A stretch of DNA of 60,362 nucleotides, the filler included, from Hausera hauseri (Eukaryota): NCBI GenBank assembly GCA_046269625.1. It is 12 parts of 12 records of this genome, joined end to end, with 100 filler letters (N's around TTAATTAATTAA, not from the genome) between each part and the next. Parts side by side here need not be neighbours in the genome. Positions count along the whole stretch, not along the records: positions 34,891 to 39,558 come from JBJURY010482465.1; 11 more parts are not named here. One strand, written 5' to 3'. Below, piece after piece: positions 1 to 60,362 of this stretch. Position 1 is the stretch's first letter, and the number at the start of each line of letters is the position of its first letter. A model generated the notes under the pieces. That model saw only the letters and a program-made list of their open reading frames with translations. It was not told the origin of the DNA and ran no database searches. Both the position numbers and the translations under genes were made by a program.

Positions 1-1897
1 TGCCATCAAATACCGGTGGCACCCGAAGACGTAGGAAAAACGGCTGTCACCAATCCTTTTGGCCTCTATAAATATCTATTTATGCCATTCGGTTTTGCGG
101 AATGCCTCACAAACTTTTTAGCGGTACATTGATTCAATTCTTTCAGATTTACGGTTTGCACACTCTGATATCGACGATATTCTAGTCGTTTCATATTCGG
201 CCAAACAACACGAAGAACACCTTCGCGAAATATTCCAACGTCTTAACCACCATAACCTCCAAGTCAATTTTGACAAATGCCATTTTGTCAAAAAACGCAT
301 TAACATTTTAGGCCATGTTACTTCACCAGATGGTCATTCTCCCCAATCAGACCAAGTCGAAGCTCTTAAAAACATCCATTTGCCACGTACAACCACTGAA
401 ATGCGCAGCTTCCGTGTTACACTACACTTTGTACATAAATATGTACCATATTGCTCCAAATTGACAGCACCATTCGCACACCTAAGCGGTGTCAAAAAAC
501 ATCAGTCAATCCAGTGGACACCTGAATTGGTTGACAAATTTGATAAGCTACGTGAAGGAATTAAAACCATCAATATTCTTGCTTTCCCCAAACCTGATGC
601 AGAACGCATCCTTACTACAGATGCGTCAACCACTGCAGTAGACGCTGTACTCCACCAGATTAACCAGGGAGAAAGTCAATCACTAGAATTTTTTTCTCGC
701 AAACTAGCATCCCCTGAAACCAGATATTCAACGTTCGATCGAGAACTATTGGCCATCGTTCTGGCTTTAAAGCATTTCTCCCACATACTTTTCGCTCGTC
801 GTTTCACTATACAAACCGATCACAATCCCTTACTTAACATGTGGCTATGAAACATCCTTCCACACGCCAAGAACTACAGATATCATACTTATCGACATTT
901 ATCTTCGACATAAAACATTAATGGGGTCAATAATTTAGTCTCCGATTTTTTATCTAGGTCGGTTAGTTCAAATCATTTTTCACCGATCTTTACGCAAGAT
1001 CAACTTCAACAGAACCAGCTAACTCAGGACATGCTTAATTTTTTCAAATCTTGCACAATTGTTGACGGCGTGGCTTTAGACACTTCCAAGCCAGGCTATT
1101 CTGTAATAATCCTAGCACCATCATTGCGAAGGCAAGCATTTCACGGCGTGCATTCACTACAACACCCTGGTGCTAAAGCCACTTTTCGTCTACTCCATCG
1201 ACAAGTAATTTGGTCGTCAGTGCATTCTGATGTGCAGGCAAGGGGTAAGGAGTGTGTGGCTTGCCAAAAAATACAAAAAGCTAAGCATTTAAAGCCACCA
1301 CTATTTCACTTCCCCTGCACATCGCGTTTCGAATCCGTGCATATCGATATCGTTGGTCGTCTTCCTCCAGATAACGGTCATTAATTCATCTCTAAAGATA
1401 GCAAGGAACTTACAGTACACATTGCCAACTTAAAGCCCGCTTTCTTTGTCGACGGCACCTTACCAACGGATACGTCAACCTCTTTTCTCACTCCTCCACT
1501 CACTGCCATTCCTATATATATTCCTACATCGGTTCCACCATCCCCTTCTGCCCCTAGTCCTGCTTCATTTTCTACACCTCCTATTTCTATTTCTACAACT
1601 ACCTCTGTTTCATCTTCCTCTTCCACTCTCACTCAACACAATTCCAATATCTACTCCAACCTTTTCCTCTCTTCCTTTATCAGCCACTACACCTTTCCTC
1701 TTTTTGATGCCTTTAACCATCCGTCTTCAACAATCCCTCCTCCTTCTTCGCCATCTTTTTCTCTTTATTCCGACTCATGTTCGCACGACACAACACCTAA
1801 ACCAAAATCTACCAACTTTTTCCCCAACCTCAATCTCTGCAAACAAACGCATCGCATAAAGACACAACACGTAGAGTCACATTCAGCAAGTATAGTA
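1..1897 (+). mobile_element. pol: Decayed Ty3/Gypsy (CsRn1-like) pol: RT C-half, RNase H, integrase zinc finger, internal deletion of the IN core, Ser/Pro/Thr-rich tail
   Basis: YLFMPFG and DIDDILV (RT); ILTTDAS, YSTFDRELLA, TDHNPL (RNase H, ORF 380-850); H-x3-HPG...C-x2-C and HIDIVG (IN, ORF 1031-1384). At ~1384 the sequence jumps to the IN C-terminal TVHIANLKPA. Multiple stops and frameshifts. Confidence 0.93.
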
Positions 1898-2020
1898 GGG
1901 AAAAATCAGTAGAAGGTACTCTACGTCTTATCGGCATAAAGCTCAGCTAACACAGAAACTTTTTGTTTTACGAATTTTTCTCGCTGTCCTTTTACTCTTC
2001 ATAGTTATAACTTTGCCCCT

Positions 2021-2138
2021 GGGGATGGGAGGGGGTGATATGGTGCCCACGTCGACCGCCGCCCTTTGGCCCATTAGGTTAGGCACGGCCGGGTTTCCGC
2101 TGCCGGTGCATCGGGTCCATAGGCGGGCCCAGATCTCT
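2021..2138 (+). mobile_element. Polypurine tract plus 5' portion of an LTR (GC-rich); homologous to 15229-15341 (-)
   Basis: GGGGATGGGAGGGGG followed by TGATATGGTGCCCAC...CGGGTCCATAGGCGGGCCCAGATC; aligns by eye with the reverse complement of 15229-15341. Confidence 0.6.
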
Positions 2139-2433
2139 CGCAAAGATTGTGTGGAAGAAATGATCAAGGATAACAATTTTCTCTTTTCTCTTCAGTCCCA
2201 AATAGCATCATAAATTTCTCACTGAGATGCCGAAATGAATAAGAAACGATTCAGTTTTTAAAAAAGTGCCACATCTCTGTTCTGTTCAAATTTAACAGAT
2301 CACTACCAAATCAGAGATCGCTGATACCAGGTTAAATGAAGACGAAGTTATAACACGACCTGTAACAATTAGTAATCCACGAACTATTAAAATTATCAGC
2401 GGATCAGATTTTGTCAATAAATCCGCATTTAAA

Positions 2434-3064
2434 ATGAAAATCAAATTTTGCACATCTAAAGAAATCTCTTTTTACAACAACCTGGATAATTTATGGGCAT
2501 CATTTTTAGGAACTGTTTAGAATCTAATACTGCTGTGTGAAAAATCCAAAGATGTTCTGCTCAAGCCAATTATAAACGCTGACGGTACTGATATTTCTAA
2601 CTGGTTCAATGCAAAGACAACAGATATCAAAAGATACGCAGATCCGTTTACACATTTACACTGGTACTACGCGCTAAACGGAAGGTTCATTCATGTTCCA
2701 CCGACCTTTCCATCAACCGATTGGACAAATGATTTCGGATGTCCGTGGTGGAATGATACTACCTACGTAATTAGGAAACTGTCGGTGAAGACAAGAAAAC
2801 TGAAAACTCTCAATACGCTTACTTTGGAGAGCCATGTAAGTGAGGTTTGTTCAGAAGAAAGCATCAAGGAGATAATGGAGAGGTATTTACGTTATAATTC
2901 TCATTACACGTCATGCACATGGAAATATGACTCCAACAATTTGGATATAAATAAGGAAACGGTATCAAGGATATGACGACGAATTTTACAAACTGCGAAT
3001 TGACGATGATGAATTTCTAACGACACTCCACCTATATTATAATGATGATTTAACTGCTGCCTAG
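2434..3064 (+). pseudogene. CYB5D1: Cytochrome b5 domain-containing protein 1 pseudogene, intronless
   Basis: Translation gives LWASFLG, LLKPII..GTDISNWF, GRFIHVPP..PSTDWTNDFGCPWW, LSVKTR..NTLT, RYLRYNSH..TWKY, LHLYYNDDLTAA*, matching the CYB5D1 family along its length. In-frame TAG at 2518-2520 and a frameshift near 2960. Confidence 0.9.
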
Positions 3065-4183
3065 ATGCACGTTTATAATAATTGTATGTTGAATTTTTTT
3101 GCTTGTCAGCTTCTAAAATGACGTTTGCGGCACTTCTTCAATATTCCCATATTTGAAGTTTCTTATCAAATTTGTTGTTAATATTTGTTTTATACTGTTC
3201 TGTGAACGAAATACAGTATCAATGATATTATGAAAACTCAAAATTTGTTTGAATTTTTTGGGTGAGGTAATTTGAACAAGTTCCCGATTGATGAATATAA
3301 ATTGGAAACATCTCTTTCATAACTATAATGTCATCGATATAGTTGTTTCGTAATTCTAGTGAAAACTCTGTGAAAATGAAATTAATTTTACTGTCACACG
3401 GGGATTTGTGGCGAGTAATCAGGGCATTTAAGTATTTTGAACTTTGGTAAAATTTTCGTTCATTTTTTCGACCTAAATTTCTTTTAATATTCGATTTTCA
3501 GTGCTTTCTTCATGTTCTGCTGAAATAAAAAAAACCGTCTAATAGTCAGCCTATAGTCTGTGGTCACTTACGTGCTTATGAGAAACCCGACTGTTAATTA
3601 AACCAATACGAACACATCGGTGGGGGATTTGAACAAGTGCCATACTCGGGCTATGGGCATTTAAGGAAGAGCACATTTCAAAAACAGGTTGTCGATCCAT
3701 AAGCGACAAAATGACGCATGAAAATATACTACTGATAAAAATGTAAATTTTGTCAGTAGTGTGGCAAAACGTACATTCTAACACGTTTTTTGTACCGTAA
3801 AATAAATTAAATAATACGTTAAGTTTTACTAAAGTACTTTAATTTTCCAAGTGGTTTTAAATCAAAATAGGTTTTCGATAAAGACTCATCATTTGGAGAC
3901 GATGAAGTTGTTTTAAGTAAATATATTGGGTCGGAAAAAATTCCTTCATGACAAGAACAAAAATCAAATCTTTGGTTAGGTTGAACGTATTGTTTTTGCC
4001 TCATTACGATCGGGCTTTCGTATTCATTCAAATCAAATAAAATGCAAGAACTTGATAAATATATTATCGACCTTACAGGATGCTGCACCCACTACCCTAG
4101 CATCGGGGTTGCAACAGACCATGTTCCAAATTGTTCCGAAAACAGGCGGATTTAATTTAAAACAGGATTAGCATTTGCATAAA

Positions 4184-4283
4184 NNNNNNNNNNNNNNNNN
4201 NNNNNNNNNNNNNNNNNNNNNNNNNNNTTAATTAATTAANNNNNNNNNNNNNNNNNNNNNNNNNNNNNNNNNNNNNNNNNNNN
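4184..4283. other. Artificial contig-joining spacer (44 N + TTAATTAATTAA + 44 N); same spacer at 8861-8960, 13382-13481, 18069-18168, 26054-26153, 30420-30519, 34791-34890, 39559-39658, 46417-46516, 50960-51059, 55863-55962
   Basis: Identical 100-bp cassette seen 11 times; TTAATTAATTAA gives stops in all six frames; sequence on either side is unrelated. Confidence 0.98.
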
Positions 4284-4699
4284 CTGTAGCCTTTCAGGTT
4301 CGGAATTTGTTGCATCTGTGGGTAATTGAGGCTTATCATATTGTCATTATGGACTATGTGATATTGATTGGATGGATTTGCATTGATGATGTGATTTTTA
4401 GCATTATTGTACAAAGGCTTGGATCGATTGATAGTTTGAATCTGGTGGAAAGTCGACGATGATACTGTAAAAGATAAAGTCAATGTTGTTTTATACACGG
4501 TACTTAAACACAACACAACGGTTATCATGCAAATCACTACGGTAATCGTTGTGGTTATAGTAGAGTAAATTTTACAGTGAGGGGTAACCAAGTATTGTTT
4601 GGTTATCTTTATTATCAGGGTTGCATATACAGCAATCCCTGAAACTAATTGTCAGCTGGGATTATCCGTATCTAACGGATTCGTTAGATCACGCATATT

Positions 4700-6492
4700 G
4701 ATTTGCACCTAGTTCCTACTCTTGCATCGTAACCGTATTATCTTAATTTATATTATTATTATCACTATAGATACTACTGGGACTAATGACCCAATCAATA
4801 TCGTCTCTAAACGAGAATGTTGGTATGTCGCTCGTGCGGGTTCACTCGTTATCTTATAGCTAACTGTATTTACTTTATATGATATTCCCGTTTCATTATT
4901 TTTCTTTGTAATTGCTGTACTATCTTAGTGCATGTTATTTTATTGCTGTCATCTAGCAACTGTAGGATGATCGTGTATTTTGTGTTGGGGTCCAAAGTCG
5001 CGCATGGTACTACGAGGTCGTCGGGAGTTATGACTCCTTTTGCTACTATTATATCTCGTTTTTTACAACTAAATTTAACTTTTACAAAACCGAAATCTGG
5101 TTTTATAGAAATAATTAATGCGGTAGGGGCTGCTATGATGGTTACGTTATCCCATATGGAACGTTTTTGACGGTAATTGGAAGCATAAGGTTTAATTAAA
5201 ACAGTCATCTCCCTTTTCTCAGCTGAGGAGTGCACAATTTGTGTCGCGAGCTTTTCTTGTATATCATCGTATTCTTTTTGATTTTTATATCGTATAAACA
5301 TAGTCGGTCCTTTTCGTTCTAGTGGATTCAAAAACTTACCGTTTTTCTTTCGAAACAAAGTATAACCGACATGGTTTATTTTTCCTCGGGTAACCATACA
5401 ACAAACTCGTTGTTTACCTTTAATCCTGTAGATTCTGACTTCCAGAATTACTGTTTCTAGCTTCATTGTTATTCGTCGAACACCTACTAATTGTATCATC
5501 GTTATAATCTTAATGCAGCTTCTCCCGCTTTTAAATCCCATTGGTCTTGCTATCAGCTGGTTGAGTATTATTTCGTCTAGTAGGGTTTCGTTCATTTGTT
5601 GTCTAGTAGGGATCACTATTGATCTATAGAATCTTGTTTTCTGACTTCTATAATAATATCCTTGCTTCTTAACAAGTGTAAGATACACGTAATGGACGCC
5701 TGAGCCTTGTACTATACATTGTGTTTGACTGGTCCCTGAGTGGAATAGACAATTATACTGTCGCTCATTAGGATCTCTTTTGTTATCATACCAAGGTATC
5801 ACTTGTATCCCTATTATATATGCTGGGGGCATTTGTTCTGGCATACTCCAGATCATCACTTTCTGACCACTGAATATGTTATACTGTAGAGTTTTCGTTA
5901 ACAGATCTTCTTTTATAGCTATTGCATATCTTATTTTAGCCTGTTCAATTTCTTGATTAGTCATTTGTTTTAGTACTCCAGGAAATAATAAGATGATTAT
6001 TAATAGTAGACCACTTTTTATCTGACGAGTTCTGCTGGTTAAGTTTATTTTGATGGCTTTCTCACTAATACTTCGTACTAACTCTTTTTCGCCTTTTTTT
6101 AGTTTACTCTTTTTAGCCGCGGGTTTACATCTATTGATGTGGACTTTACAAGAGATGTTGTTTTTCCTTAAACAAATATTCGGTAGGTCCACTTTCTCTA
6201 CTTCATATGGTCCTTTATATGGCCTATCCAATTTGGATGCCTTAGCCTTTTTATTAGTCGGCGAATATAACATTACTTGGTCCCCTATCTTAATTTTAGG
6301 TTGTTTAGTTTTCTTATCATAATACCTTTTATATTTTAATTTATAATCTTTTTGGATATCTCCAATTGTTTTGTACGCTGACTGAAGGCGTTCTTGCATT
6401 AGCTGCTTATAATCTTCCACCTCCATTAAGTGAAAAATTGGTTTTACATTAAAATCCAAGTTAATCGGTAATTTTGCGTTCCTTAAATACAT
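4700..6492 (-). CDS. Gypsy integrase C-terminus (GPY motif) continuing in frame into an env-like putative type I membrane protein; frameshifted near the 3' end
   Basis: ORF 4870-6492: DRPYKGPYEV..KVHINRCKP, then hydrophobic LLLIIILLFPGVL, a beta-rich ectodomain, RQKR/S, and LDPNTKYTIILQL. In another frame, a TM-like ILIGSLVPVVSIVIIII followed by IRLRCKSR lies at ~4710-4800. Confidence 0.6.
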
Positions 6493-7560
6493 TAAGTAAA
6501 AAGGGGTCTCTTTGGTAGCCTCATGGACAGATGTTTAATTTACAAAAGTCATCCCATTCATCTTGTCTAGTGTTTACCACCGTTTGTAATTTATCTTTTA
6601 AGTCTTCAATATACCTCTCGACCATTCCATTATTTTCTGGATGTCCGGGTGTGGATTGTAGTTTTAATATCTTTAGCATATCATATATGGCTTGCATTAC
6701 CGTTCCGGTTAAATTTGATGCTTGATCGGTTAAAAGAATTCTTGGAGCTCCATAATTAAATACTATATTCTGTTCGAATTTTTCAGCAATTGTATCGGCT
6801 TTTATATCCGCCATTGGTACGGCAACAACCCATAGACTACAATATATCTATTCCTATTCCGTGTTAATGGTAGAAATCCTGTTTATCCATCACGGTAAAC
6901 TCGAATGGTGCCGGGGGATTGTCCCATACTTTGACAGGTGCTTTGTATTTTGATCCCGTGTTCTTCCGCGTAACACATAATTTACAACTGTCGCACCATC
7001 CCTGTACGTCTTTCGTTATCGTTGGCCAAAAATATTTTCGTTTCAATTTGTTAAGCGTTTTATTTGCTGATTGATGTCCACCAAGTAATCCATAATGGTA
7101 TTGAGTTAACAGAACTGCTCTATTCTTCTTTGAAATTACTAAAATAGATCCATTTTGGTGAATAAAGTATAGAATTCCTTCTTTTTCTTCATATGCTTCA
7201 CTGAATTGGACCAGGTGTTGATCTGCAGGTACTGTTTTGTTTTTTATGTATTCCATGATGGATTTTATTTCCATATCTTCAATTTGATTTGCCCTTATTT
7301 TATCTACGGATCCGTCCATACTCCATACTGCTGCTACAACTGCTTTCTTTGTTTCTGGTTTGTTAAGCATTCTAGATAGATAATCCGCATTTGCGTTTCG
7401 TGAACCCGGTTTATACTGGAAATTCAGTGTGTAAGGTTGTAATTTTAGAGCCCATCATAGCAATCCATTATTTGGATTCTCGTGTTGCTTTAGCCATTGA
7501 AGCGGTCTGTGGTCTGTACAGATTAAGAGAGGTTTATTTTCACTAATATATGGCGAAAAT
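6493..7560 (-). mobile_element. pol: Ty3/Gypsy pol (second family): RNase H end and integrase zinc finger/core, decayed
   Basis: TDHRPLQWL..WALKLQ..YKPG..NADYLSR; GGHQS..YFWP..WCDSCKLC; LLTDQASN, HPENNGMVER. Confidence 0.92.
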
Positions 7561-7607
7561 ACCAATAACTCTTTTTTAATAAAAGATTGATTATTCGGGG
7601 CAGTTTA

Positions 7608-8054
<447 letters not shown>

Positions 8055-8135
8055 TCAGAGGTTAAACATGGGTTGATATGGATATCTAACTGACATACAA
8101 GTCTAAGTGACGTACAAGTCCACCGAGTCACAGCT

Positions 8136-8201
8136 ATGACAACAACAGCAACTGAGGACCTCTTGCAGGTCAATCAAATAGTCAAAGAAAGATTCAAAGT
8201 G
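8136..8201 (+). CDS. TTBK: First coding exon of a tau-tubulin kinase (TTBK/Asator-like)
   Basis: MTTTATEDLLQVNQIVKERFKV then gtaagt donor; resembles the Asator/TTBK N-terminus (EDLLQ...VVKERWKV); upstream acceptor ttttaacag ending at 8050. Confidence 0.7.
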
Positions 8202-8299
8202 GTAAGTCCAGTTTCTCATGAGGTATCCCCCTTCAGTGTTAGTAATTTACTTTGTTAACATTTGGAAATTCCCATTGCAACACTCAGACCAACATCCAA

Positions 8300-8680
8300 A
8301 TATAGGTGAGCTGTATGATGTCAGTGATACTGTAGGAAGCAGAATGTTGGAGAACAACTAAAAAATAAATGTCAGAGTTGTCATCATTCCACACAAAATG
8401 CCTAAAAACATTTGTGATAAAAAAATGACAGCAGATATGTTTTAGACATATGATCCACCAATGATCCTCACCAATGATCCACATGACATTACCAGGACCG
8501 ATGTGAGCTTGACACCAAAGGAAAGCAGAAACAGAGGAAAACCAAAGACAACCTGGCATAGAACAGTAGAAGCTGAACTGAAGAGCATGCATCATATCTG
8601 GTCCACCACCCAGTGGCTTGATCCAAATCGAGAGAAGTGGGAGACTATTTGTAGCTGCACTATGTTGCGCCGCAATATGT
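8300..8680 (+). mobile_element. 3' fragment of an RTE-clade non-LTR retrotransposon
   Basis: ITRTDVSLTPKESRNRGKPKTTWHRTVEAELK..W......NREKW matches the RTE C-terminal WTPxGxRxRGRPKTTWxR..E motif. Confidence 0.75.
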
Positions 8681-8960
8681 GCTGGATACTGATTTCTTTT
8701 ACGGTATTCACCCCAAGGACACACGACTAGACAGTAGTATTATATGTACGTTTGGGGTCGCATTTCTGGATGTGCTCTAATATAGCGGATATAAGTAAAT
8801 ATTCGCGATGTGCCTGGATGTGCTGGCAGTGCTAAATGACTCAAAGAGAAAAATACGATCNNNNNNNNNNNNNNNNNNNNNNNNNNNNNNNNNNNNNNNN
8901 NNNNTTAATTAATTAANNNNNNNNNNNNNNNNNNNNNNNNNNNNNNNNNNNNNNNNNNNN

Positions 8961-9131
8961 ATAACGATATGTACTTTTAAAGACATCCATAAACCCATTA
9001 CTCTACATTTACCATTTTTTAAAACAACCAACTTATATTTGTCCAATCTCCATACACTTTGTTCAGGTTTCTATTTATTGAATTGTAAATGTTCCACGTA
9101 TATAACCACGATAATTTATTGTTGATATCAT
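8961..9131 (-). pseudogene. Divergent TATA-binding-protein-like ORF fragment inside a Polinton terminal arm, cut by the contig end
   Basis: MISTINYRG, then after a frameshift KPEQSVWRLDKYKLVVLKNGKCRVMG, resembling the TBP repeat motif P-E..R...xxIFxSGKxxxTG; TATATAA upstream. Confidence 0.45.
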
Positions 9132-9611
9132 ATTGCTTACATTTACTTTTTCTTGCGTCTTATATATATTTTTACGTGTGTGTGACGACAACTTCATAAA
9201 AATCGACTTTTAGCTGAAACATTTGTCTAAAACCACATAAAAGTTCATGTGTTCAAAGTTCACGCGTACATAGAAAATTGCTTTTCCCTTTATGTACGTT
9301 GATGGATATGCGTAAAACTTTGCGACACACATATCCATAATCAGCAACCGATGACCGATCGATTGAACCCTATTATGTTGAATTTGGACGAATTTTTTTC
9401 CCTTTCCAAAGGGTATACCTTTGGGTCGATGGTTGTGGATATACCCAGAATTTAAATAAATCCAAATAAATCCAGAATTATAAATCAAAAAGCTGCTTAA
9501 CAACACCGTTTATTTTTTTATATCAACAATTCCATTATTTTCAATCAATATATTTTTACAATTTTATTTACAAAATTTGTATATCGTCAGATTATAGAAT
9601 GAAAACTGCGA

Positions 9612-9920
9612 TCAAGAACAAGTGCAATGGAACATTGTAGAAGTGTGAAATGACGTAAATTTCAATTGGAACGAACTGCATGACATGTGTCCGCCAAATG
9701 AATAGTAAATTTTGAGCAATTGATTTTCTCTTTTGAACATCGGCCTTGTAAATCCAAAAAAGTCCTCGTAATCTGCTACATCTTTTGATAAGGAACACGA
9801 TTCGCGCTCGCGACCGCGGCACCACAATACCCTTTGACGATTTCCGACGTTTCTTATAGCACTTCCGTTCGGGAATGGGTTATTTCCATTCGCACACCGT
9901 GATCGAATAGCGCTCGTCAT
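9612..9920 (-). CDS. Small hypothetical ORF in the Polinton subterminal region
   Basis: 102-aa ATG-initiated ORF pointing inward from the terminus; TATAAAA just upstream, AATAAA downstream; no recognised family. Confidence 0.35.
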   Translation of the reverse strand: MTSAIRSRCANGNNPFPNGSAIRNVGNRQRVLWCRGRERESCSLSKDVADYEDFFGFTRPMFKRENQLLKIYYSFGGHMSCSSFQLKFTSFHTSTMFHCTCS

Positions 9921-10089
9921 GGGCTTTCGTTTTATATGCTACTCTACACTGGATTCCATCATCAGTGCATACACACACGGGCGTCTGTGACGTGATAGGT
10001 GTTCCTTTCTTCCCGATACCGTTCGGCTACTCATCGCCCAATTGTTACGGGACCGGTGTCAACTCACCGAAAACGATTTCCACTTCCTC

Positions 10090-10412
10090 ATAAACCATAT
10101 GCCGGTCCTGGCCAACTTTTTCTCCTTCATCCCGTGCTTCTGCGAGGCATCCGATCGACTTTCTTCCTTCGGCATTCGATGCGCCATTGTTGTCCCATCA
10201 TTTCTATGTGCCACACATGACCGTGCACCATTTCCTTCTAACATCCGCATTTCTTCGTGCACTTCCCCAGCTTCCGGGGTGCACCGTGCACTTTTGACGG
10301 TGTTTTTTTAATATCCGTCGCCGATTCTACCAAACCAGTACTTGTGTGCGCATCAAGCACGCTTTGTATTGGCTGCATGGGGGTGAGCCAGGACCGGCAT
10401 TTTTCTACTACT
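10090..10412 (-). mobile_element. Polinton/Maverick terminal inverted repeat (terminus at 10412)
   Basis: Minus strand starts AGTAGTAGAAAAATGCCGGTCCTGG; about 300 bp align with 25724-26053; 5'-AG termini with short tandem repeats are typical of Polintons. Confidence 0.78.
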
Positions 10413-13381
10413 GAAATTTTCTTTATCTATTTTGGGGATTAAATATGTTCTAAATTGGCGCCATTGAGTATATCGTGAGTTGTCATTATATGGTTGAACA
10501 AGGCTAAAGGAAAGGTGAAGTAAGAGTCAAGAAGCTTCTAGTGTTTGTATTTTATACCGTCGGGTCCATGTGAAGAATCTGAGAGGTCCTGGAAGGCGTC
10601 TTTTATTTCCTCAGATGTGACAGAGCTGGAAGTAACAAGGCCAGGAATGTGAGGCATATTAATGAATGCGAAGGAGGGATTTTTGATATGCAACTCCGTT
10701 TGGGAATAGTGATTTATGATATCTTCTCTGGTGAGATACATAATAGGGTAGGCATTATCGACCAATGTGTGGAAGGTTTTTTTGGGTTTAAATTTGTAAG
10801 GGAACTGTGCGTCGAAATCAGGTGCCGGTTTGTTGTTCATTGCAGGGTGCCTGAGCCTCTTCCCTTTTGATGGATAGAGAGAAGCAACAGCTCTCTGGGC
10901 TTCGTCTAGCAGGAAGTTGGATACGTGGAGGGCCGGGATAGAAATTTAAGTTCCGCGTCTAAGGCGGGTGAATTTTAGTAAATTTAAAAGGGGTGGAGGG
11001 CTATTTTTTAAGTTTTAACTTTATTAGGTTGTCTATTTCGGATTTTAAATCTTTGAGATTGCAAGTGGGAAATACAAGACTGACACTGCTTTTGGAGGAC
11101 GAAGAATCAACAGCTGTCAAGGGTGTATTGGAGGGGACAGTCAGATGCGTCGGGCAGTGACACGAAAGCAAAGTGATGGAGGAGAGTTTTAAACTTCCGA
11201 ACGATATCATCGCCGTCAGAAAGTGAGGACTTAGTGCTAGAGTCTATAATAGATCAGAAGCGAAGGTTACGATAGGCAACCAAAAGTATCCAATGAGTCG
11301 GGTTAAAATTTATAGGCTAGATTAATATTTTACTTCATTACCATATAAATCGGCTAGGTCATTTAGGGGTTGATATAGAGCACTCCAGGAGCTTTTTCAG
11401 TACAGTGGTGACGTATGAAGAGCTCCATAGAGCTCACATACTTAGTCACTTTTTACCCAAATCTTTTTTAGAGATTGGAATGTTTTTCGCTGATGACAAC
11501 GTGTTTAGTTTGTGGAATTCAGTGATATGTTCAGCAATCGAGTTAAGGTGCATCGAGCTCTGAAAGAGCTACCATATGCCGTTCTGCTCAAATTTGACTC
11601 CTATATGACATGAAGCTGTATGATGAAGGACAGTTTTGATGTATGATGAAGAAGATGGGTCTAGGAGGATGCAGGATCTTCAGTCAGGAAGCATGCATTT
11701 TGCGCCATAAAACTTTCGACATTTTGTAATTTGTACTAGGCGGTTTAACGTAAGGCCGTTTGATGAATCATGGCCCGAGAGTTCCAAGTGAGAGGAGCTA
11801 AGTGTACCCTGGGCTCCTAAGTTAGCAAGGGTTTCACGAATGTGTATGGTGTTCATGGAAATGTAACTGAACTCACTGGTGAGACCCAGAATGTAACCAT
11901 AATAAAGGCGCCTCAGTCGTTCGTGTTTGATGGAGATTGGCGACCAAAGATGCAAAGACAGATGCAAAAGCTATCAAGAGCCCCTTTATGAAATCCTTAG
12001 CAACTAGTGGCTCAAGAACATAAGCTGCCTGAGCGTCACGGGAGATGTACCCCAGTGTCTAATGATTTGAGTGAAAGGTAGGGATAAATATATGCTTAGC
12101 AAGAGAAGCACGGTCCAGCTCATTATCAGAAAAACCGGCTAGGTCTGTGTTTGCTTCGTCAGGAGAAGGGAACAGGAAGGGCATATGATTTAAACGAAGA
12201 TATAGAGTGTCCGAATGCAGTTCCATAATTGAATTACCGAAGATGTCTATGCCAGCATCGGGAACCATGTAGGATTTTCATGAGCTGATTGGCAGGTACT
12301 GTGGCCTTTATATATACGAATAACGGAGTTGTCCAAGGTATTGGTCGTGGAGATTATTTCAGAGATGTAATTATTGTCATGTGATTCGTTATTGGATTTG
12401 TCGAGTAGATTTTTGTGGGAGTGGTGTGGAAGTATAATTAGATAAATAGGGATCATCAGAGATAAGTGGGGAAGATGACCTCTCAGTTGCAGCTGTTTGC
12501 TTCGTAAGAAGCTTAAGTGCTGTCAGCGACCCCCGAGCAGTAAGAAAGTGAAGCTTTCCATAGTAGTTCATGAAAGTTGAATATTTCTCACGGCGGCGAA
12601 AAAGACTTGATCAATGCCGATGGGTGATATGGGTTATTATCTATGATGTCTATCAGGCAGGAAACAAGGTCAAGTGTCCTGACAGTACGATTGAAGGGGG
12701 TTTTCTATAAAAGGGTTAATAGTAGTTTTCTTCTTGTTCATGAGAAAAGCTGCAATGTCGTGGGTTATAGTGATGAGTCCGCCTGCCTCAGGCAATAGTT
12801 TGATGTTAGTCGGGGCCAAGAAAACAAGTTTTCCAATGGGTTACTTGATCTTTTCTTCTGTGCAAGGGTTTTTTGCTTTATTGGTAGTATTTTAGATGCT
12901 TTGTCCGAGATGTTATGGACACCCATAAAAGCCCAGATGAACGTAAATCTAAATCCCAGATGAATTCTTCCTAATTGGATTGTTTCAAACATTCTAATGG
13001 GGAAGTGCCGCAGCGTATTTTCACTTATAAAGTGGAAGGAGATCTCAGGTTTGGAGCAAGGAACACCTGCAGCTTTCAATTCGTATATCTTTTCTATCAG
13101 CTTCCTAAAGTGAGAGAAGCAAGCATCAGAGCGAGTAGAAATTATATCAAAGTATTTGGGAGTCTTACTTTCAAGGAAGTCGATGGAATCCGAAAGGATA
13201 ACACGAGCAATACGTAGAATCGTCATTCGATTTTTTTGATCATCCGGTGTTGTTTCAAAAAACATTTATTGTTACATAGAAGGTATTTTTTATCGGAAAT
13301 CGATAGTGAGTGAGGAGTGGCATCAGGTGGTTTTTGAGATGTAGAGAAGTTGGGTTGTAGTGTGCCAGCAATCGAAATCTG
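10413..13381 (-). mobile_element. Decayed RLE-type non-LTR retrotransposon (NeSL-like) with Ulp1-like protease and start of RT, interrupted by the Polinton terminus
   Basis: Pre-RT motifs AQFPYKFKPKK and EEIKDAF...SSHGPDGIKYKH*; protease-like HIFIPTFHSNH*TLGYI (~12040-12095) and HQ/NTND*GAF (~11905-11935). Confidence 0.68.
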
Positions 13382-13999
13382 NNNNNNNNNNNNNNNNNNN
13401 NNNNNNNNNNNNNNNNNNNNNNNNNTTAATTAATTAANNNNNNNNNNNNNNNNNNNNNNNNNNNNNNNNNNNNNNNNNNNNTGCATTGTGTTTTTCTGGT
13501 TTGTTTGCATGTACATTTGTCAATATTTAGCATTAATGGAATGAATTGGTAACTTTTGTGGATATTTTCTTAATTCTGATTGACCGGTTGACTGCCAGTC
13601 GAGCATAGAACAAAGACGAAGGCCGGGGCGACAAACACGCTGTCCTAAAAGAACCGAGTAGTGAATCGTTTGTCGTGGACTGTTGCAGCGCCTGTGTTTG
13701 TGGCACCACACCTGTCGCAGTTGCAAATAATATCCACAAAATTAATTACAAATTTCTCATTAGAATAAGTGCTTCGATACATTATTCCGTATGGCTGTAA
13801 AAAATGGATGGTCGAAATCAGGGTTCTGATTATAGACTTCCGAAAAAAACATAAAATACACTTCGTTTCAAAAAATCTTTTAGAATTTTGACTAAAACTT
13901 CGTCAACCTTTCGCATTAAAATTGTATTGAATGAAAAAATAAATTAAATGTTTGTAAATTCAAAATTCGAAATTCAAAATATTTATTTATTTTGCACAT

Positions 14000-15205
14000 T
14001 TAAACATATTGTGTCATTACAAAATACTCTACAATAATAGGAAACAATAATCTTTTTTGTAATAAATCAGTATTAATTTGGCACTTGTAATCTGGAATTC
14101 CGCTGTTAATAGTTTTATAAACAAAGTTCAGATGATGATAAACACTTGTGAAAATACAACGATCGGTTTTCTTTTTGCAACGAGAAACTAAGACAGAATA
14201 TGTGTAAACTTCCAGCCGAGATACAACGTCCACCGCAGAAGAAAATGACTCTTTCCTGGATAGATTTGCCAATATTTCTGTTTATTCATGGTAATTCTTT
14301 AAAGCAAACAAAAATAGAATTTTTAATAAAGAAATCAATTTTTCTGTTTTCAGTTTGAAAACTTTTAGCATATTGTTGTAAATCTTCCTTTTTGTAAATA
14401 TAATTGAAATGAATTGATTAAAGACTAGGAAATCATATAAATCTTGATGTTCAACAAATTGTATGTCTTTTTGAAATGAAACATTTTCTACTTGCACACA
14501 AAATTTGACAAAAGTTGTGACAAATAATTGTTACCAGCGACACGAAGAAAAATTCATGAATCATCATGAGTTGATTTAAAATGATCGCTTAATTTCTGAC
14601 AGAATCGTAGATCCTCTAATTTTGTTATCAAGTTTGACACGTCAGAGATTGGTTTTTGTGGTTCGGATTTGCAAATCGAAGAATTAATATCAAATTCATG
14701 CCACGGAAGATGGTCTGAAAGTTTATTCTCATCGCTAACAGTACTGAGAGTGTTTATCAAACAGTCAATCATCTTCAGTTACTGGTGGCAAATCTTGAAA
14801 ATCATGTAGGAAGCAATGACCGGACTGATTGCCTGGAAATGATATTTCAGGATCCACATTACTACTGGAGCCCAATGCGGTACAACTAATCCCACAATTG
14901 ACATCAATTGAGCTGATAGAACTTCCAATACCAGATTCGAGAGGACAGCTGATATGAGTATTACAAGAACCGTGTAAAGCTTTGGAATGGGACCTAGAGT
15001 TACAAAAACAATTAAAGACTATATCTGATTTGATGTGTAGTCTGGAATTTAAGCTACTTCTAAATGAAGACGTGTTGATTGACTCGACACAAGGAATTTC
15101 TTCGGAATTATCATTACTTGTATCCGTTCGCCTAATAGCACAGCTTAATAAAAGTGTAGATGTGATTTTCGAGTAATCTTGCATTTTTGATGCAAATTCA
15201 AACAT
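14000..15205 (-). pseudogene. Disrupted ~400-codon ORF of unknown family
   Basis: Four consecutive minus-strand ORF pieces (14765-15205, 14554-14772, 14282-14497, 14000-14272) followed by AATAAA; no motif recognised. Confidence 0.4.
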
Positions 15206-15228
15206 CGGAAGATAAATATTAGAGGCGG

Positions 15229-15341
15229 AAGATCGGGGCCCGCCTATGGACCCGACGCGGCTGCGACGGAGGCCCGGTCGTGTTCAACCAAATTGGTCAG
15301 AGGGCGCCGGCCGTTGTGGGCATCACAACATCCTCCTCTCC
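15229..15341 (-). mobile_element. Polypurine tract plus 5' portion of an LTR; homologous to 2021-2138
   Basis: Minus strand GGAGAGGAGGA then TGTTGTGATGCCCAC...CGGGTCCATAGGCGGGCCCCGATC. Confidence 0.6.
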
Positions 15342-15355
15342 GCAATTTACCGAAA

Positions 15356-17120
15356 TTATACGGAATTTCGCCCATTCTGTACCAATTTATAGGAACTCCA
15401 TTTTCGATCTATATCTTCTTCTGCGGGTTGTTGCTGGTATACTAGTGGAGGCAATTTGATAAAAGAAGCGTCTTGGTACGTGGCTTCAATCATAAGCTTC
15501 ACTGGAAGCGTAGCAACGCGAAACTCCAATTCGTAGTAGTATAGTTTACCACTACACATGTGGAATGTACTAAATCGATATTGTCGTCCTTTGTTTACAT
15601 TCCAGGGTTGATCTGCAATTCTGTAGTATATCTCGCTTTTCGGCCAAATGAATGACGATTTCCTGATAGTATATTGCTCCATAATTTATTACACTCCTCA
15701 GTGCATAAGCATGGGCTTCAGTATCGCTTCTCATGGCATAGAGAAGAAGGATTCGATCTTCTGCGGTTGTTCCCTTTAATATATTTTAGATTTTATTTTG
15801 NNNNNNNNNNTATTTTGTTGAGGATATTGGATAAAGGTTTCAGTCTGCAATTCCACATTGATCTGCCTATAAAGGAATTTTGAATTTGGTATAAGGGCGT
15901 TCACATGCTCTTCGAGGAATTCTTCAATATCGTGTAATCTTTTCCGAATACCTTCGGCTTTTTCGATCATACTTACACTTTTAAAAATAAATAAATAAAG
16001 GTTAATCCTAAAACAATGTCGATTTGAAGTAAAACTAATTCTCTGTTTGGTGATGGAATAAAGTGCTCTGCAGTTGTCAGGTGATTGCATCATAGGTTTC
16101 CTCTTGGGATATACCTTCAATTACTGGCCTTTTTAGAACGCTTCAAATGACAGTTTCGGCAACTAAGAAAATAATCACTATTAGCATGATATTACCGGTA
16201 AACTTCTTAGTTCGTTCGGTTTTCCCGTAGTAGCCATATCTTTCGTACTAACCTCTATATAGGGTTTTACGTGTGGTTTTGCATAAATCTCACTTAATTT
16301 TCGTAGCGTATAAGTTTCATTTTTTTATTGTCTACAGAAATTTGAATTACATAATCGCATTTTGGTCGCAATAGCTTAAATTCAATTTTGTGACTGCCCT
16401 TTTGTAAAATTACTAATTGAATAGTATTTAATATACGACATTCAATTTTAATGTCATAGTTTAATTCTTCCTCCGCGAAGAGCACAATTTTATTGCGGTG
16501 TGTCAAATATTTAATAGGTATATTTTCTAATTTCCTTTCAGACATTTTATTCAAAATGACGATATTAGTAAGAGTACTCGAAAAAAGAAGCGGTTTTTGT
16601 AGTTATTTCGAAAGGAATTTTCCACATTCGAACTTTCTCTTCTGGATAAGGGGTTCTTAGGGGAGTGCTTGATTTATTAAATTGAATCTGAAAGAGTTCG
16701 AACTGTATTTTATATTTGTGACCGATCGGTAGTTAACAACATAAATTTGGTCTTTGGGGTCCGACATAACAATAATCTACTATAAGGCTTAGTTTCCTTT
16801 TCGGTACAAATTGGATGGAAATTTGTTTGTCGTTGGCTAGCGCTGTTCCGGTTTTCATCTGAATACATATATTTTTATTGTCGTTAAAAATTCGAATTAT
16901 CATGTACATCTGGGAGCACAGTAACTGTCGTATGTTTTTCTGCAAAAATCTATGGTCTATAAATTTTCACATACATAGGAAACGGCAATTTCATGTAACC
17001 ACCAATGATATTAATTAACCGAGATTTTACCTGAGATTTTACACTTTGGAGAATAAAAACGCACTGCTGTAGCGAGTAGTCCTTTGACCAGTAAGAACAG
17101 TACGCCTCCATTCTACAAAA
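15356..17120 (-). pseudogene. Decayed beta-rich extra ORF immediately upstream of the PPT (possible retroelement ORF3)
   Basis: Fragments 16733-16945, 16294-16554 (FN3-like LRPKCDYVIQIS), 15776-16120 and 15356-15682, the last ending about 15 bp before the PPT; hydrophobic VLFLLVKGLLATAV near 17060-17105. Confidence 0.35.
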
Positions 17121-19269
17121 CCACGACAATAATTACAAAATACTGATAAAACAGATGAAGGGAAACCGCAGCACTATGACACTATTTGCACATATTTCAC
17201 CATTAAAAAGATGTGTGGCGATTTTTGATACCCATATCGAAAAATTGTAGTTCCAACATCTGTAACACCAAACACCAAGTCTACTACGATTCATGGTTTC
17301 CAAATAACTCCAAACATATTCCTAAACCTAACTCTAACAATTCACGATGTTCATCTAACCCTCAATCTAACTAAAAAGTTTTTATTCAAGAAATGATGTC
17401 TCGATTTTTCTGCACCACAAAATTGAATTAAGCTTAGGAAATACAAAGTGTTACTTAAATACTTTCACAACTTTAAAATTAAATAACTTGAGAATGGAAA
17501 ATAATACATTAATGAGTAACAGCTAATTTTGAAGCCAACAAATTAGAATTTATGACCGTCAAAAATAAATTATTAATTATCTATCTGAATTATTTTATTA
17601 TTGAAAGAAATCAGAGAACAAATGAAAGGAATTTATATTTACTTTTAAACAGCAGACAACGAACCATAAACATACTAATAATAGTCTAAATTATCACACC
17701 TCCACGTGCCCAGCATTGATCGCAATACACTTTGCTAACCTCTCCTCAAAATTTGAAAAAAACATTTACCATCATGTTAGGACTTATTCTGTTGAACGCT
17801 CATGTTATTCGCTCTCTGAAATCTAGATTTCGCACTTGGGTGGCATTCCTTCGGATTTAACAAATCCCCAAAGGAAGAAATCATAAGGACTTAAATCCGT
17901 ATATCTAGCTTCCCATTTAAGATAACTCCTGTATCCAATTTATCTTTGAGGAAAAGATTGATCTAACCATTGACGAACATCTCTAACAAAGTGAGATGGT
18001 GCACCATCTTGTTGTAAGATGAAGGTATTTTCAACACCTAGCCAAACAGTTGTAGCGTGTGAAGATAANNNNNNNNNNNNNNNNNNNNNNNNNNNNNNNN
18101 NNNNNNNNNNNNTTAATTAATTAANNNNNNNNNNNNNNNNNNNNNNNNNNNNNNNNNNNNNNNNNNNNTCTTTTCGAATTTGAAAAAAATACAAAATTGT
18201 TACTATTGTTGGATTTGTTTTTCTACGACTTATAATCAACAAATTGGTGTAAGAATTTCTAAAATATTTGAATTGGATAAATTTATGAATATTTTTATGT
18301 ATTTATTACAATGCCGCAATCTTCAACAAATTTGGTAATCAAACATGTTGCAATTAAACTTTATTCAAACAAGCTGTTCACAGAAACATGTGATACGTGG
18401 GAATTTTGAGTATTTGCATCAAATAAATTTTACAACCATCAATTCTACTTACGAAAGGGTTTCTATTGTTGACAATAAGTTGATCATTTGTCAAATTGCC
18501 AAGTCCCAAAGGATAGAATTTAGACATAAAATTAAGAATGGTTCGATGGAATACGTATCTCGAACTATCGTCACAAACGTCAATGAAAACAAAAAAGGAA
18601 AATTCGGTGTATATCGATTCACCGGAAATAACGGGCAGAAATACTTCTAATCTCGTTTGTTTTGATTCACAAGTAAATAATATTATTGTGAAAGACAAGA
18701 AGACAGTCACAGAAATTATCTATATCTATTACGGACTCCGATCACCAGTAACAGCTGTCGAAATTATATTTAAAAAGAGAGATGGCAAGTCCCAAGCAGC
18801 AGGGACAATCGCGTCAAGTTCAATGATAAAAATATTTCTCGAAGATATTCGCCGAAACTCTCAACGTTTTTGTCCATTCGAGGACTTATACTTGTCAATC
18901 GAGAAATGATACTCACGTTCTCGAATGTCGCGTAACGGATCTCATGACAAATAAAGACATCTCCGGAAAGTTTACCGTTCAATGGTCGTTTAAAGATGCC
19001 ATTGGGAAAGAATTCAATGCGGCAGATTTGGCTCCAATTGTTGAAACTCAGGATAGTAAACTGAAGCTGACTAGGGTTAAACCAATTTTGTATGAAATTA
19101 CAGGCCATGCCGTTGTTAGTAATGGGATGCACAATTTCATATCTCCTTCATCTATTATCGTTGTGACTGAAAATGTAATGAAAGTACCTAAATTATATAT
19201 TTGGTGGGAACACGAAGGTCATGAAGAGTAGCCTGTCGTGATGATAGGAAAGCGAGCACAATATTAACA

Positions 19270-20520
19270 CGTATGTTTCAAGGATCAGCTCCAATTCCAA
19301 GAGTGGATAAAATCACAACCTGGTGTTTCCGAAATCATTAAAACTAAACTTTCCACCAACATTTATATTTTAACAAGGCTTTTTTAAGAACTTAAACAGG
19401 CTCGACAAATTGCGAAAGATGCTGAACAAAATAAATCGTTTTACTGGGCGGATCAGTTGTTAACGTCGGCTTACGGTCTATGGTAAGTTAATTCACCAGA
19501 TATTATTGATCATATTCTTGAAACTTCTGGTTTACGAGAACCAGGTTTAGCTGACACATTTATTCAATCAGCTGTCGAAATGTTTGGCTCTATAATGAAA
19601 TTTAACTCATCCCTTTCAGATGAAGTTTGTAGTCGTGTTTTGATCATACTAATACATCAGTTACGTCCCGCTGGTCTCAAAGTTGCCTTTTTATATGGCG
19701 TTCAACGGATAAATATTTGGCAGTAAATTATGTTGGGTATGTTATTTCGGATTTTATCAGCGTTGAAATTTACTATTTCCCCTGTCACTTTCTATTCTTA
19801 CTGCGTGCTAGCTGTTCAAGGGTTGACCATAGCTTCAATATTCCTTCTATCGTTACTTTTGAATAATTCCCTTCCATCCGGTCTGTTATCAGTTGAATTC
19901 TTCGCTCTTGGCATGGCATATCTCGAGCAACATATGCTCTAAACATACATGAAAAGTTTTCATTTCCTTTTTGGTGGCTACGGGTATTAACACTTCATGT
20001 TCTCCTTGGTTCTAAGCATACCAATTTCAATTCCCAAAATTTTACTCGATTATTGTTTTTTTTGTCAACGTCTTTATTCTGAGTACAATGGCAACTCAGT
20101 CCAATTATTATTCTCATGGAAGCCTGGTGTGTATTCTTTCTTGAAAGTTTCGAGTTTATGTATTCGGATTTGGTGCAATTTTACTACGCAACTGCTCTCG
20201 TCAGTTTCATTGGAGCTTCTTTTCTACAATTATTTAACATTATGACTACAATATCCATTCCGCTATCATTTATTATTGTTTCATTGATTTTTCGGATGTT
20301 TAAGTCACCAGAAGTGACGCAATCAAGCTTTTCCGACCACATACTAAATAACAAACCTGAACTTACTTATCATTTTGCCATGTCATTCACATGTTTGGTA
20401 CTGGCACTTATCATCGAACGAATAACACCATATATCATACTATTTTCAACTATGCTTCCTGGTGATTGTCAACACTATAAAAAGCCACTATACTTATTTG
20501 TGAAATTGGAAGTCAGGTAA
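19270..20520 (+). pseudogene. Disrupted multi-pass membrane protein, family not recognised
   Basis: Successive hydrophobic ORF pieces 19730-19942, 19997-20245 and 20116-20520 with stops and frameshifts. Confidence 0.35.
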
Positions 20521-20600
20521 GTCACTATTCAAATCTGGATGTTCTAAAAAACAATTCGCTATTAATAAAGTCCATCGAACAATTCCACACGTTCTCATTT

Positions 20601-21090
20601 ATGTGTCGTAAAATTTACGATTTCGTCAGATACAATCTTATTATCCAAGTATCAACAAATGGTTTGCCACGAGCACTAAGCATGGAAAATGGTGTTTGTA
20701 TCAGCTGGAAATCTCGTGGAATAATTGACAGTTACGCACCAATAATTGGGTTCATTGTGAACTGGACTAATCAGTACATAAACAAATTTAAAACTGTACC
20801 AATTGAACAGTGCTCGAACGTTCGATATGAACAATGTTACTTGTTCGTCAGATTTTATTTCTCAAATCAGGTCCCAGAATATGACAGGAACGGCTCCTCA
20901 AATCGAAGATACTAAATATTGTATATCGTCAATTTCCATCCCCAGATTCTAAGACAGTTTAGGATATGCCCATACAGGTACTATGTGTAATTACTTTGAA
21001 GATAAATGATCGCTATTTATAAATTTGAATAAAAATCCTACTAATATCGCTGTGATACCAGTCACCACAAAATGTAATGAACGTTTCGCA
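20601..21090 (+). pseudogene. Fibronectin type III-like fragment
   Basis: VCISWKSRG..APIIGFIVNWT and a later NPTNIAVIPVT resemble FN3 strand patterns. Confidence 0.4.
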
Positions 21091-21184
21091 GTTCATACTA
21101 ACCAATGCACACAAGAAGGACTACCCGAATTACCTTTATCAAATTATGATACATATTTACGTATCGGTATTCTATCATTTATAA

Positions 21185-24100
21185 TGCGAAAGGACGCTGG
21201 CAGCTCATATGAGTGCCACATGTCATCCCAGAGCCATGATAGCCCGGATCAAGACAGAGCTATCAAGGGAAGTGCCATCGATGATTTGGGTGAGAAATTG
21301 AGCGTGACCGCCCCGCTGCGCTACATCCCCTTTTTCTTCTTATTTTTTCCAATAATAAACATGTGTACACATTGAGGGTTGCATACAAGCATACGGCACA
21401 CATCCTTTATTCTGCATTGTCTTCCTTTTTGGGCTCCTCCGATTTTTATTGCATGCACAATGGCCTGACTCTGTTACCTTTCGACTTTCTGTCATCTTTT
21501 GCATCCGGGAAGCATTCAGTGATTCTCACTATCCATTTTCATATCCGTGATGGATCAGACCCTGACTCTTCTGCCGAAAATTTAACCAAAACCAGATCTG
21601 GTCTTCGTCCTGTCGACCCCACACCAAATACATCTCCAAATCTCCCTTGCACTGACTTTTTTCTCGACAAGACGAATTTGAGTTGTACATGGTTACAATT
21701 CCATTTGCAATGGCTTAAAGCCAATCATGTCACAGACTCATTTTTACGGGCGAACAGTTTGCTGCTACTACTTCCAGCTAATATCAAGCAGCAAATCAAC
21801 AATCTTGCTGACATACTTACTTCTTCAAGTCCGTATGTTATGCTTAATGAATCAGTTCTGCATATCACCGACCCTTCCATTGATAGCATAATTCAGAAAT
21901 ACTTTAATGAACATGCCATTGGAAATCAAAAACCAGCGGATTTCCTAAAAACTTCAATCTCTCAACTGAGCTCTTTAGGCGTCACTCATACAAACAATGC
22001 CAATCTTCTTCGTCGATACTTTCTTTTATTATTGCCAACTTCCATCAAAGTGCTGCTCACTGTAGCAGACGACTCTACGGCCCTTGAAAAGCTCGCCTTA
22101 TTGGCAGACAAAAGTTCTGATATTTTGCAATCTAATACCTCACAGCCAGTAGCCCCAGCAACCGCTCACACACCGTCACACACAGATAACACTCTATTTT
22201 CACAACAACTGCATATAATGTAGAAGCAATTCGAGACACTCCAACAGGCATTTTCTGCGATCACAGCCAAACTCAGTGACTTATCCGTGCCTCGAGGAAG
22301 CGAAAACCGTGTTTTGCGCAATCGTAGCTTTTCCAAACACTCTTCTCGGTCCACATCTCGAGATGGTAGAATAATTTGTTTCTATCACAATATATTCGAT
22401 ATAGAAGCAGGAAAGTGTGTTTTGGGCTGTCGATTTTACGATGAAAGTTATGCAGTAGACAACCCAATCTGCATCTATCACACAAAGTATCAGTCCAAGG
22501 CTAGGTCGTGTGTGCCAGCATGCAAATATTATAAAAAGAATTCTAGTTTTTCTCCATCTTCGCCTCCTCTAACTCATCATTCCTCTTCTTTTTTCCATCA
22601 ATCCTCAAAAAAGTAATAATGCCACCAGATGCCACGGCACATTCTGGTATAGGTAATATCGCTCAAACTTCTGGCTGTTTCGACACCGCCTCTGCAGTCT
22701 TCCTGTTGAAAGCTGAAATATTATTTGGAGACACCTCACACATAGACTTCCTTATCGATCCAGGAGCTGCCTTTTCACTTCTTCCTTTGTCTTTCGCTCG
22801 TACATCTAACACAGTTTTCTCTCCTCAACTCTTCACTGCCCGTGGTCAACCACTGAACATTGTAGGTATCACTAAACTGTCTTTCACATTCCCCAACCTT
22901 CCAGTAAATTCTTCTGGAAATTTCACATAGCCAACATCAGATCGTCTATAATAGGCTTCGATTTTCTGGATGCATACGATTTCTTAGTCGACTGCAAGCA
23001 TAGATGCATCCTGCGTAGCAACGCCGTTGCAAATTCCAACATGTGTTTACCAAACGACCAGTCGGACACTTTGTCTTCCTTTGTTCATTCAAATGTCAAT
23101 TTGACATGCTGCTCATCGGCTGATAACAACACGCTTAATAATTCATCAATATTTTCAATTTCATCAAGTGAGAACAAGTCAATCTTGAAACAATCGACTG
23201 AACTGAATATCATTAACAAAGTGTTCTGTGATTCTATATCGATTACAGCTACAGACTCTTCCACTAATATGCCATCATCATTCTTATCGTTGAAATCCAA
23301 TCTTAAATCCTTCATCAAAACTTTTTGCTTCCGCACTCTTAAGAAGGACATCAATTTCAAGCCGCATTCTACAACTTATCACCACATAGTCACCGAACAC
23401 CAAAGACCTATTAGACAAAAGGTAAGGCCATTATCACCTCGCAGACGAAAGGCCGTTGAAGCAGAGTTTAAAGAACTCGAAAAGGCGGGCATTATTCGAA
23501 GATTCAAATCACAATGGGCTTTACCATTGATTGTATTAACAAAGAAAGATGGCACCTACAGACCATGTGGTGACTATTGTCAGTTAAATAATCTAACTGT
23601 CATGGATAATTAACCTCTATCGCTCATAAATGACATCCTGCACAGGCTTACCAACACTAACACGTACTCCACAATTGACTTGCACCTGATGATATTCCAA
23701 AACCTGTCATTATTACTCCGTTTGGCCTCTACGAATATACTTTATGCCATTTGGTTTACGTAGTGCTTCTCAAACTTTCCAACGGCGCATTGATACCGTA
23801 CTCTCAGGCCTTGACTTCGCTCATCCATACATTGATGACATATTAGTTGCCCCTACGTCTGTCAAACAACATCAAGACCACCTTCGTATTATCTTTCAGA
23901 CTACATCACAGCAATTTGAAATTCAACTTCTGCAAGTGTTATTTCTTTCAAAAACGTGTACATTTCCTAGGTCACGTCATCACTCCTCACGGCCACTCTC
24001 CACAACCGGATCGACTACAACAATTGTAGAACATAACTCTACCAACGACTACCACGGACATGAGAAGCTTCTTAGGCACACTCCACTTTATCCACAAATA

Positions 24101-25723
24101 CGTACCTTATTGTTCTGAGCTCACAGCACCTGTTGCATATTTATCATCCGGAAAAAAGAGGCAGCTGATTAACTGGACCCCTGATTTAGTCACTAAGTTT
24201 GATCGCTTACGCGATGGCCTTAAAACCGTCGACATACTGGCCTATCCAAAGTTGAACGCAAATCTTATACTTACCACCGATGCCTCTACCACAGCAACCG
24301 GTGCAGTACTACACCAAATTTCCAACGGGCTTGAAGAACCATTAGAATTTTACTGTAGGAAGCTTACTCAACCCCAAAGCCGTTATTCAACATTTGACCG
24401 TGAGTTACTCGCCATAGTTCTGGCAGTAAAACATTTTAAACACCTACTTCTCTCTCGTCCATTTGTGATTCAAACTGATCACAAGCCTCTCCTGCACATC
24501 ATGTCGTTAAAACAACCATCACCGAATGAAGAGAGACATATAACATACCTGTCTACTTTCAGCTTTGTTTTGGAATATATCTCAGGCACAGATAATTTGG
24601 TGGCAGATTTTCTATCGATGTCGGTTGGCTCCATCACAGTTGAGCCGATTTTCTCATTCGAAGTATTAAAGGCAAATCTACCGTCTGCTGACTTCCTTAG
24701 TTCCTTCAAATCTTTCGAGATCATCTACGGCATAGCCCATGACACGTCAAACACCGGTAATAAAAATATAATTCTAGCACCACCTTTACAAAAGCCAGCT
24801 TTTGTTCATACGCAATCACTCCATCATCCAGGTTCTAAAGCAACTCTTCGCCTGTTACAACGTCATGCAGTTTGGCCGTCAATGATCAAAGATGTACATG
24901 GCTGGGTTAAGAAATGCATAGCATGTCAAAAATACAAAATCAACAAACACCTTAAACCGCCGCTGTACAATTTCCCATGTACATCACGTTTCCATATGGT
25001 TCATCTTGATGTCGTTGGTCCTTTACCTTCTGACAACGGATATCAATATATCCTTACTATGATGGATCGTGCTTCTTGCTAGCCGGAAGCCGTTCCTCTC
25101 CGTTCAACGAACACTGATTCAGTAGCTGACGCCTTTATAAAAATCTGCATCATTTATTTTGGTTCCCCACGTTACATAATAACGGATCAAGGTCCACAAT
25201 TTGAGTCGGAACTTTTCAAATCACTTGTCAGACGCTTGGAGATATCCCATCTGCATACTACACCATATCATCCTTAAGCAAACTGCCTCCTTGAAGGGTT
25301 CCATCAAACAATGGAAATTTCTATAAAAATTTTGGCTGACAATCATCGAAATTGGACATCCATTCTCCCATTTGTTCTACTATGGTGGCACAACACACCC
25401 TCTACCACCACCGGTTGTGCTCCAGCTAAGGCACTCTTTGGGACTCCAATTCAAGCTCTATTTGAACTTTCTGATCTCGACGACAACCCCACAGACGAAA
25501 ATATTTGTGCAACACAATCTCATTTAATCAAGGTCAGCTCAAATTTATTCTGCCGTCTCTTTAACAAGAAAAAATCTTATATTCCAAAGGATTTATACTT
25601 CGCTAAGTTTGTGTGGCTGAATGATCAATCGCCTTCTGGTTTTAGGCCTCAATATGTTGGCCCATACAAACTGCTGAATCTTTCATCTCACATAGCTGCC
25701 ATCTTACGCCAAGATAAACCTTA
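21185..25723 (+). mobile_element. gag-pol: Near full-length decayed Ty3/Gypsy (CsRn1-like): probable 5' LTR ~21185-21410, gag ~21540-22616, PR-RT-RH-IN 22619-25723; 3' end cut by a Polinton terminus
   Basis: Gag with two C-x2-H-x9-C-x3-C motifs; PR FLIDPGAAFSLLP; RT YRPCGDY, MPFGL, YIDDIL; RNase H TTDAS, FDRELLA; IN HLDVVGPLP, TDQGPQF, YVGPY. Confidence 0.95.
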
Positions 25724-26053
25724 AGTAGTATAAAAATGCGGGTTCTGGATCACCCCCCGCCCCCCCATGCAGCCAATCCGATGCGTGCTTGATGCGCACA
25801 CCCGCACGGACGGATAGATTCGACGACGTAGGTTCCAAAAAACACACCGTGCACGGTGCATGGTGCACCCCGGAAGCAGGGGAAGTGCACGAAAAATGCG
25901 GATGTAAGAAGGAAGTGGTGCACGGCCATGTGTAGCACACAGAAATGATGGGGGGCGGAAGACGCATCGAATGGTGAAGGACCGAAGTCGATGGGGTGTC
26001 GGGGGAAAGAAAGGGGAAGGGGCAAAAAAGTGATCCAGAACCCGCATATGGTT
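25724..26053 (+). mobile_element. Polinton/Maverick terminal inverted repeat
   Basis: Begins AGTAGTATAAAAATGCGGGTTCTGG exactly where the Gypsy IN homology stops; aligns with 10090-10412. Confidence 0.8.
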
Positions 26054-26189
26054 NNNNNNNNNNNNNNNNNNNNNNNNNNNNNNNNNNNNNNNNNNNNTTA
26101 ATTAATTAANNNNNNNNNNNNNNNNNNNNNNNNNNNNNNNNNNNNNNNNNNNNCAACTACGATTCGATGTATCAAAACATCCACACAAA

Positions 26190-26516
26190 ATGCGATTCAA
26201 ACGTAGTCAGCCGTACTTTATTGCTTTGCTCAAGGCACCTACGAGACATAAGCGACACATGTTGCGATCATTCCCGCAGTTTGTCGTGGACGATTTGATG
26301 GAAATTTTGTACAATATCGTTATGGGTCACGTTGACATTGGTAGTGGGAAGCGGAATTTACTAAAGTATGGAAAACGACTCATTGGCCTTGCCAACGCTC
26401 GTGGTAAAGGACTGAAACGAGAGGTCATGTACCAGCAAGACGGCGGATTCCTTGGTGCAATTTTACCGATTGTCACGTCATTACTGGGTGGACTCATCTG
26501 TAGAAGTTTAGTATAA
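26190..26516 (+). CDS. Conserved small Polinton/adintovirus protein with a C-terminal amphipathic helix
   Basis: EILYNIVMGHVDI...QQDGGFLGAILPIVTSLLGG pattern, typical of the small Maverick ORF found beside the integrase. Confidence 0.72.
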   Translation: MRFKRSQPYFIALLKAPTRHKRHMLRSFPQFVVDDLMEILYNIVMGHVDIGSGKRNLLKYGKRLIGLANARGKGLKREVMYQQDGGFLGAILPIVTSLLGGLICRSLV

Positions 26517-26619
26517 ACAATGACAGTAAATATAGTGATTTGCGATATGGGTGCATGGTAAACAATTGTCTGTCACAGTTTACTGAATCTTTCATTTGCG
26601 TTTCGTTTAAACTGTTGTA

Positions 26620-27690
26620 ATGCAAGCAAAACCGACACCATCAACGACAGCGATGGGGGACGTGTGGTTCCATCCGCGCCATCCCGTCAGGTATACTGGC
26701 GTCGGCAAACTAGCAAAGACTGTCAAACAGACTCGGCAACAGACCCTATGTTGGCTCGGGAAACAGTTAATATACCGCCTAAACAAACCGATAAAAAAGC
26801 GGTTTCCAACTCGTGCATACCGTGCTGCTGGTGTAAATAATGTATGGCAAATGGATCTGATGGAAATAATTCCGTACTCCCGCATCAACGATGAGTATCG
26901 GTACGTGCTGACATGTGTTGATGTGTTTAGTCGTTTTTCACGTGCAATTACCGTGAAATCTAAATCCGGTAGAAATTGCCAACGCTGTTCAGATTTATTG
27001 CACAACAACAACCAACGAAGCATTTACAAACGGATTTGGGTAAGGAATTCTACAACACACACGTTGAAGCGGTCTTTGAACGGTTCAGGGTAAACCACTA
27101 CTCAGTGTTTTCCAAATACAAGGCTGAACTCGTTGAACGATTTAATCGAACATTGCGCAGTCGCCTAAACAAGTTCTTTACGAAGCAAGGCAACAAACAC
27201 TGGGTAGATGTACTGCTGGATATTATTCATGCATACAATCATTCGACGCATCGTGGCATCAACGGATTATGTATGGTTGACGCAATCGATGATTTGGACA
27301 TGTGGCTTTATCAAAACCGAACACCACAACGACAACGACATGCAATTAAACGCCCAATATATAAAATCGGTGCTTACGTACGTATTTCGAAAATAAGTGT
27401 GACACCATTTATTAAGAATTGCAATCAGAACTGGAGCGACGAGGTTTTCCGCATTTCCGCAATAAACACAAAACAAACACCTGCCATGTACATTTTAGAG
27501 GATGAAAAGGTAAGGAAATACGCGGTAAATTGCACGAACAGGAACTGCAGCTACCGCCTGAGAAACCCTATGTATATCGCATTCAGAAAATTCTACGTTC
27601 ATGTGGGAAAAGTTCGAATAAACAATATCTCGTCAAGTGGCACGGATACACTACACCGAGTTGAATTTTTGCATCACAGATTCAATGAGC
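26620..27690 (+). pseudogene. int: Polinton retroviral-like (c-)integrase with chromodomain-like tail, frameshifted
   Basis: WQMDLMEI, YRYVLTCVDVFSR, LQTDLGKEFYN, KAELVERFNRTL, YNHSTH, QNWSDEVFRI; tail YRIQKIL..YLVKWHGY. Confidence 0.93.
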
Positions 27691-28713
27691 AGCAACATGT
27701 ACTTGGTACTTGATAGTAACGGATCATTGTCACAACATGATGACAATGACAATACCGCTAAACAGTTTACAATTCACTTGGACCAACCGGTCGATTTACG
27801 TCACGGAGCCTGGGAAGTGGCTTTGACGGAATTCACATTCACATTTTCACCAATGACAATACGTCAGAACAGTGGTAATTTACCCGACAAGAAACGTACC
27901 CTACTTTAAGTCGTTTGCGGACAATGCGACACAATAACCGATGTATTCTTCGCAATTATTCGCACCAACATTTCTCGGTTTATGTTTATTTTTCAAACTA
28001 CCGTATGAAACTAATGCATCGAAATCCCATGGAAATGGAGTTTAATTCTATAGCTGATGCTCAGGCATGGGGTATTCAATTCGTCAAAGTACACAACGTC
28101 TACGGCTAGATGGACATGTTATAATTGGTGAAAAATTGGACCTTTCGTACAATCAGTCTTCCGCTCATATATTATACCACACGATTTATTAATGGAAACG
28201 AAACTGGAATTGTGTGAGTACGTCAAGAAAACGGCTACAATAGCCGTAAAGACATGTTAAATAAACGCAGATGGTCATATTTCGATTATACTATATGACA
28301 ATGTTACATATTTTGCCTTTGATGAATTATTGGCTCGAAATCTGGGTTTTTCACAACGTGAATTCTATCAAAACATTGTTGGACGATCTAATGTTGCCAA
28401 ATACCAACCACAACTCTATGGAGCATTTCATCGAATCAACATTGTAACGGACTTAACCGAATCCGTACTCGTTGGCGGAGAACGTAAACAACTGTTGGCT
28501 TCTATCGAACTGGATTCTGACACGTACGAAACATCATCATCGGGTGAAACTGTTCGCGTTATTATGTTCAGACCTATGTACTTATCATTGTCTCACAATA
28601 TTGTACACAGTATTTGCATGTATATGTATGATGAATTTTGGGAACCCATTAAATTTCTGTTCGGGTCAACGACACATTTGACGTTACATTTTGGACGTCG
28701 TCAACGCCGATAA
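27685..28713 (+). pseudogene. Polinton minor capsid (penton-like) protein, copy 1
   Basis: MYLVLDSNGS..NTAKQFTIHLDQPVDL..WEVALTEF at the start; DLTESVLVG..LL..PMYLSL..HLTLHF at the end. Confidence 0.85.
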
Positions 28714-28739
28714 TAAACAAACTGCGTCATCACCATCAT

Positions 28740-29827
28740 AATCATCAAGATAATAAGTATTTACATTGTGTTGCTCAGAAACAGTTGTCCGACGACTCGT
28801 CCGAACAATTTCGCTAGTGAATACGTTGTAGATTAGAAGAATGTTTTGGATTTATCTGCTGGGCAATGGGAGGTTGCACTGATGGAATTTAACTTTACGC
28901 ATCGGTGACATTGAAAGGTAGTATGAAAATAACGTATAACAAGACTGTTACTAAAATCAAAACACATTCTTGTCCTCTGATACTTACTAACAATAAAATA
29001 ACAGTTGGAGAATCGGCCATTTGCACAACCGAAACAGGTTCCGGTTCATACTGCAAAATCGGTATTTATATTTTAGGAAAAACTTAGTTTTATGGCAAAT
29101 TTTGAATTTACTGCTACCTTTCCGTCCTCTGAGATGGTGCAAAAATTTGGATTCAACAATACAGAGTACAAAGGCATTCATATTAAAAGTGAAAATATAG
29201 TTGCTCCAACATTAAGTCCCGTATATTACAGACAACCGTGAAATTTACCTATGCAACAGTAAGGGTGTCAACGTCATACGTATCGATTGGAGACAATGTC
29301 TGTTGTGAATCTGTAGCACAGCTCTGTTAAAACTTTTCTTCTAATAAAAAGTACAAGGCGATATTTAAAATTTTCGAGTCAAATAAAAATGGGTATGTTA
29401 AATTTAAACTGGAAAAGGATATTGTCGACATTTCATTGGACAAAGCTTTGGTCATGGTATTGGGTTTTGAAAAACAGCCGTTTCAGACATCATATACGAA
29501 GACAGGGGCGGAGGTGGCAAATATTGCAACACTCAAACCCAAACTGTAAAAACGGGATTAAGTCAAATGTGCATTTACGTGAACGTCACCTAACCGATTT
29601 TGGTCGGTGTAGTACGTGTACCGCTACTTCGAGTAATTTATACGGAAAGCAGCAAGTATACTGCCAGCGACAATGTCACTGTCAAGCTCGATAATCCAAT
29701 GTACTTACCTGTGGCATCTACATCTATAAATAATGTTGAATTGAATATCCTATGTGAAGCGGGCTACTTTATCGAATTTCCGTATAATACCACAACCAGT
29801 CAAACGCTTCATTTCCGTCAAATCTAG
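28740..29827 (+). pseudogene. Polinton minor capsid (penton-like) protein, copy 2
   Basis: IYIVLLRNSC..PNNFASEY..LDLSAGQWEVALMEF; ends VGVVRVPLLRVI..NPMYLPV..TLHFRQI*. Confidence 0.85.
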
Positions 29828-29834
29828 CAACAAC

Positions 29835-30179
29835 ATGATTGATTCTGAAACCGCAACAGGGCGGAGAACTGCCGTATTTTGTTGGTAAACAGTATGGTTC
29901 TGGATAGTTGCGTACATTGGAACGCTTAGCATTTCCTGTGTTGGAACGTATCTGTGCCGTGACAGCAAAAACAGCACAGGACGTACTATATGAAAACAAA
30001 TCGATTTTACCATCACTGAAGGAACACGCCTTGTAGGAAATAAAAGCGCTGCACCGAAAGTCGTTGAATCAGTCAGGAAACAATTCGCTGGCAGTGGCTT
30101 AATGACGAGAAAACGCCGTAGAGCATCATCGAGTTCATCAGCTATAAACAAATGTCGCCGTCTTACGATTTTCGATTGA
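29835..30179 (+). pseudogene. Polinton core/membrane-active protein upstream of the major capsid gene
   Basis: QQGGELPYFVGKQYGSG*LRTLERLAFPVL ... AGSGLMTRKRRR..TIFD*: GG/GxG protease-site-like motifs and a basic tail. Confidence 0.75.
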
Positions 30180-30182
30180 CTG

Positions 30183-30419
30183 ATGGCATCTGCAAAATCT
30201 GAATTGAGTATATTTGACAAAGGCGCGCCACTAGTTATTATTGACAATGCGGCATTTGAAGAAATCTACCCCGTTGATTCGGTTTCAACAGACGATAACA
30301 TTGACATTCCATTCAACATTATGGCATCGGACAATGAATACGTGGATTTGAACGATACGCTACTCTATGTAAAAGTCATTGTTAAAAAGGATGCAGCAAC
30401 GGTTCTCGGTGCAACAGAC
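30183..30419 (+). CDS. Polinton major capsid protein (hexon-like) N-terminus, cut by the contig end
   Basis: AKSELSIF...EIYP...IPFNI..NEYVDLNDTLLYVKV matches the Maverick MCP start KSELDLF..IEF.I...YIDL..T.L.VK. Confidence 0.88.
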
Positions 30420-30519
30420 NNNNNNNNNNNNNNNNNNNNNNNNNNNNNNNNNNNNNNNNNNNNTTAATTAATTAANNNNNNNNNNNNNNNNNNNNNNNNN
30501 NNNNNNNNNNNNNNNNNNN

Positions 30520-30792
30520 CCCCCAAAACCACTTTTCTTTCAGGTGACCTTTAACCCCTTTCCTTACGGATTTTTCATCCGGTCACGCTTTTTGCGTCAT
30601 TTCCTGCCCGGATATTACGCAACTTCCTGTGAAAATTGCGCAACTTCCGTTGGAAATTGCGTAATTTCCTCCGGATGTTACGCAATTCGGACCGGAAGTG
30701 ACGCAGTTTCCACCGGAAGTTGCGCAATTCTACACCGGAAGTTACGCAATCGGGGGGTGGGGGTGGCCCAGAACCGGCAATTTTATACTACT
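30520..30792 (-). mobile_element. Polinton terminal inverted repeat of a different family
   Basis: Minus strand begins AGTAGTATAAAATTGCCGGTTCTGG; interior differs from the other two termini and holds ~22-bp CCGGAAGTTRCGCAA repeats. Confidence 0.75.
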
Positions 30793-33700
30793 CGCACGGC
30801 ATCTGATTTCGGAGCCAGACAAACTTTGCAGAATATAAATCCTCGGGTAGGTACGTTTTATTATTATGTAGTATTTTGCAGAATGAATCTTTACTGACAA
30901 AGACAGAGTGGTCCTGTGCCGTTCGGATAGCTTCGTATGTAGGTGTATCTTTCAAGGCGATTAGCTCAAAGAATGAACGTACAGGTGCTCCGAATAGAGC
31001 TGCCATAGGTGAACAACCTGTAGAAGTGGAATGAGTGTTTCGCCAACCCAGTAGAATTAACGGAAGAAGAGCTGTCCAACTGCTATTGGATTCAGCGAGG
31101 ATTCTCAGTGACGTTTTCAGTGTTCTGTGGAATCTCTCTAGAAGACCATTTGATTGGGGGTGATATGGTGTTGTGTGTATATGGCTGATTCCTTATCGGT
31201 TAAAGAGTGATTTAAACAAGTTTGACTCAAACTGAGTATCTTGGTCCCTAATAATGAATCTAGGGAATCCAAATCTGCTGATCTAAGTACGTATGGAAAC
31301 GTCGGTTATTGTGTCCGTGTTAATGCTCCGTATAGGGACAGCTTCTGGCCATCGTGAGGAACGAACCATCATGGTCAAAATGAACTAATGACCGTTGTCA
31401 GGGGAGAGAGGGCCAACAAGATCTATATGTACAAACTCGAAACGCAATGTGCAAGGGAAATGATATAGTAGTGGCTTCAAATGCTTGATGGTTTTAAATG
31501 TTTGGCAGACCACACATTCCTTAACCCACGCTTGCACATCAGAACGCATAGTCGGCCAGATTACTTGTCGGTGAAGCAAGCGAAAGGTGGCCTTAGCACC
31601 AGGATGATGTACTGAATGTACGCTGTTGAATGCCTGTTTTTGCAAGGCAGGAGCTAAGGTTACTGTCCTGGTTTAGACATGTCGAAGGCCACACCGTCAA
31701 TGATATTGTCAGGTCGAAAAGATTTAAGCATGTCTGAAGGTAGTTGGTTTTCTTGCAGCTGATTTTGTGTCAAATAGGCTTAAAGTTAATTGAGCCAACT
31801 GACCTTGATAGAAAGTTGGCGACTAAGTTATTTACACCGTTAATGTGTTTGATCTCAAAATTTAATGTCGACAAGTATGAGATCTGTCGTTCCTGCCGAG
31901 ATGATGGGTGTTTCATTGTCATTATATTGATTAAAGGCTTGTGGTCGGTCTATATGGTAAAGTGGCGAGCAGTAAGTAGATGGGAGAAGAGTTTTAATGC
32001 GAGAACTATGGTCAAAATCTGTCGGTCAAACGTTGAGTACCTAGCTTCAGGAGGTATTAACTTGGGTGGAAAAAACTCCAAGGCCTGGTTTTCTCCTCGA
32101 TGAATTTGATGAAGTACTGCGCCTACTGCGGTGGTGGAGGCATCTGTAGTGAGGATGAGCTCTGCATCATGCTTAGGGAAAGCTAATATTTCTACTGTTT
32201 TTAAACCTTCTCTTAGCTTTTCGAATTTGTTTACTAGTTCGAAAATCCATATTATTGGCTGATGTTTTTTCCGCCAGAGGTGAGCAAATGGTGCAGTAAG
32301 TTTAGAGCAGTACGGCACATACTTGTGAACGAAGTGCAAAATTCCAAAAAAGCTCCTCATTTCTGTTATTGTTCGAGGTAGCTGCACAATTTTTAGGGCT
32401 TCAAGTCGATCGGGCTGAGGCAAGTTACCTTCAGAAGAAATAATGTGACCAAGGAAATTTATGCGCTTCTCGAAAATGTGACATTTGGCAAAATTTATCT
32501 GCAGGTTACATTGGTGTAAACGTTGAAAGATTGATCTGAGGTGTTCTCGTGTTGTTGAGTCGAAGAGGAAACAATTTATATGTCATCGATATAGGGGTGA
32601 GCATGTGGAAAATCAGAAATGATAGCATCGATGTGGCGTTGAAAAGTCTGCGCAGCATTCCGTAGGCCTAAAGGCATGTACCGATATTCATAAAAGCCAA
32701 AAGGTGTAGTTACGGCTGTTTTTTCGATATCTTCAGGTGCCATCGGAATTTGGTAGAAGGCTTTGAATAAATTAATGGTGGAATAAATTGTGGTGTTATT
32801 AAGACGGTGTAAGATATCCTTAATGAGTGGTAGTGGGTATGCATCCATTATTGTCAAAGTGTTTAACTAATAATAATCACCACATGGTCTAGAAGTTCCG
32901 TCCTTCTTTTGCACGACATGCAATGGCTCCGACCATGGGGATTTGGAGCGACGCACGATTCAGGAACGTTCGAGGTCTAGAAATTCGGCTTCAACGGCCT
33001 GTCTACGACGAGGAGATAATGGACGCCGTTTTTTTAGCGGATAGGTCTTTGGTGTTATGTTGCAATGTGGTGAAAAGTGGTATTTGCTGGTCTCTTTTTG
33101 AATTATTCCAGAACAAGATACGTTGATTAATTGCTGCAGACTTGCAGGTAATTGTGAAAAGTTTGGTGGAAGTAAGGTAGTTTTATCAGTAACTGTTGCA
33201 ATTTGGGCGTTATTTGGTGATCGAAAATGAAGTGGTTTTCGATGCGGGATGGTAGTATTGAAGGTGGTATTGCAGGTGGTAGTGTTATCTAGTGATTTGG
33301 CAGTGGTAACGGAATCACGCTCATCGCCGTGCAAACCCCAATCGTCAGTAATATTGTTTTTCTATCATTTACAAAACAAGGTTCCATGATTGTAAAAAAA
33401 GGTTTGTTCAACGGTTTTTTTAATATCAGTTTTCAAGTTGCATTCACCCGTACGACAGTCTAAATGGTATCGGCGTGATCGATTAGCTCCTTATTGCAAC
33501 CACTTGTTAAGCAACGTTGTTTTCAATCGACAAGGAGATTATAGTGCGAAAGGAAGTCGGATCCTAAAATGGCTGTCTGGAAGTTTGCAACGGTAAACGT
33601 CCAGTGGAACGTTGGAGTAAATTTCTGAATAGTAAAAGAAAGCTTACAAGTACCGGAAACATGTAGCGGTTGTCCGGAAGCTGTAAGTAGAGGTTTATTT

Positions 33701-34790
33701 TTGGTGAAGTGTGTTGAGTTGGAAAGGTGAGCGGCAGTAAAGAAATCGCTGCACCTGAATCGATAAGGAAGTCTATTTGGCGAGTTGTTGGTAACGTAGG
33801 TACTGCTTTTACTGTAAATACGGCGAAAGAAAGTTTTCAGCTGGTATAAACTGGAAGATGGCCTTCGCCAAGACTCGCCGTAAGCTCTGGCGGAGGAACT
33901 AGTTTTTTGGCAGTGGTGAACTTGGGCGGCTGTTAGAAGGCAAGAGAGAATGTCCTACATTCGTATGTTGAGTGTTGCTTCTAAAGGTACAAGCAGTGAT
34001 ACACTTATGTGCATAATTCTTAAACTTTGCGTGGTAAATGCAAATAGCGTTGTTAATTTGATACTTTTGGGTGTAAACGCGGTACCCGAGATGACATTTT
34101 TGTGCTTTATGTGCAAACCTATCATGGTAAAACAGATCAGCGATCGCCCAGGAGAAGGAGACCGACCTCTGGTACTGAGCATATGCGATCGGAGGCGGAA
34201 CCCTTTCGTGGATTCATAGAGATTTCATTTAATCTATCGTTGATATGGTTTATTGTATTATGTAGGGCTGCGTTTTTGGCTCGCACCTGTTGTATTTGAT
34301 ATTTTAATGTGTTGTCGTTTGCTGTAAGCGCCGCAGAGATGATAGGTTGTGTGTTAAATGTAGAATCTCGTACGTTTTGTCTGCAAGTTTGGCTAACTTA
34401 TCTAGCGCCGTCGATTTCTCGATGACGGTAAACAGGGTCTTGATCTGAATCGGTAATGCGTTTAGAAAGTATCGTCGTAAGAGATCGGAATTATTTTGTT
34501 TTGTAACGCCGATTGTTTGCAGTTGAGCGAGACAGATTCTGAGAAAATCGGATGGTTTAGTGTACCCATAGCCTTATCATTAAAGATTCTATGGATTATG
34601 GAATATATAGACTGTTCCTTGAGCTTTAAAACTGCATTATAGAGATGGGTGTATGGGTTGGATTGTTGAAAGATGTCTAAAATATCATGAAGAGAAGTCT
34701 TTACTGTGTTTGGTAAGAGGTAAAGTAAGCTATGAGCTTTGGCTGAGGGATCGGTAATACAGTTAGACTGCAGCCAAAGTTTGTGAAAGT
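30793..34790 (-). mobile_element. gag-pol: Decayed Ty3/Gypsy (CsRn1-like) gag-pol; IN C-terminus cut by a Polinton terminus
   Basis: Gag with doubled CxxH knuckle (~33970-34140), FLIDSGAAISL (~33745-33780), YPLP, MPLGLRNAAQTFQR, YIDDI, TTDAS, HIDLVGPL, AKFVWL. Confidence 0.94.
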
Positions 34791-34890
34791 NNNNNNNNNN
34801 NNNNNNNNNNNNNNNNNNNNNNNNNNNNNNNNNNTTAATTAATTAANNNNNNNNNNNNNNNNNNNNNNNNNNNNNNNNNNNNNNNNNNNN

Positions 34891-37800
34891 TGTCGAAATA
34901 TCTGCCCAACCCATGCTCTCTGATGAAGATCTTAGTAAGATCGAAATATTAAAACGTTCGAATCCAGGAGCATTATTGTCCTCTAAAAGGCATTTATGCA
35001 TAATTCAATAACAACTTTACATGTTTTTCGTGAAGAATCCTACTGATAACTTATATTTTATACTAACAGGCTTGGACAATGCTTTAACAAATAACAGCAT
35101 CCAATATAAAGCTGATTAAATAAATGACATAGTCTAAAAAACGTCGTCATTTGTGAGATCACCCTTCTGTTGGTAGTTGCGTAATTACATGTACCTAGAG
35201 TACAACATATTTTGTGTGCGAGGTTCACAAAGATGAGTAGACTCTCGTGTCGAAATATCTGCCCAACCCATGCTCTCTGATGAAGATCTTAGTAAGATCG
35301 AAATATTAAAACTTTCGAATCCAGCAGCATTATTGTCCTCTTAACGAATTTATGGATAATTTAATAATAATTTTACATGTTGCTCCTAAAGAATCCTATT
35401 GATAACTTATAATTTATACTCTCTGGCTTCGACAAGGCTTTACCAAATAACAGCATCCAATAAAAGGGTGAGTAAATAAATGTCATAGTATAAAAAACGT
35501 CGTCAATTGTGACATCAGCATTATTTTGGTAGTTGGGTACCTACATGTACCTAGAGTACAACATATTTTGTGTGCCAGGTTCAAAAAGAAGTGTGGACAC
35601 GCGTGTCGAAATATCTGCCCAATCCATGCTCTCTGATGAAGATCTTAATAATATAGAAATATTAAAACAATCAAATCCATCAGCATTATTGATCTCTGTA
35701 AGGCATTTATGAATAATTTTATAATAACTTTACATGTTGTTCCAAAAGAATCCTACTGATAACGTATATCTTATACTAACTGGCTTGGACAAGGTTTGAC
35801 CAAATAAGAGCGTCCAATAAATGCTGATTAAATAAATGACATAGTCAAAAAAGCGTCGACAATTGTGAGATCACCTTTCACTTGGTAGTTGGTACCTACA
35901 TATACCTAGAGTACAACATATTTTGTGTGCGAGGTTCATAAAGTTGAGTAGACACTCGTCTCCAAATATCTACCCAACCCATGCTCTCTGATGAAGATCT
36001 TAGCAAAATCGAAATATTAAAACATTCGAATCCAGCAGTATTATTGTGCTCTAAAAGGTATTTATGTATAAAATAATAATAACTTTACATGTTGCTCTTA
36101 TAGAATCCTACTGATAATTTATAACTTATACGAACTGGCTTGGACAATGCTTTAAAAAATAATAGCATCCAATAAAAAGCTGATTAAATAAATGACATAG
36201 TCTAAAAAAGGTCGTCATTTGTGAGACCACCTTTGTGTTGGTAGTTGGTTAATTACATGTACATAGAGTACAACATATTTTGTGTGCGAGGTTCACAAAG
36301 ATGAGTAGACACTCGTGTCGAAATATCTGGCCAACCCATGTTCTCTGATGAAGGTCTTAGTAAAATCGAAATATTAAAACGTTCGAATCCAGCAGCATTA
36401 TTGTTCTATATAAGGCATTTATGCATAAGTTAATGATAACTTTACATGTTGCTCCTAAGGAATCCTACTAATAACTTATAACTTATACTAACTGGCTTCG
36501 ACAAGGCTTTAACAAACTACAGCATCCAATAAAAGGCTGATTAAATAAATGATGTAGTCTAACAATTGTCTTCAATTGTGACATCACTTTTCTGTTGGTA
36601 GTTGGGTACCTACATGTACCTAGAGTACAACATATTTTGTGTGCGAGGTTCACAAGGATGAGTAGACACTCGTGTCAAAATATCTTCCCAACTTATGCTT
36701 TCTGATGAAGATGTTAGTAAGATCGAAATATTAAAACGTTCGAATCCAGTTGGATTATTGTGCTGTAAAATGCATTTATGAATAATTAGTAAAATTTTTA
36801 CATGTTGCTCCTAAAGAATCCTACTGATAACTTATAACTTATACTAACTGGTTAGGACAAGGCTTTACCAAATAAGAGCGTCCAAGTAAAAGCTGGTTAA
36901 ATAAATGATATAGTCTAGAAAACGTCGCCAATTGTGATATCACCTTTTTTTTGGTAGTTGAATACCTACATATACCTAGAGTACAACATATTTTGTGTGC
37001 GAGGTTCGTAAAGTTGAGTAGACACTCGTGTCGAAATATCTACTCAACCCATGCTCTCTTATGAAGATCTTAGTTAAATCAAAATATTAAAACGTTCGAA
37101 TCCTGCACCATTATTGTCCTATAGAGGGCATTTATAAATAATTTCATAATAATTTTACATGTTGCTCCTAAAGAATCCTACTGATAACTTATAACTTATA
37201 CTAGCTGGCTTCGACAAGGCTTCATCAAATAAAAGTATCCAATATAAAGCTGATTAAATAAATTGCATAGTCTAAAACGTCGTCATTTTTGAGATCACAT
37301 TTCTATTGGTAGTTGGGTACATAAATATACCTAGAGTACAACATATTTTTTGTGCGAGGTTCAAAAAGATGAGTCGACACTCGTGTCGAAATATCTGCCC
37401 AACCCATGCTCTCTGATGAAGATCTTAGTAAGATCGAAATATTAAAACTTTCGAATCCAGCAGCATTATTGTCCTCTTAACGAATTTATGGATAATTTAA
37501 TAATAATTTTACATGTTGCTCCTAAAGAATCCTATTGATAACTTATAATTTATACTCTCTGGCTTCGACAAGGCTTTACCAAATAACAGCATCCAATAAA
37601 AGGGTGAGTAAATAAATGTCATAGTATAAAAAACGTCGTCAATTGTGACATCAGCATTATTTTGGTAGTTGGGTACCTACATGTACCTAGAGTACAACAT
37701 ATTTTGTGTGCCAGGTTCAAAAAGAAGTGTGGACACGCGTGTCGAAATATCTGCCCAATCCATGCTCTCTGATGAAGATCTTAATAATATAGAAATATTA

Positions 37801-39558
37801 AAACAATCAAATCCATCAGCATTATTGATCTCTGTAAGGCATTTATGAATAATTTTATAATAACTTTACATGTTGTTCCAAAAGAATCCTACTGATAACG
37901 TATATCTTATACTAACTGGCTTGGACAAGGTTTGACCAAATAAGAGCGTCCAATAAATGCTGATTAAATAAATGACATAGTCAAAAAAGCGTCGACAATT
38001 GTGAGATCACCTTTCACTTGGTAGTTGGTACCTACATATACCTAGAGTACAACATATTTTGTGTGCGAGGTTCATAAAGTTGAGTAGACACTCGTCTCCA
38101 AATATCTACCCAACCCATGCTCTCTGATGAAGATCTTAGCAAAATCGAAATATTAAAACATTCGAATCCAGCAGTATTATTGTGCTCTAAAAGGTATTTA
38201 TGTATAAAATAATAATAACTTTACATGTTGCTCTTATAGAATCCTACTGATAATTTATAACTTATACGAACTGGCTTGGACAATGCTTTAAAAAATAATA
38301 GCATCCAATAAAAAGCTGATTAAATAAATGACATAGTCTAAAAAAGGTCGTCATTTGTGAGACCACCTTTGTGTTGGTAGTTGGTTAATTACATGTACAT
38401 AGAGTACAACATATTTTGTGTGCGAGGTTCACAAAGATGAGTAGACACTCGTGTCGAAATATCTGGCCAACCCATGTTCTCTGATGAAGGTCTTAGTAAA
38501 ATCGAAATATTAAAACGTTCGAATCCAGCAGCATTATTGTTCTATATAAGGCATTTATGCATAAGTTAATGATAACTTTACATGTTGCTCCTAAGGAATC
38601 CTACTGATAACTTATAACTTATACTAACTGGCTTCGACAAGGCTTAATAAAACGCTGACTAAATAAATGACATAGTCTAAAAAATGTAGTCAATAGTGAG
38701 ATCACATTTCTGTTGGTAGTTGGGTACCTAAATATACCTAGAGTACGACATGTATTTTGTGCGAGGTTCAAAAAGTTGTTTGGACACGCGTGTCTAAATA
38801 CCTGCCAAACCCATGCGCTCTGATGAAGATCTTAGTAAGATAGAAATATTAAAACGTTTGAATCCAGCAACATTATTGTCCTCTATAATGCATTTATGTA
38901 CAATTAGTAAAAGTTTTACATGTTGCTCCTACAGATTCCTACTGATAATTTATAACTTATACGAACTGGTTTGGACAAGGCTTTACCAAATAACAGCATC
39001 CAATAAAATCTGATAGAATAAATGACATAGTCTAAAACGTCGCTATTTGTGAGATCACATTTCTATTCGTAGTAGGGTACCTAAATATACATAGAGTAAA
39101 ACATATTTTGTGTGCGAGGTGCAAAAAGATGTGTAGACACTCGTGTCGAAATATCTGCCCAACCCATGCTCTCTGATGAAAATCATAATATGATCGAAAT
39201 ATTGGAACGTTCCAATGCAGCAGTATTATTATCCTCTAAAATGCATTTATGAATCATTTAATAATAACTTTACATGTTGCTCCTAAAGAATCCTACTGAT
39301 AACTTATAAATTACACTAACTAGCTTGGACAAGGCTTTGCCAATTCACAGCATCCAATAAAATGCTGATTAAATTAATGACATAGTCTAAAACACCTTGT
39401 CAAATGTGAGACCACCTTTCTTTTGGTAGTTGAATACCTACATATACCTAGAGTATAACATATTCTGTGTGCGAGGTTCACAAAGATGAGTAGACACTCG
39501 TGTCGAAATATCTGCCCAACCCATGCTCTCTGATGAAGATCTTAGTAAGATCGAAATA
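34891..39558 (+). repeat. Tandem satellite, ~356-bp monomer, ~13 copies, filling the whole contig
   Basis: Monomer starts near 34891, 35248, 35604, 35959, 36316, 36673, 37029, 37384, 37740, 38095, 38452, 38791, 39144 and 39501. Confidence 0.98.
34913..34957 (+). ncRNA. Minimal type I hammerhead-ribozyme-like motif, recurring once per satellite monomer
   Basis: CTGATGA-A-[GATCTT agt AAGATC]-GAAA-TATT; imperfect stem I between ATGCTCT and AAAACGT. Confidence 0.6.
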
Positions 39559-39658
39559 NNNNNNNNNNNNNNNNNNNNNNNNNNNNNNNNNNNNNNNNNN
39601 NNTTAATTAATTAANNNNNNNNNNNNNNNNNNNNNNNNNNNNNNNNNNNNNNNNNNNN

Positions 39659-42600
39659 GCCGGTGTACCGTGGCTGAAAACCGACCGGAGTTTGGTTTTT
39701 TAACCAAACGAATTTAGCTGTGTAAAGGTCGTTAGAAATGTATGGTCGATTGCCATGTAGAACTCTACAAAAGCGTCTTTGTTAATGGCAACACAATGTT
39801 CCTGGGCCGCCCGAATTGTTCCATCAGTAGGTGAGTTGTCCTGCTCAGTTAACTCGAAAAGGGCACGTAGTGGTGTGCCAAATAGGGCTTCCGACGAGGA
39901 GCAACCGGTTGATGTGGATGGGGTGTTTCGCCATCCGAGTAAGATAAAAGGTAGAAGGTTTACCCAATGGGGGTTATGTTCAGCTAAGATTCTGAGAGAG
40001 GTTTTCATTGTACGATGAAAACGCTCTAAAAAGCCGTTCTACCGGGGATGGTAGGGTGTTGTGTTGATGTGAGATATGCCCAGTCGATTGACTAGTGATT
40101 TAAAGAGACTCGACTCGAATTGGGGGCCTTGGTCGGTGATGATGTGTTTGGGTGAGCCGACTCGGCTGAGCCATACACGTATGAAGGCGTCAGCTATGGA
40201 CTCAGTGTTTGTGGATCGAAGTGGAACTGCTTCTGACCATCTAGACAAACGGTCCATTATTGTGAGGATAAATTGGTGACCGTTGTCTGGTGGAAGAGGG
40301 CCGACGATATCAAGATGGACAGTATCAAAGCGTGACGTACAGGGAAAATGATAAAATGGCGGCTTTAGGTGTTTAGTGATGTTGAATTTTAGGCATGCCG
40401 CACACTCCTTAACCCATGCCTGTACGTTTGTTTTCATTGATGGCCATGTAACGTGGCGTTTTAAGAGGAGGTATGTGGCCTTATATCCTGGATAGTGTAA
40501 GGCATGAATATTTGTAAAGGCTATTCTTTAGAAAAAAAAACTAGTATTATTTTAGGTCATCCAGGGTCGGTGGTATCGAAGGCCACGCCATCAGTGATTT
40601 TGACTAATTTATAGGAAGTGAGAGTTTCATCATCCGGTTGATTCCGTTGAAGCGCCTCGTTGTCTAAAATTGGTTTAAATGTTATCGAGTCAACTGAACG
40701 TGACGAAAAATCAGCTACAACGTTGTCTGTGCCATTTATATGTTTTATGGTAAAATTGATAGTTGACAAATAGGATATATGTCTTTCCTGACGTTGAAAA
40801 GGAGATTTCATGGTGAAAATATGTAGCAGCGGCTTATGGTCTGTTTGGATTGTGAAGGTGCGTGGTATTAAGAGATGTTTGAAATGCTTAACTGCGAGGA
40901 CCATTGCGAAAAGTTCTCTATAGAAGGTAGAGTACTTTTGTTCTGTTGTAGTAAACTTTCTAGAAAAGAACTCTAAAGGTTGATGAGCGTTGTTTTTAAA
41001 TTGCTGGAGTACTGCGCCTGCAGCGATAGTTGATGCGTCCTTTGTAAGAAAAAGTTCTGATGTAGAATCTGGATAGGCTAATATTTCTTCTGTTTTGAGA
41101 TTTGTTTTTAGGTGTTCAAAAGCATTAACAAGGTCAGGTGTCCAAATAATGGGTTGTTTCTTTTGACCAAAACTTAAGTCAATTAAAATATCATCGATGT
41201 AGGGACATGCGAAGTCTAAGTCTGCGAGGATGGTGTCTATATGCCTCTGAAAGGTTTGGGCTGCACTGCGCAAGCCAAGTGGCATGTATAAATATTCAAA
41301 AAATCCGAAAGGAGTTGTTACTGCCGTTTTTGGAATGTTTGCTGGTGCTACAGAGATTTGGTGATATGCCTTATGGAGATCGATATTTGATAAAATGGTG
41401 GAGCCGTGAAGTTTACGTAGGATGTCATTAATTAGAGGCAAAGGGTAGGCGTCCATGGTTGTGATCTGATTCAATTGCCTGTAGTCACCGCATGGGCGAA
41501 AAGATCCGTCCTTTTTTGGGACAACATGTAATGGCGACGCCCATGGAGGCTTTGATCTTCTGATTATGCCTAAGCGTTGTAGTTCTGAAAATTCGGCTTC
41601 GACTGCGTGTCTGCGACGTGGGGATAATGGTCGTACTTTTTGTCGTATGGGTCTCTCGTGTTCTGTGACAATATGATGAAAAGTGTGCATGGCTGGTTTA
41701 AAAGCTTTGTCTTTCTGCAACAAACGAGTGCAAGAAGAAAATTCATTGGATTGCAACTCCAGTGAAAGTGATGATAACATGGTTAACGGTGATGCTGATG
41801 TTGCAATTTACTTAGCGTCAGTTAGGGAAAAAGTTGTACTATCAAAACTAGTTGGAATTTGGTGCAATATTGTGGAATTGAACATGGTGTTGCGAGCGGT
41901 TTTGTTAGCAAAAGGCGTCAAAGAGTTGGCATTATCATATTTGTCAAATGTATTATAGTAGTCTCTAAATAAGGGATGATTATAATAATACTTTAAATCA
42001 ATATGTGATTTTTTAAGAGCAGGTTTACGACCAGTGATCGTCCGCTCAATCGCCGAAATGATATTCACGGTATTAAGTTGTTCAAATTGGTTTGAGTTAA
42101 TAAAGCAACAGCGTCTACAGTCCACCAGTAATTGGTAATGGAACAGGAAATCTGATCCCAATATAGGTGTTTGGACATTGGCAACTGTAAATATCTAATT
42201 GTATGTGCTTTTGTTATGTGGTAATGTAGAGGTGATATTTGTAGTGCCGAATACGTTTAATTCTGCCCCTGATGCAGTGAATAATTTTTTGTGTAAATGT
42301 GTTTTGTTATGTACCTTATATTCAGGAGGAAGCAGAGAGACAGCTGCTCCAGTGTCTACGAGGAAGTTGATGTTATGTTTTATTGGAGTAACGACAGTTG
42401 CCTCCAAAGCAAAAACTGCAAATGTTGTGTTTCGGCTGCAATTTTGTAATGTGGACAATTTGCTAGAGGTGGCCGATGACTCTAGCGGCTTCAATAGTTT
42501 TCTTGTTGTGTTTGGTGTTGTTTGTTAGTTGCGGGTTGCCTAAATTTATTTGTGTTAAAATTGCAGCCTAGTAAACATTTTATGGCCTTATTGTTGAATT

Positions 42601-43918
42601 TAGAATGGTATATGCAAATTTTGTTGCTTGATTTGAATTTTGGTTCAAAAAAATTGCACCCGATGCAACATTTGTGTGAATTATTTTTAAAATTGGTATG
42701 ATAATAACAAATTGACAATTGTACGGGCAATTGCGATCGTCTGTTGCACAGTGGGTGTCTGTCAGAATGGGCGGCACCAGGGAAATTTTGTTTTGAGAAA
42801 GTAAATTGGTTGTTGGTAAATATGCTGTTGATGGTTTCTAACAGCTCTTTGTTGTCGGCTTTTAATTGAGTTATTTGTTCATGAAATATGTTTTGTTGTA
42901 TATCATATGGTGTGATGGTAGTAGAGATAAGTGGGGGGAGTGTGCATTTGCAATAATTCATATGATTTGTCAGCTAATTCAGTTAATTTATTAAGGTCTA
43001 ATGACTCTTCAAACACGGTTAACGGACCCTTAATTCGTGAGGGTAGAGCATGGAAAAAATACCGTCTTAAAAGATCTGCGTTGTGTTTCTGTGTTACTCC
43101 GAGTGCTTTCAAGTTATTTAGAGCTATTTCTAAGAATTGGGAGGGCTTTTGATTGCCTAGGGTGTTTTCATTAAAGTAGCATTGAATAATAGAATCTAAA
43201 GAAGGCTCTATAAGATTAAGGACAGCGTTGTATAGCTCCTTGTAAGGATCAGGATGTTCAAAGAGTTGTAGAAGATTGGATATTCGAGTTTTAATTAAAT
43301 TTGGTAGATAGTAGAACAGACTATGGGCCTTTGGAAGAGATTCGGTGTGTTTGCATATTGCAGCCAAAGGTAATGAAATTGAAGCCAGGTTTGGCTTGAG
43401 TTCTGACTGTCGATAAAGAATTCAGTACCGTTGTGGCTGAAAGGGAGGCCGTGAGGTGTGACTGTACCGGCGCAACGTAATATAGGAATAGACTTTGGCT
43501 TTTCAGTGGTATTGATCAAAGGTGGCGAATTCATGCCGCCAAGAATTTTGAAATTGATTTGAATGAGAAAGGAAGTCTGTCGGAAAAGGAGAAGATCATA
43601 AAAGTTGTGGATGATAAGGCCATTGTAAGATAAGAAAAAGTTAGAAGTGCCTAAAAGGTTAGCAAGGTGGTGGTAGATTCATGTTGTGTGTAGTGTGTCT
43701 GTCCACGGATATGTATATATACTTTTATTATTGAGTAAAAATTGGAGGGAAAGATAGGGGGTTTGGGCGACGGGTGGGCATTGTGGCGCGTAACGCAAAA
43801 GCGCCCGGCGCTCGGACGGCATTGGAGCGACAGCCCGACGCATGGCACTACCTCGCTGGCGTGGCAACCTCTGAGTGGCCGAAGCTCCGTGACCGGGTCC
43901 GGCAGCCGCTCGACAACT
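39659..43918 (-). mobile_element. gag-pol: Decayed Ty3/Gypsy (CsRn1-like): 5' LTR ~43684-43918, gag 43534-42491, PR-RT-RH-IN to the contig end
   Basis: Two CHCC motifs, FLVDTGAAVSLLP, WASPLHVVPKKDG.FRPCGDYR, YIDDIL followed by an internal RT deletion, HLDIVGPLP, TDQGPQFES. Confidence 0.95.
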
Positions 43919-43924
43919 TTTGTA

Positions 43925-44670
43925 GTGGGGAATATTATGAGGGTTGAGCATACCATCGGAAACAAACTGTACCAGTTGAGCGTCACGCGTGGGCAACATT
44001 TGACGAAGTGGTGGAATAACACGTTGCTGCATAACGTGTGCGATTTGACTTGGTGTTCCGTTAATTGTTGGACTTGAAATAACCCAAGCAGCTTGCTTTG
44101 AAGTTTGAAAGTCACTTTTGTGCCAATGATACATTGTAAGCGGTATAAGCTGATAATCGATAACAGCTTGAACTTGTTTTTGAAGGTCGGCAGCAATGTT
44201 TAACAACCCCTGAGCAGCTTCTTTGTTAATTTTAGTTTTAGAATGTTGACGCAGTTGTAGGAGATGAAATGATGTGTCGTAGTTCAATACGTATTGCATT
44301 CGCTCAACAGCACCGGTCACAAAATTGCCGGCTGCTCGCAATGTAGCCGCCTGCATCCTCACGTCCCCGTGTGACGGAACTGGCGCCAAAAATCGAAAGA
44401 TATCAGCACTGATAACCGTCTGTATTGGGTCATTTCTTCCCCCAATTAAATACAGTAATGTCAAAGGGGTATCGATTAAAATTGTGGTATCTGGATTTTG
44501 AATAAGAAAGCGCAGTGCATGTGAAAATTTACTGATAATTGATGGAATAGGGGGCGGTTCTTTGCTATCATAGAGATCGACTATAACCCGTGTCGCGTTT
44601 TGTAAAAACGTTGTTGGTAAGTCCGTGTTTAAGAATTTCGATAATGGGCGGAGAACGGCCGGACCAAAAT
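43925..44670 (-). pseudogene. KPNA: Importin-alpha (alpha3/KPNA3-4-like) ARM-repeat fragment, intronless and degenerate
   Basis: SKEPPP, ILIDT..L.YL..G.N..IQ.VI, LRAAGNFVTG, INKEAA..L.NIAA...QVQAVID, DFQTSKQAAWVIS, DAQLVQFV.DG..N. Confidence 0.88.
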
Positions 44671-44699
44671 ACAAAAACACACGGAGGTGAATGAGGGTA

Positions 44700-45341
44700 C
44701 GTGCAAAATTATGTATTGTCAAATAGTGATATAACGGGTTGTAAAGAGGTGTATTGACAAATTCATAATTAAAATAATCGCACTGTAAGTTACAACTTCT
44801 TTGGAGAAAAGAGCAATCCATTTTCTGTAACGACAGCGAAAAATTCCCACACTTTGGTGGGGTATTACGGTAGTGGATAGTATAATCCTGACACCAAATG
44901 TTGGTTACGTCGTGTCCTTCTTTTAAGGAATCAAAAGTTAGTGAAAACACATCAATCCACTTGACACAATAAATAACAACGAGAAATACTCCATTGCACA
45001 TTGAATAACCTAAATTTATAATTTCCTCATTCAATATATGGTTTAGAAAAAAGGTAGATAGAATAAGCATTCAAATTAAAAGTAAATATCTGGAATGGAT
45101 TATTAGCTTTTGCAGAAAACAAAGCTTCGACTTTGTCATCATATCTAAATTCATACATCATACATGCATAATCGTAATAAAAGTCATCCGGCAAGTTATT
45201 TTTAAATTGATCATCGTTGAGTCCAAAATGAAACTTTGCAAATGACACAATAACCAACATCTCAATATCTGACTTTGTATATTTAATTTTGTAACTGAGC
45301 CTTTTCAACTTTTTTGCTAGTTTTGCTACGCGTAAATACAT
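44700..45341 (-). pseudogene. Degenerate host-gene fragment, weakly TAF1B/Rrn7-like
   Basis: LVIVSFAKFHFGLND resembles a TAF1B IIVxLKLLFxLDD motif; this single motif is the only support. Confidence 0.25.
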
Positions 45342-45569
45342 TCAAATCTAAAATCCAACTGAAGATATAGAATAGAATAGACAAAATGTCTAATAAATTG
45401 ATTTATTGTTTTTTTTGTATTTACATAACACGGTGTGTAATATCGTCATAATATCTAAACAAAAAATATATACATATTAGATGGACAACTAAATCCGGCA
45501 AAGTTGTGACAGCAAACCGACATAAAAATATAAAAAAATAAGATATGTATCTGAACGCGATTTGGCAAA

Positions 45570-46050
45570 AAAACAACAAAATTATCAATCTGTAAAATGG
45601 CGAATATCAATGTTTTTACGGGTTTTGATTAAGTTAATGGACAACTAGGACATAAATATTCCTGCTTGATATGTCACTTAGAGCCATCGATATTGATCGT
45701 CTGATGATAAGATTTTGATGGAATGAACGATAATTCAAATAGACCTTGATTGATAAGATATTCGACTAAATAAACTAATCCCAGTGGGATTGTGCGATAC
45801 AGGAAATTACGAATAAGATAAAGTTTTGTCATGAAAGGTGGCTCGATTTGATGCGAACGATCTGGCATTAAAACAGATTTATGGAAGTTGTTATCATTGG
45901 ATAATAATTGATAATTTGTTGAATAAGTCCACCTGAATGAGTCATCGTGAGGTTTTGTCAATACAGCATAATATGAAATGGCAATTCTTTAGCGATTTCG
46001 ATTGATAATGTTCGATTTTTACTATCGATAAGAAACATGTCTCCAAACAA
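45570..46050 (-). pseudogene. CLN3: Battenin/CLN3 fragment, intronless and disrupted
   Basis: IPLGLVYLVEYLINQGLFEL, then after a frameshift LSSDDQYRWL*VTYQAGIFMS. Confidence 0.85.
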
Positions 46051-46099
46051 ACGATTTTTAAAGCAGAATTCTTCGAATTTTGTGTCATTTGTTCATATT

Positions 46100-46236
46100 C
46101 AGGACTGTGCGGCAACAGGACCCGGCTTAAGAGACCGGTACGGTTCGAGGCTTGAAACGCCATTAAAGCGACGACATGCGCCCGACGTCACCCGGCCATG
46201 CGGCTGCGGGGCGCGCAAAAGGTGGACACCACAACT
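46100..46236 (-). mobile_element. GC-rich LTR-like fragment related to the LTR at 43684-43918
   Basis: Both begin AGTTGT on the minus strand and share a CATT..AGCGAC..GCCCGACG segment. Confidence 0.4.
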
Positions 46237-46694
46237 TGTAAATATTACAATAACAAAAGAAACGAAAATAAAAAACACACGAACTAAAAATAATTGACTA
46301 ATTTAAAAAAAACCAAAGTCTACATGAAAAAGTACTGTGATTACATGCCAGTATGTTTCCATAATAAGGTCAATTTTAGTAAATGCCCCTAATGTATTTC
46401 ATATTACGGAATATATNNNNNNNNNNNNNNNNNNNNNNNNNNNNNNNNNNNNNNNNNNNNTTAATTAATTAANNNNNNNNNNNNNNNNNNNNNNNNNNNN
46501 NNNNNNNNNNNNNNNNGAGAGCAGCAGGTGATTTTGGATTTAAATAAGATTTAGCGTCAATAGCATTGGTGGCAGCAACAACAACAGATTGCAGCTCTAT
46601 AGAAAATCTAATTATTGTGTTAAATCAATTGTACATTCACCGATTGTACGACACAAATTATGTTGATACTGTTTAAAACGTACGCGGTGAATTA

Positions 46695-46892
46695 ATGAAC
46701 TTGAAAGAGAAAATAATGGACAAAGTACGAGATTGTCAGTTTATATGTGTACTATGTAAACAGAGAAAAGTGGATACGGTATTCTTAATATGCGGCCATC
46801 TCGTCTGTCAAATGAGTTCAACCATCAAAGTAACAAACCAATGTGCAGAATGTAAATGTGCTATAATGGAAATTGTACACATTTATTACTAA
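46695..46892 (+). CDS. IAP-type RING finger small protein (Polinton accessory), probably degenerate
   Basis: CVLC..RKVDTVFLICGHLVC..S...CAEC...I...VHIYY; one ligand Cys is replaced by Ser. Confidence 0.75.
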   Translation: MNLKEKIMDKVRDCQFICVLCKQRKVDTVFLICGHLVCQMSSTIKVTNQCAECKCAIMEIVHIYY

Positions 46893-47066
46893 TGACTTCT
46901 TCAATAACGGAACATGGGCTTAAATGACGTGGACGTAATTTGTATCATTGTGATGAGACAATACTCACAAAGTAAATGCCTATTGTTTACAATGAAAACA
47001 AACCGGTGTGAACAAATTTGATATAAATATGGATGCTATTTCATTTCATGTTTGTCTTATTTAAAA

Positions 47067-47451
47067 ATGTCTTTTAAAAATAATTGAGCAGGTGACAGTT
47101 CCGCGGGTTTCAAAAAATCCAAGGTACAGCGAATAATCGCTCAGAAATTCCCGGTTGTATAATGGATACAACTTACGTAATCTGCGCAAAGCTATTCAAT
47201 TGCCATTGACCCAAACGGTCAAAATCAAACCGATGAAATATGGTCTATTGGTGAAAAAGATCAGCGACTATGATTTGGGTACGATGGAAGACACAATTAA
47301 AAAAGTTGACAATGATTTTGGGCTGAGTAGCGATATCCGAGATACATCGTCAATTTTTCTCAAAGGAAATATAGCGAAAATTGTCAGTTCACATGGTGGA
47401 GAAACAGCAGCAGCAGCAGCAGCAAAAGCAGTTTTGCCACCGGAGAGTTAA
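47067..47451 (+). pseudogene. Hypothetical Polinton accessory ORF convergent with polB
   Basis: TATAAATA at ~47022, ATG at 47067, an early stop, then a 98-aa open frame. Confidence 0.35.
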
Positions 47452-47780
47452 AGGCCATCTAACATTGAAGTTAAAAGGATACGAGGATCAGCACGGCGTT
47501 AAATCATCAATATGGATGCTGGGAAAGTTTACGCTGATTTAACTTACTTTGTTTTTGATTTAAGCTTATTATTAACAAATTTTATTGATTTTGTTTTTTT
47601 ATATTGTTTCTGGTCACATTAAATTAAATATATAAATATATATAGATAAATTAAATGATGAAACAAAAAGCAAAAACAACGAACAATATACATTATTTAT
47701 ACAAAACAAACAGATCACAATGAATTATCACAGTAATTTGATCTGTCTGTCTGCACCGAATTCTGCATACGTGTGCGTGT

Positions 47781-50700
47781 TTTATTCCAAACGCAAATGC
47801 CTGCACGCCCAACTCTTATTTCGCCGCACCCACTTACGCTTATAATCATTGCATGATAAAGCGACTTTTGTACTGGTCACCGATACAGCTGGTGCTCAAT
47901 CGATCGGATGATTGTTTGAGACACAACAGCTTTTGATTGTCCTTCATAGATACTGCAATAATCACCGTGGTCGATTTCCGTCTGTCTCAGCTGGACTCCT
48001 TTTGCCCGCATTTTCTGCCCACAATCCGTCAGAAGACTGTAGCATTTTGGACGTAGGAATATCCATTTCCGATACTGAACCCAACCTTTACTTTCATCCT
48101 TGAAGCAGCCGATTTTGTTTATGATGGCATTGCTGTACAATGGATGATTCTTAGGGTAATTGGATGTGTCCAGTAATCCGTCTGCCATCATTTGTTGCAG
48201 TAGTTTTTCGCGATTGACCTTTTCCACTTTGAAGGAAAAACTGTGTCACTGGCAATCATATTGATCCTGCCGTCGCCGCCGAACATTTGACGTTAACGTG
48301 CCAAATCGCGATACTGCAGCTCATACATCTGCAACTTGCTCAGGTCCAATTCCACTTGTCCGATGTAACTTGGTCGGTTCAGAACGACTTCTTTTCTGTT
48401 TAGAAGCTCGGAAACCAATCCATTGGCAATGTGCATTGACCTCCGAACTGCGCCTTACTCGTGTACGTGACCAACCGCTTTTCGCTATTCATAGGTGTAC
48501 ATTAAGCCGCTTTTTCAGATTTTCCACTTTTTCCATACAGGGAATTGTTTTTCAGCTTGTAGTAGTCCTTTTCGAACTTTGTACAAGCTGCAACTCGTTT
48601 CTCCGAATTTCCATCTATGTACGCCTTGAATATGGGAGCCTGAGAAAATCGGATTGCACGATGTAGCCGTGTGACGCGTACACCCAACTGCATGTAAAAT
48701 TGCAAGACGCCAATGAACTGTAATTTTGCTTGGGTTCATGCGTCATAAGCAGTTTCTTCACCTTCAAGCCTGGCGGATATTGGCTAAATGGCGTGACTGG
48801 TAAATCGTCCAAAACGTCATGCAGCTCATCTGGTATCACAAGATCGACCTCCATCAGGCACCCTATTGAGGCTGCCATGTCTGCTCATGGGAGGCTGACC
48901 ATTATGTCGTCCAGATCTTGTCTGTCGACAACGCATTCAAATGAACTGTACGGCAAGGGTTGCAAAAGCGCCCAGCCATACAGGCTATTAATATCAATAT
49001 ACAGCAGTGATGTGGTATCGGTAGCACTGACCTGATGCTTGTTGACAAATGTCCTGCCGCCGCGAATACCAACATCAAACAGCCGGTACATTTCCAGGTC
49101 TTGTAGCAGCTCAATGTCTCGATCCAGTGACATCAAAGCTGATGCCCAAATCATTCCCGGTATGGAATAAAAGTTGAGTGGCTCCAGCCTATCTTCAGCC
49201 AACACTTTCGCTTGAAACGCCTGGAACACATCAGCCAACAGATACACATCCAGTTTAAGATACTGGAGCATGTAATCCAATATGTTTCTACAGCCGAGTT
49301 CTATCCAAGATTCTTGTGCTCGCTGATATTCAAGTTCTGTGATTCCTGTCCATTGCGGCGGTAATTCCTCTGCTGCCCGGAGTCGCTCATATGATGTTCC
49401 AAAGTCATATGGAAATATGCCTTTGCTGCGTGCAATGTGTTGGAAACTGCGTCAGTGCTATCAGCACATCCGGTAAGACATTTACCAGCTTCGCCAGTGA
49501 TTCATTGAGAAATTGCAATGAATCAAGGAAGCGTACCTGGAACCGTTTTATGCGTGCTGACAGGAACAGGTACTTCTCCACTGTTGTGGGGATTATGGAC
49601 AGTTCCCAGTGTGGAAATCCGTTGATCGTCCATTTCAGTATATGGTGACAATCATAACCTCGGAAATTATGAAAGATCACCCGTAGGAATGGCCGCACAC
49701 GCCTCGCTAAATTGCATGCGTTGCATGCTGCTCCAAAGTATCTACCGGTAAAATTGTCATGATCCGGTACGAGTCATTTCTGTGCATCAAACGGTAATAT
49801 TTTGTGGCACAGATAACATTCCTCTGTGACTGCAAACGTCAGGCGTTCATCTTCATCTGTCCAAATAAGGTTTTGCGCTGTTATTGCAATACCGCGGTGC
49901 GATTTCCGATTCAACTAATGTTTCCAAATGATGCAGGACATGACGCACACGGTTCCGGCCGTGAAACATGTAATACTGCGGTTGACCTGCAACTTTTATT
50001 GGGACAACCAACATTCCGACGGCAATTGGAAAATGTTTTTGATCGTATACGTCGTGCCGTGGTAGGATTGCCTCAATATTAGCATATATCACATGCTGGA
50101 CTGTCCGTTTTAGACCAGTCACTAAATCGCAGATCCTTTTTGACTGGCATGACATTCATTGTTGTTCCTGATGCATTCTGCACAGCGTCACATGTTTTCA
50201 CCACGTGGTTTCTGATCTGAAGCCATGCAGACATATAAGACACCGTTTACAACATATTTGTTTTTGGACAAACTGATGGTGATCCATGTTCGACAGTCGG
50301 TCCAAATTTGTTACGGCCACGTAATGGAATTTTTCTGCCAGCTCCTACAATAAGAAATTTACTGTGCGGCCATTCAGGACACACATGTGGATTCTTGTAA
50401 ATTTCTTCGTTTGCCGGTATCTTAACTATTGTATTGTACCAGAACACGTTGATTGACAGCCTCGGATTACGCCGTTCAAATGTTGGACTGGTTTTTAGTT
50501 TCATCGGCATCCAGTTTTCGTCGAATTGCAATTCGGAAAAATACTGTCGATACTGACTTGGACGATATGCACTGACTGCCCACTTCGTCATATTTTAATA
50601 CCTCCAGAATACTGTAAATAAAACAGTAATCATCTTCCGTGTTTTTTACATTCACTACCGTATGAGTGCTTTAGAGCTTCAGGCGTCGGTATGAATGAAC

Positions 50701-50959
50701 GTCCGGACAGATAAATTATATCACTCGACCTTGTTATAATAAAACCGAGAGCGGCAATTTTTATTATTCGCCAACTACTACCCTTTTCGGTGTAATTGGC
50801 GATATTCTCATCAAACTTTTCGCCTACATCGGCAATAAAACCATCCGAATACGGTACGGCTCGATGTGACAGGTACCATTCACCAACCGGCTGCGCACAC
50901 CGGACGGAACATGTCTCAGCTGTAGTGTTGTTGTCCCCGACATGTTTACTTTCATGTCC
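47781..50959 (-). pseudogene. polB: Polinton protein-primed family B DNA polymerase, copy A (5' end cut by the contig end)
   Basis: IYANIEA, FHNFRGYDCH, FLDSLQFL, YLKLDVYLLAD, LYIDINSLYGWAL, KLKNNSLYGK, IGCFKDE, LRPKCYS, RAKGV; frameshifted. Confidence 0.95.
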
Positions 50960-51190
50960 NNNNNNNNNNNNNNNNNNNNNNNNNNNNNNNNNNNNNNNNN
51001 NNNTTAATTAATTAANNNNNNNNNNNNNNNNNNNNNNNNNNNNNNNNNNNNNNNNNNNNCAAAGTACATTATTAACATTGAAATAAAACAATGTACAAAA
51101 GATAATCATTGTCAATAATTGTCACAATATCCAGACAATATTGAATTGCCTGTATCTGATCTGATCTGATCTGACACCACCGAGCGTGTT

Positions 51191-54100
51191 TTATTTCAGC
51201 CGCCAATATCCATACGCCAAACTCTTATTTCGCCCCACCCACTTTCGCTTATCATCGTTACATGACAAAGTGACTTTCGCACTAGTTATTGTGTACAGCT
51301 GGTGTTCAATTGATCGGATGATCGTTTGAGACACAACAGCTACTGACTGTCCTTCTTCTACCGCTTCTTCATACATACGGCGATAATCACTCGTTGATTT
51401 CCGTCTCTCAGCTGGACTTCTTTTGCCCACATTTTCGGTCCACAGTCCGTCAGAAGACTGTAGCACTTTGGGCGTAGGAATATCCATTTCCGATACCGTA
51501 CACGACCTTCACTTTCATCCTTGAAGCAGCCGATTTTGTTGGTGATCGTTTTTCTGTACCACGGATGATTCGGTGGATAGTTTGACATATCCAGTAGTCC
51601 ATCTGACATCATTTGTCGGAACAGTTGGTCGCGATTGACGTTTTCCAGCCGCAGGAGAAAACTGTCTGTGACCGGCAATTATACTAATGTCAGCTGCTAA
51701 ACATTTACCGGTAATGTGCCAAATCGCGATACTGTAGTTAATACATCCGCAACTTGCTCAGATCCAATACCATTTGTCCGATGTAACTTGGCTGGTCCAG
51801 AACGATTTCTGTCTAATAACACCGCAACCAATCCATCGGCAATGTGCATTGACTGCCGAAACTGTGCCGTACTCGTGTATGTGACCAACCGCTTTTCGCT
51901 GTTGCATAGGCGTACATTGAGCCGCTTTTTCAGATTCTCCATTGTTTTTCCGTACAGACAATTGTTTTTCAGCCTGTAATAGTCCTTTTGGAACTTTGTA
52001 CAAGCTGCTGCTCGTTTCTCCGAATTATCATCTATGTACGCCTTGAATATGGGAGCCTGAGCAAATCGGATTGCACGATGCAGCTGTGACGCATACACTC
52101 AGCTGCATGTAAAACTGTAGCAGACGCCAATGGAGCACATAATTCAGCTTCGGTTCATGTGTCATGAGCAGTTTTTTTAGCCTGCCGTACATCGATTAAA
52201 TGGTGGGACTGGTAAATAGTCCAAAACGTCATGCAGCTCATCTGGTATTACGAGATCGACCTCCATCAGATATCCGACTGAGCCTGCCATATCTGCTCGT
52301 GGTAGGTTGACCATTATATCGTCCAGATCTTGTCTGTCGACAACCCATTCGAATGAATCGTACGGCAAAGGTTGCGAAAGCGCCCAGCCATACAGGTTAT
52401 TAATATTAATATATGTGGTATCGATAGCACGAACCTGATACTTGTTGACAAATGTAATGCCGCCGCGAATACCAACATCAAACAGCCGCTATATTTCCAG
52501 GTCATGCAGCAGGTCGATGTCTTGATCCAGTGACATTAGAGCTGACGCCCAACTTATTCCCAGTATGGAATAAAAGTTGAGTGGCTCCAGCCTATCTTCA
52601 GCCAACGCTTTCTCGCAACTCCTAGAACACATTGGTTAATAAGTACCCGTCCAGTTTAAGATACTGGAGCATGTAATCCAACATGTTTCTACAGCCGAGT
52701 TCTGTCCAACACCTCTGTACTTTCCGGTATTCATCTACGATACATGTCCATCACGGCGGTATTTCCTCTGCTGTCCGGAGTCGCTATTACGATGTTGCAA
52801 AGTCATGGAAATATACCTTTGCTGCGTGCAATATGTGCAGGGAACTGCGTCAGTGATATCGGCACATCTGGCAAGGCATTTATCAGCTTTGCCAATGATT
52901 CATTGAGAAATTGCAATGAATCAAGGAATCGTACCTGGAACCGGTTTATACGAGCAGATAGTGACAAGTATTTCTCCATCGTAGTCGGAATTATGGATAG
53001 TTCCCAATGCGGAAATCCGTTTATTGCCCATTTCAAAATATGGTAACAATCATAACCCCTGAAGTTATGAAATACCACCGGCAGGAATGGCCGCACACGC
53101 CTTGCCAAATTGCATGAATTGCATGCTGCTCCGAGATATCGACCGGTAAAATGATCGTGATTCGGTACGAGCAATTCCTGTGTATCGAGCGATAATATTT
53201 TGTGGCACAGGTAGAATTCATCGGTCGCAGCGAACATCAACGGTTCATACTCATCTGTCCAGATCAATGGGTTACTGGAATTATTGCAATACCACGGCTC
53301 GATTTCCCTTTCCATTATCGTTTCCAAACGCTGTAGGAAATCACGTACACAGTTCCAGCCGTGAAAGGCGTAATACTGCGGCTGACCGACCGCTTTTATT
53401 GGGACAACTAACATACCAACGGCGATTGGAACGTGTTTTTGATCATACACGTTGTTCCGTGGTAAAATTGCCTCAATATCGGCATATACAACATATGCCG
53501 GACTGTCCGTTTTCCACCAGTCACTGAATTGGAGCTCCTTTTTGAGTTGCATGACGTACATTGTTGTTCCTGTCGAATTCTGCTTGCACAGCGTCACATG
53601 TTTCTCCAATGTTGTTTTTAACCTGAAACCATGAAATCATACATGACACCATTTACATTGTATACGCTTTTAGACAAACTGATGGTGATCCATGTTCATC
53701 AGTCGGTCCAAATTGGTCACTGCCATGTAATTGAACTTTTCTTTTTGCTCCAGGAGTAACAAATATATTGGGCGTCCACTTGCGTTCCGACTTTGATAAA
53801 TTATGTCCACATGGGGGTTCTTATATATCTCTTTGTTTTGCCGGTATTTCTATTATTGTATTGTACCGCAACACATTACCAGTGTTGGATTACACCGTTC
53901 AAAAGCCAGAATGGTTTTTAGTTTCATCGGCATTCAGCGTTCATCGAACCCCAAATCGGAAAAATACTGCCGATACTGATTTGGACGATTTGCACTGTCT
54001 GTCCACTTGGTCATATTTTATTACCACCAGAATACTGTAAACATTATTTGTCGTCAGTATTTTTTACATTCACTACTGCATGGGAATGCTGCAGGGCTGG

Positions 54101-54622
54101 AGGTGACGGTATGAATGATCGCCCGGACAGGTAAATTATGTCACTCGACTTTGTTGCGATAAAGCCGAGAGTGACAATTTTTATTATTCGCTATCCACTG
54201 CCCTTTTCGGTGTAGTTGGCGATTTTCTCATCTAGCTTCTCACCTACCACTGCGATCAAATCCTCAGAATATGGCACAGCTCGATGTGACATGTACCATT
54301 GTTTCATGTCGCCCTGTACATTTTTAAATTCTGCAAGTGCGTAATATTGAGCTTTACAGTGGTGTAGGTATTGGAATTTTCTCATTTCTGATTCAAACCG
54401 GCTGCGCACACTGGATGGCACATGCCTCAGCGGTAGTGTTGTTATCCCCGACATGTTTACTTTCATGTCCACGAACGATTTGTTTAGATCGTACTTGACA
54501 GTTATGGAAGGTTCCTGCTGCTGCTGCTGTTCGGTACTATTTCGGATGCACTCGTCAAGACTTGTGGATGCTTGACTTTTCCTACATGTTGGCGGGATAC
54601 TGGTGTTTCTTGTAGTCATCAC
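51191..54622 (-). pseudogene. polB: Polinton protein-primed family B DNA polymerase, copy B (full length, disrupted)
   Basis: Same motifs, plus N-terminal EKGSG and an EndoVII/HNH-like C..HDHFTGRYLGAACNSCNL insert; ends NDDKRKW...SLAYGYW. Confidence 0.95.
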
Positions 54623-55531
54623 TATTTCCTTTTTGGACTGCTGAAATGGCTGATTATAAAATTGTTCATAGTTGATAAACTATAGAACAACGTAGGCCAG
54701 TTTACCGTGCCCCGTTGTGGTGTCATAGTACTGCTCCATTACATTATGGCAACCATCAACATCATGCAACTTAGTAGTACAGTAACGTGGAAATGTGGGG
54801 CAATGCACAATCATCTTAGACCGCGTAATAGGCCCAAAATGCTTGTGCATCGCATAAAAGTCGGAGTATGGACAAGAGGCTTAAATACTACAGCACGTTG
54901 GGCACAAATGTGTCCGTTCCTACAGAGTAATATTTAGCCATCTGCTGATGACACTGCTCCTGCTCCACATGTATGCGCGAGACGCAATACATGGGATATT
55001 GATTGCACTTCTGCTAAACAAAAAACATTAAAGTAAATGTTTTATATTCAGTTACAAATACTATAAATTGAAATACCATAACTTATTAAAAGGTCTCCAT
55101 ACTGCCTTATAAACAATTATTCTAAATGCTACAACAATAACAACAACTAAAATCACATGGAACAGGACATTGAAAGCGTGATTAAGAAATTGACCGATGA
55201 CATTTTTACTGGACATGTGTTCGATGTTCAGTTTTTGTGAGCTCGCAGAAACCAGAATAATTAGTCGACGGAAATATTGAATTAATTGTTAGATCTCTTC
55301 ATACAGCGTATCAAAGATGAAATGAGACCAAAACGGCAACAACAACGACGGATTAATTTCCTCATTGGACTTGTATTTCTGCTTCGCTTTGTATTGTAAT
55401 GAAAAAGTTAATTTACTGCATTTAATCACAAATATACATTATTTTGCTATGTTTATTTCGCGAATTAATATAATTTATTTGTTACATTTCAGTATAAATA
55501 CTTGTGCTTCGTTATGGCTTGACATTACGAC

Positions 55532-55786
55532 ATGTCTTATTTAACAGAACTCATTCGTTTGTATTGCTCCTTCGACGGTCTCCGGAGGCACCTTTACAAT
55601 CTTGATCCACCTTTACATGATGTACGATACTGTTCACCGGAAGAGATACTTCTGCGTGCTGAGGAGAATTTGATTGTACGAGAACCTTATCTACGACATA
55701 TGAAGCAGGTTGTTGGTGGCATGGACATGATATTCGGCCAGATTTTTCTCACTTATCGGAAATTGGCGGATTACTGTGTTGGATGA
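55532..55786 (+). CDS. Small hypothetical ORF, probably Polinton accessory
   Basis: 84-aa ATG ORF with TATAAATA ~35 bp upstream, on the polB contig. Confidence 0.4.
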   Translation: MSYLTELIRLYCSFDGLRRHLYNLDPPLHDVRYCSPEEILLRAEENLIVREPYLRHMKQVVGGMDMIFGQIFLTYRKLADYCVG

Positions 55787-56133
55787 CAATCCATGTCTAA
55801 TACGGTTTGTGGAAGATTTTGTCCAATGTGATCAGATTGGAGATTACATTCCAACGTGGCAGNNNNNNNNNNNNNNNNNNNNNNNNNNNNNNNNNNNNNN
55901 NNNNNNTTAATTAATTAANNNNNNNNNNNNNNNNNNNNNNNNNNNNNNNNNNNNNNNNNNNNGATTTAGTAGCAGTAGTAATTGTAATTGTAATTGTACA
56001 ATACTAAAATAATAAAACTTTGTTTTCTCATTACTCAGAACGATCATTATAGGTAGGTAGGTGGGAAAAGGTGTTGTCCAAAAACTAGATCAAACAAAAA
56101 ATGTTTGTTATAGTCAGATAAGTGGGGAAATAT

Positions 56134-56269
56134 GGTTGTCTGGAACTGGTTCGGTCCAAAATTTTTTCCCATTCAGCTCATTGCGGTGAGTCCGAATATG
56201 CAGGTTTCCAGAACTGGGTCCGTCCAAAATTTTTTCCCACTTAACTCGTAGCGGTAAGTCCGAATATGC
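56134..56269 (+). repeat. Two-copy ~68-bp tandem repeat
   Basis: GAACTGG..GTCCAAAATTTTTTCCCA..GCGGT.AGTCCGAATATGC at 56143 and 56211. Confidence 0.85.
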
Positions 56270-57199
56270 TCGTGGTAATTTGTGTGATCGGTTTTAAGCG
56301 ATGTCGTCGTACAAAATAAAATTCACGATTTTTCTACAAAAAACGAACGCATTTGCAATGATGACTTTTTAATAATGCGTTTTTCGATTACATTTTTCAC
56401 CCGGATTCGTTGGTCTGATTGTGAGCGGTTATAATATGAACTTTTCCCCAACTTATGAGCAATATATAAGACCCATTTCCACCACCTGCAGACTTGAACA
56501 TGGGGGAATTTTACCCGACTGAAAATTTCCCTACCGATTTTCCCAATGTTCCCTTGGTCGGACGACGAGGAAACCGTGTCCATTCGACTTGCTTCTGTAC
56601 AAAATTTCTGTACACCAGCAACATGTATTGGGTTGCCAGTTGTACATTGCCCGTTTTTCTTCTTCCACCTCCTGTGCCGCCGGGTTACATTTTTCGGCTT
56701 CGTGGCACTGTTAACTTTTGTTCTCCTTGTCCGGCTCTACCGATTGGTCTCGGTTCAAAGTTTATTGCCTGACCTTCTTCTTTTCTTGGATGGAGGGGTC
56801 TCCGACCACCGACATGAAATGCTCAAAATTCCGAGATAGGTGGGGAAAACTGGTTTTCAGGTCGATCGGAGCACTTTTTGGGAAGTGGTTAGGAGAGGAC
56901 ACTTCTACCTACTTATCTCACATTGCTATGACTGTGTAAGTATTCAAAGATGCAGTAGCCTAAGAATTCCTGAATTTTGATTTGGAATTGTTAAAACCAA
57001 TAAGTGATAGAATTTTTCATAAGTTTCAATTACGCATCAATAAGCAGGGACTTTAAGTAGATCCATTTGATAATTGAACTGTTTACACGTAGTATATTAA
57101 ACTACTTGTGTGTATCATTTATATATTATGCACTTTTTAAAATTCATTGGTTACTTGTTAAAAAGCTATTCTGAAAAAAGTAACAGAAATTTCTGAGAT

Positions 57200-58194
57200 A
57201 GTCTGTATAGATGCGGTTTCACTACTCACTTATCAATTTTCCTTTTTGCTTCTTTTATTTTAGTCGTTGACAAAAATATTCCTTTGTAGTTCGTTCTATA
57301 TACTACTTGCTCACATCTCTTAGTATCACTTTCTATTTTGAATCTTATTCCTTCACTTGGATTTGCCGAATATACTATGATTGGAGTTTCAATTGTATCC
57401 GATACTCAATCTATTTTGCTTTTTTATATTTCTTTGTATATTCGTCCTTATGTTTCGTTGAGCTTTTCAGTTTTCAACAAGGCCAAATGGCATTGATCCT
57501 TGTCAACTTCGTATGACATGATTGATTCATCTGTGTCGCATTCCTTGTTGTAATAATCACATTCAGGCAATGTCATCATTTTTCCCTATGATAATAATTC
57601 CAAAAGAGCGTCATATTCTCTTAGCTCGACTTGATAATAATGGTTATTTATATTGTAAGATTCTCCCTTACAATAACCTGTTTTATCAATTGTTTCAGCT
57701 ACAAACATCTTATTAATAATTTTTCCTTTTTAGGCCTTCGCCAAATACTTCCTATATTTATTTGTTTGGTTACATCCGCTGGCTTATCGGAAGTGATTCG
57801 AACGGAATAGTTGATTGTACTGTAACGGAGTTTCTGTAACAAATAACTCCGTAAAATAAAGTAATCTCAAATAAAGTGAAAATTATTTTTTCGCTACAAA
57901 CATTCTTTCACTTTAGTTTTCACAAATTCCGATTCCTGATAAACATGATATTCTTTGTTGGATACTGTAGTTAGCGATGAGGGATTTGGATATGGACATT
58001 TTTGTATTTGGACCTTCTTTTGCTTGACTGCAGTCATAGGCAGTAATTGAGAATGTATTCGGCATAAAGTTGAACAAGAGTATGGGTAAAACTTCAATTA
58101 CCCAGGACAGATCAATATCTGACAGTTGATTCTGCTGTATTGTTGACCATGTGGAGGATTTTCTACCATTTGTCTCTGAGCTATTGGTACCCAT
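57200..58194 (-). pseudogene. env: Chuvirus-like/herpes gB-like class III fusion glycoprotein, N-terminal part, disrupted
   Basis: Hydrophobic leader then ITAYDCS; KCPYP..YHVYQE..VKEC; GYCKGESY; LPECDYYNKEC; QCHLALL; RCEQVVYRTNYKGIFL. The order fits the cysteine pattern of chuvirus-type G proteins. Confidence 0.65.
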
Positions 58195-59049
58195 TTTTGT
58201 ATTGTTTGGATTAAACTATTGATCCATCCTGAGATTTTACACGTCCTTCCACTTTAGCTTTTAGTGCTCTTGTGGCGATTTCTATTTCTTTCTAAATCCT
58301 CTTGGTTTGGATTGATACCGTTCATCACTATTATTTTATATAGGAGATAAGATAGCCGTTACAATTTTATTTCTAGATATACCTGTTCCCATCATTCTAG
58401 AGAGTATCTCTTTTTCTTGTATCGCGTTTATTCTTTAGTCCGTAGGAATATCTGCGAATTGCTCACAGATTTTTGCTATTTCTTTCCTGATAGTTTTATT
58501 AGGGAGTCAGGTACCTGTAGGTTTGTATTAAAGTCAACGAATGCATTATGCATTCTTGATAATAAGGTTTGTAGCAATGTTGCCAAGGACACATTACTTG
58601 CATCATACTCTTTGGTTGTTAACAATCTTCGAACGAATTTATCTCTTGCCTTTCTTTCTTAATTGGTAAAGTTTCGTCGTTTCTTTAGATCTACTTCGAT
58701 TTCTTTTATCGGTTTGAATTTGTTCTGATATAAGGTTATTTGTTTCGCTTCTTGTATCAGCGGTTTATCTTTTCTCTTAACTTTTTTCTTTTCGGTATCG
58801 GATTTTGATGCAGGATTTTTTTAGGCCTACCTATTGGAACAATAATTGAATATTCATTCATCATTTTGTGTTGTTTTCACAAATCTGGTGTTCCTTTAAT
58901 TCTAAATATAGCTACTTTAATTCAGATACTTTATATTCATCATCTTTTGCCATATTTGTTTTGCTTTCCTTTAGCTTAGCTCTAATCTTTTGGAGCTTTT
59001 CTATTGTATATTCAGGCTCTGTATCTGTAGTTTCATGCTTATTATCTGT

Positions 59050-59900
59050 GTCATATGTTACCAATTATATCAACATTCTTTTTCTTTGAACCTGACTTTT
59101 TTTTATTGAGACACGAACGAGCCATATATCCATATTTTGGACAGGCAAAATAATGGCTGTTCATCCTGGTTGACCATTCGTTTCTTCATTGCAAATTTTT
59201 GAGGTTCATTCTGAAAATTAAATTTGGCTGATTCTGAAATTTTTGGAGTGTTTTTTGACAATTTTTCTTCTGAAAATTTTCCACTTTCTTGTCATTATTT
59301 CTTGGAGAGTTTTTCGTATTTTCAAGCCTTTCATAATTGACTTCTGTCTTTCTGGCTTTACTGACAGTCTCTTTATTAGTGTCAGGATCGACAACGGTGA
59401 TATAATTTTGAATCTTTGGTTACTCCATAAGAGAACTGAGCTAGTAATGCATCTTCCCTTATTTTTTCATATACATAGACTCTCTGAACGAACGTATTAA
59501 GGGCACATGCATACTCTTGCGCGGTTTCACCTTTTCTTTCAAGCCGTTTGTTGAATTATCCTATTCGACCCTTTTCTAACGGATCTACTAAGAGCATTTT
59601 TTCCATGGACTCCCTGGAGCTAGCCCATTCAGCTTTATCCTCATCATCTACTTGGGTATAAGCACTGAGTTCTATTTGAGATGAAGCGGGAGAAGCTTTA
59701 TTCTCAACTAGTTTGTCCATTCGAAGCTTTCGGAATGTATTTCGTATTTCTTTAGGAATTCACTGTAGTCTTGATATGGTTTTTCCTCGAATTTATCCTT
59801 AGGCAAGACCATTTTGCCACTTAGGTTACTACCTAAGCCAGTACCTAATCTTAAGTTCGACATCGGTTATCTTCTGTCTCAAATTCGGATGAACTTCTTG
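59050..59900 (-). pseudogene. gag: Decayed LTR-retrotransposon gag with a CCHC-like knuckle
   Basis: YFACPKYGYMARSCL at ~59110-59155 (degenerate CxxCxxxGHxARxC); upstream RKGET gag-like segment. Confidence 0.55.
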
Positions 59901-59967
59901 CTGAATTCGTGTTTTCTACTGTCAGTAGCTTTTCTTCTACAACGGAGATTATAAGCCAGCGTACCTC

Positions 59968-60164
59968 CTCACTTTGGGCACCCATGTTAAGTTTTACGGC
60001 TAAAAGAGGTATGTGAATCTTTCGACCCCAATACTTAATCTCTGATAATTAACTATATAGCAACCTGTGGGTTGCTAGAAAATTATTTAACCTTATTGTG
60101 TGAGTCAAACACCATGAGACACACTGCCCAACTTTTCCCCTTATCTATATTGATTATAGATACA
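59968..60164 (-). promoter_or_regulatory. Putative 5' LTR (TG...CA, ~60164-59985) and tRNA-Lys-like primer binding site
   Basis: Minus strand ...TTAACA|TGGGTGCCCAAAGTGAG resembles the tRNA-Lys PBS TGGCGCCCAACGTGGG; the LTR start is uncertain. Confidence 0.45.
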
Positions 60165-60362
60165 ATATGAAGGATCCTAATATCAAATAAGACCCTTTTC
60201 TTTAAATATCGTTAATTATACTCTATTTATTCTCTAAATGTATAAGTATAAAAAATATCAGTACTTAGTGAACAATTAAAAAAGCTTAACAAGAAAATCT
60301 TTAATATATAACCCAAAAATATGGAGCTTATTCAATTAATAAAACTTACATCCATCATAGAA

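Follow-up and report, generated by a model that had tools for sequence, protein, structure and literature searches.

A Ty3/Gypsy element in the genome of Hausera hauseri is predicted to encode, fused in frame behind its integrase, a membrane protein of three FN3-like domains and, behind that, a hairpin-backed UGA stop codon that precedes the open reading frame of a pseudo-exonuclease (ORF2). Against the literature searched, these are the two features that appear new here. The gB-type fusogen of the element sits between gag and pol, and the FN3 protein is thus its second membrane protein. The copy described first lies in the window (the whole stretch of DNA analysed: 60,362 nucleotides, made of 12 parts of 12 genome records joined with filler), within a contig of 4,577 bases (positions 4284–8860; G000:C521347) and on the minus strand. 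All coordinates below refer to the window and to this strand.

The window copy is decayed and dead. It is cut within RNase H at about 7590, leaving a 5′-truncated start, a C-terminal piece of RNase H (7455–7586; PF17917, E = 5e-4, and tblastn against an uninterrupted relative) that ends at an in-frame stop (7457–7455). The end of RNase H and the zinc-binding domain of the integrase follow (P0002, 6867–7454; PF17921, E = 5.1e-18, residues 108–165), and then the integrase core, frameshifted in this copy, with a C-terminal part that carries GPY at 6213–6205 (6013–6866; rve scores E ~1e-11 in relatives). Frame changes near 6885–6844 and 6560–6530 add to the stop in breaking pol. A stop-free frame of 554 residues (P0001, 6534 to 4873) contains the integrase tail with GPY and runs on into a signal-like segment, so that the first-pass annotation was right in reading an open frame past the GPY tail with a broken pol upstream. 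It had put that extension at about 400 codons; the frame is indeed open, for about 380 codons counted from the start of the signal segment, although a frameshift near 4910 puts the last 13 or so of these out of frame. The landmarks it had picked out could all be placed: the signal-like LLLIIILLFPGVL within 6012–5968, a β-rich region, the furin-type RQKR at 5172–5161, an L-x-P-x-T-x-Y-x-I motif at 4995–4969 and, after the frameshift and in another frame, a TM segment with a basic cluster (from 4810). In-frame stops also interrupt the end of the TM segment and the tail of the window copy (4750–4748 and 4711–4709). These stops, the conserved stop codon, the hairpins and the in-frame ORF2 do not figure in the first-pass annotation. 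A scan of the window for tRNA genes found none.

The FN3-like extension is a trait of the family, in frame with Pol and between LTRs. A DNA search of the genome gave 40 scored matches (of 966 first-look candidates), all of which pass E ≤ 0.001; the 39 besides the window copy have 76–93% identity. Because all 40 hold up, the joining of integrase and extension is not a chance fusion. All copies share ancestry, so copy counts here and below are not independent events. Of the first 11 loci found to span the integrase-to-signal junction, five read through it in one frame and six have a frameshift or deletion there; four better-kept loci (L099, L101, L103 and L110) also have it in one frame. Three contigs each hold a single stop-free frame of 3,270–3,279 codons with the junction included, as expected of the Pol fusion that had been proposed. 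All three long frames show the same Pfam order—Ty3_capsid, one zf-CCHC, Bcl-2, PF24664, RVP, RVT_1, RNase H, H2C2 and rve—with Ty3_capsid exceeding its curated cut-off in one of them. The PR-RT-RH-IN order, the Ty3-type capsid and the CCHC knuckle place the element in Ty3/Gypsy (Metaviridae).

Between the knuckle and the protease lies PF24664, the Monjiviricetes/gB-type fusion protein, matched at E 1e-89 to 6e-91 over profile positions 3–627 of 653; a Bcl-2-like domain (PF00452; E 2e-4 to 9e-3, under its curated cut-off) directly precedes it. The FN3 protein is probably not the fusogen of the element, because the frame that encodes it already includes this complete gB-type fusion protein, placed after gag and before the protease. 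Of the original suggestion of a captured surface protein or envelope, the surface protein survives as a predicted membrane protein and the envelope fusogen probably does not. One contig (C511016) carries an LTR pair, 93.5% identical over 815 aligned columns, that encloses ORF1 and ORF2 in about 13 kb end to end, placing the extension between LTRs as the first-pass annotation had wished to see checked. Directly after the 5′ LTR is a PBS-like TGGTGCCGTGAC, which we take to correspond to tRNA-His. A polypurine tract and a clean target-site duplication were looked for in this element, and none was clear.

We predict the post-integrase protein to be a type I membrane glycoprotein. Its internal signal-peptide-like segment (5968–6012) is recognizable by hydropathy, with predicted cleavage before Q-[LM]-[TS], and the residue at −1 of that cleavage is small (G, A or S) in 11 of 11 long relatives. 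Of 28 copies, 25 carry a furin-type R-x-[KR]-R. The C-terminal part (4655–4911; a frameshift and two stops in the window copy) comprises a stalk, a TM helix from about 4800, a basic stop-transfer cluster and a short cytosolic tail; across 51 copies the TM segment has a median KD19 of 2.91, with six K/R within the next 14 residues, and the tail closes with a well-conserved W-[IV]-R-I-x-[LM]-R...P-S. Counting for each position the rows that cover it, nine cysteines are retained in 70% or more and four sequons in half or more.

An AlphaFold2 model (mean pLDDT 76, pTM 0.59) was obtained from an alignment (A3) of 59 natural stop-free pieces, 35–86% identical to that of the window. It is composed of a short N-terminal helix and three β-sandwiches (model residues 22–118, 127–229 and 269–351), which bears out and extends the FN3-like feature noted from the motif alone. 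The first predicted FN3-like sandwich, D1 (5611–5901), is membrane-distal and on average the most variable, with conserved cysteines 36, 72 and 83 and a sequon. The second, D2 (5278–5586), is separated from the third by a low-confidence linker (5161–5253; pLDDT < 50, model residues 238–268) that ends in the RQKR. The predicted D3 (4912–5160) is membrane-proximal, bears the L-x-P-x-T-x-Y motif and has two conserved cysteines and a sequon. The residues after RQKR form its first strands, and no helix longer than four residues occurs past residue 135. A class I (F-type) envelope, which would have a free hydrophobic fusion peptide behind the furin site and then a heptad-repeat helix, does not fit the model, in which the post-furin residues sit in D3 strands with no long helix following.

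The PDB matches listed by Foldseek are tandem-FN3 or cytokine-receptor ectodomains (contactin, leptin receptor, fibronectin), with a best E of 2.6e-8 and a whole-chain TM of about 0.2; its viral matches are mostly FN3-containing phage proteins. With VIA-align, D2 superimposes on 6e3k_E of an IFN-gamma receptor complex (Z 9.5, rmsd 2.6, 92 residues) and D3 on fibronectin extra-domain B (Z 9.2, rmsd 2.6, 82 residues), against a background of 7–8 stated for the tool; D1 aligned only within D1–D2 pairs. Rows within 1 Z unit take in fibronectin, Tie2, LAR and bacterial sandwiches besides cytokine receptors. The phlebovirus Gc and gB folds are not among the matches listed by either program. D1 and D2 resemble one another weakly at the profile level (E = 0.0016, Prob 16%). 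The FN3 fold gives no function here, because it is generic, Z values of 8–9.5 barely exceed background, identities in the structural matches are 1–14% and the pTM is 0.59. The likeness to tandem-FN3 receptors (contactin FN1-3, fibronectin, leptin receptor, IFN-gamma receptor, Tie2, LAR) extends to predicted fold and type I topology, but at that level of identity and with no Pfam fn3 match no specific parent is identifiable.

Sequence searches agree with the initial failure to recognize an env family: none, and no other family, was matched. A Pfam search with P0001 gave no family match, fn3 included; a PDB sequence search gave no significant match, and the A3 profile retrieves no FN3 chain. Outside the genome, none of 1,530 candidates and none of 3,088 longer candidates is a homologue of the FN3 protein, and a shallow profile (A1) run against 1.84 billion representatives found none. 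WSXWS, the motif of type I cytokine receptors, is absent from the 30 of the 59 A3 rows looked at.

Codon comparisons show the FN3 protein to be under purifying selection. The dN/dS estimate for which the first-pass annotation had called gives an omega of 0.15–0.17 over D1–D3 in 13 copies, a rough value because dS is near saturation. Judged by pairwise alignments, the protein nevertheless diverges much faster than gB: between L180 and L181 or L183, gB is 86% and RT 93–94% identical, and D1 has fallen to 35–37% and D2/D3 to 68–69%. Between L181 and L183, gB is 99% and D1 71% identical (pS 0.64 versus 0.24), and this raised synonymous distance suggests that D1 was swapped. Mean identity increases towards the membrane (D1 51%, D2 56%, D3 65%), with D1 the lowest in 206 of 300 pairs (from the 25 of 58 rows covering all domains). 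Positive selection is unproven, because D1 is only modestly more variable over those 25 rows and omega is below 1. Variability of membrane-distal parts is usual for receptor-binding or immune-exposed surfaces; D1 fits this pattern, which is no proof.

We hold with middling confidence that the FN3 protein is an attachment or host-contact glycoprotein working beside the gB fusogen. Two internal signal peptides, one for gB and one for the FN3 protein, are predicted to direct these parts to the ER, with Gag and Pol staying cytosolic, and signal peptidase would release the FN3 protein from the integrase. Furin would then cut between D2 and D3, yielding a two-domain head and a one-domain membrane anchor. 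The head would bind a host surface molecule, and gB would carry out fusion.

The best of the alternatives, which we still rate as unlikely, is a decoy: a captured cytokine- or adhesion-receptor-like ectodomain on the producing cell, whose furin-shed D1–D2 head would soak up a host ligand. Poxviruses secrete cytokine-receptor decoys of this kind, chains of class II cytokine receptors are among the best VIA matches to D2 or D1–D2 (6e3k_E, 4doh_B, 5t5w_A), and two other parts of the element, the Bcl-2-like domain and the predicted dead exonuclease, would lend themselves to controlling the host. Against this, the fibronectin, Tie2, LAR and bacterial rows lie within 1 Z unit of the receptor rows, the A3 rows looked at have no WSXWS, and no sequence link to any cellular receptor emerged from the searches. 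Moreover, sharing a frame with gB would make the FN3 protein equimolar with it before processing, as would suit a component of the particle.

An intracellular role seems improbable, in which the signal and TM segments would hold Pol, or a particle under assembly, at the ER, or the protein would help gB to fold, and the luminal domains would be structural only. Translation directly after the integrase and the conserved end of the cytosolic tail are in its favour. The conservation of a furin-type site, however, implies passage through the late secretory pathway, and rapid change in D1 is a poor fit to a supposed partner, gB, that stays 86–99% identical. That the FN3 protein is itself a new kind of fusogen we regard as very improbable: its signal, furin site, moderately hydrophobic residues after that site, TM segment and basic tail resemble an SU/TM layout, but in the model those residues form D3 strands with no long helix after them, the fold matches listed are FN3 arrays, and the same frame already holds a full gB-type fusogen.

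The reading frame of the attachment candidate ends at a conserved TGA (4652–4654 in the window copy, context AGC TGA CAA TTA), a predicted readthrough site by the context classes of PMC3159437. Walking upstream from ORF2 at 30 loci with no stop assumed, we find that 24 of the 27 scored end at this site; the other three are rearranged, and three more loci run off the contig. The stops reached are 23 TGA-CG[GA] and one TAA-CAA-TTA, in a divergent copy. In a larger census of 63 copies the stop is TGA in 60 and the +4 base is C in 61, with UGA-CGG in 31, UGA-CGA in 18 and TGA-CAA in 9; this census demanded a stop after the tail motif and is thus blind to stop-less copies. The terminal stop of ORF2, by contrast, varies (TAA 19, TGA 8, TAG 3), with C at +4 in 5 of 30.

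Three predicted RNA hairpins lie 3′ of the stop (4514–4638; individually 4638–4618, 4608–4582 and 4553–4514), each with a recurring A·C mismatch. Over the three, 89% of cells are paired, against 26–45% in slid controls. Eleven of 26 pairs have changed on both sides, a covariation reached in 0 of 500 shuffles, which ignore relatedness. The hairpins were first read by eye from the same rows as were tested, which favours structure; RNAalifold independently finds the same stems, and the z score of the hairpin region is −2.49. Rfam returned only a chance mir-216 match (E 0.22). The spacer from the stop to the third hairpin preserves the frame in 57 of 59 copies, with seven different lengths divisible by three (four cut-off copies were left unscored), and its frame 0 is stop-free in 57 of 59. 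Synonymous variation is depressed after the stop, with pS at 0.20–0.32 in four of seven 8-codon windows (+8 to +63) versus 0.66–0.85 in coding domains. An overlapping ORF was ruled out as the cause, frames +1 and +2 having stops in 59 of 59 copies. Hairpin 2 contains a conserved AG, but on visual inspection the purine at −3 would make it a weak splice acceptor.

Firth et al. (PMC3159437), in the portion of that paper used here, define type II readthrough by UGA-CGG or UGA-CUA with a 3′ stem-loop and type I by stop-CAR-YYA. As far as the nucleotides tell, the features in this family are those of type I/II readthrough: a conserved stop, C at +4 and conserved 3′ structure. The UGA-CGG, TGA-CAA and TAA-CAA-TTA contexts found here have counterparts among the alphavirus, tobravirus, furovirus and tobamovirus signals treated there, as do the drop in synonymous variation and the covarying structure, both of which fall in the first 140 nt or so past the stop. 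Relative to the viral examples in that portion, the family has three short local hairpins from 13 nt past the stop rather than one long stem, and UGA-CGA, at 18 of 63, is also common.

ORF2 is a candidate extension of the polyprotein. It is in frame with the ORF1 stop and open for about 467–487 codons in many copies; in the window its first 122 codons, with a hydrophobic segment, are present before the contig ends (4284–4651), and other copies continue further. ORF2 begins with this segment, followed by a β-rich domain that our searches assigned to no family, an ISG20-like exonuclease region and a basic cluster. Profile matches to ISG20L2 (7yw5, E 1.4e-4) and ISG20 (1wlj, E 0.002) cover about 65 positions; PF00929 is matched weakly, by 3 of 28 members (best E 0.031). 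At the positions that we take to be the catalytic D, E, D, H and D of DEDDh exonucleases (ISG20/REX4), the acids are missing: ExoI reads [AV]-A-[VI]-N-L-A-Y-D and ExoIII L-R-S-T-A-L, where the register beyond the matched core was fixed by visual inspection. The region is predicted to be catalytically dead, and it would bind, not cut, nucleic acid. An invariant sequon (31 of 31) and a C-terminal basic cluster (31 of 31) point to opposite topologies. Single-sequence folding of an ORF2 piece gave no usable model (pLDDT 32). A quick tree divides ORF2 into several subfamilies, with L069 on a long branch. One outside homologue was found among 1,202 candidates (P0003, 53%), and 59 pattern matches in metagenome contigs yielded none that was confirmed.

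ORF2 is probably reached by programmed readthrough rather than from a start of its own: in the scheme we propose, the stop, with its UGA-C context and three hairpins, would be read through part of the time, adding ORF2 of about 475 residues. The fixed identity of this stop and of its +4 C, set against the variable terminal stop, argues for such a use. The opposing possibility is initiation at an NTG in hairpin 3, through a subgenomic or trans-spliced RNA or by reinitiation, with the hairpins acting as a packaging, export or initiation signal. An NTG does stand at the head of the hydrophobic segment in 55 of 59 copies (TTG 29, ATG 21, CTG 3, GTG 2), P0003 is called from a Met just before that segment, and the repeated GAUU/AACC-type stems with their A·C mismatch resemble protein-binding sites. 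We nevertheless find this doubtful. The 33–42 codons from stop to NTG are in frame and stop-free in 57 of 59 copies, with stops always present in the other frames; the G of the NTG is base-paired in 32 of 32 rows, and L, M or V at that position suits a hydrophobic segment. The first Met of ORF2 falls anywhere from codon 3 to codon 127.

Several parts of this layout are already known: the placing of env ahead of pol and behind gag, the BCL2-like motif, the DEDD ORFs that some LTR elements of rotifers carry, and post-pol readthrough in SIRE1. The element works like a compact GAG-ENV-POL Gypsy of the Burro type, apart from failing the Burro size test. Burro/GYPSM1, the giant planarian Gypsy, exceeds 30 kb and has an ORF of 4,873–5,140 residues with two or three zinc knuckles and MATH, BIR, ankyrin and dUTPase-like domains, according to the available text of PMC6431247. 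The two have in common a single polyprotein with Gag, a BCL2-like motif, an in-frame mononegavirus-like fusion glycoprotein before the protease, and RT-RH-IN. The element here, by contrast, measures about 13 kb, with an ORF of 3,270–3,279 residues and one knuckle. MATH, BIR, ankyrin, SUMO-like and dUTPase-like domains gave no Pfam match at E ≤ 1; the published Burro calls rest partly on HHpred. Neither fibronectin nor readthrough is mentioned in the available text of PMC6431247.

Chary and Hayashi (PMC13524379) describe GAG-ENV-POL 'errantiviruses' with HSV/gB-type env in Platyhelminthes, Nematoda and Bryozoa, and on their account these share with our element the position of a gB-type env, behind gag and ahead of pol. 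From its likeness to these elements and to Burro, the host is probably a flatworm. Compared by eye only, gB here begins much like the Schmidtea 'C1a' rows in supplement 2 of that paper. Its main text, as available, has no mention of readthrough, exonuclease, Bcl or fibronectin; because the annotation it describes went no further than the stop of POL, any extension behind the integrase or any ORF reached by readthrough could have gone unremarked.

ORFs behind pol have two partial precedents. SIRE1 of soybean, as summarized in part of PMC2829016, likewise has one more ORF, with just one stop codon between it and the pol frame; that element is a plant Ty1/copia whose readthrough product is an env-like ORF, and in our element the product would be a pseudo-nuclease behind a second membrane protein. 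The bdelloid elements Juno and Vesta (PMC5408684, in the sections available) are invertebrate LTR elements that also carry a DEDD-superfamily ORF downstream of pol. Their ORF3 is DEDDy, with intact catalytic residues and no TM domains, whereas ORF2 here is ISG20/REX4-like (DEDDh by best matches), is without the acids, has a hydrophobic N-terminal segment and lies in frame behind a stop. A literature search, with most subscription journals and Repbase entries outside its scope, found no Pol-fused FN3 protein after an integrase, no post-pol UGA readthrough in an animal Gypsy and no hairpin-backed UGA leading to a pseudo-exonuclease.

Taken as a whole, the family may tentatively be seen as encoding a two-protein entry machine of the kind used by herpesviruses and paramyxoviruses: a gB fusogen and a fast-changing, furin-cleaved, triple-FN3 attachment protein, in one polyprotein that would cross the ER membrane in two places, with a leaky UGA, tuned by hairpins, rationing a pseudo-nuclease accessory. 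Annotation that halts at the POL stop or at the first recognized env can miss whole genes, here those for a predicted surface protein fused to Pol and for an ORF probably reached by readthrough. Dozens of natural variants of the predicted readthrough signal, which falls into two known classes of context and has three covarying hairpins, offer a ready substrate for reporter assays. How the gB-type env of invertebrate retrotransposons enters cells without partner glycoproteins of the herpesvirus type is named as unknown in the available text of PMC13524379; a second conserved, predicted surface glycoprotein in the gB frame is a concrete candidate for such a partner, and the question becomes testable.

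The Bcl-2-like domain that precedes the gB-type fusogen (L180, residues 776–842, contig G000:C511016; L024, 3–1202; both copies of the element) is strongly conserved, with 78% agreement between subfamilies, where synonymous sites are saturated, and 99% in a close pair of copies. Two further copies carry internal deletions: in one (L051, G000:C427697, at ~1400) the Bcl-2-like region is followed directly by the last part of gB, and in the other (L021, G000:C884290, at ~7086) the reverse transcriptase is followed directly by the integrase tail. The latter retains the FN3 region and ORF2 despite its deletion, and both are possibly non-autonomous forms. ORF2, the reading frame beyond the conserved TGA, reaches 536 codons in copy L129 (G000:C4525), whose sequence suggests an in-frame internal duplication because the same part of the query (50–86) is matched a second time.

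A pair of exons from a host gene resembling furry/MOR2-PAG1 (7608–8054, minus strand; PF14222, E = 1.6e-13), separated by an intron of ~90 bases, ends ~35 bases before the truncated 5′ end of the copy in the window. G+C content is 0.45–0.49 in this stretch versus ~0.35 in the element, and no second copy of it is present among the 42 matches listed. The junction may have arisen because the element inserted into an intron, by capture, or because the contig is chimeric. On the opposite strand, ~80–120 bases from the furry-like exon, lies a short exon that opens with ATG and carries a GT donor (8136–8201, plus strand). A Pfam search did not match it, but it may resemble the N-terminus of tau-tubulin kinase.

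Elsewhere, translations reveal gag–pol pieces of several Gypsy elements of another, env-less type, all decayed (1–2040, 21294–25721, 30791–33954 and 40042–43421). Pieces picked out by eye from translations (26611–28710, 48888–49451 and 51700–53636) may resemble the integrase, the minor capsid protein and the protein-primed DNA polymerase of Polinton/Maverick-type elements.

The three hairpins predicted 3′ of the stop (4638–4514, minus strand) have a GAU[UA]/[AU]ACC-type stem in common. Each places an A·C mismatch at the same relative position, which stays unpaired in 16 of 32 rows for the first hairpin, 23 for the second and 31 for the third. Judged by this pattern, the hairpins look like repeated putative binding sites of one protein.

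What the first reader, a model, noticed from the sequence alone, without database searches (positions are those of the whole stretch)
34891..39558. Satellite whose ~356-bp monomer carries a hammerhead ribozyme core: candidate retrozyme or Penelope-derived array
Seen: 13 of 14 monomer starts keep CTGATGA, then an extra A, a hairpin (consensus GATCTT-agt-AAGATC) and GAAATA(TT). The monomer at 39166-39210 has a compensatory stem II change (ATCAT/ATGAT instead of ATCTT/AAGAT) and a 6/7-paired stem I (ATGCTCT with GGAACGT). Known: minimal type I hammerheads with an extra nucleotide after CUGAUGA and a palindromic stem III occur in Penelope-like element repeats and cleave as dimers, and tandem repeats of a few hundred bp with one hammerhead per unit (newt satellite 2, schistosome Sm-alpha, non-LTR retrozymes) produce monomeric or circular RNAs. 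Inference: this array is a retrozyme family or a satellite derived from one. Caveat: stem I has two A-C mismatches in most copies, so many may be inactive.
Basis: partly seen in the sequence, partly recalled or inferred. Interest (0 to 1): 0.8.

Follow-up and report, generated by a model that had tools for sequence, protein, structure and literature searches.

The report
Satellite repeat carrying a minimal hammerhead motif
This is a very abundant 357-bp tandem repeat in which each unit carries the sequence signature of the small "minimal hammerhead" self-cutting RNA known from Penelope-like retroelements and animal retrozymes, so it is a new example of a known kind, and most copies here look decayed.

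Summary
The piece is 13.2 head-to-tail copies of a 357-bp, 34% G+C unit. In 13 of 14 phase positions, on the + strand only, it carries CTGATGA, an extra A, a 6-bp hairpin closed by G-C, then GAAATATT. Chance gives about 7e-8 such motifs per monomer. The motif shows the hallmarks published for the Penelope-type minimal type I hammerhead: an unpaired base before helix II, G10.1-C11.1, a long helix II, a short weak helix I, and no helix III beyond a palindromic A-UA-U, which implies action as a dimer.

Evidence for present activity is weak:
- Rfam hammerhead models do not match.
- Only 4 of 14 copies keep both the core and a perfect helix II.
- Stem changes mostly break pairs, and covariation is not significant.
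- The hammerhead fold is energetically disfavoured, as monomer and as dimer.
- No RNA run exists for the organism.

In favour, core bases vary less than the monomer average (1.7% against 9.3%, p about 0.04). The dominant variant in one public run repairs one helix I mismatch.

Verdict: a satellite descended from a Penelope-pLTR or retrozyme-type repeat, now amplified largely at the DNA level. It is a new member of a known kind.

The parts
34891..39558 (+). Tandem array of a 357-bp satellite, 13.2 copies, 33.6% G+C, running off both ends of the piece
   Evidence: TRF; monomer spacing 339-357 bp; base composition
34913..34957 (+). Hammerhead motif, copy 1. It reads helix I 5' strand ATGCTCT, core CTGATGA, extra A, helix II GATCTT-AGT-AAGATC, GAA, ATAT, T17, helix I 3' strand AAAACGT. 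The core is intact, helix II is perfect and helix I has 5 of 7 pairs.
34950..34951 (+). Predicted cleavage site in the type I register, after GAAAUAUU. It recurs in phase in every monomer, 30/31 bases after the C of each CTGATGA.
   Evidence: Inferred from the standard hammerhead numbering applied to the table; not tested experimentally
35270..35314 (+). Hammerhead motif, copy 2, identical to copy 8 at 37406-37450. The core is intact, helix II is perfect and helix I has 4 of 7 pairs.
37051..37095 (+). Hammerhead motif, copy 7, with a broken core (CTTATGA, and AAA for GAA)
39166..39210 (+). Hammerhead motif, copy 13. Helix II has a double compensatory change but has lost G10.1. Helix I has 6 of 7 pairs.
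39523..39558 (+). Hammerhead motif, copy 14, cut by the end of the piece after GAAATA
34948..34963 (.). 16-nt near-palindrome ATTAAAACGTTCGAAT that spans the predicted cut site. It is present in phase in each monomer and is perfect in copy 13 (39201-39216).
34955..34965 (+). CGTTCGAATCC, a 10 of 11 match to the RNA polymerase III B-box consensus. Five copies match at one mismatch.
   Evidence: 0.15 expected by chance; no A box; no tRNA
35230..35259 (+). Second, decayed hammerhead-like half, 48 nt upstream of the main one. It reads AAGATGA-GTA, a hairpin that is GACA-CTCG-TGTC in the consensus (GACT-CTCG-TGTC in this copy, one pair broken), then GAAATATC. C3 and U4 are replaced by AA in every copy.
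35244..36509 (+). Block repeated at 37380-38645, six monomers away. 1226 bp are exact, followed by one mismatch at 36470.

Best explanation
The piece is part of a very abundant 357-bp satellite. Its monomer descends from a repeat carrying a Penelope-type minimal type I hammerhead ribozyme, that is, a non-LTR retrozyme or a tandemised Penelope pseudo-LTR. In such elements a multimeric + strand transcript brings the hammerheads of two units together. Their palindromic A-UA-U segments pair to build the missing helix III. Each core then cuts after GAAAUAUU, releasing 357-nt monomers with 5'-OH and 2',3'-cyclic phosphate ends, which a tRNA ligase (RtcB) can close into circles. In this array that mechanism is mostly a relic. 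The catalytic core is kept, but helices I and II are eroding, and the array has grown by DNA-level duplication. Shown here: the motif, its non-random nature, its match to the published signature, its abundance and the decay of the stems. Inferred: descent from a Penelope-like element or retrozyme, the dimer mechanism, the cut site and circularisation.
For: - CTGATGA-A-hairpin-GAAATATT is present in phase in 13 of 14 units, on the + strand only.
- The chance expectation is 7e-8 per monomer for a relaxed descriptor and 7e-10 for one as good as observed.
- The motif matches the features that Cervera and de la Pena list as emergent hallmarks of Penelope minimal hammerheads: a base between positions 9 and 10.1, G10.1-C11.1, palindromic 15.2-16.2, a long helix II, a short helix I and no helix III (PMC4209133).
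- Unit size, low G+C and tandem form fit animal non-LTR retrozymes of 150-450 bp (PMC7229834). A 2026 preprint derives those retrozymes from Penelope pseudo-LTRs.
- The 12 core bases deviate from the consensus by 1.7%, against 9.3% for the monomer. A shifted-pattern control gives p about 0.036.
- In run X1 the satellite is laid by 4478 contigs at word depths of 1e4 to 1e5. The dominant variant (G at 34952, 98% of the depth there) turns a helix I A-C mismatch into G-C, and no other variant with a 10% share is listed in that hammerhead copy.
- Decay and DNA-level growth: only 4 of 14 copies keep the core plus a perfect helix II, and a 1.27-kb block is duplicated with one mismatch.
Against: - No Rfam hammerhead model matches, even at E up to 10 on a 76-nt stretch.
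- Covariation in helices I and II is not above the controls (41-113 of 500 shuffles reach the observed values).
- The 45-nt motif as a whole is no better conserved than many other parts of the monomer (rank 71 of 358 windows).
- Nearest-neighbour energies of the hammerhead fold are +10 to -2.5 kcal/mol as a monomer and +18.7 to -1.0 as a dimer. Competing folds reach -5 to -21.
- The G at 34952 also pairs in a competing palindrome, so it is not specific support for helix I.
- No RNA run, no Penelope ORF and no array ends are available.
Confidence: 0.55

Rival explanations
1. The family is a currently active non-LTR retrozyme. Arrays are transcribed, the dimeric minimal hammerhead cuts after GAAAUAUU, monomers are ligated into 357-nt circular RNAs, and new copies arise by reverse transcription with a Penelope-like enzyme. 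The decayed copies in this piece are simply an old array.
For: The core is kept in 13 of 14 copies and varies less than the monomer. The dominant genome variant has the best helix I, 6 of 7 pairs, with an intact core and helix II. The + strand monomer folds somewhat better than shuffles (z -1.78, 4 of 100 shuffles as good), whereas the - strand does not (z -0.60). Published retrozymes of this size give abundant circles.
Against: No transcript evidence could be obtained. The hammerhead fold is energetically disfavoured. RNAfold gives -5.0 kcal/mol at best for the 45-nt motif, which does not pass the 'lower than -5' rule of the 2026 preprint. Published minimal hammerheads cleave poorly even as dimers. 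Eight of nine predicted Xenopus retrozyme dimers did not cleave in vitro. The exact 1.27-kb duplication points to DNA-level amplification.
Confidence: 0.25
2. The array is an ordinary satellite and the hammerhead-like motif arose by chance. It looks conserved only because all units are recent copies of one another.
For: The 13 of 14 conservation is expected from common descent of the units. There is no significant covariation and no Rfam match. Other parts of the monomer are conserved at least as well.
Against: Chance expectation is 7e-8 to 7e-10 per monomer, or about 0.02 to 2 hits in 10 Gb. In addition, the motif shows three features that were not needed to recognise it but are typical of Penelope minimal hammerheads: the extra base, the G-C closing pair and the palindromic 15.2-16.2. 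It also sits in a repeat of typical retrozyme size.
Confidence: 0.07
3. The same core works as a type III hammerhead within one unit. Cleavage occurs after CGUGUC, 26 bases upstream of CUGAUGA (for example 35251|35252). Helix III is AUAU/GUGU and helix I is closed by an 11-nt loop.
For: It has the canonical GUC cleavage triplet, and 97% of helix III cells are paired in the alignment. It would not need a dimer.
Against: Helix I has the same two A-C mismatches plus two G-U pairs. The energy is worse than the type I register in all 12 copies evaluated (+6 to +16 kcal/mol). There is no covariation. The dominant variant at 34952 does nothing for it. Type III hammerheads are typical of plants and viroids, whereas tandem animal repeats carry type I.
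Confidence: 0.05
4. The repeat is a SINE-like element driven by RNA polymerase III, of the schistosome Sm-alpha kind. An internal B box next to the hammerhead recruits TFIIIC, and the ribozyme trims multimeric Pol III transcripts.
For: CGTTCGAATCC matches the B-box consensus at 10 of 11 positions in five copies, against 0.15 expected by chance. It lies 4 bases after the predicted cut. Sm-alpha elements combine a Pol III promoter with a hammerhead in tandem repeats.
Against: There is no A box within two mismatches in phase and no tRNA-like fold. The B-box-like string overlaps the palindrome and may exist for that reason. The hammerhead is of the Penelope minimal type, not the canonical Sm-alpha type.
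Confidence: 0.08

Closest known systems
Minimal type I hammerheads (min-HHR) of Penelope-like element pseudo-LTRs (Cervera and de la Pena 2014, PMC4209133; Lunse et al. 2017, known here only by citation in PMC6765202)
   Same: The CUGAUGA and GAAA cores, an unpaired base between A9 and G10.1, the G10.1-C11.1 closing pair, a helix II longer than the canonical 4 bp, a short weak helix I, no helix III beyond A15.1-N-N'-U16.1 with a palindromic centre, and the implied action as a dimer of neighbouring copies.
   Different: Here the motif sits in a high-copy 357-bp satellite array with no ORF. In the published cases it sits in the terminal repeat of a 3-kb element encoding RT and GIY-YIG endonuclease. 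No link to a Penelope ORF could be tested. Helix II is 6 bp, against 7-8 bp in the Schistosoma families.
Animal non-LTR retrozymes (Cervera and de la Pena 2020, PMC7229834; Li et al. 2026 preprint, 10.64898/2026.07.22.740005)
   Same: Tandem units of 150-450 bp, low G+C, one type I hammerhead per unit on one strand, and many copies. The mussel units are 350-390 bp.
   Different: The experimentally characterised retrozymes carry canonical type I hammerheads with a real (if short) helix III and, in most, loop-loop contacts. This one is the minimal form. The mussel hammerhead sequence is unrelated. Expression, circles and target-site duplications are unknown here.
Newt satellite 2 and axolotl HHR_Amex1 repeats (about 330 bp)
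   Same: An abundant satellite of similar unit length whose hammerhead has too weak a helix III to work alone and cleaves as a dimer.
   Different: The amphibian motif has a 1-bp helix III capped by a palindromic tetraloop, plus conserved loop 1-loop 2 contacts. Here there is no loop 3 at all and no recognisable loop contacts.
Schistosome Sm-alpha SINE-like repeats
   Same: Tandem repeats with a hammerhead next to Pol III promoter elements. Here a B-box-like 11-mer follows the hammerhead.
   Different: No A box and no tRNA-like part are present, and the hammerhead is minimal rather than canonical.

Membership tests
Hammerhead ribozyme, type I | Conserved core C3-U4-G5-A6-N7-G8-A9 and G12-A13-A14 | tested here: met
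   13 of 14 copies have CTGATGA, and 12 of 13 complete copies have GAA
Hammerhead ribozyme, type I | Helix II hairpin closed by G10.1-C11.1 | tested here: met
   The consensus GATCTT-AGT-AAGATC is 6 bp. The G-C closing pair is kept in 10 of 14 copies, and the helix is perfect in 4.
Hammerhead ribozyme, type I | A15.1-U16.1 pair and a non-G base at position 17 before the cut | tested here: met
   ATAT-T in all 13 complete copies
Hammerhead ribozyme, type I | Helix I formed by the flanks | tested here: inconclusive
   3 to 6 of 7 positions are paired, with two A-C mismatches in most copies. The dominant variant in run X1 has 6 of 7.
Hammerhead ribozyme, type I | Helix III hairpin within one molecule | tested here: not met
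   Only A-UA-U lies between GAA and position 17, so no hairpin is possible. A dimer is required.
Hammerhead ribozyme, type I | Match to the Rfam hammerhead covariance models | tested here: not met
   No hammerhead family matches at E up to 10, on the whole piece or on a 76-nt stretch
Hammerhead ribozyme, type I | Self-cleavage | not testable with these tools
   Needs transcription assays. The computed energies do not favour the fold.
Penelope-type minimal hammerhead (min-HHR) | Unpaired base between positions 9 and 10.1 | tested here: met
   An A is present in 14 of 14 copies. The feature is described in PMC4209133.
Penelope-type minimal hammerhead (min-HHR) | Palindromic 15.2-16.2 with no or a palindromic loop 3 | tested here: met
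   U15.2-A16.2 is invariant in 13 of 13 copies
Penelope-type minimal hammerhead (min-HHR) | Helix II longer and helix I shorter than in canonical hammerheads | tested here: met
   Helix II is 6 bp, and helix I has at most 3 contiguous pairs in most copies. Compare.
Penelope-type minimal hammerhead (min-HHR) | Families with compensatory changes in the stems | tested here: inconclusive
   There is one double change in helix II, and two pair types (C-G, U-A) at one helix I position. This is not above the shuffle controls with 9 distinct rows.
Penelope-type minimal hammerhead (min-HHR) | Location in the terminal repeat of an element encoding RT and GIY-YIG endonuclease | not testable with these tools
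   Only the array is available, and its longest ORF is 66 aa
Animal non-LTR retrozyme | Tandem units of 150-450 bp with low G+C and one type I hammerhead each | tested here: met
   357 bp, 33.6% G+C and 13.2 units. The hammerhead is of the minimal form.
Animal non-LTR retrozyme | Expressed as monomer-length linear and circular RNA | not testable with these tools
   No RNA run holds the sequence. The single holder consists of contigs of unknown kind.
Animal non-LTR retrozyme | Highly self-paired monomer RNA | tested here: inconclusive
   The + strand gives -74.9 kcal/mol with z -1.78; the - strand gives z -0.60
Animal non-LTR retrozyme | Operational rule of Li et al. [quoted passage not shown] | tested here: inconclusive
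   Copies 1 and 2 are consecutive and complete, but reach exactly -5.0. All other copies lie between 0 and -4.0.
Sm-alpha-like Pol III SINE with hammerhead | Internal A and B boxes | tested here: not met
   A B-box-like 11-mer is present, but there is no A box and no tRNA-like structure

The most novel reading that the evidence does not exclude
The dominant form of this satellite is a living retrozyme that runs on the Penelope-type minimal hammerhead rather than a canonical one. Transcription, possibly by Pol III from the B-box-like element, gives multimers. Dimeric hammerheads cut these inside the conserved 16-nt palindrome. The palindrome then holds the two ends side by side as a nicked hairpin for ligation into 357-nt circles. 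That would make a major satellite of this genome a factory of circular RNA, and would give the poorly active minimal hammerhead a clear in vivo role.
Probability: 0.12. Interest if true: 0.55.

Novelty: new member of a known kind. Interest (0 to 1): 0.3.

Why it matters
If the family is transcribed and cleaved, it would be an abundant natural source of small circular RNA. It would also be a handy test case for how minimal hammerheads, which are nearly inactive in vitro, work in cells. If it is a relic, as I think most likely for these copies, it documents how a retroelement terminal repeat can seed a major satellite. This fits the recent proposal that animal retrozymes derive from Penelope-like elements. 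Either way the kind of element is already described in many animals.

Tried and rejected
- Rfam scans with permissive thresholds, on the whole piece and on a 76-nt stretch, gave no hammerhead or other credible family.
- A type III register with GUC cleavage is possible on paper, but is worse in energy in all 12 copies evaluated and has no covariation.
- Using the downstream palindrome as helix III was rejected by inspection. It would need two extra bases between A14 and 15.1, and it leaves no helix I.
- Exact-pattern scans of metagenome contigs (two) and viral contigs (one), for the hammerhead and for a conserved 24-mer, gave no match.
- A full-text search of papers for six conserved 14-17-mers gave no match. 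The mussel and coral retrozyme sequences in the supplement of PMC7229834 are unrelated.
- There is no tRNA, no A box and no ORF above 66 aa.
- Two papers (PMC5785218, PMC108972) are not held. The supplement of PMC4209133 with the descriptor is not held either.
- The one sequencing run found consists of contigs, so it cannot show RNA ends or strand.
Full report
**What is in the sequence**

The piece 34891-39558 is a single tandem array with period 357, 13.2 copies and 84% matches. It is A+T-rich at 33.6% G+C. It runs off both ends of the piece and has no ORF longer than 66 aa. Neighbouring monomers are 75-94% identical. The block 35244-36509 recurs six monomers further on, at 37380-38645, with 1226 bp exact and then a single mismatch. 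The array therefore holds about ten independent monomers and has recently grown, or been assembled, by a DNA-level duplication.

**The observation**

CTGATGA occurs 13 times, always in the same phase and only on the + strand. The 14th phase position reads CTTATGA. The copy-by-copy table shows the following layout:
- helix I 5' strand ATGCTCT
- core CTGATGA
- an extra A in 14 of 14 copies
- helix II GATCTT-AGT-AAGATC
- GAA
- ATAT
- T at position 17
- helix I 3' strand AAAACGT

Two points were missed. That copy has also lost G10.1. Its AA>GG change, together with a G>C nine bases downstream, turns a near-palindrome into the perfect ATTGGAACGTTCCAAT, so it is not clean evidence for helix I.

**Is it more than chance?**

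Under the base composition of the piece, a relaxed minimal-hammerhead descriptor is expected 7e-8 times per monomer on both strands. One with a helix II as good as observed is expected 7e-10 times. That corresponds to about 2 and 0.02 hits in 10 Gb. The 13 of 14 conservation adds nothing to this, because the units are copies of one another. What adds weight is that the motif shows features that are not needed to spot a hammerhead, yet are exactly those reported as emergent hallmarks of the minimal hammerheads of Penelope-like elements. These are a base between positions 9 and 10.1, the G10.1-C11.1 pair, a palindromic 15.2-16.2, a helix II longer than usual and a short helix I (PMC4209133). I take the motif as real by descent.

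**How it would work**

Only A15.1-U15.2-A16.2-U16.1 lies between GAA and position 17, so one molecule cannot form helix III. In the published model, two hammerheads of a multimeric transcript pair through this palindrome and build a shared 4-bp helix III. Each core then cuts the other unit's site. Here the cut would fall after GAAAUAUU, at 34950|34951 and in phase in every unit, releasing 357-nt RNAs. In animal retrozymes such RNAs are circularised mainly by the RtcB tRNA ligase. All of this is inferred by analogy; none of it is shown for this sequence.

**Tests of function**

Results that favour function:
- *Conservation.* The 12 core bases deviate from the consensus by 1.7%, against 9.3% for the monomer. 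The same spatial pattern shifted around the monomer does as well in 3.6% of positions.
- *Dominant variant.* See "Genome-wide view" below.

Results that do not favour function, or are neutral:
- *Conservation of the whole motif.* The 45-nt motif ranks only 71st of 358 windows, and the 3' strand of helix II varies more than average.
- *Stems.* Only copies 1, 2, 8 and 14 keep both an intact core and a perfect helix II. Most helix II changes break pairs.
- *Covariation.* On 12 aligned copies (9 distinct), no measure for helices I plus II exceeds the shuffle controls: 41 to 113 of 500 shuffles reach the observed values. The test has little power.
- *Energies.* The type I fold costs +10.2 to -2.5 kcal/mol as a monomer, while the local minimum-energy folds reach -5 to -12. 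The double-hammerhead fold costs +18.7 to -1.0, while cofolding reaches -13 to -21. The 45-nt motif alone reaches -5.0 kcal/mol at best, through a hairpin that pairs core bases with AUAUU.
- *Rfam.* No hammerhead model matches, even at E up to 10 on 76 nt. This is expected for a motif without helix III, but it is still a failed membership test.
- *Whole-monomer fold.* The + strand has z = -1.78 and the - strand z = -0.60, which is a weak hint at most.

For context, the literature reports that minimal hammerheads cleave poorly in vitro even as dimers. It also reports that eight of nine predicted Xenopus retrozyme dimers did not cleave.

**Genome-wide view**

One public run (coded X1, organism A, kept as contigs of unknown library kind) holds the satellite. 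No RNA run was found. At 80% likeness, 4478 contigs were laid on the piece, with summed word depths of 1e4 to 3.6e5, so the repeat is very abundant. At 34952, position 1.2 of helix I, 98% of the depth (89 contigs) reads G instead of A. This turns one of the two A-C mismatches into a G-C pair, giving 6 of 7 helix I pairs. No other variant with a 10% share is listed inside that hammerhead copy, and at 39181 the majority restores G10.1. The dominant form of the satellite thus carries a better hammerhead than the copies in this piece. The caveat is that the same G also pairs with C34959 in the palindrome described next.

**Other features in the unit**

- A 16-nt near-palindrome, ATTAAAACGTTCGAAT, spans the predicted cut. 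Four of its six pairs never vary, and copy 13 makes it perfect. It competes with helix I. It could equally be a DNA-level site, or a hairpin that aligns the ends for ligation.
- CGTTCGAATCC, four bases after the cut, matches the Pol III B box at 10 of 11 positions in five copies, against 0.15 expected. There is no A box and no tRNA-like fold.
- Forty-eight bases upstream lies a second TCGAAATAT, preceded by the hairpin GACA-CTCG-TGTC and by AAGATGA. It looks like a decayed second hammerhead with C3-U4 replaced in every copy. Tandem minimal hammerheads are reported in axolotl Penelope elements.
- A type III register that uses this upstream GUC is possible, but it is worse in energy in all 12 copies evaluated and has no covariation.

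**Comparison with what is known**

The unit works like, and by motif belongs with, the minimal type I hammerheads of Penelope-like elements. By organisation it belongs with animal non-LTR retrozymes: 150-450 bp, low G+C, tandem. A 2026 preprint derives those retrozymes from Penelope pseudo-LTRs. It differs from the experimentally characterised retrozymes of coral, mussel and axolotl in having the minimal rather than a canonical hammerhead, and its sequence is unrelated to theirs. Membership in the retrozyme family in the functional sense could not be tested, since that needs transcripts, circles and target-site duplications. Nor could the link to a Penelope ORF be tested.

**Verdict**

The most likely reading (0.55) is a high-copy satellite descended from a Penelope-type or retrozyme repeat, whose hammerhead is largely a relic in this array. 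A still-active retrozyme family is the main rival (0.25). Chance (0.07), a type III register (0.05) and a Pol III SINE-like element (0.08) are minor rivals. It is a new member of a known kind and of moderate to low interest.

Noticed in passing
window 35244-36509 and 37380-38645: A 1.27-kb block (about 3.5 monomers) is repeated six monomers downstream. 1226 bp are exact, followed by one mismatch at 36470. It is either a very recent segmental duplication, a higher-order repeat, or an assembly artefact.
   Followed up: partly
window 34948-34963, in phase in each monomer; perfect at 39201-39216: A 16-nt near-palindrome, ATTAAAACGTTCGAAT, spans the predicted hammerhead cut site and competes with helix I. 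Copy 13 carries a double change that makes it perfect, and the dominant genome variant (G at 34952) also improves it.
   Followed up: partly
window 34955-34965, 36380-36390, 36737-36747, 37093-37103, 38516-38526: CGTTCGAATCC matches the RNA polymerase III B-box consensus GGTTCGANNCC at 10 of 11 positions. Five matches were found against 0.15 expected. No A box or tRNA-like fold accompanies it.
   Followed up: partly
window 35230-35259, in phase in each monomer: A second hammerhead-like half lies 48 nt upstream of the main one. It reads AAGATGA, GTA, hairpin GACA-CTCG-TGTC (consensus form), then GAAATATC, with the first two core bases replaced in all copies. It is possibly a decayed tandem partner.
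   Followed up: partly
window 38631-38969: One monomer is 339 bp instead of about 357, because of an 18-bp deletion near 38634.
   Followed up: no
window 36637 and 38059 (same phase): In run X1 the dominant form of the satellite reads G where these window copies read T (CATATTTTGTG becomes CATATTGTGTG). So this array belongs to a minority subfamily at several positions.
   Followed up: no
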